Program-made: the position numbers and the translations under genes
Shown here: positions 1-64,000 of the stretch, one piece after another
How positions within the stretch are numbered: the stretch's first letter is position 1
How the letters are laid out: each line of letters begins with the position of its first letter
Source of the DNA: Octopus sinensis
Taxonomy: Eukaryota
NCBI RefSeq assembly: GCF_006345805.1
Contig: NC_043007.1
Coordinates: forward strand, 13,330,001 to 13,394,000
Direction: 5' to 3'
DNA length: 64,000 nt
Notes under the pieces: model-generated
What the model saw: the letters and a program-made list of their open reading frames with translations, nothing else
What the model was told of the DNA's origin: nothing
Database searches by the model: none

Positions 1-739
1 CTTATCTAGCAGCCTTGAAATTTCAATGATGTAATTGATTATTTCTAGAATGTATGGAAGCACTCTATCGGTTACAACGACGAGGGTTCCGGTTGATCCG
101 AATCAACGGAACAGCCTGCTCGTGAAATTAACGTGTAAGTGGCTGAGCACTCTACAGACACGTGTACCCTTAACGTAGTTCTTGGGGATATTCAGCGTGA
201 CACAGAGAGTGACAAGGCCGGCCCTTTGAAATACAGGTACAACAGAAACAGGAAGTAAGAGTGAGAGAAAGTTGTGGTGAAAGAGTACAGCAGGGATCAC
301 CACCGCCCCCTGCCAGAGCCTCGTGGAGCTTTAGGTGTTTTCGCTCAATAAACACTCACAATGCCTGGTCTGGGAATCGAAACCGCGAGTCCGCTGCCCT
401 AACCACTGGGCCATTGCGCCTCCACATATTTTTAGAATGACATTGTAGGGTAGATGCGAAAGGCCTGATTTGACTAGTTTGAACAAAAAAAAAAAAAAAG
501 AAAAACGTAAAATATTTAGGCCTGATATAGTTATTTAAGTGCCAAATGGTAATAGATTTGTCTTGATTTTGTACTTTTGAGATTTCGAGTGTTTAATTTT
601 AGAATGACATAAATTTAAATGCTAGTGGTTCAACCTATCAGCATTTAAACTGACCATATCTGGCCCAAATATTCTGTTTCATGTACAAACTGGTCAAATT
701 AGGCCTTTCACACCTACTCCACAATGTCATTTTAAGAAC

Positions 740-1745
740 AAATGATGATGATCATTGTTTAACGTCCGTTTTCCGTGCTAGCACGGGTTGAACGGTTCGA
801 CCGGGGTCTGGGAAGCTAGGAGGCTGCACCAGGCTCCAGTCTGATCTGGCAGTGTTTCTACAGCTGGATGCCCTTCCTAATGCCAACCACTCCATGAGTG
901 TACTGGGAGCTTTTTATGTGCCAGGAGAGGCTGGCATCGGCCATGTTAGGATGGTGCATTTTACGTGCCGCCGACACAGGTATCACAACTACAATTTCCA
1001 TTTGATATTTATTTTGATGTACTTGACTCAATAGGTCTCGTGCCACCGGCACAGAAGCCAGTCAAGGTGGCGCTGGCATCAGCCACGTTTGGATCATCAT
1101 CATCGTTTAACGTCCGCTTTCCATGCTAACATGGGTTGGACATATGACTGAGGGCTGGCGAACTAGATGGCTGCACCAGGCTTCAATCTTGATCTGGCAG
1201 AGTTTCTACAGCTGGATGCCCTTCCTAACGCCAACCACTCTGAGTGTAGTGGGTGCTTTTATGTGCCACTGGCACAGGGCCAGTCAGGCGGCACTGGCAA
1301 CGACCTCGCTCGAATCTTTTACACATGCCACTGGCATGGGTGCCAGTAAGGCAATGCTGGTAACGATCATGCTCGAATGGCGTCTGTTACGTGCCACCGG
1401 CACAGAGGCCAGGTAGCCGCTCTGGCAACATCATCATCATCATCATCGTCGTTTAACGTCCGTTCTCCATGCTAGCATGGGTTGGACGGTTCGACCGGGG
1501 TTCTGGAAGCCAGAAGGCTGCACCAGGCTCCAGTCTAATCTGGCAATGTTTCTACAGCTGGATGCCCTTCCTAACGCCAACCACTCCGTGAGTGTAGTGG
1601 GTGCTTTTTACGTGCCACCTGCACAGGTGCCAGGCGGGGCTGGCAACGGCCACGGTCAGATTGGTGTATTTTATGTGCCACCGGCACGGAAGCCAGTCGA
1701 GGCGGTGCTGGCATCGGCCACGAGTCGGATAGTGCCCACGAGTCG
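740..1745 (-). mobile_element. Cluster of retroposon family C ((TGA)n tail, variable ~60-nt repeat array)
   Basis: Three adjacent copies of CATCATCGTTTAACGTCC...CAGCTGGATGCCCTTCCTAA.GCCAACCAC. Also at 6340-6700, 47500-47935, 49990-50370, 57930-58950, 61040-61600. Confidence 0.85.
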
Positions 1746-1957
1746 CATTGAAATCTCAAAGCTACAAGATAATGTATGGTTAATTTGAAACAACATGAAT
1801 AAATGAACATTATATTTGACAGAGTAATTTGAATGCTGAAGGATTAAAGCAACTTTGCATACAGGACCTGAAGGACCTATGAAGACATATAAAATCGTGC
1901 ATTTTATATGCCACCAAATAAGGTAAACAAATACAAGTTTATGATAGTTTCAGTTAC

Positions 1958-2176
1958 CCTTCTAGAAACAATAAGTAAAAGACATTCTGCCGCCATTAAC
2001 TGGAGTGACTTGTCATTTAGTAGCAGACACAACAACCGTAGAAGAAGACTATTGTCATCAAGAATATGACTCATTGGTACCCACTCTACAAAACCACACA
2101 GGGTCTGTAGAACAGCTTCACATACTCGACAGTGGACCAGTGCCCTCATCTGAAAGTCTCTCTCTGTGCTTTGTTG
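1958..2176 (-). CDS. XPO5: XPO5 coding exon 6 (219 nt; alternative start at 2149 possible)
   Basis: TTTTCAG acceptor; QQSTERDFQMRALVHCRVCEAVLQTLCGFVEWVPMSHILDDNSLLLRLLCLLLNDKSLQLMAAECLLLIVSRR; GTAACT donor. Confidence 0.9.
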
Positions 2177-5100
2177 CTGAAAAGGAAACAAAAACAAAAT
2201 AGTTAGAAATTAATCATCAATTGTCATTTCTCTTACATTATTTACACTTGACGGATATTTGTTCTCATCTTGTTTGTTCTAACGGTTCAGATGATATATC
2301 CTCCAGCCTTTATCAGGTGTCTTGGGGAAATTTCGAACCATCTTTACCTCCTTCCATGCAACTTCTGTCCACCCTTATATAATGTGGGGTGGTCAATCTC
2401 CTTTATAGCAAGACACTTGTGCTTGTCCCTCTATCATACCTTAGCCTCTGAAAAAGGGGCTTTTTCCCTTTATTTCCCTGTTATTTTCCTGTCTTACAAG
2501 TGCCAGTGGCATGGAAAAAGTACCCAGTTTACACTGCAAAGTGGTTAGCATTAACCCCTTTGACACCGGTATTACCCATTGATAAGGACCAGCTATGCTT
2601 AGGGGACATTTGGAGAAGATGATGCTCAGGCACCAATTGATGGCCATATCCATGTAAAACTTATTGAAACGTCAATTTATGATGATAACTGTTCTCTAAT
2701 GAAACATCAATTCATGATGTCTGCCATTTAGGGGTTAAACAAATAAATAAATATATAACTCACGGAGTGGTTGGCGTTAGGAAGGGGCATCCAGCTGTAG
2801 AAACACTGCCAGACCAGACTGGAGCCTGGTGCAGCCCTGGCTTCTCAGACCCCGGTCGAACCGTCCAGCCCGTGCTAGCACAGAAAACGGACGTTAAACG
2901 ATGATGATAACAGCTATTAATAGGTGTAATTTCATTTTTGATCTTAACCCCTTAACGCCGGTATTACCCGAAGCATGCGAGACACCACTCCAGTTTTTTT
3001 AATCTAATGAGGCCACGCAAATACACAAGTGCCAACGAGCTCGCGTCTATTTACGTTCACCGTTGCAATAACATAGCGTCGTACATTTACGTCTACTGGT
3101 TTATGAAATGGGAAGAACTCCGTCGGTCACGACGACGAGGGTTCCGGTTGATCCGAATCAATGGAACAGCCTGCTCGTGAAATTAACGTGTAAGTGGCTG
3201 AGCACTCCACAGACACATGCACCCTTAACGTAGTTCTCGGGGATATTCAGCGTTACACAGAGAGTGACAAGGCTGGCCCTTTGAAATACAGGTACAACAG
3301 AAACAGGAAGTAAGAGTGAGAGAAAGTTGTGGTGAAAGAGTACAGCAGGGATCACCACCACCCCCTGCCGGAGCCTCGTGGAGCTTTAGGTGTTTTCACT
3401 CAATAAACACTCACAACACCCGGTCTGGGAATCAAAACCGCGATCCTATGACCGCGAGTCCGCTGCCCTAACCACTGGGCCATTGCGCCATGGTTTATGA
3501 AAACGAATTATGTGAAGCTATTTATCATAAATGAATTATTCTGCTCAAGTTCAGCCACGTTCGGATGGTGCTTTTTACATGTCACCGGCATGGGTATCAC
3601 AACTACAATTCAGGTATCACAACAACGATTATAAATATCAGGTGAGGCATTGATTTTCACTTACCAATGATTGATACTGTCCCTTGTGATAATTGAGTTT
3701 GGCCAAGAAAAATTTAAAAAGGTCTCCTAAGTTAGCCGTTAGTGTCTGTTGGATTTCTCGTCGCCGCTGTTGTGGAATGCTCTGAAATGCAATGACATCT
3801 TCAACGACTCGTAGAAAGACCATAAGAACCAGCTCAGTTTGAGTTTCCTGTAGAAGAGAGAATAAAAAAAAGATAAATCATTTCACAATATCATCATCAT
3901 CATCGTTTAACGTCTGTTTGCCATGCTGGCATGAGTTGGACGGCTTGACAGGAACTGGCAAAACCAGGGTCTGCCCCAGGTTCCATAGACTAGTTTGGTT
4001 TGGTTTCTATGGCTGGATTCTCTTCCTAATGCCAGCCACTTTACAGAATGTACTCTTTACTCTTTTACTTGTTTCAGTCATTTGACTGCGGCCATGGGAC
4101 AAACACAGACACACATACATATACATATATATATACATACACATACATACATACACCGCCTATAATAGAATTGGTTCGACTGTGGCTTTGAAGATTTCAA
4201 GTTGGAAATCTCTACTTAGAGACTGAACCTAGAATTATGTGGTTGTGAAGCAAACTTCAGACAGCCATGTCTGTATTGAAATAGACCAGTCCAACCTATG
4301 CCAGAATGGAAGAATGGACATTAAGAATGTTGGTAATATCACACAAAACCCCTAAAAAGAAAAAAAATTTTGAATACAACACAAACCCCTTGACGGCTTA
4401 GTATTTCCAAATCTTTTAGTAACGTTGCCCAAAGTTGAGGCCAATCTCTTTTAAGAATTTCTACAGTTATCCGAGACACTGCATCTTTAATATGATGTTC
4501 TTCCACCAGAATACCTTGTGTTCCCTGAAGAAATAAAAGAGAGAAGAAAAGATGTAAGGAGGAGCCACCAATAATAAATAACATTGTAAACAAGAACAGA
4601 ATTATAGGAAGTTCTTCGTCAAAGAGTTTAGGAACTGGAATAGTGGTTGCTATTGGCACTGTTTTGTGGATGTTGGGAAAAATTGATATTCTTCTGTGCC
4701 CTTTAAGCCTTTAGCATTCAGGTTCCTCTCTCTCTCTTTTTACCCCTTTACTTGTTTCAGTCATTTGACTGCGGCCATGCTGGAGCACCGCCTTTAGTCG
4801 AGCAAATCGACACCAGGACTTATTCTTTGTAAGCCTTGTACTTATTCTATCGGATCTCTTTCGCTGAACTGCTAAGTTACGGGTATGTAAACACACCAGC
4901 ATCAGTTGGGGTGACAAACACAGACACACAAACATATATACACATACGTATCTTACAGAGATTTGGACCGACTGAGACCCGGCTTGATGGGGTGCCCAGG
5001 AGGAATTGGCAATATACCAACAAATAGTGAGTGCAGCAACATGATGTGATGGCACATGGCACCACCAACACACATACACCTGACCTGATGAGAAACTTAA

Positions 5101-8100
5101 AAACTCAGAAAATCCTAAAAAAAAAATTTTTTTTTAATAAAATTTTTAAAATGCAAAAAATTAAAATCTCAAGATCACTTACTGTTGAAATTAATTCCAG
5201 GGCACTTTTCTTCATTCGATTTTTCTCTTCTGGTGTCAGGTCATTCCAACGATATCTACAATAGGTTAAAAAAATGAAGAGATCAAACACTTTTTGTTTA
5301 TGGCATTTATTTTCCAATGTCAGAAAAGGAAGAGATAGGCTCAGAAATCATAAGAAGTCTAAAACCTTTAACACCCCAGTTACTCTATTAAATGTTAAGC
5401 TTATTTATTCACACTGTTTTGGGTTAATCATAGCTTATCTCATAGCTTTGGCTTTTGATGGTGAGTTTGTTGTTTTTAGAGTGACATTGTAGGGTAAGTG
5501 TGAGAAGTCAGACTAATCAGTTTAAATATAAAACAAGTTTATGATTTATGTAATGTTTAGGCCAGCCACAGGTTGGCGCAGGAGTGGCTGTGTGGTAAGT
5601 AGCTTGCTAACCAACCACATGGTTCCGGGTTCAGTCCCACTGCATGGCATCTTGGGCAAGTGTCTTCTGCTATAGCCCCGGGCCGACCAATGCCTTGTGA
5701 GTGGATTTGGTAGACGGAAACTGAAAGAAGCCTGTCGTATATATGTATATGTATGTGTGTGTGTGTGTGTGTCTGTGTTTGTTCCCCTAGCATTGCTTGA
5801 CAACCGATGCTGGTGTGTTTACGTCCCCGTCACCTAGCGGTTCGGCAAAAACAGACCGATAGAATAAGTACTGGGCTTACAAAAAGAATAAGTCCCGGGG
5901 TCGAGTTGCTCGACTAAAGGCGGTGCTCCAGCATGGTCACAGTCAAACGACTGAAACAAGTAAAAGAGTAAAAAGAGTAAGGGACCCGTGGTGGCGGTGG
6001 CTTTGGTTGTTGCAGCCTCCATTTTCCTTCTTGCCGTTTCTCTCCCTCTTTCCTGTCGTTCAGCTTCAAAATGATTTGTCACAGTGGAGATGGAAGGGTG
6101 CCAGCCTGTTGAGTAATGGGGGTCGCTGTAAATGACTCACACGCCACCCCTGAAATTGCTGGTCTTGTGCCAAAATTTGAAACCAATATTTAGGTTGGCG
6201 TTAGGAATGGCATCCAGCTGTAGAAACTCTGCCAGATCAAGATTGGAGCCTGATGCAGCCATCTGGTTCACCAGTCCTCAGTCAAATCGTCCAACCCATG
6301 CTAGCATGGAAAATGGATGTTACATAATGGTAATGATAAAAAGTACCATTCGAGTGTGATTGTTATCAGTGTCACCTTACTTGCACTTGTGCCGGTGGCA
6401 CGTGAAAAGACATTCGAGCGAGGTCGTTGCCAGTGCTGCTGGACTGGCCCTGTGCAGATGGCACATAAAAACACCATTTGAGCGTGGCCGTTGCCAGTAC
6501 CACCTGATTGGCCCTCGTGCCAGTGGCATGTAAAACACCCACTACACTCTCAGAGTGGTTGGTGTTAGGAAGGGCATCCAGCTGTAGAAGCTCTGCCAGA
6601 TCAGATTGGAGCCTGGTGCAGCCATCTGGTTCGCCAGTCCTCAGTCAAATTGTCCAACCCATGCTAGCATGGAAAGCGGACGTTAAATGATGATGATGAT
6701 TTAAATGCTAAAGGATTAAGCAAGATGTAAATTTTAGGAGCTGACTATAGTTGACATTGCTTAAATCCAGGCCAGTTATGATCCCAAAGACATTCTAAAC
6801 TTTCAAGCACATTGCACCTTGGACTGTATTACTTAATCTTTTTCCTTTTAAGATGAGAAGGCATAACAAGAATTTGGCAGCTATTTCTAATAGATCAATG
6901 ACCACACGGAAACTTCTTTGGCTGTAGCCATATTTAAATGCATAATTTTGCAGGTCCATGGCTAAGTGGTTAAGGTGTTTGGCTTATAATCATACTGGCT
7001 CCACTGAGAGAGAGAGAGAGATATCGGATCTTTTCGGTTTGAACGACAGTTTTTTCTAGCGGTGTCATATGAAATTGTCACCCATAATTATGACCCTAGT
7101 ATCGATCTATTGCATTCCAATGTTTTAGGGTTAGGGTTGGTTAGGGGGAAGGGTATCTTTTTCTTTAGAAATGTAAATAAACCCAATCTGTTTCTAAAAC
7201 GAGGGACATATTCATATGGCACAGAATGTTTTTTACCTCAATAGACGTCATTGATTGGTTGAAATTGCAGAAATTGAAGAAAAAAAAAACAACAAATATC
7301 TTACAAACTACAAAATTTTCTCAATAAAGCCAAGAGAAAAAGATGTTTTGTAAACACATTCTACCAGTGAACGAATTTCAAAATTTTTTTAGTTACCTAG
7401 AAATTATGTTAAAAAACTGCCGTTCAAACCGAAAAGATCCGAGATATCTTGTAACTTACTTGATACAATGCTCTAGAAGCTGGAGACCAAAATGCCGTAT
7501 GATGGGGGAGTAATCCTTCTGAGCCAGAATCAGACCAAACTTTATACTCTTGGAAGGCATTTCCTTCAGTTCATCACAGACCTGAAAATAAAAGAGAGCA
7601 AATTCAATAACATGATTTAAAATATTCTTCCTTTTCTTCACCACTTAATATCCGCTTTTTCATGCTTGCAGGAGCCACAGAGTATTTGTCGAGGCAGATT
7701 TTCTACAGCTGGATGTCCTTGCTGTCACCAACCCTCAGCAGATTCCTTGGCCAGACATGTTTTACAGTGATGCTTGTTTACAGCTATTTTACTTGCTTCA
7801 GTCATTTGACTGTGGCCATGCTGGAGCACCACCTGTAGTCGAGCAAATCGACCCCCAGGACTTATTCTTTGTAAACCTAGTACTTATTCTATCGGTCTCT
7901 TTTTGCCGAACCGCTAAGTTACGGGGACGCAAACACACCAGCATCGGTTGTCAAGCAATGTTGGGGGGGACAAACACAGACACACAAACATATATAATAT
8001 GTATATATATATATATACGACGGGCTTCTTTCAGTTTTCGTCTACCAAATCCACTCACAAGGCTTTGGTCGGCCCGAGGCTACAGTAGAAGACACTTGCC

Positions 8101-10818
8101 CAAGGTGCCACGCAGTGGGACTGAACCCGGAACCATGTGGTTCGTAAGCAAGCTCCTTACCACACAGCCACTCCTGCGCCTATCATTTGAAGACAGACAC
8201 ACACACACTGTTAAGTTTGACAGAATAAACTGAATGCTAAAGGGTTAAATCCCATGTTTATTAAATGATGTATCATCATCATCATCTCCATCTAATGGCC
8301 GTCTTCCATGCTGGCAAGCATAAAGATGCACCAGTTATCATTGATCCCCTCATCGACCCCCAGGCATGTACAAGAAAATAAATAAATAGTGCAGTTTCAA
8401 GGCATTTATTGATCCCTCGAATAGTCCCATCGACCACTTTGGAGACCCCTGCACTAAGATGGCAAGTTCAAAGGTTTGGGGTTCAGTCAATAATAATGAT
8501 GATGATGATGATGATAATAATAATAATAATAGTTTCAAATTTTGCCACAAGGGCAGAAACTTGGTGGGGAAGAGATGAATCAATTACATCGACCCCAGTG
8601 TACAACGGGTACTTAATTTATCGACCCCAAAAAGGATGAAAGGCAGAGTCGACCTCGGCGGAATTTGAAAGCAGAATGGAGTGACGGGTGAAATACTGCT
8701 AAGCATTTCGTCCCGCGTGCTATAATAATAATAATAATAATATGCCCTGATGCAGTACCAGGCAGTGGCTCTCATGGCTTCTGATCTCAACTAATTGGAA
8801 GTGTTATCATGTACATTGTTTTTTCTTGGTATAAAAGATTGGCTACAGCAAATATTAGGCTCAATACCACAGATTTGCCTCTGAGTTGTTTGACCATAAC
8901 CAGTTGAGCATGTCCCTTAGTGGCTGATGATATGTGCATCTCTGATCATGAGCAGAAGTAGTGGGGGAGCATCATAGCCATGTGTTGAGAGGGATTCTTT
9001 GGGGTTTGAATAATTCATCTCTGGAAACATGGGTGCTCCGTTCAACATCCTTAAACAACCCTTATTCAGGGAGCTTTTGAGCAGGATGGGTTACTCAACC
9101 AGAAGAAAATTCTAACTGGGCCCCACCTGCAAGATCGTGCATTGTTTACCTTGAGATCACCATGTCGTGCACATATGGTCGTGATGCATGTGCCTGGTGT
9201 ACCTTTATCAGACGGGTAGTCAAGATGGGTATATTGGGCTTTGTATATTTTACCCCAGTGTCACTTTGATGGCATGCACTGCTCTCTCACTCAATAATAA
9301 TAATAATAACGACAACAACAATATCATTATTATTAATAATAATCTTTTCAGCCTATAGTAATTTTGGGAAGAAGCTAAGCCGATTAAATTGGCCCAGTGT
9401 ATAACTGGTACTCGTTCCATCGACCAATAATAATAATCCTTTTTATTGTAGGCACAAGGCCTGAAATCTTGGTAGTGGGTGGGGGATGTTTAGTCGATTA
9501 CATCGACCCCAGTGTGTAACTGGTACTTATTTCATCGACTCCGAAAGGATGAAAGGCAAAATTAACCTCGTTGGAATTTGAATTCAGATCGTAAAGACGG
9601 ACGAAATGTCGCTAAGCATTTTGACCGGAGTGCTAACGATCCTGCCATCTCGCCGCCTTAAAAACAATTAATAGCAATGATAAAGATGAGCATAAGTGAT
9701 CGGTAAATATTTATTGCATCTCAGCCGGTGTTATGAACTAGTTTCTGAGAAAGGTCTATAGAACTGCTAGAAGTAGCTGTCAAATCACAGCCTTAATAGA
9801 AAATGAATGATGTATTAGAGAGGATATAGTTCTAAAGATCGAAAAAAAAAAAATAAAAGATGGGATGTGCACGCATGGAACGTCTGCTTAAATCATGGCT
9901 GACGAAGGGCTTAAGAACAATTGAGAAAATAACGAAGCCACGAAGGGAGGATACTACGCGACAGAAAGAACTGTTAGAAATAGCAGTCAAGTCTCACAGC
10001 CTACCGTCTTAAATAAAAGATAATGGCAGAATTCAAGAAGGGGAATGATCACAGTTGGAACTACTTTGATCATAGCTCTGGCAGCTCGATCGGGGCTAAA
10101 AAAAAACAGACAACCACTGAGGAATAAGCAAGATTTCACTGATATGGTGCCTTATTCCTGATGAGAAAACTCCACCGCGCAGCTCCTTAAACAAAAGAAC
10201 CTATCTCCGCACCCGTAATACCTTATACTTCATACCCAATGTGAAAATCGATTTCTGTCTCACAAACCTTTGAACAAAGAGAACATCCCGATAAAAGACC
10301 CCGGTTTTAATTTGTTATTCTACAAGTATAGTAGTAGAAAGAAAGTGCGTGTCAGACGTGGTAGTGTTATTATGGAAATTTGATATATAATTAAGGTAAA
10401 AATAAAAATTAAATTAAAAGCTTAGCGAACAAGGAACGTGTAGCTTGTTTCTAAGAGAAGAAGAATCAGTAATGAAGGAGAAAGAAAGAAAAAAGTGTTT
10501 ATTAATGAAGAAGCCGGTCAGTGGTTGTTAGAAGAACGGGGATTCCCCCTTTGTAAACGACACAATTATAATATCTGATTAGCACGCGATGGAAATCCTC
10601 TCCAAATATTTTAATTAGCATTAATTTTGAGACTAGCAATATCGGACTGTCCGATGATGGCTAAACTGGCCGAAACTTCGAAGTCCCTCTCAGTACTATT
10701 CTTGTTGGTAAAGAATAATAAATTTGCACTCTACCGAAAGTATTGAGTAATGCTTCAGATTAAAGTTAAATTGTTTTGTATTATAATATAAAAAACAAGC
10801 AATATTTATATAGAAGTA

Positions 10819-10855
<37 letters not shown>

Positions 10856-11708
10856 ATATATCCGAAATGAATGCGAGAGAAAACAAAGCCTTCCACATAT
10901 GCACAAAAACAACCGAGAACAATAAAGAAACGTGTGGCCATTGCTCGCTAATTGGGATAAATTAGAATGCGTTGAGCCGAAAATATAGAGATCGTTTTTA
11001 CATTAGCAAAAAAAGAATTCTTTTATTAATTAAGATAGACATCTATTGTAATATATATATATATATATATTTTGTTTCTTCAATTCGAGGATATACATAC
11101 ATATATATATATATGTATACTATACCAAAATTAACCAAGCCACCTTGCTCCTCTTTACCTACCTATCTATCTACCTACCTACCCCGGCGAAATTCCAGAT
11201 ATGGCTACTGTTATTTCTTTTTTATTTTGTCACCAATAATTTCTTGACAGTAGAAACTGAAGCAGTATCAATAATTTTACAAGCAGGTAGCATCTAAATA
11301 ATGGTCTCTGCAACATTTTTTTTTTTTTTTTTTTGCTTTCTTCCTTTCTTTTAATAAAAACCAAAACGTAACCAGCAAAGATAATTTACATTTATAAAAG
11401 TAAAAGGCATTTTTAATTTAAGATTAATTAAAACAAAAAAACTATTCGCAAATAAATTAATTTTTGCCGAATGCATGTATGTATGATGGCGTTTCACAAT
11501 TAATCTGTACTTTAAGAACCGGTCTTTTAGACTCTCTAAAACGATCATCCGTTACAATAAAATGGTTATTTTGGTGCCCATTGGATCCTTCCAATAACTC
11601 TGACGTAACTTTTAACCTCAATTTTGTAAGAAGCAAAAGAGATGTGTTTTAGCCGGTCACTCTACCTTGACATAGTCAAGTGCGCGCGCTTATGTATTCA
11701 TGTATGTG

Positions 11709-11747
<39 letters not shown>

Positions 11748-11789
11748 GTTTGGTAGGCCAGTCAGGAAATATAGAACTCTGTGTGTGTG

Positions 11790-11822
<33 letters not shown>

Positions 11823-12297
11823 CGGCAAAGTTACAAAAATGACTCCAGGGCAGATAGTTTCGTGTATACCTCTAAACAACCCGAATCCATCCACGCTATG
11901 CAAGAACCACGTTACCAGATTTTAAATCTGATAAGAGCCATACACGAAAATCTGGGCCCTTGAGTCCGCTTTGTAATATTCTACAGATTAAAAATTAAAA
12001 GTATATATATATATACCAATTAAGGACTGAACACGAAAAGTGGACAGTCAACATGCTAGATATAGACGTCAAATCGCCATTCTCCACAAAGATTATGTTC
12101 TCAAATCAAACTCAAAGTTTGATTTGAGAACATAATCTTTGTGGAGAATGGCGATTTGATGTCTATATCTAGCATGTTGACTGTCCACTTTTCGTGTTCA
12201 GTCCTTAATTGGTATATATAAATATTTTAACCTTCGGATTCTTTTTAATATGCTAGACCACTGGTTTTAATTGATAAATATCAATTTCTACCCTTAA

Positions 12298-12337
<40 letters not shown>

Positions 12338-13916
12338 GCACTCATACACGCATTCTAAACCGTTTAATTCCACCGATCTTTGCAACGGAAGCTATAACCA
12401 CATGTATTTCTATTAAATGTTTCATGATACTGTTTAATTTAAAGATATAATCAGAATTTTATGAACCTAAATCTAGGTGTTTTCCTTTCCAGTAATTCTT
12501 CCCCCGATCTAGCATTGATTGATTCCTTGTCATATGAATAGGTACAGATGTCTTTATGCAGAAATCGTACTTTCAAATTCGTGTCGTTGGTTAAGAATTG
12601 GGGGGGGGAAAAAACCCGAAGAATATAGCTGCACTATATCGCATGTGGTTGTTAAAGTTATTTTATATATAGAGATTTACATGCAATAATGAAGCAAAGA
12701 TTATCAGTAAGGAGCAATGGCTGTTTAGAAATTTGGCGGCAGAGAAGGAGAGAAAGAGAGAGAGAGACAGACAGAACAAGGGTGAGAAAGATAATGAAAA
12801 AAAAAAAAGAGACAGAAATAGAGAAAAAGAACGGGAGAGAGAGAGAGAGAAAAGGAAAGAAAAGCGGGTGAGATGTAGGAAAATCAAGCAGAGAAGAATA
12901 GAGACGTGAGAAGATATATTTGAAAAAAGAAAAAAAAAAAAAAGTCAGATGCGGGTGGCAAATATTTGAAAATATTCTGTCGCTGTTGATTAGTCTGGGG
13001 AGAACCTTGACCGAGCAAGTCAATATAATAAGAAACTTGCAGCTGCGACCATTCTGTCGGTTTTTTTTTTCGATCATATTATTAAACGTGCACTTTTCTA
13101 AAGACATTACGGTATGATTTGAAGGGGGGAGGGGGTATGGGAGAACGGAATCTGGCTGCTGTTTCTAGCATGTTGAGCAACCACTAGAGGCTCCCTCATT
13201 GGTTCGTTCGTTACCGGCATTAAAGAATTCGAACGAAACTAAGCAAGATACCCACCATAAAACGAAAGTGTTTACAAAATATATGTCTCATAGAGATAAT
13301 TCAAATCGTCGACTAAATTGGAGAAAGCATTAAGAAATTTCGCCCGCTTTCTAAACCTTAAACATAATATATATACAGCCCGTGGTATCTAGTTCAAGTT
13401 CGCATACACATTTGCCGGTGAGTGCAATTAACTGTAATGTCGATCGCACGAAACCTTTAAATACGACGGAATAATTCGATTTACTCCTTTCTTCCATAAT
13501 AAACACACATATGTATATAGTTAAACATGCAGATTCCGCCGAGGTCGACTTTGCCTTTCATCCTTTCGGGGTCGATAAATCAAGTACCAGTTACGCACTG
13601 GGGTCGATGTAATCGACTTAATCCCTTTGTCTGTCCTTGTTTGTCCCCTTGTGGGTAGTAGGGAAATATATAGTTAAACATGTACGTGTAAGCGTGAAAG
13701 GTCATGTATGATACTGTAATAGATACAAGACAAAGTGAGCGCATTTGAATTTCACTTTTACCAAAAGAAAGAAGGAAATAGTTTCGTAAATGCCTTAATT
13801 AGTTAATCAATTAATTAATATCTCACCTGGTGCGCTAAGATTCGTTCCTGCTGGCTCACAGCTGGGTTCATCACTGTGTCCACGGCTGTTATGAGGTGTT
13901 GAACATCTGTATCCAT
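1958..13916 (-). CDS. XPO5: Exportin-5, multi-exon gene span (5' part; continues beyond the left edge)
   Basis: Six exons with GT-AG ends and compatible phases join into one frame: MDTDVQHLITAVDTVMNPAVSQQERILAHQ|VCDELKE...IRHFGLQLLEHCIK|YRWNDL...|GTQGILVEEHHIKDAVSRITVEILKRDWPQLW...|ETQTELVLMVFLRVVEDVIAFQSIPQQRRREIQQTL...|...CRVCEAVLQTLCGFVEWV...AAECLLLIVSRR. This matches the importin-beta N-terminal/Xpo1 domains of exportin-5. Confidence 0.95.
3109..3490 (-). mobile_element. tRNA-derived SINE family A (also 55-424, 14579-14870, 36133-36515, 44150-44505, 33828-34020)
   Basis: tRNA-like head GGCGCAATGGCCCAGTGGTTAGGG...GGTT..GATTCCC; 12-bp TSD TGGTTTATGAAA. Confidence 0.88.
3665..3847 (-). CDS. 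XPO5: XPO5 coding exon 5 (183 nt)
   Basis: CTACAG acceptor; ETQTELVLMVFLRVVEDVIAFQSIPQQRRREIQQTLTANLGDLFKFFLAKLNYHKGQYQSL; GTAAGT donor. Confidence 0.95.
4387..4524 (-). CDS. XPO5: XPO5 coding exon 4 (138 nt)
   Basis: CTTCAG acceptor; GTQGILVEEHHIKDAVSRITVEILKRDWPQLWATLLKDLEILSRQG; GTTTGT donor. Confidence 0.95.
5183..5255 (-). CDS. XPO5: XPO5 coding exon 3 (73 nt)
   Basis: TTGTAG acceptor; YRWNDLTPEEKNRMKKSALELIST; GTAAGT donor, phase 0. Confidence 0.93.
5575..5980 (+). mobile_element. tRNA-derived SINE family B with internal (TA)/(TG) microsatellite and (AAAAGAGT)n tail
   Basis: More than 12 dispersed copies, e.g. 7787-8180, 16852-17247, 19895-20287, 25929-26339, 30515-30840, 33266-33650, 43610-43990, 50915-51331, 51862-52290, 53063-53485, 55990-56396, 60440-60840. 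Source of the recurring [22 protein letters not shown] pseudo-ORFs. Confidence 0.9.
7026..7440. mobile_element. MITE family B (GGATCTTTTCG TIR, 8-bp TSD)
   Basis: TIR of about 24 bp; TSD GAGATATC on both sides. Other copies: 15944-16527, 35344-35765, 53822-54236. Confidence 0.9.
7460..7581 (-). CDS. XPO5: XPO5 coding exon 2 (122 nt)
   Basis: TTTTCAG acceptor; VCDELKEMPSKSIKFGLILAQKDYSPIIRHFGLQLLEHCIK; GTAAG donor, phase 2. Confidence 0.95.
12008..12220. repeat. Near-perfect palindrome, 105-bp arms, 3-nt loop
   Basis: 12008-12112 pairs with 12116-12220, with one G:T mismatch. Confidence 0.95.
13827..13916 (-). CDS. XPO5: XPO5 coding exon 1 (90 nt)
   Basis: AAAATGG start context; MDTDVQHLITAVDTVMNPAVSQQERILAHQ; donor CAG|GTGAG, phase 0. 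Too short for the ORF track. Confidence 0.9.
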
Positions 13917-14905
13917 TTTCAGTGGTTTAGTTGGGTTATTTTTTAAATTAAATATATAGAGATATGTATATGTGATTCAGGGTTTCAAAATATATATATG
14001 TGTATGTATAAAGATTACGCTGTTCTTGAGTTTATGCTGCGATGAGGTGGAGAATTTTTTACAGAAATATATAAATATGTGTATAGTATGTATGTATATT
14101 CGTTCACTAATTCCTTTTTTTTTTTTTTTTCTGGTGAATGAAATTGAAAACAAACAATAAAGGAAATTAGCGAAAGAAAAATTCGGTTGAATGAAACCGA
14201 ATGTAAAAGAAAGAGAAAGGTATTATTCTTCCGATGCTGGTTTCACTAATTGGAGGAATTATTATTGAAGCAGAAACGAAGGATTTTCGGGTTTTGTAGT
14301 TGATGCAAGTGTAAAGCTGTGGCAATGGTAAGAAATCATCCCAAGACACCAACTAAGAAGAGAACCTTGCAAAACATGCCAACATGCCGCATTTTACGCA
14401 CGCGCCAATTTCTCACACAGCCCAATGGTAATTGCGTTGACGGTGCTCCCCCAGAAACTGTTCCACTGCGAAAATTATATCCACTCATTTGCCATTCAGC
14501 GAACTAATGAGTCCACCTGTTAAATAATATGAAACACATCATCAGTCTCATATCATACTTTGGTAATCTTTAGCAAAGCCGGGCGTTGTGAGTGTTTATT
14601 GAGCGAAAACACCTAAAAGCTCCACGAGGCTCTGTACTCTTTCACCACAACTTTCTCTCACTCTTACTTGCTGTTTCTGTTGTACCTGTATTTCAAAGGG
14701 GCCGGCCTTGTCACCCTCTGTGTCACGCTGAATATCCCCCCGAGAACTACGTTAAGGGTGCACGTGTCTGTGGAGTGCTCAGCCACTTACACGTTAATTT
14801 CACGAGCAGGCTGTTCCGTTGGTTCGGATCAACCGGAACCCTCATCGTCGTAACTGACGGAGTGCTTCCATCAATCGTTAGCAGAATCGGGCGAAATGCG
14901 TAGCT

Positions 14906-15427
14906 GTATTTCGTCTGCCGTTACGTTCTGAGTTCAAATTCCGCCGAGGTCGACTTTGCCTTTCATCCTTTCGGGGTCGATTAATTAAGTACCAGTTACG
15001 CACTGGGGTCGATGTAATCGACTTAATCCGTTTGTCTGTCCTCTTTGTGTTTAGCCCGTTGTGGGTAGTAAAGAAATAGGTATTTCGTCTGCCGTTACGT
15101 TCTGAGTTCAAATTCCGCCGGGGTCGACTTTGCCTTTCATCCTTTCGGGGTCGATTAATTAAGTACTAGTTACGCACTGGAGTCGATGTAATCGACTTAA
15201 TCCGTTTGTCTGTCCTCTTTGTGTTTAGCCCGTTGTGGGTAGTAAAGAGATAGGTATTTCGTCTGCCGTTACGTTCTGAGTTCAAATTCCGCCGGGGTCG
15301 ACTTTGCCTTTCATCCTTTCGGGGTCGATTAATTAAGTACCAGTTACGCACTGGAGTCGATGTAATCGACTTAATCCGTTTGTCTGTCCTCTTTGTGTTT
15401 AGCCCCTTGTGGGTAGTAAAGAAATAG
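14906..15427 (+). repeat. Head-to-tail array of three 174-nt SINE family D bodies
   Basis: Units start at 14906, 15080 and 15254; contain GTCGACTTTGCCTTTCATCCTTTCGGGGTCGAT.AATTAAGTACCAG (MetaSINE-like central domain, from recall). Confidence 0.9.
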
Positions 15428-15457
15428 CTATGAGACAACAGTCTCATGTCATACTTT

Positions 15458-15751
15458 GGTACTACTAGCGAACAGTGGTCCCGGTGCGCGCACTCGCGCT
15501 AGCTAGTCGTAAGTAGTCGATCCTACAACGACTTGCGCCTATGTTTGTATTTCAAGGCTGAATACATATCAAAAGAAAATTAAATAATATTTTTCGAACA
15601 AAGTAAATACATTTTTAAACTAAGTAAATAAATTATTTTTATAAACAAACTAAGATTAGGGTTAAAAAGTCGTCGTAGGATCGACTAGTTACGACTAGCT
15701 AGCGCCGCTGCGCGAGTGCGCGCAGCGGGACCACTGTTCGCTAGTAGTACC
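15458..15751. mobile_element. MITE family A copy
   Basis: GGTACTACTAGCGAACAGTGGTCCCG ... CGGGACCACTGTTCGCTAGTAGTACC inverted termini. Confidence 0.88.
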
Positions 15752-15811
15752 AAATATATGAAACACATCATCAGTCTCATATCATACTTTGACGTCTTTG
15801 AAACGTTTAAA

Positions 15812-16689
15812 GGTACTACTTGAAAACAGTGGTCCCGGTGCGCGCACTCGCGTAGTCGCGCGTTCGCGCTAGCTAGTCATGACTAGTCGATCCTTACTTT
15901 GTGTTTTTGTTTGTGATTTACTTTGTTTTAAAAAATTATTTTCGGATCTTTTCGCTTTGACCGGCAGATTTTTAAAATAATTTCTTTGTAACTTAAACAC
16001 TTTTAAACTTCGTATACTGGAAGAATGTGTTTATAAAACAACATCTTTTTCTCTCGGCTTTCTTGAGAAAATTCTGTAGTTTGTAAGATATTTGTTGTTT
16101 ATTTTCTTGCATTTCGGTAATTTCAACCAATGTGGTCCCATGTGGTCTAGTGGTTAGGATTCCTGGCTTTCACCCAGGCGGCCCGGGTTCGATTCCCGGC
16201 ATGGGAACGTTAATTTTTAGAAGGCGGCGACTTGGCAGAATCGTTAGCACGTCGGGCGAAATGCTTAGCGGTATTTCGTCTGGCGCTACGTTCCGAGTTC
16301 AAATTCCGCCGAGGTCGACTTTGCCTTTCATCCTTTCGGGGTCGATAAATTAAGTACCAGTTACGCACTGGGGTCGATGTAATCGACTTAATACCTATGT
16401 CTGTCCTTGTTTGTCTCCTCTGTGTTTAGCCCCTTGTGGGTAATAAAGAAATAGGTAATTTCAACCAATCAATGACGTCTATTGAAGAAATTATTTTAAA
16501 AATCTGCCGGTCAAAGCGAAAAGATCCTTATTTACTTTTTTGTGTTTTCGTGTTTTATTTACTTTGTATAACAAAAATTACTTATTTTGTGTTTTATTTA
16601 CTTTGCTAGGTAGTCGTCGTAGGATCGATTAGCGCGGATGCGCGACTACGTGAGTGCGCGCACCTGGACCACTGTTCTCAAGTAGTACC
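15812..16689. mobile_element. MITE family A (GGTACTACT TIR, 9-bp TSD) carrying nested insertions
   Basis: Long imperfect TIRs; TSD ACGTTTAAA/ATGTTTAAA; contains MITE B copy 15944-16527. Confidence 0.88.
16136..16207 (+). tRNA. tRNA-Glu(TTC), 72 nt, structurally intact
   Basis: TCCCATG/CATGGGA acceptor stem; CCTGG-CT-TTC-AC-CCAGG anticodon arm; CCGGG-TTCGATT-CCCGG T arm; TGGTCTAGTGG A box; TTTTT at 16214-16218. Confidence 0.93.
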
Positions 16690-16851
16690 ATGTTTAAAAA
16701 GTAAAAAAAAAAAAAAAAAAGAGGAACAGCTTATTGGATAATACAGTCCGGTATAATCAGTGTGGAAAAGCACGATGGAAAAGGCCAGAACTCTGTGGCC
16801 ATTGTTCCACTCGATCAATACCGAAATGGAATTAAAAAAACGGCAACAATA

Positions 16852-17485
16852 GGCGCAGGAGTGGCTGTGTGGTAAGTAGCTTGCTAACCAACCACATGGT
16901 TCCGGGTTCAGTCCCACTGCGTGGCATCTTGGGCAAGTGTCTTCTGCTATAGCCCCGGGCCGACCAATGCCTTGTGAGTGGATTTGGTAGATGGAAACTG
17001 AAAGAAGCCTGTTGTATATATGCATATATATATATGTGTGTATGTGTGTGTGTTTGTCCCCCTAGCATTGCTTGACAACCGATGCTGGTGTGTTTACGTT
17101 CCCGTCACTTAGCGGTTCGGCAAAAGAGACCGATAGATTAAGTACTGGGCTTACAAAAGAATAAGTCCCGGGGTTGATTTGCTCGACTAAAGGCGGTGCT
17201 CCAGCATAGCCGCAGTCAAATGACTGAAACAAGTAAAAGAGAAAAGATATATATATATATATATATGTGCGTGTGTGTCTGTGTTTGTCTCCCTAGCATT
17301 GCTTGACAACCGATGCTGGTGTGTTTATGTCCCCGTAACTTAGCGGTTCGGCAAAAGAGACCGATAGAATAAGTACTGGGCTTACAAAAGAATAAGTCCC
17401 GGGGTCGAGTTGCTCGATTAAAGGCGGTGCTCCAGCATGGCCGCAGTCAACTTACTGAAACAAGTAAAAGAGTAAAAAGAGAGAG
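16852..17485 (+). mobile_element. SINE family B, full copy plus tandem second 3' half
   Basis: Full copy 16852-17247, then the 3' half repeated at about 17268-17485. Confidence 0.85.
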
Positions 17486-17945
17486 AGAGAGTCTATCTAT
17501 GAAGGGTTTTCGATAACTCTCACACATAATACTTCTCTTCACCGTATTTCTGCATGAATAAATACCTCTGTCGAATTACAATTAAACGAAAGAATAGGAT
17601 AGAATTGGTACGCGTTGTTATCCGATAATTTTAGGTCAAAATAGTATACAATGAAACCAAACTCCAGCGATGTGATAATACTGTTAACGTTATTGGACAA
17701 GTGTGGCAAGGAACAACAACGGAACTAACTCAACTTTCGTGTATTTCCTATTAATGAATGATACAGCTCTTCAAGAGTAGAAAATAAAGTCGATGGTGTG
17801 CGCGAACTTGCACAAAACGAAACTGCGCAGCTTGGAAGAATAAAGACAAATACATCGATTATATTATTAAGATGTTGAAAGTTATTAATTTAACGCCATC
17901 TGGTGTATGCTAATAAGTATATCATTTACATGCTTATCATGTGGA

Positions 17946-18025
<80 letters not shown>

Positions 18026-18046
18026 CATCTATCTATCTATCTATCT

Positions 18047-18088
<42 letters not shown>
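17946..18088. repeat. (TATC)n microsatellite
   Basis: Long run of ATCT units, read directly. Confidence 0.97.
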
Positions 18089-18090
<2 letters not shown>

Positions 18091-18124
18091 ACACGCACGG
18101 GCACTCACTTTGAAACGTAGGCTT

Positions 18125-18156
<32 letters not shown>

Positions 18157-18599
18157 ATGTATGTAAGTAAATGTATGGAAATATATATACATACGTATAT
18201 CATCATCATCCTCATCATCTCCATCAGTTAATGTTCATATTCCATACTAGCATCGTTGGACAGTTTGACAGGATACGCTGGGTCCAAGGACTGCATCATG
18301 CTTCAGTGTTTGTTTAGCAATGTTTCTAAGGCTGCATACCCTTCCTAATACCAACCGTTTTACTCCATGTACCGTGTGCTATTTTTTTTTTTTGATTCAT
18401 CAACACTAGCAGGGTCTCCATGCAGCTTGCAAAACTATTCACCTCGTGTGGGAAGGGAGAAAATTGTGCCAGGAGGATAAGGAATCGAGAGGGCTTAAAT
18501 ATAAAAGAAAAGGGGCCAGAGCAGAACAGGTTTCTTACTGTAGAGGTAGAGTTAGAGTTAAACCATATCACTCCGGTATTAAGGATCATAGGACCGCGA

Positions 18600-18900
18600 C
18601 TATTTCATGCCAGCGGACGCGATCTTGAGCTACCTCCTTAATTCCGCCTCATCCTCCATACATCCTTTCCAGGTCTTCTTAGGTCTTTTCTCTTTCCTTC
18701 GGGTTGCCAGTCTAACCCACGTCTTGCAGGGCACCTTGGAGGACCGATCTAGTCCCATTACCTTTTTTTTTCAGAATTTCTCGTTTGATGGGAGTTCGGT
18801 TCGTTCTACCCACCCACACTTCTATTTGAAATGTTGGTCCGGCCTTCAGATTTTGTGGACGTAAGCGCAGACATTTGTTGACTGCCCGCATTTTAGAAGA
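18600..18900 (-). mobile_element. Degenerate RTE-type LINE 3' fragment
   Basis: VNKCLR...RTNRTPIKREI...DWQPEGKR motifs with frameshifts. Confidence 0.7.
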
Positions 18901-20489
18901 GAAGGTAGGGTCGGAGATGGAAAGTGATATAAGCGGGGAAGAAGTGTAAGAAGGACATTCAATGTGCAAAGGTGGGTAGGAACGAATGGGGCCAGGGTGC
19001 CAGGAGTGAGTGAGTGGTGTAGGGAATGTCTGATGCATTTGGGGGTGAAAGAAAGATGACATGTTGGTGGGTAGGTTGCAGAGGTGGATGGGGAAGAGGG
19101 AGAGAGAAATAAAGGGAGAGCAGGCACAGTGTATGAGGAAGGTGAGACGCATGGTGATTAGGAAGGTGAAATAATTTGATGCCAGAGTGGAGGGTAAGAG
19201 TGGGGTTAAATGGAAGTATATGATGTTTGTTCCTTCTCAAGCCATGCCCTTGTTCATAAGGGCCGGTTTCCCGGTTTCCTTGGCGTATAGGTCCCCCACT
19301 TGGACGGGACGTCGGTCCGTCGCAGGTGAGCTGCAAGATGCAGGAGGAAAGAGTGAGAGAAAGTTGTGGCAAAAGAATCAGTTCGCCATTACCTTCTGCC
19401 GAACCGCTTGGAGCCTGGGTGTTTCGCTCATAAACACACAGATCGCCCGGTCTGAGATTCGAACCAGCGATCCCTCAACCGCGAGTCCGCTGCTCTAACC
19501 ACTAGGCTATGTGCCTCCACGAAAAAATGGAAGTATAGGAGGAGGTTAGTATTAATGGAGTGAAGGCACGTAGCTAAGTGGTAAGAGTATTCGGCTCACA
19601 TTCGTAAGGTCCTGATTTCGATACCTGGTGTCTTGCGCGTTGTGTCCTTGAGCAAGACACTTTATTTCACGTTGCTCCAGTCCACTCAGCTGGCGAAAAC
19701 GAATTTACTTGTAATCCAAAGGGCCAGCCGAGTAACATTCTGTGCCACGCTGAATCTCCATGAGAACTACATTAAGGGTCCAAATGTCTGTGGAGTACTC
19801 AGCCACTTGCACGTTTGTTTCAGGAGCAGACTGTTCCGCGGATCGGATCGGATCAGCTGGAACACTCTTCGTCGAAACCGACGGAATGATCTTTTACTCT
19901 TTTACTTGTTTCCGTCATTTGACTGTGACCATGCTGGAGCACCACCTTTGATCGAGCAAATCGACCCCAGGACTTTATTCTTTGTAAGCCTAGTACTTAT
20001 TCTATCGATTTCTTTTGCTGAACCGCTAAGTTACGGGGATGTAAACACACTAGCATCGGTTGTCAAGCGATGTTGGAGGGACAAACACAGACACACGTAC
20101 ATATATATACATACATACATACATATATGACGAGCTTCTTTCGGTTTCCGTCTACCAAATCCACTCACAAGGCTTTAATCGGCCCGAGGCTATAGTAGAA
20201 GACACTTGCCCAAGGTGCCACGCAGTGGGACGGAACTCGGAACCATGTGGTTGGTAAGCAAGCTACTTTCCACACAGCCACTCCTACACGGTTTTTTAAA
20301 AATCAGTTTTAATAGGTAACATGCGAAGTTGTTCTGATTAGTAAGAAAAGTGGTATCAATGAAGAACTGTAGTTGGGGGGCGTAGTGATGGTGGTGGGTG
20401 TCTTGGGGTAGGTGGAAATTGGGCGGAGGGCCCAGTTGTGCACACACGCAAACAGACCTCTACTGGAACTCAGTTTCGCTGACGCGGGC

Positions 20490-20812
20490 GGGGTCTTTTC
20501 GGGGAACCGCATATCAGGGCTCAAGGTAATGAAATCAGTTTCCAGCACCTCGTCCCATGTTTTCCTTGGTCTCCCTCTTCCGTAAGTTCCATCCAATTTT
20601 ATGTTACTCTTCTTCATCCATACGAAACAGATGTCCGTACAAGCGCAGTATACTTTCTTGTACGCTATACCAGATTCCTCTTATGCCCAGTTTTTCAGTT
20701 TCTGCCTTTGTATTATATCTTTCATGCACACTTACATTACACATCAAACGGAGCATGCTTGCTTCATTTCCTTCCAGTCTTCTCAAATCCTTTCCGTTCA
20801 AAACTCATGTCT
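20490..20812 (-). mobile_element. Degenerate RTE-type LINE 3' fragment
   Basis: EASMLRLMCNVS...LRLYGHLFRM...GRGRPRKTW motifs across frameshifts. Confidence 0.85.
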
Positions 20813-21435
20813 TATAATCATGCGACAAAGCAGTTCTAACACGAGTGTCATAAAATATAGAATCTACACTCCCCTGAGTGCTACGTACGTACGTACGTAC
20901 CACCGTACAAATATACAAGCATACACACACACATGTAAACAATTAGATTAGAGATATTCCGAAAATACTGACACTTCAAAAAGTACGTGTTATGGTAGTG
21001 GAAAGTTGCACTAAAATCACATAACTGGTTCGAGATCTGACATAGCATCACTTCACTGTTGTTGTCTTTACTCTTCAACCGCCTGCCTTCTCATTTCACT
21101 GCCTTATTCTTTTCCAACACCCATCTCCCATCTCTTGTACCATTATTTTCACCACAATTCATTTTTCTCCAAAGTTAACGCCTGAATATTCAAGGGAAAT
21201 AAGTCGCTTTTACTATTACAGAGTTATGTACCTTTAACAGAAACTAGCGTTTTTTTTTTCATATATTTTTCAAATAATTTTCATAAATACAAAACATGAC
21301 TAAGAGCCAAGCACGAAAACTTCGATAGCACAATCATCTTTACCAATATCATTGATTGGGGAATAGAAATACTATAGAAATATTATTATTTCTAAATCTC
21401 TCTAAAGGAGACTACGGCAGCGGTACTGGATATTA

Positions 21436-21931
21436 ATAGTTATCGCCAAGCTAATATGGCAGTCCAGAAATATAGGACGAATGCTGCCGTTGATTGGCTC
21501 CAAGAGGCCATCGCCTCTAGCTAGCTATGTGACACTTGAACCTGTGTCCATTATAACCTTCGAACAAGAGAGGTCAGCTGCTTCCCTTTGCTGGTCAGGC
21601 ATCTGCAGACTTAGAAAAAATAATATTTCTATTTTTGAAAACCAGTGGATGTATTCCACTGAATTTAGGTAAATATTCCTTCGAACAGACGGTCAGTAGC
21701 GTCGCCTGCTGGGTTTGGCTACTCTGCATTGATAAAGGGCAAATACCCTGAAACATGTCTGAAGATGCCTGACCAGCAAAGGGAGGCGGCTGACCTCCCC
21801 TGTTCGAAGGTTATAATGGATACAGGTTCATGTGTCACATAGCTAGCTAGAGGTAATGGCCTCTTGGAGCTAATCGACGGCAGCATTCGTCCTGCATTTA
21901 TGGATTGCCATATTAGCTTGGCGATAACTAT
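21436..21931. mobile_element. Long inverted-repeat element (175-bp arms, TA-flanked)
   Basis: 21436-21610 is an imperfect reverse complement of 21757-21931; TA on both sides. Confidence 0.8.
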
Positions 21932-22849
21932 TAAAATACAAATTCTATTTCCCTATATACATTCCACGTGCCTCGAAATCTCCTATCTTTGTCAAAGTAC
22001 TTCAGTCGAGACAGTCAAGTTGGTTCATATCAATGTTGGTGATATGATAACGGAACTGCTGTCTTACTGCCTTGATTTACACATAGCATATCGTAAATGT
22101 CACAACCAGGGAAATAATACTTCTGGTTATATATTGACCCTCAAAATCAACAGAGTTACGAAACAGACTTCATGGCTATAGAGTCAGGCCCATGATTATT
22201 CTGGATTTAAAGAAGTCAAAATCCTAAATTACATTAGTGTCGAAGGAGAATTCTTAAAATTCAATTGAATATACACTTTGTCAGGTGTATGATAAAGCGA
22301 AGAGGAAATTCTGATGGTACCTTTAAGCAGCCCTAGCTTGGCAGTCGATAGGAGGTGTTGTTCAGTTTTGCTAGAATCAGTGTTAGGAAGGAAATTAAAG
22401 GTAGCAAAGGTGTTTCAGAGTGATACTCATTTACTCTTTCATTTGTTTCAGTCATTTGACTGCAGCCATGCTGGAGCACCACCTTTTTGGTTGAACAAAT
22501 CGATCTCGGGACTTATTCTACTAGTCTCTTTTGCTGAACAGCTAAGTTATGAGGATGTAAACATACCTATTTCTTTACTACCCACAGAGAAGACAAACAA
22601 GGACAGAAAAACGGATTAAGTCGATTATATTGACCCCAGTGCGTAACTGGTCCTTAATTTATCGACCCCGAAAGGATGAAAGGCAAAGTCGACCTCGGAG
22701 GAATTTGAACTCAGAACGTAGCGGCAGACGAAATACTGCTAAGCATATCGCCCGGCGTGCTAACGATTCTGCCAGCTTGCCGAGGATGTAAACATACCAG
22801 CATCGGTTGTCAAGCAATGGTGGTGGTGAGGGGACAAACAGAGACACAA

Positions 22850-22883
<34 letters not shown>

Positions 22884-22923
22884 GTATATATACTTCATAA
22901 TCTGAAACTGACTTATTGGAAGT

Positions 22924-22966
22924 CCACCTGAAGATTGTCGATCAAGACAAGAAACAATTGTAGTGG
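22924..22966 (+). ncRNA. Minimal type I hammerhead ribozyme (Penelope-like element type)
   Basis: CCAC-CTGAAGA-TTGTC[GATCAA]GACAA-GAAA-CAATTG-TA-GTGG: complete catalytic core, 4-bp stem I, 5-bp stem II, palindromic stem III, GUA cleavage triplet. Confidence 0.75.
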
Positions 22967-24118
22967 CGGTTTTTTTGACTATTTATTAAAATTTTATGTA
23001 TTGATTAAGTCTTTCCTTGTTTGTTTTGCAAAATAGTGGTTTTGTCTCTAATAATATTTTGTATATATATATATATATATATATACACTACGATGGGCTT
23101 CTTTCAGTTTCCATCCACCAAATCTACTCACAAGGGTTTAGTTGGCCTGGGGCTATAGTAGAAGACACTTGCCCAAGGTACTGCACTGAGGGACTGTTGT
23201 ATGAAAGCTAAAAACAACAACTTCAATAGAAAACAGGGCAACAAATGATAAAAAAAAGCCCATTTATTAAAGTAAATATGTCATTTCCTGGTTAAACACA
23301 AAAATATACCCAGATTGTAAATAATGATAACAATAAAAAAATTGTAAACATCCACAAGAATACTGTAACAAAAATGTTAGAACAGATAAGATTAAATGAT
23401 TTTAATTAATTTCTGATTTAGATTACAATAAGAAAATAAACTATACATACATTTGTTCAAATAAAGAAATAAGCCCAGGAAGGGTGAAAAGTTTTGGGAA
23501 AAAATTTCACATTAAATGACTGAGGCATGTCATAAAGTCTGTATCTTTCAGCATTGATTCATTGAAATGGTTATGTAAGTATGAGTGTGTACACATATGC
23601 ATATATAAGAGAACAAAGTGTACGTACGCCGCTATATATATACATAAAATAAAATACAAAATAGGACAAGAACGCAAAACATCCAGATAACAAAAGCAAC
23701 AGCCGAAATTGTGAGGATGATCCGGTTCTTTACTGAAGATAAAAGGCTTCGAATGACTCATCCTAGTTTTTTTTTGTATCGTCTATCTGGATGTTTCGTT
23801 GTCCCTTTTTGTATCACCTAGTTGTCCATATGTTTTGCGTTCTTGTCCCATTTTGTATTTTATTTTATAAATATATATATATATATATATATAAGAATTA
23901 AGATATAAACTCAAATTAAGCAATAATACTCATACAGTTATAAATTTGACTTAAAATGCGCATATATATATTAATTCAAATCAACACATGAATATTTTTT
24001 AAAAATTTATAAAATACAAAAAAAAATAAATATACATAAAATGCATGTAAATAAAACCCAAAATTAAGAGTGTTTAAGATTCAATTAAAAGATCAATGTG
24101 TTTTTAAAAATATAGAAA

Positions 24119-24427
24119 TCTTCTTTATATATAAAACTGAAGTTGTGTGTGTGAGTGTCTGTCTACTCCGATTTAGATTCCTAACTACTCCCACATTTTG
24201 CGGTGCAGTGTAACCAAAAGCGGGTATCTTATAGTCGTGATTCATATCAAGCCCTTCTGGGTATTAGCGCGTGTCTACAATGAGTCTACGATTTAAAAAA
24301 ATTTACCATCATTTTTCCGCATTTTTAATGCATTTTTGCTCGGTTTATATACGGGAAGTAACTCTCTAAAAATGCTTATATAGTTATTTCCCTTACAAAC
24401 CCGAGCAACGTAGGGCGATACTGCTAG
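24119..24427 (+). mobile_element. Non-autonomous Helitron-like element
   Basis: A|TC start; 3' GC-rich hairpin-like CCCGAGCAACG..GGG followed by CTAG|T; no TSD. Confidence 0.75.
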
Positions 24428-24666
24428 TGGTATATAATACAGTTCATAGAAAATGGACTTCCTTGAACTGTATTATATACTTTAAATAGCATTTATATAT
24501 TTTTAGAAACACATCGAACTCCATGGATCTTTTAAATGAAACTCTTAACTATTCTTAATTCTAGTACAACAAAAAAAATTGTATCAGTTCTCCTTTTCTC
24601 ACATTCTCACACTTCCTTCTATACGTATCCCACATGGGTTTTCTTTACATGTATTTTTATGTATAT

Positions 24667-24731
<65 letters not shown>

Positions 24732-24924
24732 CATATATATATATATATATATATATTTATATTCTATAAATATTTTAAAAATTATTTGTGTGTCGATATG
24801 TATTAATATATGTATATGCATTTTAAGTTGAATTCATAACTATATGAGTATGATTGCCTCGGGTTTGACCCGAGCACTTTTTAAGCAGTCCTGTATTTTT
24901 AGTAAGAAAGAACAATATTATATT

Positions 24925-24990
<66 letters not shown>

Positions 24991-25408
24991 TGATGGTTAT
25001 AATTAAATGGACAAAACGACATAGTTAAAGAAATATTTCCATCTAGATACAATGGATAAAACAATCAATGTACGCGTGTGTGTGCATGTATACACACACA
25101 CACACACATGATGTCATACATCACTGGTCACAATGCGCTTTTCATTCTTTTAGTTTTCTGAATGATGCCACTCCACTGGCTGGCTGGTTGGCTAGGTGAG
25201 CAGGCCAACATTACTCCTGATCAGAAGGCTATTCCGTTGGAAGGTTATACATTTATAGCTGAGTAAACTGGAGCAACATGAAATGAAGTGTCTTGCTCAA
25301 GAACACAATGTCCTGCTAAGTCTGGAAATTGAACCCATGATTTAACGACCGTTAGTGCAACATCTTGACAACTAGGCCATGTGCCTTCAACACACACACA
25401 CATATCAT

Positions 25409-25462
<54 letters not shown>

Positions 25463-25872
25463 CAGGCAAGTGCCAAGAGTAATTACTCAGGGTAAGCAGT
25501 TGGTGACCTTTATGTAGTAAAACACACAAAAATATAAGTGAAAGACAGACGCACGACAGAGTTGAAGGCAGATTTACTTCTGCCTTTATAGCATGTAAAG
25601 AAAATGTTGTTGTAGGAGTGTACGCAGCATGTGTACTACAGCAGTGCTATGCATAGCTTTAATACCAAGATTGAAAGTGGGGAGCGAATTATGCCTACCT
25701 AATCTACAGAAAAATAAAACATTATGCATTGTAATCAGAGAAACCTTCATAATTTTATTGAATTAGGTCCATATTTTGCCACAAAAGGAAAATGTTGTTA
25801 TTGATCTATTTTATTCAAGTTAGGCACTGCCTACCTAGACAGCACGTCCCTAAATATATATATATATATGTA

Positions 25873-25909
<37 letters not shown>

Positions 25910-26403
25910 TTATATGTATGTATATATACTCTTTTACTCTTTTACTTGTTTCAGTCATTTGACTGCGGCCATGCTGGAGCACCGCCTTTAGTTGAGCAAA
26001 TCGACGCCAAGACTTATTCTTTGTAAGCCCAGTACTTATTCTATCGGTCTCTTTTGCCGAACCGCTAAGTGACGGGGACGTAAACACACCAGCATCGGTT
26101 GTCAAGCAATGCTAGGGGGACAAACAGACACACAAACATATACACACACATACATATATATGTATATACATATATACGACGGGCTTCTTTGAGTTTCCGT
26201 CTACCAAATCCACTCACAAGGCTTTGGTCGGCCCGAGGCTATAGTAGAAGACACTTGCCCAAGGTGCCACGCAGTGGGACTGAACCCAGAACCATGTGGT
26301 TGGTAAACAAGCTACTTACCACACAGCCACTCCTGCGCCTATATGTAAATGTTGAATGATGAAATGAGTGCTCTTCACCGCATTGGTGGATATATGATTT
26401 TTT

Positions 26404-26750
26404 TTTATTTATGAATTAAGGCTACCATTGGTTTCATGTTAAGAAAAGCGGGAAAATGTCCTAATGTCTTAACAATATTTCAAGCTGATCACATGGAGAA
26501 AGTTGTTCGCCTCCATTTTGGAAAACCGTCTTGCTTCGTGCACGGGATTTCTCATAAATTCGAGTGTGAATGAGACAATGGACCAATGAATCAAGGGACA
26601 AAATCCTGTGAATGAAGCGAGACTATTTTCCAAAATGGAGGCAAACACCATTCTCCATGTGATCGGCTTGAAGAAAAATTGTTAAGATACTAGGATATTT
26701 TCCCACTTTTCTTAACAAGAAACCAATGGTAGCCTTAATTCACAAATAAA
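26404..26750. mobile_element. Long inverted-repeat element (about 160-bp imperfect arms)
   Basis: GAATTAAGGCTACCATTGGTTTC ... GAAACCAATGGTAGCCTTAATTC, with complementarity continuing inward. Confidence 0.8.
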
Positions 26751-26763
26751 GAAATTATGTACG

Positions 26764-26798
<35 letters not shown>

Positions 26799-26808
26799 CT
26801 ATATATAT

Positions 26809-26854
<46 letters not shown>

Positions 26855-27164
26855 ATATATATACACACATACACGCACTACTATTATTATTATTTAAAAT
26901 AGCTTCATTTGGCCCCATGCAACTTAGAGTTTCAAGGGCTCCTTACTGAAACCTATCCCATAAGAGGGCCTAGCAAATTTTAAGTCTCACGGGGCCAAAT
27001 CAAACCCTTTTAGATTATAATATACTTAACTCCTACCAAATGTGTTGTCTGCCACATTCTTTCAACTATACATACACACATATATACATACATACACACA
27101 TACAATATAAATGCATATATTCATACACATTTATACAGACACATACACACAACATGCATAGATA

Positions 27165-27555
27165 TCTTCTTTATATATAAAAGTGAAGTTGTGTGTCTGT
27201 CTCCTACGATTTAGATTCCTAACTACTCCCACATTTTGCAGTGCAGTTTAACCAAAACCGGGTATCTTATAGTCGTGATTCATATCGAGCCCTTCTGGGT
27301 ATTAGCGCGCATCTACGATGAGTCTAAGATTTAAAAAAAAATTTACCATCATTTTTTTCCATTTTAATGCATTTTTTTCGCTATTATATAAGGGAAGTAA
27401 CTCCCTAAAAATGTCTACGATGAGTCAACGATTTAAAAAAAAATTTACCATCATTTTCCCCCATTTTTTTTGCTATTTTTTGGCTATAACTCTCTAAAAA
27501 TGCTTATATAGTTATTTCCCTTACAAACCCGAGCAACGCCGGGTGATACTGCTAG
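27165..27555 (+). mobile_element. Non-autonomous Helitron-like element
   Basis: Same family as 24119; A|TCTTCTTTATATATAAAAG ... CCCGAGCAACGCCGGGTGATACTGCTAG|T. Confidence 0.78.
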
Positions 27556-27794
27556 TATATATATATATGGTGTTATAGACACTCTTTCTAGTAATATATT
27601 TCCACCCCAAAGTATTTGGTTTGAAGCTTCGTAGTCCACTGGTGAATAAAGGCAAAAGAAAAGCAAAGAAGGTTGAATGCATGTTGAGTTGAGATTCAAT
27701 GTCAGTGTGTCACGGTTAGCAGTGTGGGCACAGATGAAGTCCTTTGCAAAATCACACGGTACAATAAAGGATCATACACACTCATGCACATACA

Positions 27795-27855
27795 TACTTA
27801 TAAACACACACACACACACACACATATACATATATATATATACATACATATGTAC

Positions 27856-27901
<46 letters not shown>

Positions 27902-27994
27902 ATATATGTAGCAGTATATTGGATATATTATCCCATGGTGGGTTGAATTTTCAACCCCTATCTCATTTTATATATATATAATATATGTACATAA

Positions 27995-28033
<39 letters not shown>

Positions 28034-28242
28034 CATATACTTACATATATTTATATACATACACACATACATATACACACATATTTATATACATACACAT
28101 ACACATATATAGATATTTATATATATACATATATATAGATATATATTTATATACCTACATATATAGATATGTATTTATACAAATACATATATAGATATGC
28201 ATATATATACATACACATATATATATATATATATATATTTAT

Positions 28243-28273
<31 letters not shown>

Positions 28274-28330
28274 CACACAAATATATATATATATATATAT
28301 CTATATATATATACGTATATATATTAATAT
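27795..28330. repeat. Compound (TA)n/(CA)n low-complexity tract
   Basis: Read directly; similar tracts at 24660-24780 and 26765-26880. Confidence 0.95.
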
Positions 28331-28486
28331 GTATATGTGTGTATCAATTGCAAATAGATGATAATGTATATCTAAGCAATATATATCATTTGAATTAATT
28401 ATTTGAACATAAACAGTATAGGAAAGATAAAAATCAATGTTCCTACATCCCAGTAAATTTTATTCCAAATGCCGCACATCTTGTGT

Positions 28487-40514
<12,028 letters not shown>

Positions 40515-40708
40515 CTTTAACAGTTGAACATCAGTTTATTTGAAAGTTTCGTATTGAATCACATTAAAAATTAAACAAAACGCGTTTGTTTTGCTAATTA
40601 ATTACCATTTCGTATATTAAATATATTTTGTAATATTTAATAAACTAATTTATTTGTTTATTTTGGGTTTTTTCTACGAAACTACGGTTTGTTAGAGTAT
40701 ATGTAAAC

Positions 40709-40716
40709 GCGGGAAA
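40709..40716. promoter_or_regulatory. Canonical E2F site (GCGGGAAA) in the putative YIPF4/EXO1 bidirectional promoter
   Basis: Exact TTTCCCGC reverse complement in non-repetitive sequence about 200 bp upstream of the YIPF4 ATG; ACGCGT palindrome near 40580. Function is inferred. Confidence 0.45.
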
Positions 40717-42696
40717 AGTGAATCAGTGAAGAAGCTGTTAATGTGAGTTGATGTTTAATTAATTACTTTTGATCTCGTTAAAATTAATTTAAACTAATTA
40801 TACGGCTTATGAAATATGCTTTCTGGGGCGGGGGAGAGTTCATATTAGATATTCTGTGTAGTGCAGTTTAGTGAAGCAATGTGAATTTATGCATGAAATG
40901 AAATATTTTTGTTTATTATTAACCTCAGCATGTTTGGGTTTCGGGTAAAATATACAAGACACAGTTTCCAAAATTAAAACCAAAATAGGGAAATAGTCAG
41001 AAAAAGGGAAATGAAGTCAGTAACTATATAAGACGTATGCGTCCCCAATTATCACGCCAGGGGCAGAGGCAGACCCAGATCCCTTTAAAAATCTAAGGAT
41101 CCTTGGAATCATTTTTGCTTTCCTTCTTTAACAGTTTTATTTCTGACGCCAATAAACTTGGGTAATGGAATGTCGTGTAGTCCCGTATTCCCATTTCTAG
41201 AAAATTGGAACTTTATATGATATCAAAGCCATGCAAATCTCTGAAGTTGTCTGTGTATGGCAGGTTTGGTAGCCTTCAACTAACACTATCTCCTCCGAGA
41301 CCCTGCGGCGCAAGTTGACCAAAATTGAGAGTATGATAGAAGAAGGCTTGCTCTTCCTTCCGTAGAAGAAAAAATTCAAATCGGACTATGTTAAGACAAT
41401 TATTTACATCAAAAAGGTGCTTTTTTTCTATGAAAATCCCTATTTTTTACGATTTTTTGCCTCCTGTGTCACCATTTTTCGGTGTATTTTCAACCAGAAA
41501 AATGTTCACTTAAAGGAGAATAACAAGCTAGATAATGCAAAATTTTTACTTTTCAAAGATTCCAATTCTAAAGGGTCGAAACAAACCCGAGCAACGCCAG
41601 GCGATACTGCTAGTTATGTAATATTTTGAAGCGAAAGCTGGGACAGTTTATTAATTATGAGATCGCGAATGCAGTGTAAAAATCAAGATTTGTTGACCAG
41701 GCCTTGATATTGATTTTTCCTGACCACATACCATTAAGAATAGCAACGTACATTCTTATGTTATTAATCTCTTATTGTTTAAATTGAACTTTATTACTTC
41801 TACTCAGGTGTCAATAAGCTAACAATTAAGTTATTTATTATGTTTAAAAGAAAAAAAAAATGTGCTGATGGTTTTCTCTGGGCGACTGGCTGTGCGGTAG
41901 ATGCTTCGGTCTACAGATGTTTATTGCAGCCTCACAGCCTTTTAGGATCGGGGTGGAATCCTGCTTTACGCCATATTTTATAACTTTTTTTTAGTTTTTG
42001 GAATTTTCAGAAATTTTTTGCGAATTTGTGTTCTACATACTGGAATTCATGCGATTTGTGCAAAAAAAAAAAAAAATGGCGCGTGATTTAAGGTGTATTT
42101 AGCTGTTATTTTTAGCACATCTCAGGACCACCTCATACCCTCATCGTTTGTCAGGCTGACGTGTTGAATGTTTTTCAATATCTTTCTTCCCATAAACACA
42201 TTTAATGGTCTGTTGCTGGGATTTAAGTCAAATATTCGGACTGTCTGTATTTTAATGAAAAATTCGGAAAATCAACAACCAAAAAAAAAAAAAGCTTTCG
42301 AAAAATTAGAAAGATCTTTTTCAAAGTCGTCTGAATTCTATGTAAAATGCAAATTCGCAAAATTCTTCTGCAAATTCCAAAAAATATTAACAATTATAAG
42401 GGGTTATATGGCGTTCATTAAGCAGAATAAGTTTTATCATTGTCTCAGAAAAAATATTAACGACAAAACATTAATATATTTAATTCGAGAGGTTCATGGA
42501 AGGAACGCCTTCAGATTTGTTTTCAATTTGAGGGATCATCTATGTGGTCGCTTTTCCTGCTAGATATGACAACCAAATTAAACCCTATCCTTCAATATAC
42601 GATGCCTTACACCTGTTACACTTTTTTTTCCATTTTTGTCACCTGGGCGCGGATCTATATATTAACCCCCTATCATCTTAAAATATATAGTTACGG

Positions 42697-42913
42697 GGTA
42701 CTACTTAAGAAGAGTGGCCCCGGTGCGCGCACTCGCTCATCCGCGCTAGCTAATCGTGACTAGTCGATCCTTACTTTGTGTTTTTGTTTTATTTACTTTG
42801 TGTTTTTGTGTTTTATTTACTTTGCTAGGTAGTCGTTGTAGGATCGACTAGTCACGACTAACTAGCGCGGATACGCGAGTGCGCGCACCGGGATACTGTT
42901 CTTAAGTAGTACC
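42697..42913. mobile_element. MITE family A copy
   Basis: GGTACTACTTAAGA...TCTTAAGTAGTACC; TSD TAGTTACGG/TACTTACGG. Confidence 0.88.
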
Positions 42914-44111
42914 TACTTACGGCTACATTGAATAACGGAGTATTAGCTGTAGGCAGCCGGGGGCGGGGGGAGGCAGAATAGTCACGGTTGGAACGCTTTT
43001 GATAATAGGCCTGCTTAATGAAGACCAACTTGGGGGGTTGAGCAGTTGTAATAGCTGAAGAATCAGAAATGCCTTCGCGACCCCGTCTTTCAGTGTTTTA
43101 TTTTTTAGGCTCCAAAATTTAGTATGAATGTAGGTTGACCTTTTGCAAAGTCCGAAAATTTTAAGATTTTTATTGTTTATATGTGACATGGCCAAACTTA
43201 AAAGTATCCTTTTGTTGTATGTTTGAAGTTCAAATTCCACTGATCTTGATCTTGACTTGAACTCACAGCTGTCATACAACTCCCTGGATATGATTCTAGA
43301 ATGTTACTGAAATTATCGTCATCGGCGTCTTCGTAGTTATCATGATGATCATTGTCTTTTTCATGGTTACTTTGCATCTGCCTTTCATGAGTGTACTGGG
43401 TGCTTTTTTCATGCCACTGGCACTATCGGGGTTGCCAAGTAACTTGGAAGACAGAAAAAGAACAGGGAAAAAGGAAAAGGAAAAGAATCTGCCTCTACTA
43501 AGTGGTGGTAGCTGGGGGGGGGCGTTGTACTTGTGAGAGGGAGGTGGCTTTATGTCAGATGTTGAAAGGCTAAAGTATGATGGAGGACAAGCACAGATGG
43601 CTTTCCACATGGCTGTGTAGTAAGAAGCTTGCTTTTCTCAACCACATGGTTCCGGGTTCAGTCCCACTGTGTGGAACGTTGGGCAAGTGTCTTCTGCTAT
43701 AGCCCTGGGCCAACCAAAACCTTGTGAGTGGATATGGTTGATGGAAACTGAAAGAAGCCCATCGTATATATGTATATATAAGTGTGTGTGTTTGTCCCCC
43801 TTGCTACCAGTGCTTGACAACTTGTGTTGGTGTGTTTACGTCCCTGTAACTTAGCAGTTTGGCATAAGAGAACGATAGAATAAGTACCAAGCCTTAAAAA
43901 AATAAGAACCAGGGTGGATGCATTTGACTACAAATTCTTCAAGGCACTGCCCCAGCATGGCCTCAGTCTAACGACTGAAACAAATAAAATATAAAAACAT
44001 ATATATATATATATATATGTATGTGTTGAAAAAACAAAGTATTTTATTCTACATAGGTAGACACAGAGGAAAACTAGAAGTTGAAAATGCACCGAGCATA
44101 CTTAAAATATT

Positions 44112-44153
<42 letters not shown>

Positions 44154-44923
44154 ATGGTTGGCAGTCCGTTGGTTATGACGATGAGGGTTCCAGTTGATCC
44201 GATCAACGGAACAACCTGTTCGTGAAATTAACTTGCAAGTGGCTGAGCACTCCACAGACCCGTGTACCCTTAACGTAGTTCTCAGGGGAGATTCACTGGC
44301 CCTTCAAAATACAGGTACAAGAGCAACAGGAAGAAAGAGTGAGAGAAAGTTGTGGTGGAAGAGTACAGCAGGGTTCACCACCACCTCCTGCCAGAGCCTC
44401 ATAGAGCTTTAGGTGTTTTTACTCACAACGCCCAGTCTGGGAATCGAAACCACAATCCTACGACTGCGAGTCCGGTGCTCTAACCACTGGGCCATTGTAC
44501 CTCCACAATATATATATATATATATATACACACAAATGTGTATCTGATAGAGTAACCGATGACTCATGTAATGTAACCAAAGATTTCCTTCCTTTCTCTT
44601 ACCTGTCTTCAAACTTGATTAATTACCTGTTTACTTATTCCTGATGAAGGGGACATGTCAGTGTGAATCTAAAGGAGTCATACCAGTCAGGTGGTTCTGG
44701 CAACGAGCACGCTTTTGAAAATAGAAAGGGCTGTATAACAGTAGCATTCTTCCCTTTCATGGGACTGTCACATTAAGTTGACAACACACTGTCACTTTAT
44801 CGTGCTGCTACTGCATAAATCTCTCCATGAGATTTAGAAATATATTATTTCTATTTCCATAATGTTATATATTTTTATATTCTGCAGCTTCCCTTGCATA
44901 TTTACCGGGCGAAATGCGTAGCC

Positions 44924-45474
44924 GTATTTCGTCTGCCGCTACGTTCTGAGTTCAAATTCCGCAGAGGTCGACTTTGCCTTTCATCGTTTTGGGGTTGATA
45001 AATTAAGTACCAGTTACGCACTGGGGTCAATGGAATCGAGTTAATCCATTTGTCTGTCCTTGTTTGTCCCTTCTGTGTTTAGCCCCTTGTGGGTAGTAAA
45101 GAAATAGGTATTTTGTCTGCTGTTACGTTCTGAGTTCACATTCCACCGAGGTCGACTTTGCCTTTCATCCTTTCAGGGTTGATAAATTAAGTACCAGTTA
45201 CGCACTGGGGTCAATGGAATTGACTTAATCCGTTTTTCTGTCCTTGTTTGTCCCTTCTGTGTTTAGCCCCTTGTGGGTAGTAAAGAAATAGGTATTTCAT
45301 CTGCTGTTACGTTCTGAGTTCAAATTCCGCCGAGGTCGACTTTGCCTTTCATCCTTTCGGGGTCAATTAAATAAGTATCAGATACGCACTGGGGTCGATG
45401 TAATTAACTTAATCCCATTGTCTGTTCTTGTTTGTCTCTTCTGTGTTTAGCCCCTTGTGGGTAGTAAAGAAATA
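44924..45474 (+). repeat. Head-to-tail array of three 184-nt SINE family D bodies
   Basis: Units start at 44924, 45108 and 45292. Single copies at 16221-16453, 38148-38368 and 63800-64000. Confidence 0.9.
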
Positions 45475-45535
45475 TATTTATTTATATATAATTAATTACT
45501 AGGTTTTGTTGTTTTCAGATTGTCACCTCCAGAGA

Positions 45536-45696
45536 ATGGGTATCACTGGTCTGTTGCCATTCCTTAAGAAGATCCATGTACCAACAAATATATCACAATT
45601 CCAAGGAGCAACTGTTGCGGTGGATGTGTATTGCTGGCTTCACAAAGGAGCATTTTCTTGTGCTGAGAAATTGGCGTTTGGAGAGGACACAGATCA
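45536..45696 (+). CDS. EXO1: EXO1 coding exon 1 (161 coding nt; exon starts at 45519)
   Basis: TTTTCAG acceptor ends at 45518; [53 protein letters not shown]; GTAAGT donor, phase 2. Confidence 0.97.
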
Positions 45697-48600
45697 GTAA
45701 GTAGAACTTTACAAGACATTGTCCTTCATGCTGCCTGTCTGTCCAGAACGCCCACATTTGTATGTATGTCACTGTATTGGCATCACTTTAGTTCTTAAGC
45801 ATTTAATCCTGCCATCTCTACCCTAAATAGTCTACCTGATTTACGGGTGGGTGCTGTAAAGTTCTTGGCGTTAAGGGTATCACAAAATGCCTGATTGGAG
45901 GCCCAAACTTCCAAGTTCTTTTAAAGGGCTTAGAAAAACTGAAGGACCGCTGAAATAGTGTGTGAATCTGAAATGGGAATATCTTCAGTAAAATCATAAT
46001 TAACTGATCTTCCTGTATTTCCTTTTACCCAAAGCCAGGAACTTTTCAGTACTTCGTCATATGTTCAAACTGGCCATGTCTCACACTTACCCTACAGTGT
46101 CATTGTAAAATTACACAATCACATCATTGAAACGTTAGCACGCCGGGCAAAATGCTTAGCAGTATTTCGTCTGCCGCCACGTTCTGATTTCAAATTCCGT
46201 TGAGGTCAACTTTGCCTTTCATCCTTTCGGGGTCGATTAAATAAGTATCAGTTACTCACTGGAGTCGATATAATTGACTTAATCCGTTTGTCTGGCCTTG
46301 TTCGTCCCCCCTATGTTTAACCCCTTGTGGGTAGTAAAGAAATAGGTATTTCGTCTTTATGTTCTTAGTTCAAATCCTGCCGAGGTTGACTTTGCCTTTC
46401 ATCCTTTCGGGGTCGATAAATTAAGCACCAGTTGTGTACTGGGGTCGATCTAATCAACTGCCCCCCCCTCCCCCAAAATTTTGGGCCTTGTGCCTAGAGT
46501 AGAAAAGAAAGCTATGAGATATTGCATGATTAATTCAAAACAATGTGAATAAACAAGTTTTATATTTGATAGAGAAAGATGAATTCTAAAGGGTCTACGC
46601 CTCACTGCTCCATGTTTGCAGAGTGAGACGGAATTTATTGAGGCGGGTTTTCTGTGGATGCTCTTGCTGTCACTAACCTTCCTGCTTCTAAGTGAGATCA
46701 TATTTCACTGTGACCAGGCTTTAACACTTCAGCATTTTAACTGGCCATATCTGGCCCAAATATTCTACCTGTTTGTTGAAACCAACCAGGTCCAGCCTAT
46801 CACACTTACCCTTCAATGCCATTCTAAAAACATTCAATCACATCATCAAAATTTCAAAGCTACCAGATAAAGCATGATTAATTAGCAACAATGTGAATTA
46901 AAAAAAAAAAAACATTACATTTGGCAGAGCAAGCTGAATGCTAAAGGGTTATTGATTTTAGGTAAAATAAATGAATGGTTGGCGTTAGAAAGGGCATCTA
47001 GCTGTAGAAACTCTGCCAGATCAAGACTGGAGCCTGGTGCAGCCATCTGGTTCGCCAGCCCTCAGTCAAACCGTCCAACCCATGCTAGCATGGAAAGCGG
47101 ACGCTAAACGATGATGATGATGATAAATGGTTGATCACTATTGACCTCAGGTGGTTGCAGTAGAATTTCTTGTTAGTGGAGCCTAACCATCTCACATTTG
47201 ATGTCTAATTACTTTGTCATAAGTTTTGATATTTCACTTTCTTAACAGTTTACTTTACATTTTAGCAGTTAAACTAGCCATATCCGGCCCAGATATTCTA
47301 CCTTGCTTTCCGTTCAAACCATCTAGATTTGGCCTCTAGCGCTTGCCCTGCAACGGCATTCTAAAAATTAACAATCTCATCATGGAAGTTTTGAAACTCC
47401 GAGACAATGCATGATAAATTCAAAACAGTTTGAATAAATACGCATTATATTTGATTGAGGGCTCAGAGGGCTTTTGTTTCTTCATTTTCTTCATGTCATC
47501 ATCATCATCATCATCGTTTAACGTCCGCTTTCCATGCTAGCATGGGTTGGACGGTTCAACTGGGGTCTGGCGAGTCCGAAGGCTGCACCAGGCCAGGCTG
47601 ATCTGGCAGTGTTTCTACAGCTGGATGCCCTTCCTAACACCAACCACTCCGAGAGTGTAGTGGGTGATTTTATGTGCCACCGACACAGGTGCCGGACGAG
47701 GCTGGCAGACGGCCACGCTCAGATGGTGTTTTTTATGTGCCACCGACACAGGTGCCAGACGAGGCTGGCAGACGGCCACGCTCGGATGGTGTTTTTTATG
47801 TGCCACCGACACAGGTGCCAGACGAGGCTGGCAAACGGCCACGATCGGATGGTGTTTGTTACGTGCCCACAGCACGGAGGCCAGTCGATGCAGTACTGGC
47901 TACGGCCACGTTCGGATGGTTTTCATGTCAATGTTTAAATTATGATAGATCTTATTTTTCTCCTAAATTTTGTTTTATAGGTATATATACTATTGTATGA
48001 AATATGTCAACTTTATGATCAGCAAAAATTTGAAGCCAATCCTTGTGTTTGATGGCTGTCATCTTCCTTCCAAAAAAGACGTCGAAGACAGCAGAAGAGA
48101 GTAAGTGACATTTTTTTATTCAGCTGTTTATTTGCATAAACTCATTCTGTCAGAGTTAATTTACTCGTTAGCAAATAATTTACGCAATTTAAGTTGCTAA
48201 CTTTGAAAGTTTTTGTTATCTTTTATCTTTTACTTGTTTCAGTCATTGGACTGTGGCCATATTGGGGCATCGCCTTGACGGGTTTGGTCAAACAAATTGG
48301 CACCAGTACTTATTTTCAAGTCTGGTATTTTATATGTCCCTTTCATCAAGCTGTTAAGGTATGGGGATATAACCAACCCAACACTGGCTCATTCTCTCTC
48401 TATTTCCTCTTATTGCTCTCTGTCGAAGAGTGTAGGATCAAAACGTAAAAGACTTTTCCATTTTTCCTGAGTGTCAAACTAAATACACTTGCTTGTTGTT
48501 CATACATTCCTGTCTTCATCTTTTGTTTTTTTTATAAATTTGAACTATATATGTATTTGTTAATGCATGAAAGTCTTGGACCTTGAGCCACTCTGATACT

Positions 48601-48895
48601 TCTGCTGTTGGGCCTGATGGAGGCAATGAACGAGACCTTTGGCATTATGTTGTGCTTGAGAAGAAGACCCCTCAAGCCAACTGAAATTGCATTTGTGGCA
48701 GACACCGGCGTCATGCAGATGTCATGTAAAAGCATTACATTCTCGGAGTGGTTGGCGTTAGGAAGGGCTTCCAGCCATAGAAAACTTTGCCAAATCAGAC
48801 TAGAATCTGGTGCAGCCTTCCAGCTTACCAACCCTGGTCAAACTGTCCGACCCATGCGAGCATGGATAAAAGACATTAAATGATGATGATGGGAT

Positions 48896-48933
<38 letters not shown>

Positions 48934-51900
48934 TCATCATCATCATCATTTAGCGTCCGTTTTCCATGCTAGCATGGGTTGGACGGTTCTACTGGGGTCT
49001 GTGAAGCCAGAAGGCTTCATCAGGCCCAGTCAAATCTGGCAGTGTTTCTACGGCTGGATGCCCTTCCTAACGCCAACCACTCTGTGAGTGTAGATATATA
49101 TATATATGTATGTATATATAATCAAAATGAGGGTGAAAAATTGGATATTAATTTGATAACATCAATTTTAACACCAGTGGTCCAGCATATAAAAAATACT
49201 GAAATTCAATAAATAGTATTTCATACATAAATATAAGAGGGAATTTTTTTAACCACTAGGTGGAAACCCTTATGCTAGAAGAAGATCTGCTATGGTAGAC
49301 CATAGCAGATCTTCTTCTAGCATAAGGGTTTCCACCTAGTGGTTAAAAAATTCCCTCTTATATTTATGTATGAAATATATATATATTCATTTGTATAAAT
49401 GCAAATTGCAGGAGTGGAACAGGTAAAATTCCAGGTTAGATATGTTTCCTAAGCTAGCAGATCCTCAACAAGGGCTACTCACTCAGCCAGCTACTCGTCA
49501 AGCCGAAGATACCTTAATTATATGAAGGTTACCTCGTTGTTTGGGAACCCCCAAGTTAACTTACTGAAGATGTTATTTGAAATGAGTCTTGAAGCCAGAT
49601 GAACAGTGTAAGACAGATTTATTTTTGTTTCATGATAGCCGGCGAAAAGTTTACCGTCAAAAGGCTGCACAGTTTTTGAAAGAAGGCAAACGAAGTGAAG
49701 CTAAGGAATGTCTCCAGAGGTGTGTGGATATTACTCCAGACATGGCTAGAAAACTCATTGAGGTAAGAACAGTAGATTTCTCTGCATTCATCTCTTTGCT
49801 TTTACCACATTATGTCGGTGAACAGTGCATGGCACTCTTTTCGATGGGGATCAGCTTGTAATAAGGATGTTCAGTCGCTCTTCCTTGGAGACTCAGCATG
49901 ATAACATTTGTAGTGGTTAAGTGTGTATCATGGAACACGGATGCAAATGGAATGTGTAGGTCTTAAAAGTGAAAAATGCGTGAGCCGATCCATGATTAAA
50001 AATGATTTTGGCTATTGCCAGCGTCGCCCCGACTGGCCTCCGTGCCGGTGGCACGTAAAAGCACCATCCGTTCGTGTCCGTTGCCAGCCTCGCCTGGCCC
50101 CCGTGCCGGTGGCACGTAGCACCATCCGTTCGTGGCCATTGCCAGCCTCGCCTGGCCCCTGTGCCGGTGGCACGTAAAAGCACCATCGTGCGGGTGGCAC
50201 GTAAAAAGCACCCACTACACTCACGGAGTGGTTGGCGTTAGGAAGGGCATCCAGTCGTAGAAACACTGCCAGATCAGACTGGGCCTGATGCAGCCTTCTG
50301 GCTCCACAGACCCCAGTTGAACCGTCCAACCCATGCTAGCATGGAAAGCGGACGCTAAATGATGATGACTACATACAGAATGTAAGCAACTGCTACGAGT
50401 TAGAAATATAAACCTTATGGCCATATCACGTTGAAAGCACCGGTTCCTGTCCGATCACCGAGGTTAAGCAACATCGAGCTTAGTTAGTACTTAGATGGGT
50501 GACCGCTTGAGAAACTGTGTCCTCTCCAAACGCCAATTTCTCAGCACAAGAAAATGCTCCTTTGTGAAGCCAGCATGGAGAACGGATGTTAAACGATGAT
50601 GATGATGTTGATGAAACCGAGTACATTTGTGGAAGTCATATATCAGGAATGAATATGTTTGTGTGTGTGAGACAGTAGTCTATCATGGCATTTCGAACAT
50701 TTCTCTCGATCTCTGCGGTTAATTTTTACACATTCACAAATGCAAGCAACCTCTCTTGGTTCCCATGCCAGGGTTATGAAGTGCATAATCCAGTAGAACA
50801 AGTAGAAGTGTGTTGTATACTCCCTATGACTGTGATTGAAGACAATAGTCACAACAGTTTGATACCTCTAATCAAAGGTCCTAAGTATAGTCTTAACCCT
50901 TTCGTTACTATATTACTCTTTTTACTCTTTTACTTGTTTCAGTCATTTGACTGCTGCCATGCTGGAGCACCACCTTTAGTTGAGCAACTCGACCCCGGGT
51001 CTTATTCTTTTTGTAAGCCCAGTACTTATTCTATCGGTCGCTGTTGCCGAACCGCTAAGTGACGGGGACGTAAACACACCAGCATCGGTTGTCAAGCAAT
51101 GCTAGAGGGACAAACACACAAACATATACGCACACATGCACATATACATATATATATATATACATTTATACGACAGGCTTCTTTCAGTTTCCGTCTACCA
51201 AATCCACTCACAAGGCATTGGTGGGCCCGGGCCTATAGCAGAAGACACTTGCCCAAGGTGCCACGCAGTGGGACTGAACCCGGAACCATGTGGTTGGTTA
51301 GCAAGCTACTTACCACACAGCCACTCCTGCGACTATATATTTCTTATTTCTTTACTGCCCACAAGGGGCTAAACATAGAGGGGACAAACAAGGACAGACA
51401 AAGGGATTAAGTCAATTACATTGACCCCAGTGCTGTACATTGCTACTATATTTCTAAGTTAAAAACACCCCTTATGAGTTTCAATTAAATTCTAAAATAA
51501 TCACGAATTTAGGCTGGTTTCATTAAGCAACTGTAACTTTTTTATTTAGCGACATGTTAATGTGATTTTTGGAAAACAATTCAAGAAAAGGTTCTTAATT
51601 TGCATCGCTTTAGTCTCAAAGTAACTCTAATTACAGGTAAATACAGGTGAATCACAAGCTTTTTTCTCGGATTGTTTACTTTCTGTGTAATGGTTTGTTT
51701 CCGCAGATCATGTCATACAAGCTTACATTTGGTTGATTTCTCCATAGCTTTTGTTTAAAAGCCCTCAAATTCAGAATCACTTCTTAATAGCATGAAACTG
51801 TTATCCATTTTAAAAGTTGAAATAAAATCACCAAAGAAAAAAATGTGGAAAAAATTTTCTAAGGCATAGGAGTGGCTGTGTAGTAAGTAGCTTGCTTATG

Positions 51901-52027
51901 AACCACATAGTTCTGGGTTCAGTCCCACTGCTTGGCACTTTGGGTAAGTGCCTTCTACTATAGCCTCGGGCTGACCAAAGCCTTGTGAGTGGATTTGGTA
52001 GACGGAAACTGAAAGAAACCCGTCGTA

Positions 52028-52080
<53 letters not shown>

Positions 52081-53268
52081 ATATGTTTGTGTGTCTGTGT
52101 TTGTCTCCCCAACATCACTTGACAACTGATGCTGGTGTGTTTACATCCTCGTAGCTTAGAGGTTTGGCAAAAGAGACCGATAGAATAAGTACTAGGCTTA
52201 CAAAGAATAAGTCCTGGGGTCGATTTGTTCGACTAAAGGCGGTGCTCCAGCATGGCCACAGTCAAATGACTGAAACAAGTAAAAGAGTAAACTTTGCAGA
52301 GTTCAGATATCACATCAAACAATGTCGGATACTGTACCTCGACTATTTTCAAAGTGAAATCATGTGTTTTCACGCATGTATTAACGAGATTTGTGCTGAA
52401 ATTCACATTTAAATATCAATGGGTTCTCTCGATGTCTTTGGCCAGGTTGGTCGTTTGAGCCAAAAAGTTTTTCAGTGAGGCCCAGTGTCCGAAGATTCTT
52501 GTATAAAACATGTCAACTAATGCATATCACTTGACCATGTGACCAGCCAGACTCTCAGATGTTGTTACACATCACTGGTCACAGTGCGCTTTTGCATCGT
52601 TTTAGCCTTCAAGTGATGCAACCCCATTGGTTAGGAAAGCTGGCTAACACCCCCTCCCCCCGATTAGTAACAAAAGGGTTAAACTGTATCCATTTCCCTT
52701 GCTGCTAATTAGACCAGTAGGAAATCTCTGCCCTGGATAGGATTTGAGTCCCTACAAATCCTCCCAGGTATTCTCTTGGGTAGGATTCCCTACATCACAA
52801 AAGCACATGAAAGAGTAGTGGCTGCTCACAGTTCTATTTATACCACAAGAACTCCACTATGATGGCTTGCTGTGCCAGGGTCTTATTGAAAGCACCCAGC
52901 AGAAGGGCATCAGGCTGTAGAAACCATGTGAACACAGGCATAATGGAGCCCAGGCTGCTCTTCAGTTGGCCAGATCTTGTCTAACTGTCCAAACCATGCC
53001 AGCATGGAGAACATCGGATGTTAAATGAATGAATGAATTCCCTTTGGCCTCTATTAGAGTATACTCTTTACTCTTTTACTTGTTTCAGTCATGTGACTGT
53101 GGCCATGCTGGAGCACCGCCTTCAGTCGAGCAAATCGACCCCAGCACTTATCCTTTGTAAGCCCAGTACTTATTCTATCGGTCTCTTTTGCCGAACCGCT
53201 AAGTTACGGGAACGTAAACACACCAGCATCGGTTGTCAAGCGATGTTGGTGGGGGCAAACACACAAAC

Positions 53269-53324
<56 letters not shown>

Positions 53325-55529
53325 CGGGCTTCTTTCTGTTTCCATCTACCAAATCCACTCACAAGGCTTTGGTTGGCCCGAGGCTGTAGTAGGAGACACT
53401 TGCCCAAGGTGCCTCACAGTGGGACTGAACCCGGAGCCATGTGGTTGGTAAGCGAGCTACTTAACACACAGCCACTCCTACGCCTGTATATGAAGTGTGT
53501 GAGATAAATCTTCCTTTCGCAGGGTAAATAAACAACATCTGTTATTCCATGTCATTTATATTATCTCCTTGATAGATGAAATATTCAATTTTACTTTCCT
53601 TCTTTTAAAACAGGTGTGTCAAAAACAAGGGATTGATTGCATTGTTGCCCCTTACGAAGCTGATGCTCAGTTAGCCTATTTATCGCAATCTGGGATTGCC
53701 CAGATTGTTGTTACCGAAGACTCCGACTTGTTACTATTTGGTTGTGACAGAGTAAGTTTCTCTCACTGTCTCTCCATTACCATTTTTTTGTCTCTTTCTT
53801 CTTATATTAAATTCGTTTTTCAGATCTTTTCGCTTTGACCGGCAGATTTTAAAAATAATTTCTTTGTAACTAAACACTTTTAAACTTTGTAAACTGGTAG
53901 AATGTGTTACATAAAATATCTTTTTCTCTCGGCTTTCTTGAGAAAATTCTGTAGTTTGTAAGCTATTTGGTCTTTAATTTCATATGACACCGGAAATTAT
54001 TGTTGTTGACAACGCTCTGGCGAAATTGTTTTCACCTTAACAGATGTCACTGATTGGTTGAAATTGCCGAAATGCAAGAAATTAAACAACAAATAGCTTA
54101 CAAACTACAGAATTTTCTCAAGAAAACCAAGAGAAAAAGATGTTTTATAAACACATTCTACCAGTTTACAAAGTTTAAAATTTTTTAGTTACAAAGAAAT
54201 TATTTTAAAAATCTGCCAGTCAAAGTGAAAAGATCCCATTTTTCTATGGTAGCTTTGGACATTTGAATAGACTTGGGGCAATTATTTTATTACTGGGAGT
54301 AGTGGCAGGAGATCTACCTTGAAATAGTGACCTGCCTACAACTGGTGGGCAGTATCTTTTAATTAATGGAGTGAGAGCCTTCATTTGTAAATTAGAGCTC
54401 TAAGTTTTTTTCACTTGCACCCACTACACTCTTGGAGTGGTTGGCATTAGGAAGGGCATCCAGCTTAGAAACCTTGATCAATCAGATTGGGGCCTGGTGC
54501 AGCTGCTGGCTTAAAAGAAATCTGGCACTTATTTTAACCACACAGCCATGTCTGTGCTTTTGGCCATTGATTGTGTCAACACGAATGTCCATAAAAGATG
54601 AAATTTTACCACTTTTAATTCAATACTTTGAAAAACGAATTGAATTTCTTCTTTGCAGGTGATTTTCAAGATGGATTTCTATGGAAATGGCATCATGATT
54701 GAAAAATCCAGACTAAATGAAGCCATTGACATCAGAGATGGATTCTACACCTTCAATAAATTTAGACACTTGTGTATTCTGTCCGGCTGCGACTATTTAA
54801 GTTCTTTACCTGGCATCGGCTTAGCAAATGCTTGTAAAGTATTCAAATTAGCCAGACAGGCAGATCTTAGACAGGTAATTTTTTTTCCAATCATATTTTG
54901 CAATTTATAATTTTTTTTCCCACTTTCTTTGACCTCTCTTTTTTTTTTTTTTTTTTTTTTTGCTTATGTCTACCCCATCATCGTTTAATGTCTGCTTTCC
55001 ATGGTGGCATGGGTTGAATGGTTTGACATGGAACTGGCTAGCAACGAGCTGTCCAGACTCCACCTGTCTGTTGTGGCATGATTTCTACGGCTGGATGCCC
55101 ATCCTAACTCCAACCACTTTACTGAGTGTGCTTTCTAGTGGTTTTAGTGAGGTTTTGAGAATTCTGGCGATTTGCTCTAGTTGAGAAGACATGTCAATCT
55201 AAGTGCATTTGTGGTTGTGGCTAGTGCTAGTGACATGTAAAAGACACTTGATAAATTGTAAAGTGGTTGGTGTCAGGAAGGGTATCCAGCTGTAGAAAGC
55301 AAGCCAAAAGAGACTGGAACCGGGTGTAGCTCTCTGGGTTACCAGCTCCAGTCAAAACTATCTGACTCATGCCAGCATGGAGAGCGAACGTTAAATGGTG
55401 ATGATGGGTAAGAGGCACAGAACCTCCGTCCCACTGCGCGGCACCTTGGCCAAATGTCTTCTACTATAGCCTCAGGCCGGCCAAAGTCTTGTGAGAGGGT
55501 TTGGTAGATGGAAACTAAAAGAAGCCCGT

Positions 55530-55560
<31 letters not shown>

Positions 55561-58500
55561 CTAATGTAGGATAAAATTTTTGGGGGGAAACAAATTTTAT
55601 CAATGGCCAGCATATCAAAAAATACCTTTAAAGGTTAAATTTATAAATAATTTACAAAATGAGGGCAGAAGAAAAATTCTAATGCCAAATAGATGGCCAG
55701 CATATCAAAAAATACCTTTAAAGGTTAAATTTATAAATAATTTACAAAATGAGGGCAGAAGAAAAATTCTAATGCCAAATAGATGGCCAGCATATCAAAA
55801 AATACCTTTAAAGGTTAAATTTATAAATAATTTACAAAATGAGGGCAGAAGAAAAATTCTAATGCCAAATATGCCGAAAAAGAGACAAAAATTGTCAATA
55901 ACCATTATAATTTATGTGTCTCGAAACAAACCGATAGAAATTTCTAAAAAATCCGTTATTACAGTATTGTAAATTATATATATATATATACTCTTTTACT
56001 CTTTACTCTTTTACTTGTTTCAGTCATTTGATTGCGGCCATGCTGGAGCACCGCCTTTAATCGAGCAACTCGACCCCGGGACTTATTCTTTTGTAAGCCC
56101 AGTACTTATTCTATCGGTCTCTTTTGCCGAACCGCTAAGTAACGGGGACGTAAACACACCAGCATCAGTTGTCAAGCAATGCTAGGGGACAAACTCAGAC
56201 ACAAACACGCATATATATATATATATATACATATATACGACGGGCTTCTTTCAGTTTCCGTCTACCAAATCCACTCACAAGGCTTTGGTCGGCCCGAGGC
56301 TATAGTAGAAGACACTTGCCCAAGGTGCCACGCAGTGGGACTGAACCCGGAACAATGTGGTTGGTAGACAAGCTACTTACCACACAGCCACTCCTATATT
56401 GCAAATAAGAAAATGGAGAAGCACAATAGTTGGTTCATCAACTTTAAGACAGTAAAATGTTAACTTTAATAATTGGGTATTATACCAACAGTACATTGGA
56501 TAGATATTATCCCTTAGCGGGTTGGACCCACAACACCTAACTTTCTTGGAGTTATATATATATATATATATGTGCGTGTCTCTGTGTCTGTGTTTGTCCT
56601 TCCACCATTGCTTGACAACCGATGTTTGTGTGTTTATGTCCCCGAAACTTAGCAAAAAAAGACTGATAGAATAAGTCTTTGGGGTCAATTTTTTTGACTT
56701 AAGGCAGTGCTCCAGCATGGCCACAGTCAAATGACTGAAGCGTGTAGAAAAGCATAGTAAACAAATGCCCTTTCTGTATTTTACTTTTCTTTTCTTTTCA
56801 TTTCTTGCAGCTTCTTCGTAAAATTCCATCTTATTTAAATAAATCGTTCAGTGTTCCCAACGAATACATCGAAGGTTTCATCCGTGCAGAGAACACGTTC
56901 CTTTATCAGTTGATATTTGATCCCTTAACTCGAAAATTGCTCCCTCTCAACCCTTATCCCGAAGATCTTACACCCGATGACCTTCACTATGCCGGAACGT
57001 ATCCTTTGCAAGAATTCATTTTACAGCAAATTTTGGTTCAGTGTTGCAATGTCTGACACTCAACTCATTCTCAGACATATTGGGATGTGTGATGTTTGTC
57101 TGTGTGAATGTTGGTGTATGTTTGTGTTTAAGAAAAAAAAAACTTGGCATTTTTGTTCCCCCATCACTGTTTCTCAACTGGTGTTGGTGTGTTTACATCT
57201 CTGTAACTTAGCAGTTCGGCAAGGTAGACCGATAGAATAAGTACCAGACTTACAAAAGTACTGGGATCGATACAATCGACTGAAAGTTCTTCAAAGCGGT
57301 GCCCCAGCGTGGTCACGGTCTAATGACTGAAACAAGTGAAAGATAAAACGTATAATAATAATAATAAACATTGTGTACAGTGCTCAGGTGCACTACAACT
57401 CATCTAAAGTGCATATATAATCAGGTGTAGTTTCGACGGATTTCGGAAAGCATGAGGGCCTTAAAGGATGCAGTGTCATGGCAGTCAACAACTGACGCAG
57501 GCAGTTTATTCCATGCTTCAGCAACTCTGAGCATGAAGAAATGTTTCCGAAAGTCATGGGAGCTGTGTTGTTTTCTGACTTTGTAGGCATGTCCACGTGT
57601 GTTAGACACATGGAGATCAAAAAGGTGTTCATATAGATCAAAAAGGTGTATATATATATAAACACACAATCAAATTCTGTGTGTCACCATTGTAATAATT
57701 GATTAATTAATCCTTAATTAATATCTAAGATACATTCCAAGATCTGAAGCGTTTGATATTGCTTTGGGTAACACTGACATTCAGACAAGAAAGAAACTAT
57801 CAAACTTCAATCCTGACACAGATTTGGTAAGTTGCTTTGTTTTTCTATCCTTTTCATTTCTTTTTTCTTTTTTTTTTTTTGCTTTTCTTAAAATTTGAAA
57901 TACAATATGAATTTTTTTCATTACCGTTGCTGGTGGCATGCAATAAGCACCATTCATTCATGTGTGGGTCGCTGCAAGAGCTACCTGACTTGCTCCCTTT
58001 GCTGGTGGTGCGTAAAAAGCACCATCCAAATGTGGTCGATGCCAGTGCTGCCTGACTGGCTCCTGTGTCAGTGGCACGTAAAAGGCACCATCCGAACGTG
58101 GCCGATGCTAGTGGCACGTAAAAAGCACCATTCGAACATGGTCAATGCCAACCCCTTGCCCTGACTGGCTTGTGTGCCAGTGGAACGTGAAAAGCACCAT
58201 CCAAACATGACTAATGCCAGTGCCGCCTGACTGGCTCCCGTGCCAGTGGCACATAAAAAGCACCCACTACACTTTGAGTAGTTGGTGTTTGGAAGGACAT
58301 CCAGCTGTAGAAACATTGCCAGATCAGATTGGAGCCTGGTGCAGCCTCCTGGCTTGCCAGTCCCCAGTCAAACTGTCCAACCCATGCCAGGATGGAAAAT
58401 GGACGTTAGATGATGATAAATAAAATTTAGAATATGAGAGGTTTGCTTTTTGTCTTTTGAGATATACATAGGAAGGAAAGATGACAGAAAGAGAGAGAGA

Positions 58501-60838
58501 GTGTGCGTGTGTGTGTGGTGATGAGGTATCATCATCATCGTTTAACGTCCGCTTTCCATGCTGGCATGGGTTGGACGATTTGACTGAGGACTGGTGAACC
58601 AGATGGCTGCACCAAGCTCCAATCTTGATCTGGCAGAGTTTCTACAGCTGGATGCCCTTCCTAATGCCAACCACTCCGAGAGTGTAATGGGTGCTTTTAC
58701 GTGCCACCGGCACGAGTGCCAGTCAGGCAGTACTGGCAATGGCCACACTCAAATGGTGTTTTTCACGTGCCACCTGCACAGGAGCCAATCCAGCGGCACT
58801 GGCAACGACCTCGCTCGAATGTTCTTTTCACATACCACCGGCACAAGTGCCAGTAAGGCGACGCTGATAACGATCACACTCGAATGGTGCTTTTTACGTG
58901 CCACTGGCACGGAAGCCAGTTAGCTGCTCTGGCAATGATCACGCTCGGATGGTCGCTTCCCAACTAAATGGTTTTGGGTTCAAACCCACAGTATTGCACC
59001 TTGGGCAAGTGTTTTTTTTTTAATAGCCTTGAGCTGATTAAAGCCTTGTGGGTAAATTGGTTAATGAAACTGATTGAAGCCTATTCTGTACGTGTATGTG
59101 TGTGTTTCCTTGTCCTGGCATTGTGGGATAGTTGCAAGCGAGTGTTGCCATCGTACAAATGGCGTTATTTATTTCCAGTCACGCAAAAAAAAAAAAAAAT
59201 TATTTAGTCAAAAAGAAATATCACGTGACTTGCTAACAGGTAAAGGTTGTTGACTGGAAGGGCACCCAGCCATGCGAAAATCTACTTTACTGAGTTCTGT
59301 CTGATCCATGTGATCATGAAAAAGGGGGACATTAAAATGATGGTGGTGGCAACGACAAGGATGATGATGATGATGATGATGATACCACCATCTCCTCTGC
59401 TGATGACAATGCTCGAGATGAAATAATTCACTTATTTTGCATGTTTTTCTACCAAAATTCCTTCTTCCTCCCATATCTATCCTCTTCCTTCCACATATGT
59501 CCATAATTTGTTGAAGGAACCACTTCCCCTCACGTTTTCACGACAGACACACACACACACACTTTCTCTCTTTCTCCCCCTCTGTCTCTGTTGTTCTCTC
59601 TCTTTATCTCTCTCTCTCTCTTCTGTTATCTTTTCTTCCTATATAGACCCCGAAAATTGTAAACCTCCTCCCACATTGTAAATTCTTCATTAACAGGCAT
59701 CAACCCCTCCACCTCAACCACTTCGCCCCCCTCCTCCACCCTCCCCCTACACAGTTCTCTTCACATGCCTGATCAGAAGTGATAAGCCAATGAATTAATG
59801 GTGACGTGCTTACTGGGGCTTGTTGACCCCTTCCACTCACCCCAACCCCCGCTCTCCTCCTTCTCCTCCTCCTCGAAATATTCATAAATCTTATCATCAA
59901 TATAATCAAATTGTTATCGTCAGAACAATATTTAAAGACGGGAGAAGAGAAGAATTTATTGCACCCATCTATTCCAGCCTATTGTTAGGTGTGTGAGGGG
60001 CGGGAAGAGGAGGGAGAATGATTGGAAAAAGAAGGTGTGATGGGAGGGGTGTTGGGGGAAAATAGAGAGAGGAAGAGACACAGATATTGTGTGCATGTGT
60101 GTGTGTGTGTGTGTAAAGGAGAGAAAGAGAGATGAGATAATTATTGAAAAGATTCCATTTAATTTTTTTTTTTTTAGCCTATAAGATCTCAAACTGCTTT
60201 AACAATGCCTTGGCAATAAACTAGGAGTTAGGCTGCTCTGCTCTACGACTGCCTCTTCAGGCTTGGCTTTGTGGTTAAGAAGCTTGCCTTGCAACCGTGG
60301 GGGCTTGGGGTTCAGTCCTACAGTGTGGTACCTTGAGCAAGTGTTTTTTCTTTGCTAGAGCCCTGGGCCGATTGTTGCCTTGCGAGTGAATTTTGTAGAT
60401 GGGTTCTGTGTAGAATCCTGAAGTGTGTGTGAGTGGGTAAAGGAGCTTGCTTCCCAACCACATGGTTCCAGGTTCAGTCCCACTGTGTGGTCACCTTGAG
60501 CAAGTGTTTTTTTTTTACTATAGCCTCAGACCATCTGGAGCCTTGTGAGTGGATTTGATAGATGGAAACTGAAAGAAGCCCATCAAATATATATATATAT
60601 ATTATATATGTGTGTGTGTGTGTGTGTGTATGTATCATTGTGTCTGTCCTCCATTACCTTGACAACCGATGTGGTGCGTTTTTGCCCCTGCGATTTAGCA
60701 GTTCAGCAAAAGAGACTGATAGAATCAGTACTAGGCTTAAAAAATATGTTCTGGGGTTGATTTGTTTGACTAAAACCCCTCAAGGTGGTGCTCCAGCATG
60801 GGCACAGTCGAATAACTGGAACAAGTAATAGAATAAAA

Positions 60839-60884
<46 letters not shown>

Positions 60885-63624
60885 ATGTACATTTGTATGT
60901 ATTTATGTGTGTTTGTGTGTTTGGCTGCTGCCACTGCTTGACAACCTCTGTTGGTTTGTTTACACACTGACATAACTCAGCACTTTGGTAAAAGGGGGTT
61001 GATGGAGTAAGTAGCAGACCTAAAAAGAAAATGACAAGGAAAAAAGCACAGGAGGCTGCACCAGGCTCCAATCTGATCTGGCAAAGTTGCCAGCTGGATG
61101 CCTTTCCTGACGTCATCCACTCTGAGAGTGTAGTGGGCGCTTTTTACGTGCCACAGGCACGGGGACCAGTCAGGTGGCGCTGGCATCGACCATGCTCGAA
61201 TGGTGCTTTTTACATGCCACTGGAGACCTATTGAGTCAAGTACATCAACATTAAAAAATCAAATGGAAATTGTAGTTGTGATACCTGTGCCGATGGCACG
61301 TAAAATGCACCATCTGAAAGTGACCGATGCCAGCACCACCTTGACTGGCCCCCGTGCCGGTGGCATGTAAAAAGCACCAACCGATCGTGGACGTTGCCAG
61401 CCTCCCTTGGCCCCTGTGCCGGTGGCACGTAAAAAGTACCCACTACACTCTTGGAGTGGTTGGCGTTAGGAAGGGCATCCAACTGTAGAAACACTGCCAG
61501 ATCAAACTGGAGCCTGGTGCAGCCTCCTGGCTTCCCAGACCCCAATCGAACCGTCCAACCCATGCTAGCATGGAAAACAGACATTAAACAATGATGATGA
61601 TGGTAATATATGTTGAGTGTGTCATATAAATGAAGATTTCAATCTGTTGCCCCATTTAATATATTTTTCAATTGTGTGTTTTAAAATGAAAAGGAGAATT
61701 AATGTTCTCTCAGTTGAAGAATTTGTGATTTTCTTTCCTTTTATTTTTAACACTTTCATATCTTGCTACAGAATCCTGGTCCTGAGGTAGCAGCTAAATA
61801 TAATGGTCCCCATATGCTGAGCATTTGGAACCGGAATTATCGAATTCTTTCCAAAAGATTGCAGGAAAAGTCACCACTTAAAGAACGGCCGATTTTAAAG
61901 AATAAAGAAATTGTCACAGAGTTTAAAGTTACTCAACAACCACGAAAGCGACTCAGAAATGGTAAAGAATTTCTTTACTGGTTTTTTTTTTTTTGTATTT
62001 TGCCTGCTTTTATTTGTGTATTTGTTAATTTTTAGATTTGGCAGGTCTGAGATTAAATCGCTGGATTACTGACCACAAGGTTGGGGCTGGAGGATTTGGT
62101 GGTACGGCAAGCAAGGGCCGATAGAGTGTGATGGTATGGGTCTGTGTTGAGGAGGGATGAGGAGCATGTTCCAAGGAGGGTGCTTGAGCTTGAGGTAAAT
62201 GGACTGCGAAAGCGAGGTAGACTGAGGAAAACGTGGAAGAGGAGATTGGGAGGGTTGGCTTGAGAAGGGTGGACTCCGAAAACCAGGTGAGATGGTGTGA
62301 GAGCAGTTGCTATGGCATTGAGATAGATCTGACCACCCCCGTTAATGGGGACAAAACCTGGATTTAAAACACTGGATGATGATGGAGGTAATGAGTTCAA
62401 TCTCTAGCTCAAGAGACATTATATTATCGTTCAGTTTTTATTTGTTTTAGTCATTGGACTGTGGCCATGCTGGGGCACCACTTTGAAGTGTTGAACAAAT
62501 CAACTGCAGTACCTAATTTTGTATTATCACCCTGCTGACCAAAGTCTTGTGAATGGATTCTGTAGATGGAAGCTGAAAGCCCATACATCACATGATGGTT
62601 GCAAATGAGTAGCATCGTCATAAAAGCGAGGTTGTTTCGTTTCCGGTCTTCCATGGAAAACGTCTGGGCTGGGGAAAATATAATTTTGCTTGGACAAGTA
62701 TCCGGCTGTAGAAAATCTGCCTCAGCAAATTGTATCCGATCCATGCAGGCATGAAAAAGCGGACATTAAAACAATGAATACTTTCCATCATCATCATCAT
62801 TATCTTGCCCTTACTTGTGCCTTGGAGGGTAACTTTCTAGGTGCAATTCCATGGTCATTCATGATCGAAGGGGGTCTCCTCCTCCTGTTGTTATCATCAT
62901 CATCGTTATTATTATTAAAGGTGGCAAGCTGGCAGAATCGTTAGCATGCCGGGCAAAATGCTTAGCAGCATTTCGTCTAAGTTATGGGTTCAAATTTCGC
63001 TGAGGCCGATTTTGCCTTTTATCCTTTCAGGAGTTGATAAATTAAGTACCAGTTACGCTCTGGGGTCGATATAATCAACTAGTCCCCACCCCCAGGTCTT
63101 GTGCCTATAGTAGAAAAGATTATTATCATTATTATTATTGTTGTTATTGAGGTTATTGTTTTTTTTTTTGTAGTTGAAAATTGTTTGGAATCAAAGTCTG
63201 ATAACGAGTTATCACACATTTACTCTCCGGAAAGTCCCTCAGTGAAAAAGACAAAGCTACCTTCCAAAATCGAAGAGAATGCCTGCGTTACCGATGAATC
63301 TGTTGATATTCTGAGTTCTTTACTTGATGAGCAGGATGATGAGAGTTCCAATGATAAACCAACAAGAGACGAGAAGTGCCAGAAAACAGATTTCACTTCC
63401 ATTAAAGAAAGCAAAACGTCCTGTTTAGATCCAGACCAAAGCAGTGAAAACCAGAACCCTGATTCGATGCCAGTTTTAAGCAAGAAAAACTCTAGTCAAG
63501 TCGAAGAAGCAGCTAAGCAAACTGACATGAAACAGAAGTTAAATTCCACACATCAAAATAAGTTTGCTGTTTTCAAAGAAGTTTCAAAGAGATTTGATAT
63601 CAATGCGCCAAAAGTCCAAAGTCG
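45536..63624 (+). CDS. EXO1: Exonuclease 1 (XPG/FEN1 family), multi-exon gene span (continues beyond the right edge)
   Basis: Nine phase-compatible exons: MGITGLL...[12 protein letters not shown] (XPG-N domain), [19 protein letters not shown]...TEDSDLL (XPG-I domain), [22 protein letters not shown] (H3TH motif), then a disordered acidic region. Confidence 0.97.
47981..48100 (+). CDS. EXO1: EXO1 coding exon 2 (120 nt)
   Basis: TTTATAG acceptor; [39 protein letters not shown]; GTAAGT donor. Absent from the ORF track. Confidence 0.95.
49217..49377. repeat. Near-perfect palindrome, about 80-bp arms, 2-nt centre
   Basis: 49217-49296 pairs with 49299-49377, with one T-run length difference. Confidence 0.95.
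49639..49762 (+). CDS. EXO1: EXO1 coding exon 3 (124 nt)
   Basis: GATAG acceptor; [41 protein letters not shown]; GTAAGA donor. Confidence 0.95.
50413..50514 (+). pseudogene. 5S rRNA pseudogene, 3'-truncated (about the first 100 nt)
   Basis: GGCCATATCACGTTGAAAGCACCGGTT...GTCCGATCACCGA.GTTAAGCAAC.TCGAGC...GTTAGTACTT.GATGGGTGACCGC matches invertebrate 5S as recalled; the 3' strand of helix I is missing. Confidence 0.9.
50515..50575 (+). repeat. Perfect 61-nt inverted copy of EXO1 coding exon 1 (45632-45692)
   Basis: Base-by-base reverse complement of 45632-45692, 61/61 identical. Confidence 0.97.
53614..53751 (+). CDS. EXO1: EXO1 coding exon 4 (138 nt)
   Basis: AAACAG acceptor; [46 protein letters not shown]; GTAAGT donor. 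Confidence 0.97.
53822..54236. mobile_element. MITE family B copy
   Basis: TIR AGATCTTTTCGCTTTGACCGGCAG / CTGCCAGTCAAAGTGAAAAGATCC; TSD CGTTTTTC/CATTTTTC. Confidence 0.88.
54659..54874 (+). CDS. EXO1: EXO1 coding exon 5 (216 nt)
   Basis: TTGCAG acceptor; [11 protein letters not shown]...[38 protein letters not shown]; GTAATT donor. Confidence 0.97.
55603..55871. repeat. Perfect tandem repeat, 3 x 90 nt
   Basis: Identical units start at 55603, 55693 and 55783. Confidence 0.95.
56811..56998 (+). CDS. EXO1: EXO1 coding exon 6 (188 nt)
   Basis: TTGCAG acceptor; [62 protein letters not shown]; followed by a GTATCCTTT (U12-type) donor, phase 2. Confidence 0.96.
56999..57729 (+). other. U12-type (minor spliceosome) GT-AG intron in EXO1
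   Basis: 5' splice site GTATCCTTTG; branch-site-like TCCTTAAT at 57711-57718, 11 nt from the 3' end; no polypyrimidine tract. Confidence 0.92.
57361..57645 (-). mobile_element. CR1/L2-type LINE 3' end inside the U12 intron
   Basis: [10 protein letters not shown]...[21 protein letters not shown]...FK motif; (ATT)n tail. Confidence 0.85.
57730..57826 (+). CDS. EXO1: EXO1 coding exon 7 (97 nt)
   Basis: [32 protein letters not shown], matching the IALGN..I......NPD motif; GTAAGT donor. Absent from the ORF track. Confidence 0.92.
61772..61961 (+). CDS. EXO1: EXO1 coding exon 8 (190 nt)
   Basis: CTACAG acceptor; NPGPEV...LSIWNRNY...RKRLRN; GTAAAG donor, phase 1. SIW.RNY resembles the EXO1 linker motif. 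Confidence 0.85.
62085..62390 (+). mobile_element. Degenerate RTE-type LINE 3' fragment
   Basis: [35 protein letters not shown]; GATGAT tail. Confidence 0.8.
63174..63624 (+). CDS. EXO1: EXO1 coding exon 9 (451 nt)
   Basis: T-rich TGTAG acceptor; phase matches exon 8; [10 protein letters not shown]...NKFAVFK...KVQSR; GTAAGT donor, phase 2. Confidence 0.85.
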
Positions 63625-64000
63625 GTAAGTTCTGTTTTGTTCTTCACCCTTTTAGCCCACATGAGAATGTCCTTGATTCTACAATGCAAATTCCTTGTTT
63701 CAAAATGATCCTGATTAGAATCTTCCACCGAAATTTCCATCAGATTTCATTTATATTCCAAATGCCAGCTTAAGAATGACAAAGTGTTTTATGACATAAG
63801 GTGGCGAGCTGGCAGAAACATTAGCACGCCAGGCGAAATGCTCAGCGGTATTTCGTCTGCCGCTACGTTCTGAGTTCAAATTCCGCTGAGGTCGACTTTG
63901 CCTTTCATCCCTTCGGGGTCGATTAAATAAGTACCAGTTAGGCACTGGGGTAGATATAATTGACTTAATCCCTTTGTCTGTCCTTTTTTGTCCCTTCTGT

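Follow-up and report, generated by a model that had tools for sequence, protein, structure and literature searches.

We describe a 322-bp insert in a foldback repeat of Octopus sinensis, in which an intact tRNA-Glu(TTC) gene copy, with a putative leader on its 5' side and a terminator-type trailer on its 3' side, is joined end to end to a full-length SINE, termed SINE D. The whole unit was, with high probability, placed in the foldback repeat by one retroposition event of the LINE type (target-primed), and the locus is a fresh example of the established class of U6/LINE-type chimeric retrocopies rather than a novel mechanism. The features of the locus are given below, with coordinates counted along the window, that is, the whole stretch of 64 kb of DNA that was analysed.

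15812-16689, strand not applicable: host repeat 'MITE B', a MITE-like foldback element with nested inverted arms, which took up the insertion
16116-16131, plus strand: target-site duplication, 5' copy, GGTAATTTCAACCAAT (exact 16-mer repeat)
16132-16135, plus strand: GTGG, putative 4-nt pre-tRNA 5' leader, bordered by the duplication and tRNA position 1 and missing at the empty site
16136-16207, plus strand: tRNA-Glu(TTC), 72 nt, intact, without CCA (ARAGORN, Rfam)
16208-16218, plus strand: 3' trailer CGTTAATTTTT, with T5 at 16214-16218, a run of the Pol III terminator type
16219-16220, plus strand: AG linker from the U-tract to the SINE D start, not found before AAGG in the other full-length copies
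16221-16453, plus strand: SINE D, full-length, subfamily 'D1', 233 bp, AAGGCGGCGA ... GTAATAAAGAAATA (BLAST, alignment of copies)
16454-16469, plus strand: target-site duplication, 3' copy, GGTAATTTCAACCAAT (exact 16-mer repeat)

The 16-mer GGTAATTTCAACCAAT is an exact direct repeat that occurs in two copies only, spaced 338 bp apart, whereas the chance expectation for a 16-mer pair with up to two mismatches, as estimated from shuffled sequence, is about 0.13 matches. The host repeat that surrounds it is built from outer inverted arms at 15812-15871 and 16630-16689 and inner inverted arms at 15930-15986 and 16485-16541, with complementarities of 92% and 91%, respectively, and its paralogues are located in the window at approximately 7254-7442, 35579-35777 and 53817-54236. 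For the empty-site comparison, paralogous host-repeat copies within the 64-kb window were used that match both the upstream and the downstream flank of the insert. In all three of them (7190-7350, 35515-35680 and 53990-54150, each on the minus strand) the duplicated sequence is present once, as a single [G/T]GCAATTTCAACCAAT that continues uninterrupted into CAATGACGTCTATTGA / CAATGACG... Since the site occurs once in each of three host-repeat paralogues, the 16-mer is the target-site duplication of the 322-bp insert. The original prediction, derived from the DNA letters of the window, had described the 16-mer as duplicated on either side of a tRNA-SINE unit and as single-copy in the MITE B copy near 53822; the duplication is exact, and the empty site was confirmed in that copy and in two more. 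The same prediction had named an empty MITE B carrying the 16-mer twice as the observation that would contradict it, and with a single copy in each of the three paralogues the reading stands.

Within the insert (16132-16453), GTGG, tRNA-Glu(TTC), the trailer CGTTAATTTTT, AG and SINE D follow one another in this order, with the modules abutting and in the same orientation, and the sequence across the junction from tRNA to SINE D is GGGAACGTTAATTTTTAGAAGGCGGCG. The SINE module is preceded by ...TTTTTAG and followed by GGTAATTT..., while the tRNA module is preceded by ...CCAAT and its trailer is followed by AGAAGG..., neither combination forming a repeat pair. A single event is indicated since the 16-bp repeat encloses the full 322 bp, the empty site is single-copy and neither module is separately flanked. 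Both outer edges of the insert coincide with RNA ends, the left one lying 4 nt before the tRNA and the right one being the canonical 3' end of SINE D. The machinery that mobilises SINE D is probably responsible because the insert has the D1 3' end, because duplications and truncations of this kind are seen in other D1 copies and because the duplication starts at GGTA. The predicted order of leader, tRNA-Glu, trailer, AG and SINE D was recovered with all its elements in place, and the proposal that the pre-tRNA-Glu and the SINE had been retroposed as a single unit is supported, there being one 16-bp duplication pair and no internal repeats.

The tRNA-Glu(TTC) is the sole tRNA detected by ARAGORN in the 64-kb window, and the Rfam model RF00005, which has a gathering score of 29, matched it at 66.5 bits over model positions 1-71 of 71. 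Its cloverleaf is composed of canonical pairs throughout (21/21), the internal promoter boxes are intact (A box TGGTCTAGTGG; B box GGTTCGATTCC), its 5' boundary from the flank reads ...CAACCAATGTGG directly followed by TCCC, and the discriminator A is succeeded by CGTT instead of CCA. The tRNA is identical at 72 of 72 positions to the tRNA-Glu genes on contigs L005 and L006, which originate from separate ENA samples, and at 71 of 72 positions to those on contigs L003 and L004. In each of these four contigs a run of T4-T6 starts 2-9 nt 3' of the tRNA, so that the T5 of the insert, at +7 to +11 from the tRNA, is comparable with the four reference loci and occupies a natural terminator position. 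The leaders and trailers of the same four fetched contigs differ from GTGG and CGTTAATTTTT, and therefore none of the four is the parent of the insert.

The left edge of the insert is 4 nt 5' of the tRNA and about 12 nt 5' of the A box, and a start about 12 nt upstream of the A box is plausible for Pol III initiation. GTGG may be a Pol III leader, although part of it could be untemplated nucleotides at the 5' junction. On account of the 4-nt leader, the missing CCA and the trailer that ends in T5, the 5' module is supported as an unprocessed pre-tRNA, probably of the primary Pol III transcript type. This agrees with the earlier description of a tRNA with leader and U-tract trailer but no CCA, and the ARAGORN and Rfam results and the complete pairing show the tRNA itself to be intact. 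GTGG, tRNA and trailer together amount to 87 nt. The minimum free energy fold of the 88-nt pre-tRNA gave a z-score of -0.33, which is uninformative, the covariance model being the relevant test, and a scan for sigma-70 promoters and intrinsic terminators was set aside as not applicable to a eukaryotic Pol III unit.

The 3' module belongs to a dispersed family. A BLAST search of the window with the insert as query returned about 17 further SINE D copies, fragments and array units of 82-95% identity, and the element carries an A-box-like motif (TGGCAGAATCG), a B-box-like motif (GAGTTCAAATTCC) and a conserved core (TTTGCCTTTCATCCTTTCGGGGTCGATAAA). Three other full-length copies (starting at about 9671 on the minus strand, 62904 and 63798) begin with AAGG[C/T]GGC, the same as the SINE of the insert, and the DNA upstream of them is unrelated; AAGG is probably the true 5' end of SINE D, because four copies with unrelated flanks start there. 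The D1 copies, the insert included, terminate at ...AAAGAAATA (...GTAGTAAAGAAATA), and the 3' end of SINE D carries ...CCCCTTGTGGGTAGTAAAGAAATA, while a second subfamily, 'D2', terminates in (ATT)n. Hence the characterisation of the module as a full SINE D, made at the outset, agrees with its canonical AAGGCGGCGA start and with an end at ...AAAGAAATA as in the D1 copies.

Individual D1 copies are bounded by duplications of their own, namely 17 bp (GGTATGTTTACATCCTC) at 22583-22774, 16 bp at 13530-13660 and 8 bp at 51345-51447, and several other D1 copies are 5'-truncated. Own duplications and 5' truncation are hallmarks of LINE-mediated retroposition. The 16-bp duplication at the insert falls inside the 8-17-bp range of the other D1 copies, and GGTA is the start of the duplication both at the insert and, independently, at copy 22583-22774. 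With dispersed copies, defined 5' and 3' ends, distinct target duplications and truncations, SINE D has the copy pattern of a SINE. A search of its head with the Rfam tRNA model gave no match at E values up to 10, so that any tRNA origin of the head would be hypothetical. No partner LINE sharing the SINE D tail was seen in the 64-kb window, and a LINE-like ORF fragment at 38873-39292 has no SINE D-like tail behind it.

With regard to how the two RNAs came to be joined, we consider it somewhat more probable than the contrary that a reverse-transcriptase template switch led from the 5' terminus of the SINE D transcript to a nascent, U-tailed pre-tRNA-Glu. According to this scheme, the reverse transcriptase that mobilises SINE D would nick the target at GGTA and prime on the 3' tail of a SINE D transcript, copying this transcript up to its extreme 5' end. 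The enzyme would then jump end to end onto the 3' end of a nascent pre-tRNA-Glu(UUC) that still possessed its 4-nt leader and U-tract trailer, and the pre-tRNA would be reverse-transcribed to its own 5' end, after which resolution of the second strand would create the 16-bp duplication. The AG would either have been added without a template during the jump or represent the two initial bases of the SINE transcript; put differently, the linker may be untemplated, or it may consist of 5' leader bases of the SINE RNA. The expected product is a tRNA-Glu gene copy at a new site, whose internal promoter is intact and which has brought its T5 terminator along, with an intact SINE D behind it. The joining of a terminated transcript to a complete SINE RNA predicts the layout that is observed.

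Several observations count against the template switch. The 3' partner in U6/L1 chimeras is typically 5'-truncated and here it is full-length, a condition that suits a template-end jump and read-through equally, and the case consists of a single locus with no partner LINE in the window. Published chimeras also offer few parallels, those of snRNAs with Alu being reported as rare in human (PMC4476161) and those of tRNA with L1 in primates having mostly antisense tRNA halves in place of sense, full-length pre-tRNAs (bioRxiv 10.1101/2025.02.02.635956).

The most serious rival to the template switch is read-through by Pol III, a form of 5' transduction in which a parental SINE D would have been situated 2 nt behind the T5 of a tRNA-Glu gene, the T5 would have been ignored and the whole transcript would have been retroposed. 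The parental layout would then have been ...GTGG, tRNA-Glu(TTC), CGTTAATTTTTAG, SINE D. Such a transcript would yield the same edges as those of the insert, with a plausible transcription start on the left and the SINE 3' end on the right, its SINE part would be full-length as found, and within the SINE body there is nowhere a run of four or more T to halt Pol III. The T5 at 16214-16218, which is 2 nt upstream of the SINE start, is the only such run in the 322-bp insert. Leaky Pol III termination at short T runs is documented. Yet read-through demands two coincidences, a SINE within 2 nt of a terminator and the failure of a normally placed T5; moreover, beyond the SINE end there is no trace of a 3' duplication from the parental site, which could, though, have been lost through stringent LINE priming. 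The template switch is favoured over read-through because the tRNA part ends exactly at T5 and the canonical SINE start follows 2 nt on, and we regard read-through as a possible but rather unlikely origin of the unit.

Ligation of the two RNAs prior to reverse transcription, with the 3' end of the pre-tRNA joined to the SINE D transcript at its 5' end by an RtcB-type activity, predicts the same sense-sense and end-to-end layout but appears highly improbable on chemical grounds. RtcB ligation uses a 3' end with a 2',3'-cyclic phosphate and a partner with a 5'-OH, which is a poor fit: the 3' end of a nascent pre-tRNA is UUU-OH, and a primary SINE transcript made by Pol III carries a triphosphate at its 5' end. 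A clean ligation would, in addition, leave the AG unexplained unless AG were part of the SINE RNA. RtcB-mediated ligation itself has been demonstrated for U6/L1 chimeric RNAs (PMC6789731).

It is conceivable, though we judge it to be extremely improbable, that a composite (dimeric) SINE family headed by tRNA-Glu already exists, with the unit as one of its regular full-length members and the other SINE D copies as 5'-truncated forms. This view is favoured by the AT-rich DNA upstream of two D2 copies (at about 9671 and 62904), which loosely resembles the trailer and allowed the BLAST alignments to reach insert positions 77-79. Against it, the four copies that begin at AAGG within unrelated flanks argue that this is a true 5' end. 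A T5 between the modules would also be expected to hinder co-transcription of a dimer. By BLAST, every other SINE D copy in the 64-kb window lacks tRNA-Glu sequence.

Two resemblances in the flanking sequence were considered and rejected. The trailer as a part of SINE D was discarded, for the flanks of these two D2 copies consist of an ATT/ATC/GTT microsatellite that is also present on the 3' side, and the D1 copies are without it; the flanks of the two copies are thus target or duplication sequence, because the same microsatellite occurs on both sides. A 6-nt similarity between TAATTT of the trailer and the start of the duplication was likewise rejected as a carried-over parental duplication, being out of register and attributable to chance in AT-rich sequence.

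Related chimeras were looked for outside the window as well. A protein search with the 73-aa ORF that extends across the tRNA, the trailer and the SINE head (16132-16353) yielded 146 matches, all of them translations of tRNA-Glu from eukaryotic contigs, among which 0 reach SINE D and 0 have the trailer translation TLIF. An exact look-up of three mechanical ORFs lying across the junctions (16132-16353, 16436-16609 and 16210-16368) found no record. A pattern for the junction (tRNA 3' end, 1-30 nt, SINE head) gave 0 matches in the JGI metagenomes, and a pattern for the tRNA end and trailer gave 0 matches in the GTDB genomes and IMG/VR, both being weak negatives as these collections apparently do not contain cephalopod DNA. 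The SINE D core 27-mer was present in two metagenome contigs that have only the 31-38-nt core in common with it; since they share the core only, relevant cephalopod DNA is apparently missing from the collections, which weakens the external negatives. The original prediction had also raised an early stage of a new SINE family and called for a count of further tRNA-SINE D chimeras; with no second chimera among the window copies or the outside matches, that suggestion is unsupported, the count beyond this locus being 0 (window, 146 ORF matches and pattern scans lacking cephalopod DNA).

Two independent insertions, a DNA-level capture in which the unit filled a break, or an error of assembly are generic alternatives with nothing specific in their favour, and they are very improbable, seeing that the modules are without flanking repeats of their own, that both outer edges are RNA ends and that a perfect 16-bp duplication of a site single-copy in the paralogues is the signature of target-primed reverse transcription, unlike end joining or misassembly.

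The two modules of the insert differ in their degree of change. The tRNA has 0 changes in 72 nt, while the SINE joined to it departs from the D1 majority at 9 of 216 comparable sites. If all nine SINE changes had arisen after the insertion, the probability of 0 changes in the 72 nt of the tRNA would be about 0.05, and that of 0 changes in both copies of the duplication about 0.26. Either the insertion is young and the SINE differences derive mostly from the source copy, or the tRNA would be constrained. It is plausible that the tRNA copy is a possibly functional gene, as it is identical to bona fide genes, with boxes and terminator intact; its upstream context is now host-repeat DNA. The unchanged tRNA beside 9/216 changes in the SINE is a hint towards a working gene. 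The broader supposition that the retrocopy is a working gene and that pre-tRNAs hitch-hiking on SINE RNAs recurrently disperse functional tRNA genes in this genome and seed new composite SINEs is an unlikely one.

Chimeras of U6 with L1, L2 and RTE are the nearest known relatives of the insert, and they are attributed to template switching, which is the accepted model for U6/L1 (Buzdin 2002, 2003; Garcia-Perez 2007; Doucet 2015; PMC4476161). For the stringent L2 and RTE LINEs, a template switch was the only route to chimeras seen by Doucet et al., and chimeras of snRNA with a SINE (Alu) are reported to be rare in human (PMC4476161). Like the U6/LINE chimeras, the insert comprises a complete Pol III RNA that ends in a U-tract, is positioned 5' of the retroelement part in the same sense and shares with it one duplication pair. 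It differs from them in that the 5' partner is an unprocessed pre-tRNA in place of U6, that the host is a mollusc, with SINEs apparently of octopus type, and that the product retains all that a type-2 Pol III gene needs; in comparison with U6/L1, the 3' partner is a complete SINE, there a 5'-truncated LINE or mRNA.

In primates, 21 loci of tRNA/L1 chimeras have been reported, mostly with antisense tRNA halves and ascribed to twin priming (bioRxiv 10.1101/2025.02.02.635956). They resemble the present insert in that tRNA and retroelement were co-inserted once, theirs with 9-19-bp duplications (bioRxiv 10.1101/2025.02.02.635956), whereas the tRNA described here is full-length, in sense, equipped with leader and trailer and fused to a SINE. 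The human 'tailless' pre-tRNA retropseudogenes made by a LINE (L1) (Schmitz et al. 2004, cited in PMC4476161) are likewise retrocopies of unprocessed nuclear pre-tRNA generated by LINE machinery. They stand alone, while the pre-tRNA of the insert rides on a SINE whose tail gives the recognition by reverse transcriptase.

The birth and dimerisation of SINEs through exchange of modules by template switching have been reviewed (PMC4758252, PMC4824008, conclusion of PMC4476161). The insert resembles the initial step that has been postulated for the genesis or dimerisation of SINEs, with a tRNA module 5' of a module that has a LINE-recognised tail, yet unlike composite SINEs it exhibits no sign of amplification, has a strong terminator between its modules and possesses, in place of a degenerate head, a tRNA that is still perfect. 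It is also like the retrocopies produced by 5' transduction or read-through, in which a retroelement takes with it sequence from upstream of itself, with the difference that Pol III would have to ignore the T5 terminator.

Models for the origin of SINEs and composite SINEs rest on the assumption that, from time to time, a small RNA made by Pol III is linked by a LINE reverse transcriptase to an RNA with a LINE-recognised tail. To our knowledge, fresh and undegraded products of such joining are rarely seen, and hardly ever outside mammals. The locus provides a clean snapshot, with a perfect tRNA, leader and terminator intact, a full SINE and perfect duplications, and, as a single locus, it serves as an illustration and does not amount to a discovery. 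Such an event can move a complete and self-sufficient tRNA gene, which is relocatable as a whole because type-2 Pol III promoters are internal, and, if recurrent, it would constitute a retroposition route that spreads tRNA gene families.

The target site of the tRNA-Glu(TTC) chimera, which carries SINE D as its 3' module, begins with GGTA (16116–16119); the three host-repeat paralogues, the other copies in the window of the foldback repeat that received the chimera, have GGCA or TGCA at this position (7266–7269, 35591–35594, 54065–54068). The chimera's SINE D belongs to D1, one of two subfamilies told apart by their 3' tails, and another D1 duplication likewise opens with GGTA. Both observations point tentatively to priming through microhomology or to a target-site preference on the part of the partner LINE. 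Head-to-tail arrays built from the 3' two-thirds of SINE D also occur in the window:

14906–15431, SINE D tandem array
44924–45474, SINE D tandem array
46129–46459, SINE D tandem array

The units repeat every 174 and 184 bp, each in three copies and with identities of 97% and 91%, and they are joined as ...AAAGAAATA|GGTATTTCGTCT. Given this junction, and since the duplications of independent D1 insertions also open with GGTA, the arrays may have originated when SINE D inserted into a resident copy at its internal GGTAT site, the 5' end then being resolved through homology.

The second subfamily, D2, was represented by the following copies:

9440–9671, minus strand, D2 copy
62904–63120, plus strand, D2 copy
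8540–8722, minus strand, D2 copy

D2 retains the SINE D head and core and carries a distinct tail, ...GGCCTTGTGCCTAYARTARAAAAG followed by (ATT)n, while ATT/ATC microsatellite borders its copies on both sides. Together, the distinct tail and the microsatellite flanks suggest a LINE partner or a target preference other than that of D1.

Two further features of the window were recorded:

38873–39292, plus strand, 139-aa ORF terminating in a zinc-knuckle-like motif
55603–55871, tandem repeat of a 90-bp unit, three copies at 100% identity

Some LINE ORF2 proteins typically carry such a motif at their C-terminus; a SINE D copy is located 500 bp upstream of the ORF, and no SINE D-like tail comes after the ORF. 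The 90-bp repeat is a very young tandem duplication, and the mechanical ORF at 55580–55972 translates its units.

A different head was encountered in another SINE of the window:

50416–50620, plus strand, 5S rRNA-like head (Rfam RF00001, 81 bits, full-length) with SINE tail
45632–45692, minus strand, second 5S-SINE fragment, 61/61 identical, spanning the 5S end and linker

Helix I of the 5S-like head is mispaired, no T run lies downstream of the head, and the approximately 90 nt that follow terminate in ...AGCCAGCATGGAGAACGGATGTTAAACGATGATGATG, a tail common to about 14 other SINE 3' ends within the window. The two loci look like members of a 5S-headed SINE family whose tail is held in common with a tRNA-type SINE.

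The SINE D core TTTGCCTTTCATCCTTTCGGGGTCGATAAA, exemplified in the window at 16320–16350, presumably resembles a Deu/Nin-type domain. It was matched exactly in two JGI metagenome contigs, L001 (74–104) and L002 (1620–1657). As these contigs are otherwise unrelated, the core is a widely shared central domain of invertebrate SINEs.

Follow-up and report, generated by a model that had tools for sequence, protein, structure and literature searches.

We have investigated a composite sequence which lies within the EXO1 gene and consists, in this order, of the 5' part of a 5S rRNA sequence, an antisense copy of a piece of EXO1's own first coding exon and the 3' tail of a SINE (Table 1). It sits in the intron that follows the third coding exon and is bounded by the exons at 49639-49762 and 53614-53751 of the window, by which we mean the whole 64-kb stretch of DNA that was analysed. 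The first-pass annotation had placed it inside EXO1 intron 3, and our mapping agrees, with the reservation that the count may have to be raised by one, because an acceptor site precedes the exon that carries the ATG. The numbering of EXO1 is gap-free against the human protein through residue 187. In protein searches the best match to the first exon had 83% identity, and over 316 aa only gastropod matches were obtained, with identities of 66-74%. EXO1 thereby assigns the host to the molluscs and to no narrower group.

Table 1. Features of the composite sequence in the EXO1 intron and its source exon (positions in the window)
Feature	Position	Strand	Basis
Source segment in EXO1 first coding exon: codons 33-52 and first base of codon 53	45632..45692	+	sequence comparison
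5S rRNA pseudogene, 5' part (about nt 1-103), spanning the internal control region	50413..50515	+	Rfam, 81 bits; alignment to human 5S
Upstream copy of putative target-site duplication, GAAAC	50511..50515	+	sequence; joint test
Perfect antisense copy of 45632-45692	50515..50575	+	inverted-repeat pair
7-nt microhomology GCCAGCA between exon copy and SINE; SINE variants read CATGCCAGCATGGA	50569..50575	+	tail alignment
3' tail of 5'-truncated SINE: GCCAGCATGGAGAACGGATGTTAAAC, then (GAT)n	50569..50612	+	repeat families; tail alignment
Downstream copy of putative target-site duplication, GAAAC	50613..50617	+	sequence; joint test
Tentative 3' remnant of 5S: CGAGTAC(ATT)TGTGGAAG, against 5S CGGGTGCTGTAGGCTT	50618..50640	+	alignment; empirical window p-values (see text)
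First run of at least four T (TTTTT), where Pol III would first stop given an active 5S promoter	50723..50727	+	sequence

The middle segment is 100% reverse-complementary to its source over 61 nt (0/61 differences) and the identity breaks sharply on both sides, so that the exact reverse complement described in the first-pass annotation, together with its codon assignment, stands as listed in Table 1. The source stops 4 nt short of the splice donor of its exon (45536-45696). When the six mapped EXO1 coding exons were compared with the window, the 61-mer was the sole reverse-complement match of at least 14 nt; it is present as a single copy, and no further exon-antisense copies were found within the 64 kb. 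A chance origin was rejected, as about 4e9 position pairs multiplied by 4^-61 give an expectation of some 1e-27 perfect 61-nt inverted repeats per 64 kb. Neither a 36-mer of the exon nor the SINE tail had a match in two metagenome scans. Neighbouring segments of the composite overlap: C50515 is common to the exon copy and to the 5S with its putative target duplication, and the seven nucleotides 50569-50575 belong to both the exon copy and the SINE tail.

Upstream of the exon copy, the Rfam model 5S_rRNA (RF00001) matches 50416-50531 on the + strand with 81 bits (E = 1.2e-15), of which the final ~16 nt in fact belong to the beginning of the exon copy. This bears out the earlier description of about 100 nt of 5S rRNA which contain the internal control region with substitutions. 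The covariance score is above the gathering score of 38, but the molecule is not complete and its helices and conserved loops are not intact. Helix I is not formed in the sequence as found: the exon copy takes the place of its 3' strand and the pairs are flagged as non-canonical. Against human 5S, used in these alignments in place of the host's own 5S, there are changes in box A and in the intermediate element, where conserved G residues are hit, a C·A mismatch in helix II, a loop C that reads CCUGUC instead of CUCGUC, and GAGAA-AC in place of GGGAAUAC; box C is near functional sequences. On the strength of such changes the 5S could be taken to predate the insert. However, we judge this a weak argument, because several of the differences from human look compensated or match the Drosophila 5S, and may be native. 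No other 5S-like sequence lies within the window. The first T run, which had been placed near 50725, is indeed found there, 210 nt past the 5S end of the fusion and 110 nt past the tail. A scan for bacterial-type promoters and terminators was set aside, as it has no bearing on Pol III.

The SINE family has about 20 copies in the window, and the copy in the insert is heavily 5'-truncated. Exon copy and SINE tail run in opposite orientations and are joined through GCCAGCA. This is a genuine 7-nt overlap, because several SINE copies, those at 3897 (- strand), 55404 (+) and 58532 (-), carry GCCAGCATGGA; one copy carries GGAGAACGGACG. The microhomology between exon copy and retroposon tail noted in the first pass is therefore confirmed. 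From variants seen in the window the tail departs by about one CpG transition at most, and no SINE copy there is identical to it. With 0/61 differences in the exon copy, this fits the very recent templated insertion that had been suggested as one source of the perfect identity. Alignment with the 20 family copies showed that the extreme 3' terminus of the SINE, including its (GAT)n microsatellite, abuts unique flank, as is characteristic of target-primed reverse transcription (TPRT). The flanks at 50374-50415 and 50618-50905 are unique in the window and belong to no repeat family. Since the SINE carries a (GAT)n tail, its partner LINE would be microsatellite-tailed and RTE-like. A literature search gave no match to the SINE sequence, and the SINE was absent from three contigs, one of which holds one of the closest matches to the EXO1 first exon and the other two weaker matches.

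Exon copy and tail together are enclosed by GAAAC, and this repeat can be extended to TTGAGAAAC against TTGATGAAAC downstream (9/10 with one indel), the extension partly overlapping the microsatellite. Two other SINE copies have clean target duplications of 8-9 nt, which are compatible with TTGA(T)GAAAC at the insert, but the length typical of the family is poorly defined, because most copies in the window show no clear duplication, and most are too old. A rival 5-nt repeat, AAACC at 50410-50414 and 50615-50619, flanks the whole of 5S, exon copy and tail. Beyond the downstream GAAAC the 5S resumes in register. The likeness of the sequence after the tail to GAAAC followed by the 3' end of 5S was beaten by only 44-61 of 127,931 window positions (p 3-5e-4); the part after GAAAC gave p 0.02-0.04 by itself against the 5S 3' end, and the continuation as found p about 0.3. 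An Rfam E-value scan of 50600-50670 detected no 5S fragment, and with the insert excised the complementarity of the 3' remnant, which is short and decayed, to the 5' end of 5S, as expected for helix I, was not above chance (p 0.39). Local alignment to human 5S scored 101 for the excised and 99 for the as-found sequence; the two are alike because the exon copy happens to open with the 5S-like CTGTGTCC.

Because GAAAC flanks the exon copy and tail together and the 5S resumes in register after them, the 5S looks like an older pseudogene which served as the landing site. We favour, with a probability of roughly 0.6, a reading of the sequence in which a decayed 5S pseudogene was split by a single young SINE insertion that captured an inverted piece of an EXO1 exon. 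The insertion is real and recent, and probably neutral. The first-pass annotation spoke of a 5S promoter fragment fused to the antisense segment. The two do adjoin, but given the flanking GAAAC and the 5S continuing in register (p ~4e-4) they are probably not the product of a fusion.

The order of events that we infer would be as follows. An older, decayed 5S pseudogene would have lain in the third coding intron of EXO1, and SINE RNA would have been inserted into it by TPRT at about 5S nt 103. From the bottom-strand nick no more than the final ~45 nt of the SINE, comprising the LINE-recognised tail and (GAT)n, would have been copied, while the top-strand end (...GAGAAAC) may have been extended by 61 nt on a template which contained the sense sequence of the first coding exon of EXO1. 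Two templates are conceivable: EXO1's own RNA, abundant at its own locus, which would amount to twin priming with a second RNA, and the DNA of the exon itself, which lies 4.8 kb upstream and could be reached after end resection and fold-back; RNA twin priming and fold-back of nearby DNA fit equally well. The new strands could then have annealed via GCCAGCA and been sealed, leaving a duplication of GAAAC (perhaps 9 nt) around an insert of ~102 nt. The product would read 5S(1-103), antisense exon, SINE tail, rest of 5S. Splitting the 5S in this way requires only sense EXO1 sequence as template.

Could all three parts have arrived together? A single chimeric retrocopy might have been made by reverse transcription from the SINE tail into an antisense EXO1 template and on to 5S, from about nt 104 to its 5' end, so that a unit of 205 nt (about 50415-50619) was inserted at once with AAACC as target duplication. 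The site before insertion would have read ...ATATAAACC|GAGTACATT... or ...TATAAACC|GAGTAC..., without any 5S. AAACC does stand directly before the 5S start and directly after the tail, and the 5S core is well kept (81 bits). In addition, chimeric retro-insertions that include 5S rRNA are known, and fusions of 5S with LINE tails can seed SINEs, according to PMC13174262, which cites Kojima 2018. Yet this route needs an antisense EXO1 template, which is not known to exist, and two template switches, and 5S is usually antisense to the element in LINE-1 chimeras. It also leaves to chance both the truncation of 5S at a GAAAC that matches the target and the likeness of the flank to the 5S 3' end (p ~4e-4), and changes at conserved sites of 5S (the C·A in helix II, CUCGUC to CCUGUC) would be unexpected in a recent rRNA copy next to a 61-mer with 0 changes. 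We consider such a joint arrival unlikely.

It is very unlikely, in our opinion, that the insert is a repair scar formed independently of reverse transcriptase. In such a scar, template switching of a microhomology-mediated, polymerase-theta-like or replication type would have mended a double-strand break in the 5S pseudogene by copying 61 nt of the exon and some 45 nt of a SINE copy close by. The junction microhomologies of 1 nt and 7 nt would suit this process, the source exon is nearby and inverted, as is typical of template-switch repair, and many SINE tails are available within a few kb. However, the SINE piece is an exact 3' terminus whose microsatellite abuts a putatively duplicated target, as in TPRT, the tail is identical to no SINE copy in the window, and target duplications are not normally made by repair. 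Amplification is known to create inverted chimeras with microhomology as artefacts, and the identity of the 61-mer is perfect. Nevertheless, the assembly chimera that the first-pass annotation had offered as an alternative, or a library chimera, in either case with junctions absent from the organism, is highly improbable, because it would take two precise switches within 102 nt, colinear flanks and a 5-nt duplication, and an artefact would not come with both the putative target-site duplication and the entire 3' end of a retroposon at its junction.

A split of the 5S pseudogene by one SINE insertion has its closest counterparts in LINE-1. Twin priming has been described for LINE-1 insertions (Ostertag & Kazazian 2001), and of 17 mRNA/LINE-1 chimeras two have antisense mRNA pieces, which were ascribed to twin priming (PMC13174262, Law & Burns 2026). 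As in these twin-primed and antisense-RNA chimeras, the EXO1 insert has a sense retroelement 3' end, a 5' segment in the opposite orientation and a putative flanking target duplication, and, as in twin priming, cDNA would have been made from both ends of a staggered break and the two products joined at the inversion point. It differs in that the element is not a poly(A) LINE-1 but a SINE with a (GAT)n tail in a mollusc. Moreover, the gene that received the insertion also supplied the captured piece, the length of the insert is very small and the putative target duplication measures only 5-9 nt. Local inversions and inverted duplications which arise from remodelling of break ends during TPRT (bioRxiv 10.1101/2024.12.14.628481) likewise combine a retro-insertion, inverted nearby DNA and short microhomology at the inversion junction. 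In those cases, however, hairpin self-annealing inverts break-adjacent DNA, whereas the EXO1 insert has just 61 nt copied from a source at a distance of 4.8 kb, which would call for long resection or an RNA template. Both template routes are already documented for LINE-1, and the insert is one more case of a known type.

Two further groups bring 5S into retroposition. In chimeric retrogenes formed by template switching, 5S, U6 or U3 is fused to LINE-1, Alu or mRNA (Buzdin et al. 2003), whereas the middle segment here is antisense, which template switching does not make. SINEs derived from 5S (SINE3, Kapitonov & Jurka 2003; Kojima 2018) have the same order of a 5S head with internal promoter, an unrelated body and a LINE-recognised tail. 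The EXO1 composite shows the 5S head and the LINE-derived tail in this order, but it is no multi-copy family in the 64 kb: it is a single copy, against about 20 of the ordinary SINE, its 5S was, on the evidence, more likely present beforehand and split than co-inserted, and the predicted Pol III transcript would end 110 nt past the tail.

What could follow from the insertion is a separate matter, since a functional reading concerns consequence rather than origin and fits either structural model. Both arms lie on the same strand and in the same pre-mRNA, the copy being intronic, and it is possible that they pair; the predicted 61-bp exon:intron RNA duplex has -120.7 kcal/mol. Editing at 10 of the 15 adenosines in the exon arm would recode, and the substitutions H36R, K37E/R and K45E/R listed in the first pass are indeed what A-to-G changes would produce in these codons. 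Known editing-complementary sequences are conserved and imperfect, usually lie in the adjacent intron and direct site-selective editing. The EXO1 copy resembles them in being an intronic complement able to form dsRNA with an exon of its own pre-mRNA, but it is perfect, apparently new and two introns away. Intronic sequences of this kind are established at the GluA2 Q/R site and in Drosophila syt1, and so is extensive recoding in cephalopods (PMC5705066).

It has been proposed that a newborn editing-complementary sequence recruits ADAR, so that H36, K37, K45 and other residues are recoded or splicing is perturbed, and/or that the 5S promoter drives a Pol III RNA of ~310 nt antisense to EXO1 mRNA. 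The perfect predicted duplex, the state of box C and the distance to the first T run would all be compatible with such roles, but we regard them as highly doubtful. Youth alone accounts for the perfect identity, and ADAR would be expected to edit a long perfect duplex promiscuously rather than site-selectively. Moreover, 4.8 kb and two introns separate the arms, and stronger inverted repeats of nearby SINE copies compete, for example one of 154 nt with 95% complementarity whose arms are 1.1 kb apart. As to the promoter, its intermediate element and box A are substituted at conserved G and it belongs to a lone intronic pseudogene. A narrower proposal, which we consider doubtful, is that capture of the host exon by the SINE insertion created a newborn editing-complementary sequence. 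In carriers, the 61-bp duplex would then form on nascent EXO1 pre-mRNA and lead either to A-to-I editing, at a measurable level, of codons 36-52 in the DNA-binding N-terminus of the nuclease or to a change in splicing. Most probably the order of 5S and antisense segment is a by-product of retroposition, the complementarity to the exon and the position of the 5S promoter being accidental and not a built device.

The EXO1 insert provides a well-resolved, non-mammalian example of a retro-insertion that took up an inverted piece of its own host gene, and it suggests that break-end chemistry of the LINE-1 type also works where a SINE is paired with a microsatellite-tailed LINE and the host is a mollusc. 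The insert also illustrates how an accident can bring a Pol III head up against a body derived from a gene and a LINE tail, a combination from which new SINEs can be made. Should the duplex drive editing of EXO1, the birth of an editing-complementary sequence would be directly observable here, and it would have come about through retroposition.

The 61 nt at 50515-50575 are the exact reverse complement of 45632-45692 (inverted pair I12 in our repeat comparison of the window), as the first-pass annotation had claimed for an antisense copy of an EXO1 exon, and identity with the exon drops at once on both sides of the copy. Since only about 1e-27 perfect inverted repeats of this length are expected by chance in 64 kb, the copy is not a chance match. 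The source exon, with its ATG at 45536 and a GTAAGT donor after 45696, encodes the XPG-N start of exonuclease 1 according to a protein search. The best protein matches to this first exon reach 83% identity; among named proteins, gastropod EXO1 came closest (66-74% identity). On this basis the organism can be placed as a mollusc, and the coleoid affiliation presumed earlier is plausible. The EXO1 product aligns with the human enzyme over 187 residues without gaps at 60% identity, so the human residue numbering adopted earlier is valid. Six EXO1 coding exons were mapped, and the insert sits in the intron following the third. It had been assigned to intron 3; the position after the third coding exon stands, but the true number is possibly one higher because an acceptor site lies upstream of the ATG exon. 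No antisense copies of other EXO1 exons were found when the mapped coding exons were compared with the window, and metagenome scans for related DNA gave no match. At the window's left end, an exon-like ORF (1904-2197, minus strand) matches the exportin family above the Pfam cut-off (Xpo1) and another (4339-4659, minus strand) falls below it (19.4 vs 22.7 bits), an indication, from sequence similarity, that the minus strand carries an exportin gene there.

Coding exons of EXO1 in the window
Feature	Position	Strand	Source
EXO1 coding exon 1	45536-45696	+	exon mapping
EXO1 coding exon 2	47981-48100	+	exon mapping
EXO1 coding exon 3	49639-49762	+	exon mapping
EXO1 coding exon 4	53614-53751	+	exon mapping
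EXO1 coding exon 5	54659-54874	+	exon mapping
EXO1 coding exon 6	56811 onward	+	exon mapping

From 50569 the sequence reads GCCAGCATGGAGAACGGATGTTAAAC followed by GAT repeats. This is the very 3' end of a SINE whose family numbers about 20 copies in the window; aligning the 3' ends of 20 copies gave the consensus CCCATGCTAGCATGGAAAGCGGACGTTAAACGATGATGATG. Several copies carry the variant GCCAGCATGGA (3897-, 55404+ and 58532-) and one carries GGAGAACGGACG (1443-). Because these variants contain the same sequence, the GCCAGCA shared by exon copy and tail is a true 7-nt microhomology, as had been proposed. About one CpG transition is all that separates the tail from existing variants, and its microsatellite adjoins sequence unique in the window. 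As no more than the final ~45 nt of the SINE remain, the copy is severely 5'-truncated. Its (GAT)n points to a LINE partner that likewise ends in a microsatellite, and the active LINEs reported in octopus are RTE elements with such tails (PMC9115989). At about 50368, ~40 nt before the 5S match, lies the end of another, more complete copy of this SINE; the heads of the family (47668-47891, 50060-50175 and others) are built of a 58-63-nt tandemly repeated unit in variable number. Another abundant repeat family, found at 50907-51100 and about 20 other sites (closest copies 87-94% identical), starts ~290 nt downstream of the insert. An ORF fragment at 38873-39292 (+), which had no Pfam match, ends in a C2H2-like motif, is similar to the C-terminal end of certain LINE ORF2 proteins and could be a LINE remnant.

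The 5S rRNA reported beside the antisense copy was recovered by Rfam at 50416-50531 (81 bits against a gathering score of 38), although the last ~16 nt of this match are actually the start of the exon copy. Helix I is unpaired, helix II has a C·A mismatch, CUCGUC has become CCUGUC, and GGGAAUAC has become GAGAA-AC. Further differences from human 5S are compensated or agree with Drosophila 5S, and may be native to the lineage; for this reason the defects are a weak argument that the 5S would be older than the insert. An isolated tRNA-Glu(TTC) gene was also found at 16136-16208 (+; Rfam 66.5 bits, confirmed by ARAGORN).

How did the 5S, the exon piece and the tail come together? We favour, with a probability of roughly 60-70%, a pre-existing 5S pseudogene that a single insertion of ~102 nt, composed of antisense exon piece plus SINE tail, interrupted near nt 103. 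GAAAC ends the 5S part (50511-50515) and recurs directly after the tail (50613-50617), and if one indel is allowed this repeat lengthens to TTGAGAAAC / TTGATGAAAC, although the GAT repeat overlaps with its TTGATGA. Elsewhere in the SINE family no more than two clean target duplications were found, of 8 and 9 nt, and the longer form therefore fits slightly better than the 5-nt one. After the second GAAAC follows CGAGTAC(ATT)TGTGGAAG, compared with CGGGTGCTGTAGGCTT in animal 5S. Aligned to a human 5S reference, and with the window itself as the null, this sequence matches the 5S 3' end at p 0.02-0.04; for the continuation as found, the exon copy, p is ~0.3. GAAAC and the 3'-end match together give p 3-5e-4 (44-61 of 127,931 positions score as well). 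The putative 3' remnant showed no significant helix I complementarity (p 0.39) and alone had no Rfam match. It is improbable that 5S(1-104), exon piece and tail were inserted together as a tripartite chimera: AAACC at 50410-50414 and 50615-50619 does bracket the whole unit, as such an event demands, but it also requires a template antisense to the EXO1 exon and two template switches. For the split pseudogene, the inverted piece requires only EXO1 sense sequence.

Target-primed reverse transcription is recognised by a retroelement 3' end that adjoins a duplicated target. In twin priming, both ends of the staggered break prime their own synthesis and the products are joined at microhomology, which yields a segment of opposite orientation on the element's 5' side. 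For the split pseudogene, the top-strand end ...GAGAAAC would have been extended either on EXO1 sense RNA, present at its own transcribed locus, or on the exon DNA 4.8 kb upstream, and then sealed to the SINE cDNA via GCCAGCA. Either route would give the observed product, and the two are not separable because the copy spans no splice junction. That the copied segment starts 4 nt short of the exon 3' end (45692) is a weak hint of an RNA template ending there, or a coincidence (~1 in 16). In LINE-1 insertions, antisense pieces of tRNA, 5S and mRNA that occupy the 5' end have been ascribed to twin priming, among them 2 of 17 mRNA chimeras (PMC13174262). Alternatively, such insertions can carry inverted nearby genomic DNA after break-end resection and fold-back (bioRxiv 10.1101/2024.12.14.628481).

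The exon and intron arms share one pre-mRNA, in which they are predicted to pair as a perfect helix of 61 bp (-120.7 kcal/mol). In an animal whose ADAR activity is strong, the modelled helix could lead to editing in codons 36-52, and recomputing the possible A-to-I changes returned the list proposed earlier. Several points speak against an evolved, specific role of the duplex: perfect identity is the look of a young copy, a long perfect helix is expected to favour promiscuous rather than selective editing, the arms lie 4.8 kb and two introns apart, and larger SINE inverted repeats nearby compete (pair I1: 154 nt, 95% complementary, 1.1 kb apart). The ~20 SINE copies in 64 kb give numerous long inverted pairs inside the introns of EXO1. 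A 184-nt tandem repeat is present in three copies directly upstream of the ATG exon (44905-45486) and two in the next intron (46143-46459), with an inverted copy at 51345-51433 in the intron of the insert (pairs I4-I6 and I9; arms 88-89 nt, 90-93% complementary). These copies bracket coding exons 1-3; they could promote back-splicing, or draw the two 61-nt arms close to each other. Pol III transcription from the predicted 5S promoter is conceivable, as box C differs little from functional sequences, but the intermediate element and box A are changed at conserved G residues, and this 5S is a pseudogene that stands alone in an intron. The first T run downstream is at 50723-50727, where it had been placed earlier.

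The retro-insertion scar is real and recent, and its structure is well explained. Its kind is already known, that of chimeric or twin-primed insertions which carry a gene fragment in inverted orientation. What is particular here is that the fragment comes from the host gene itself and is nested in a 5S pseudogene.
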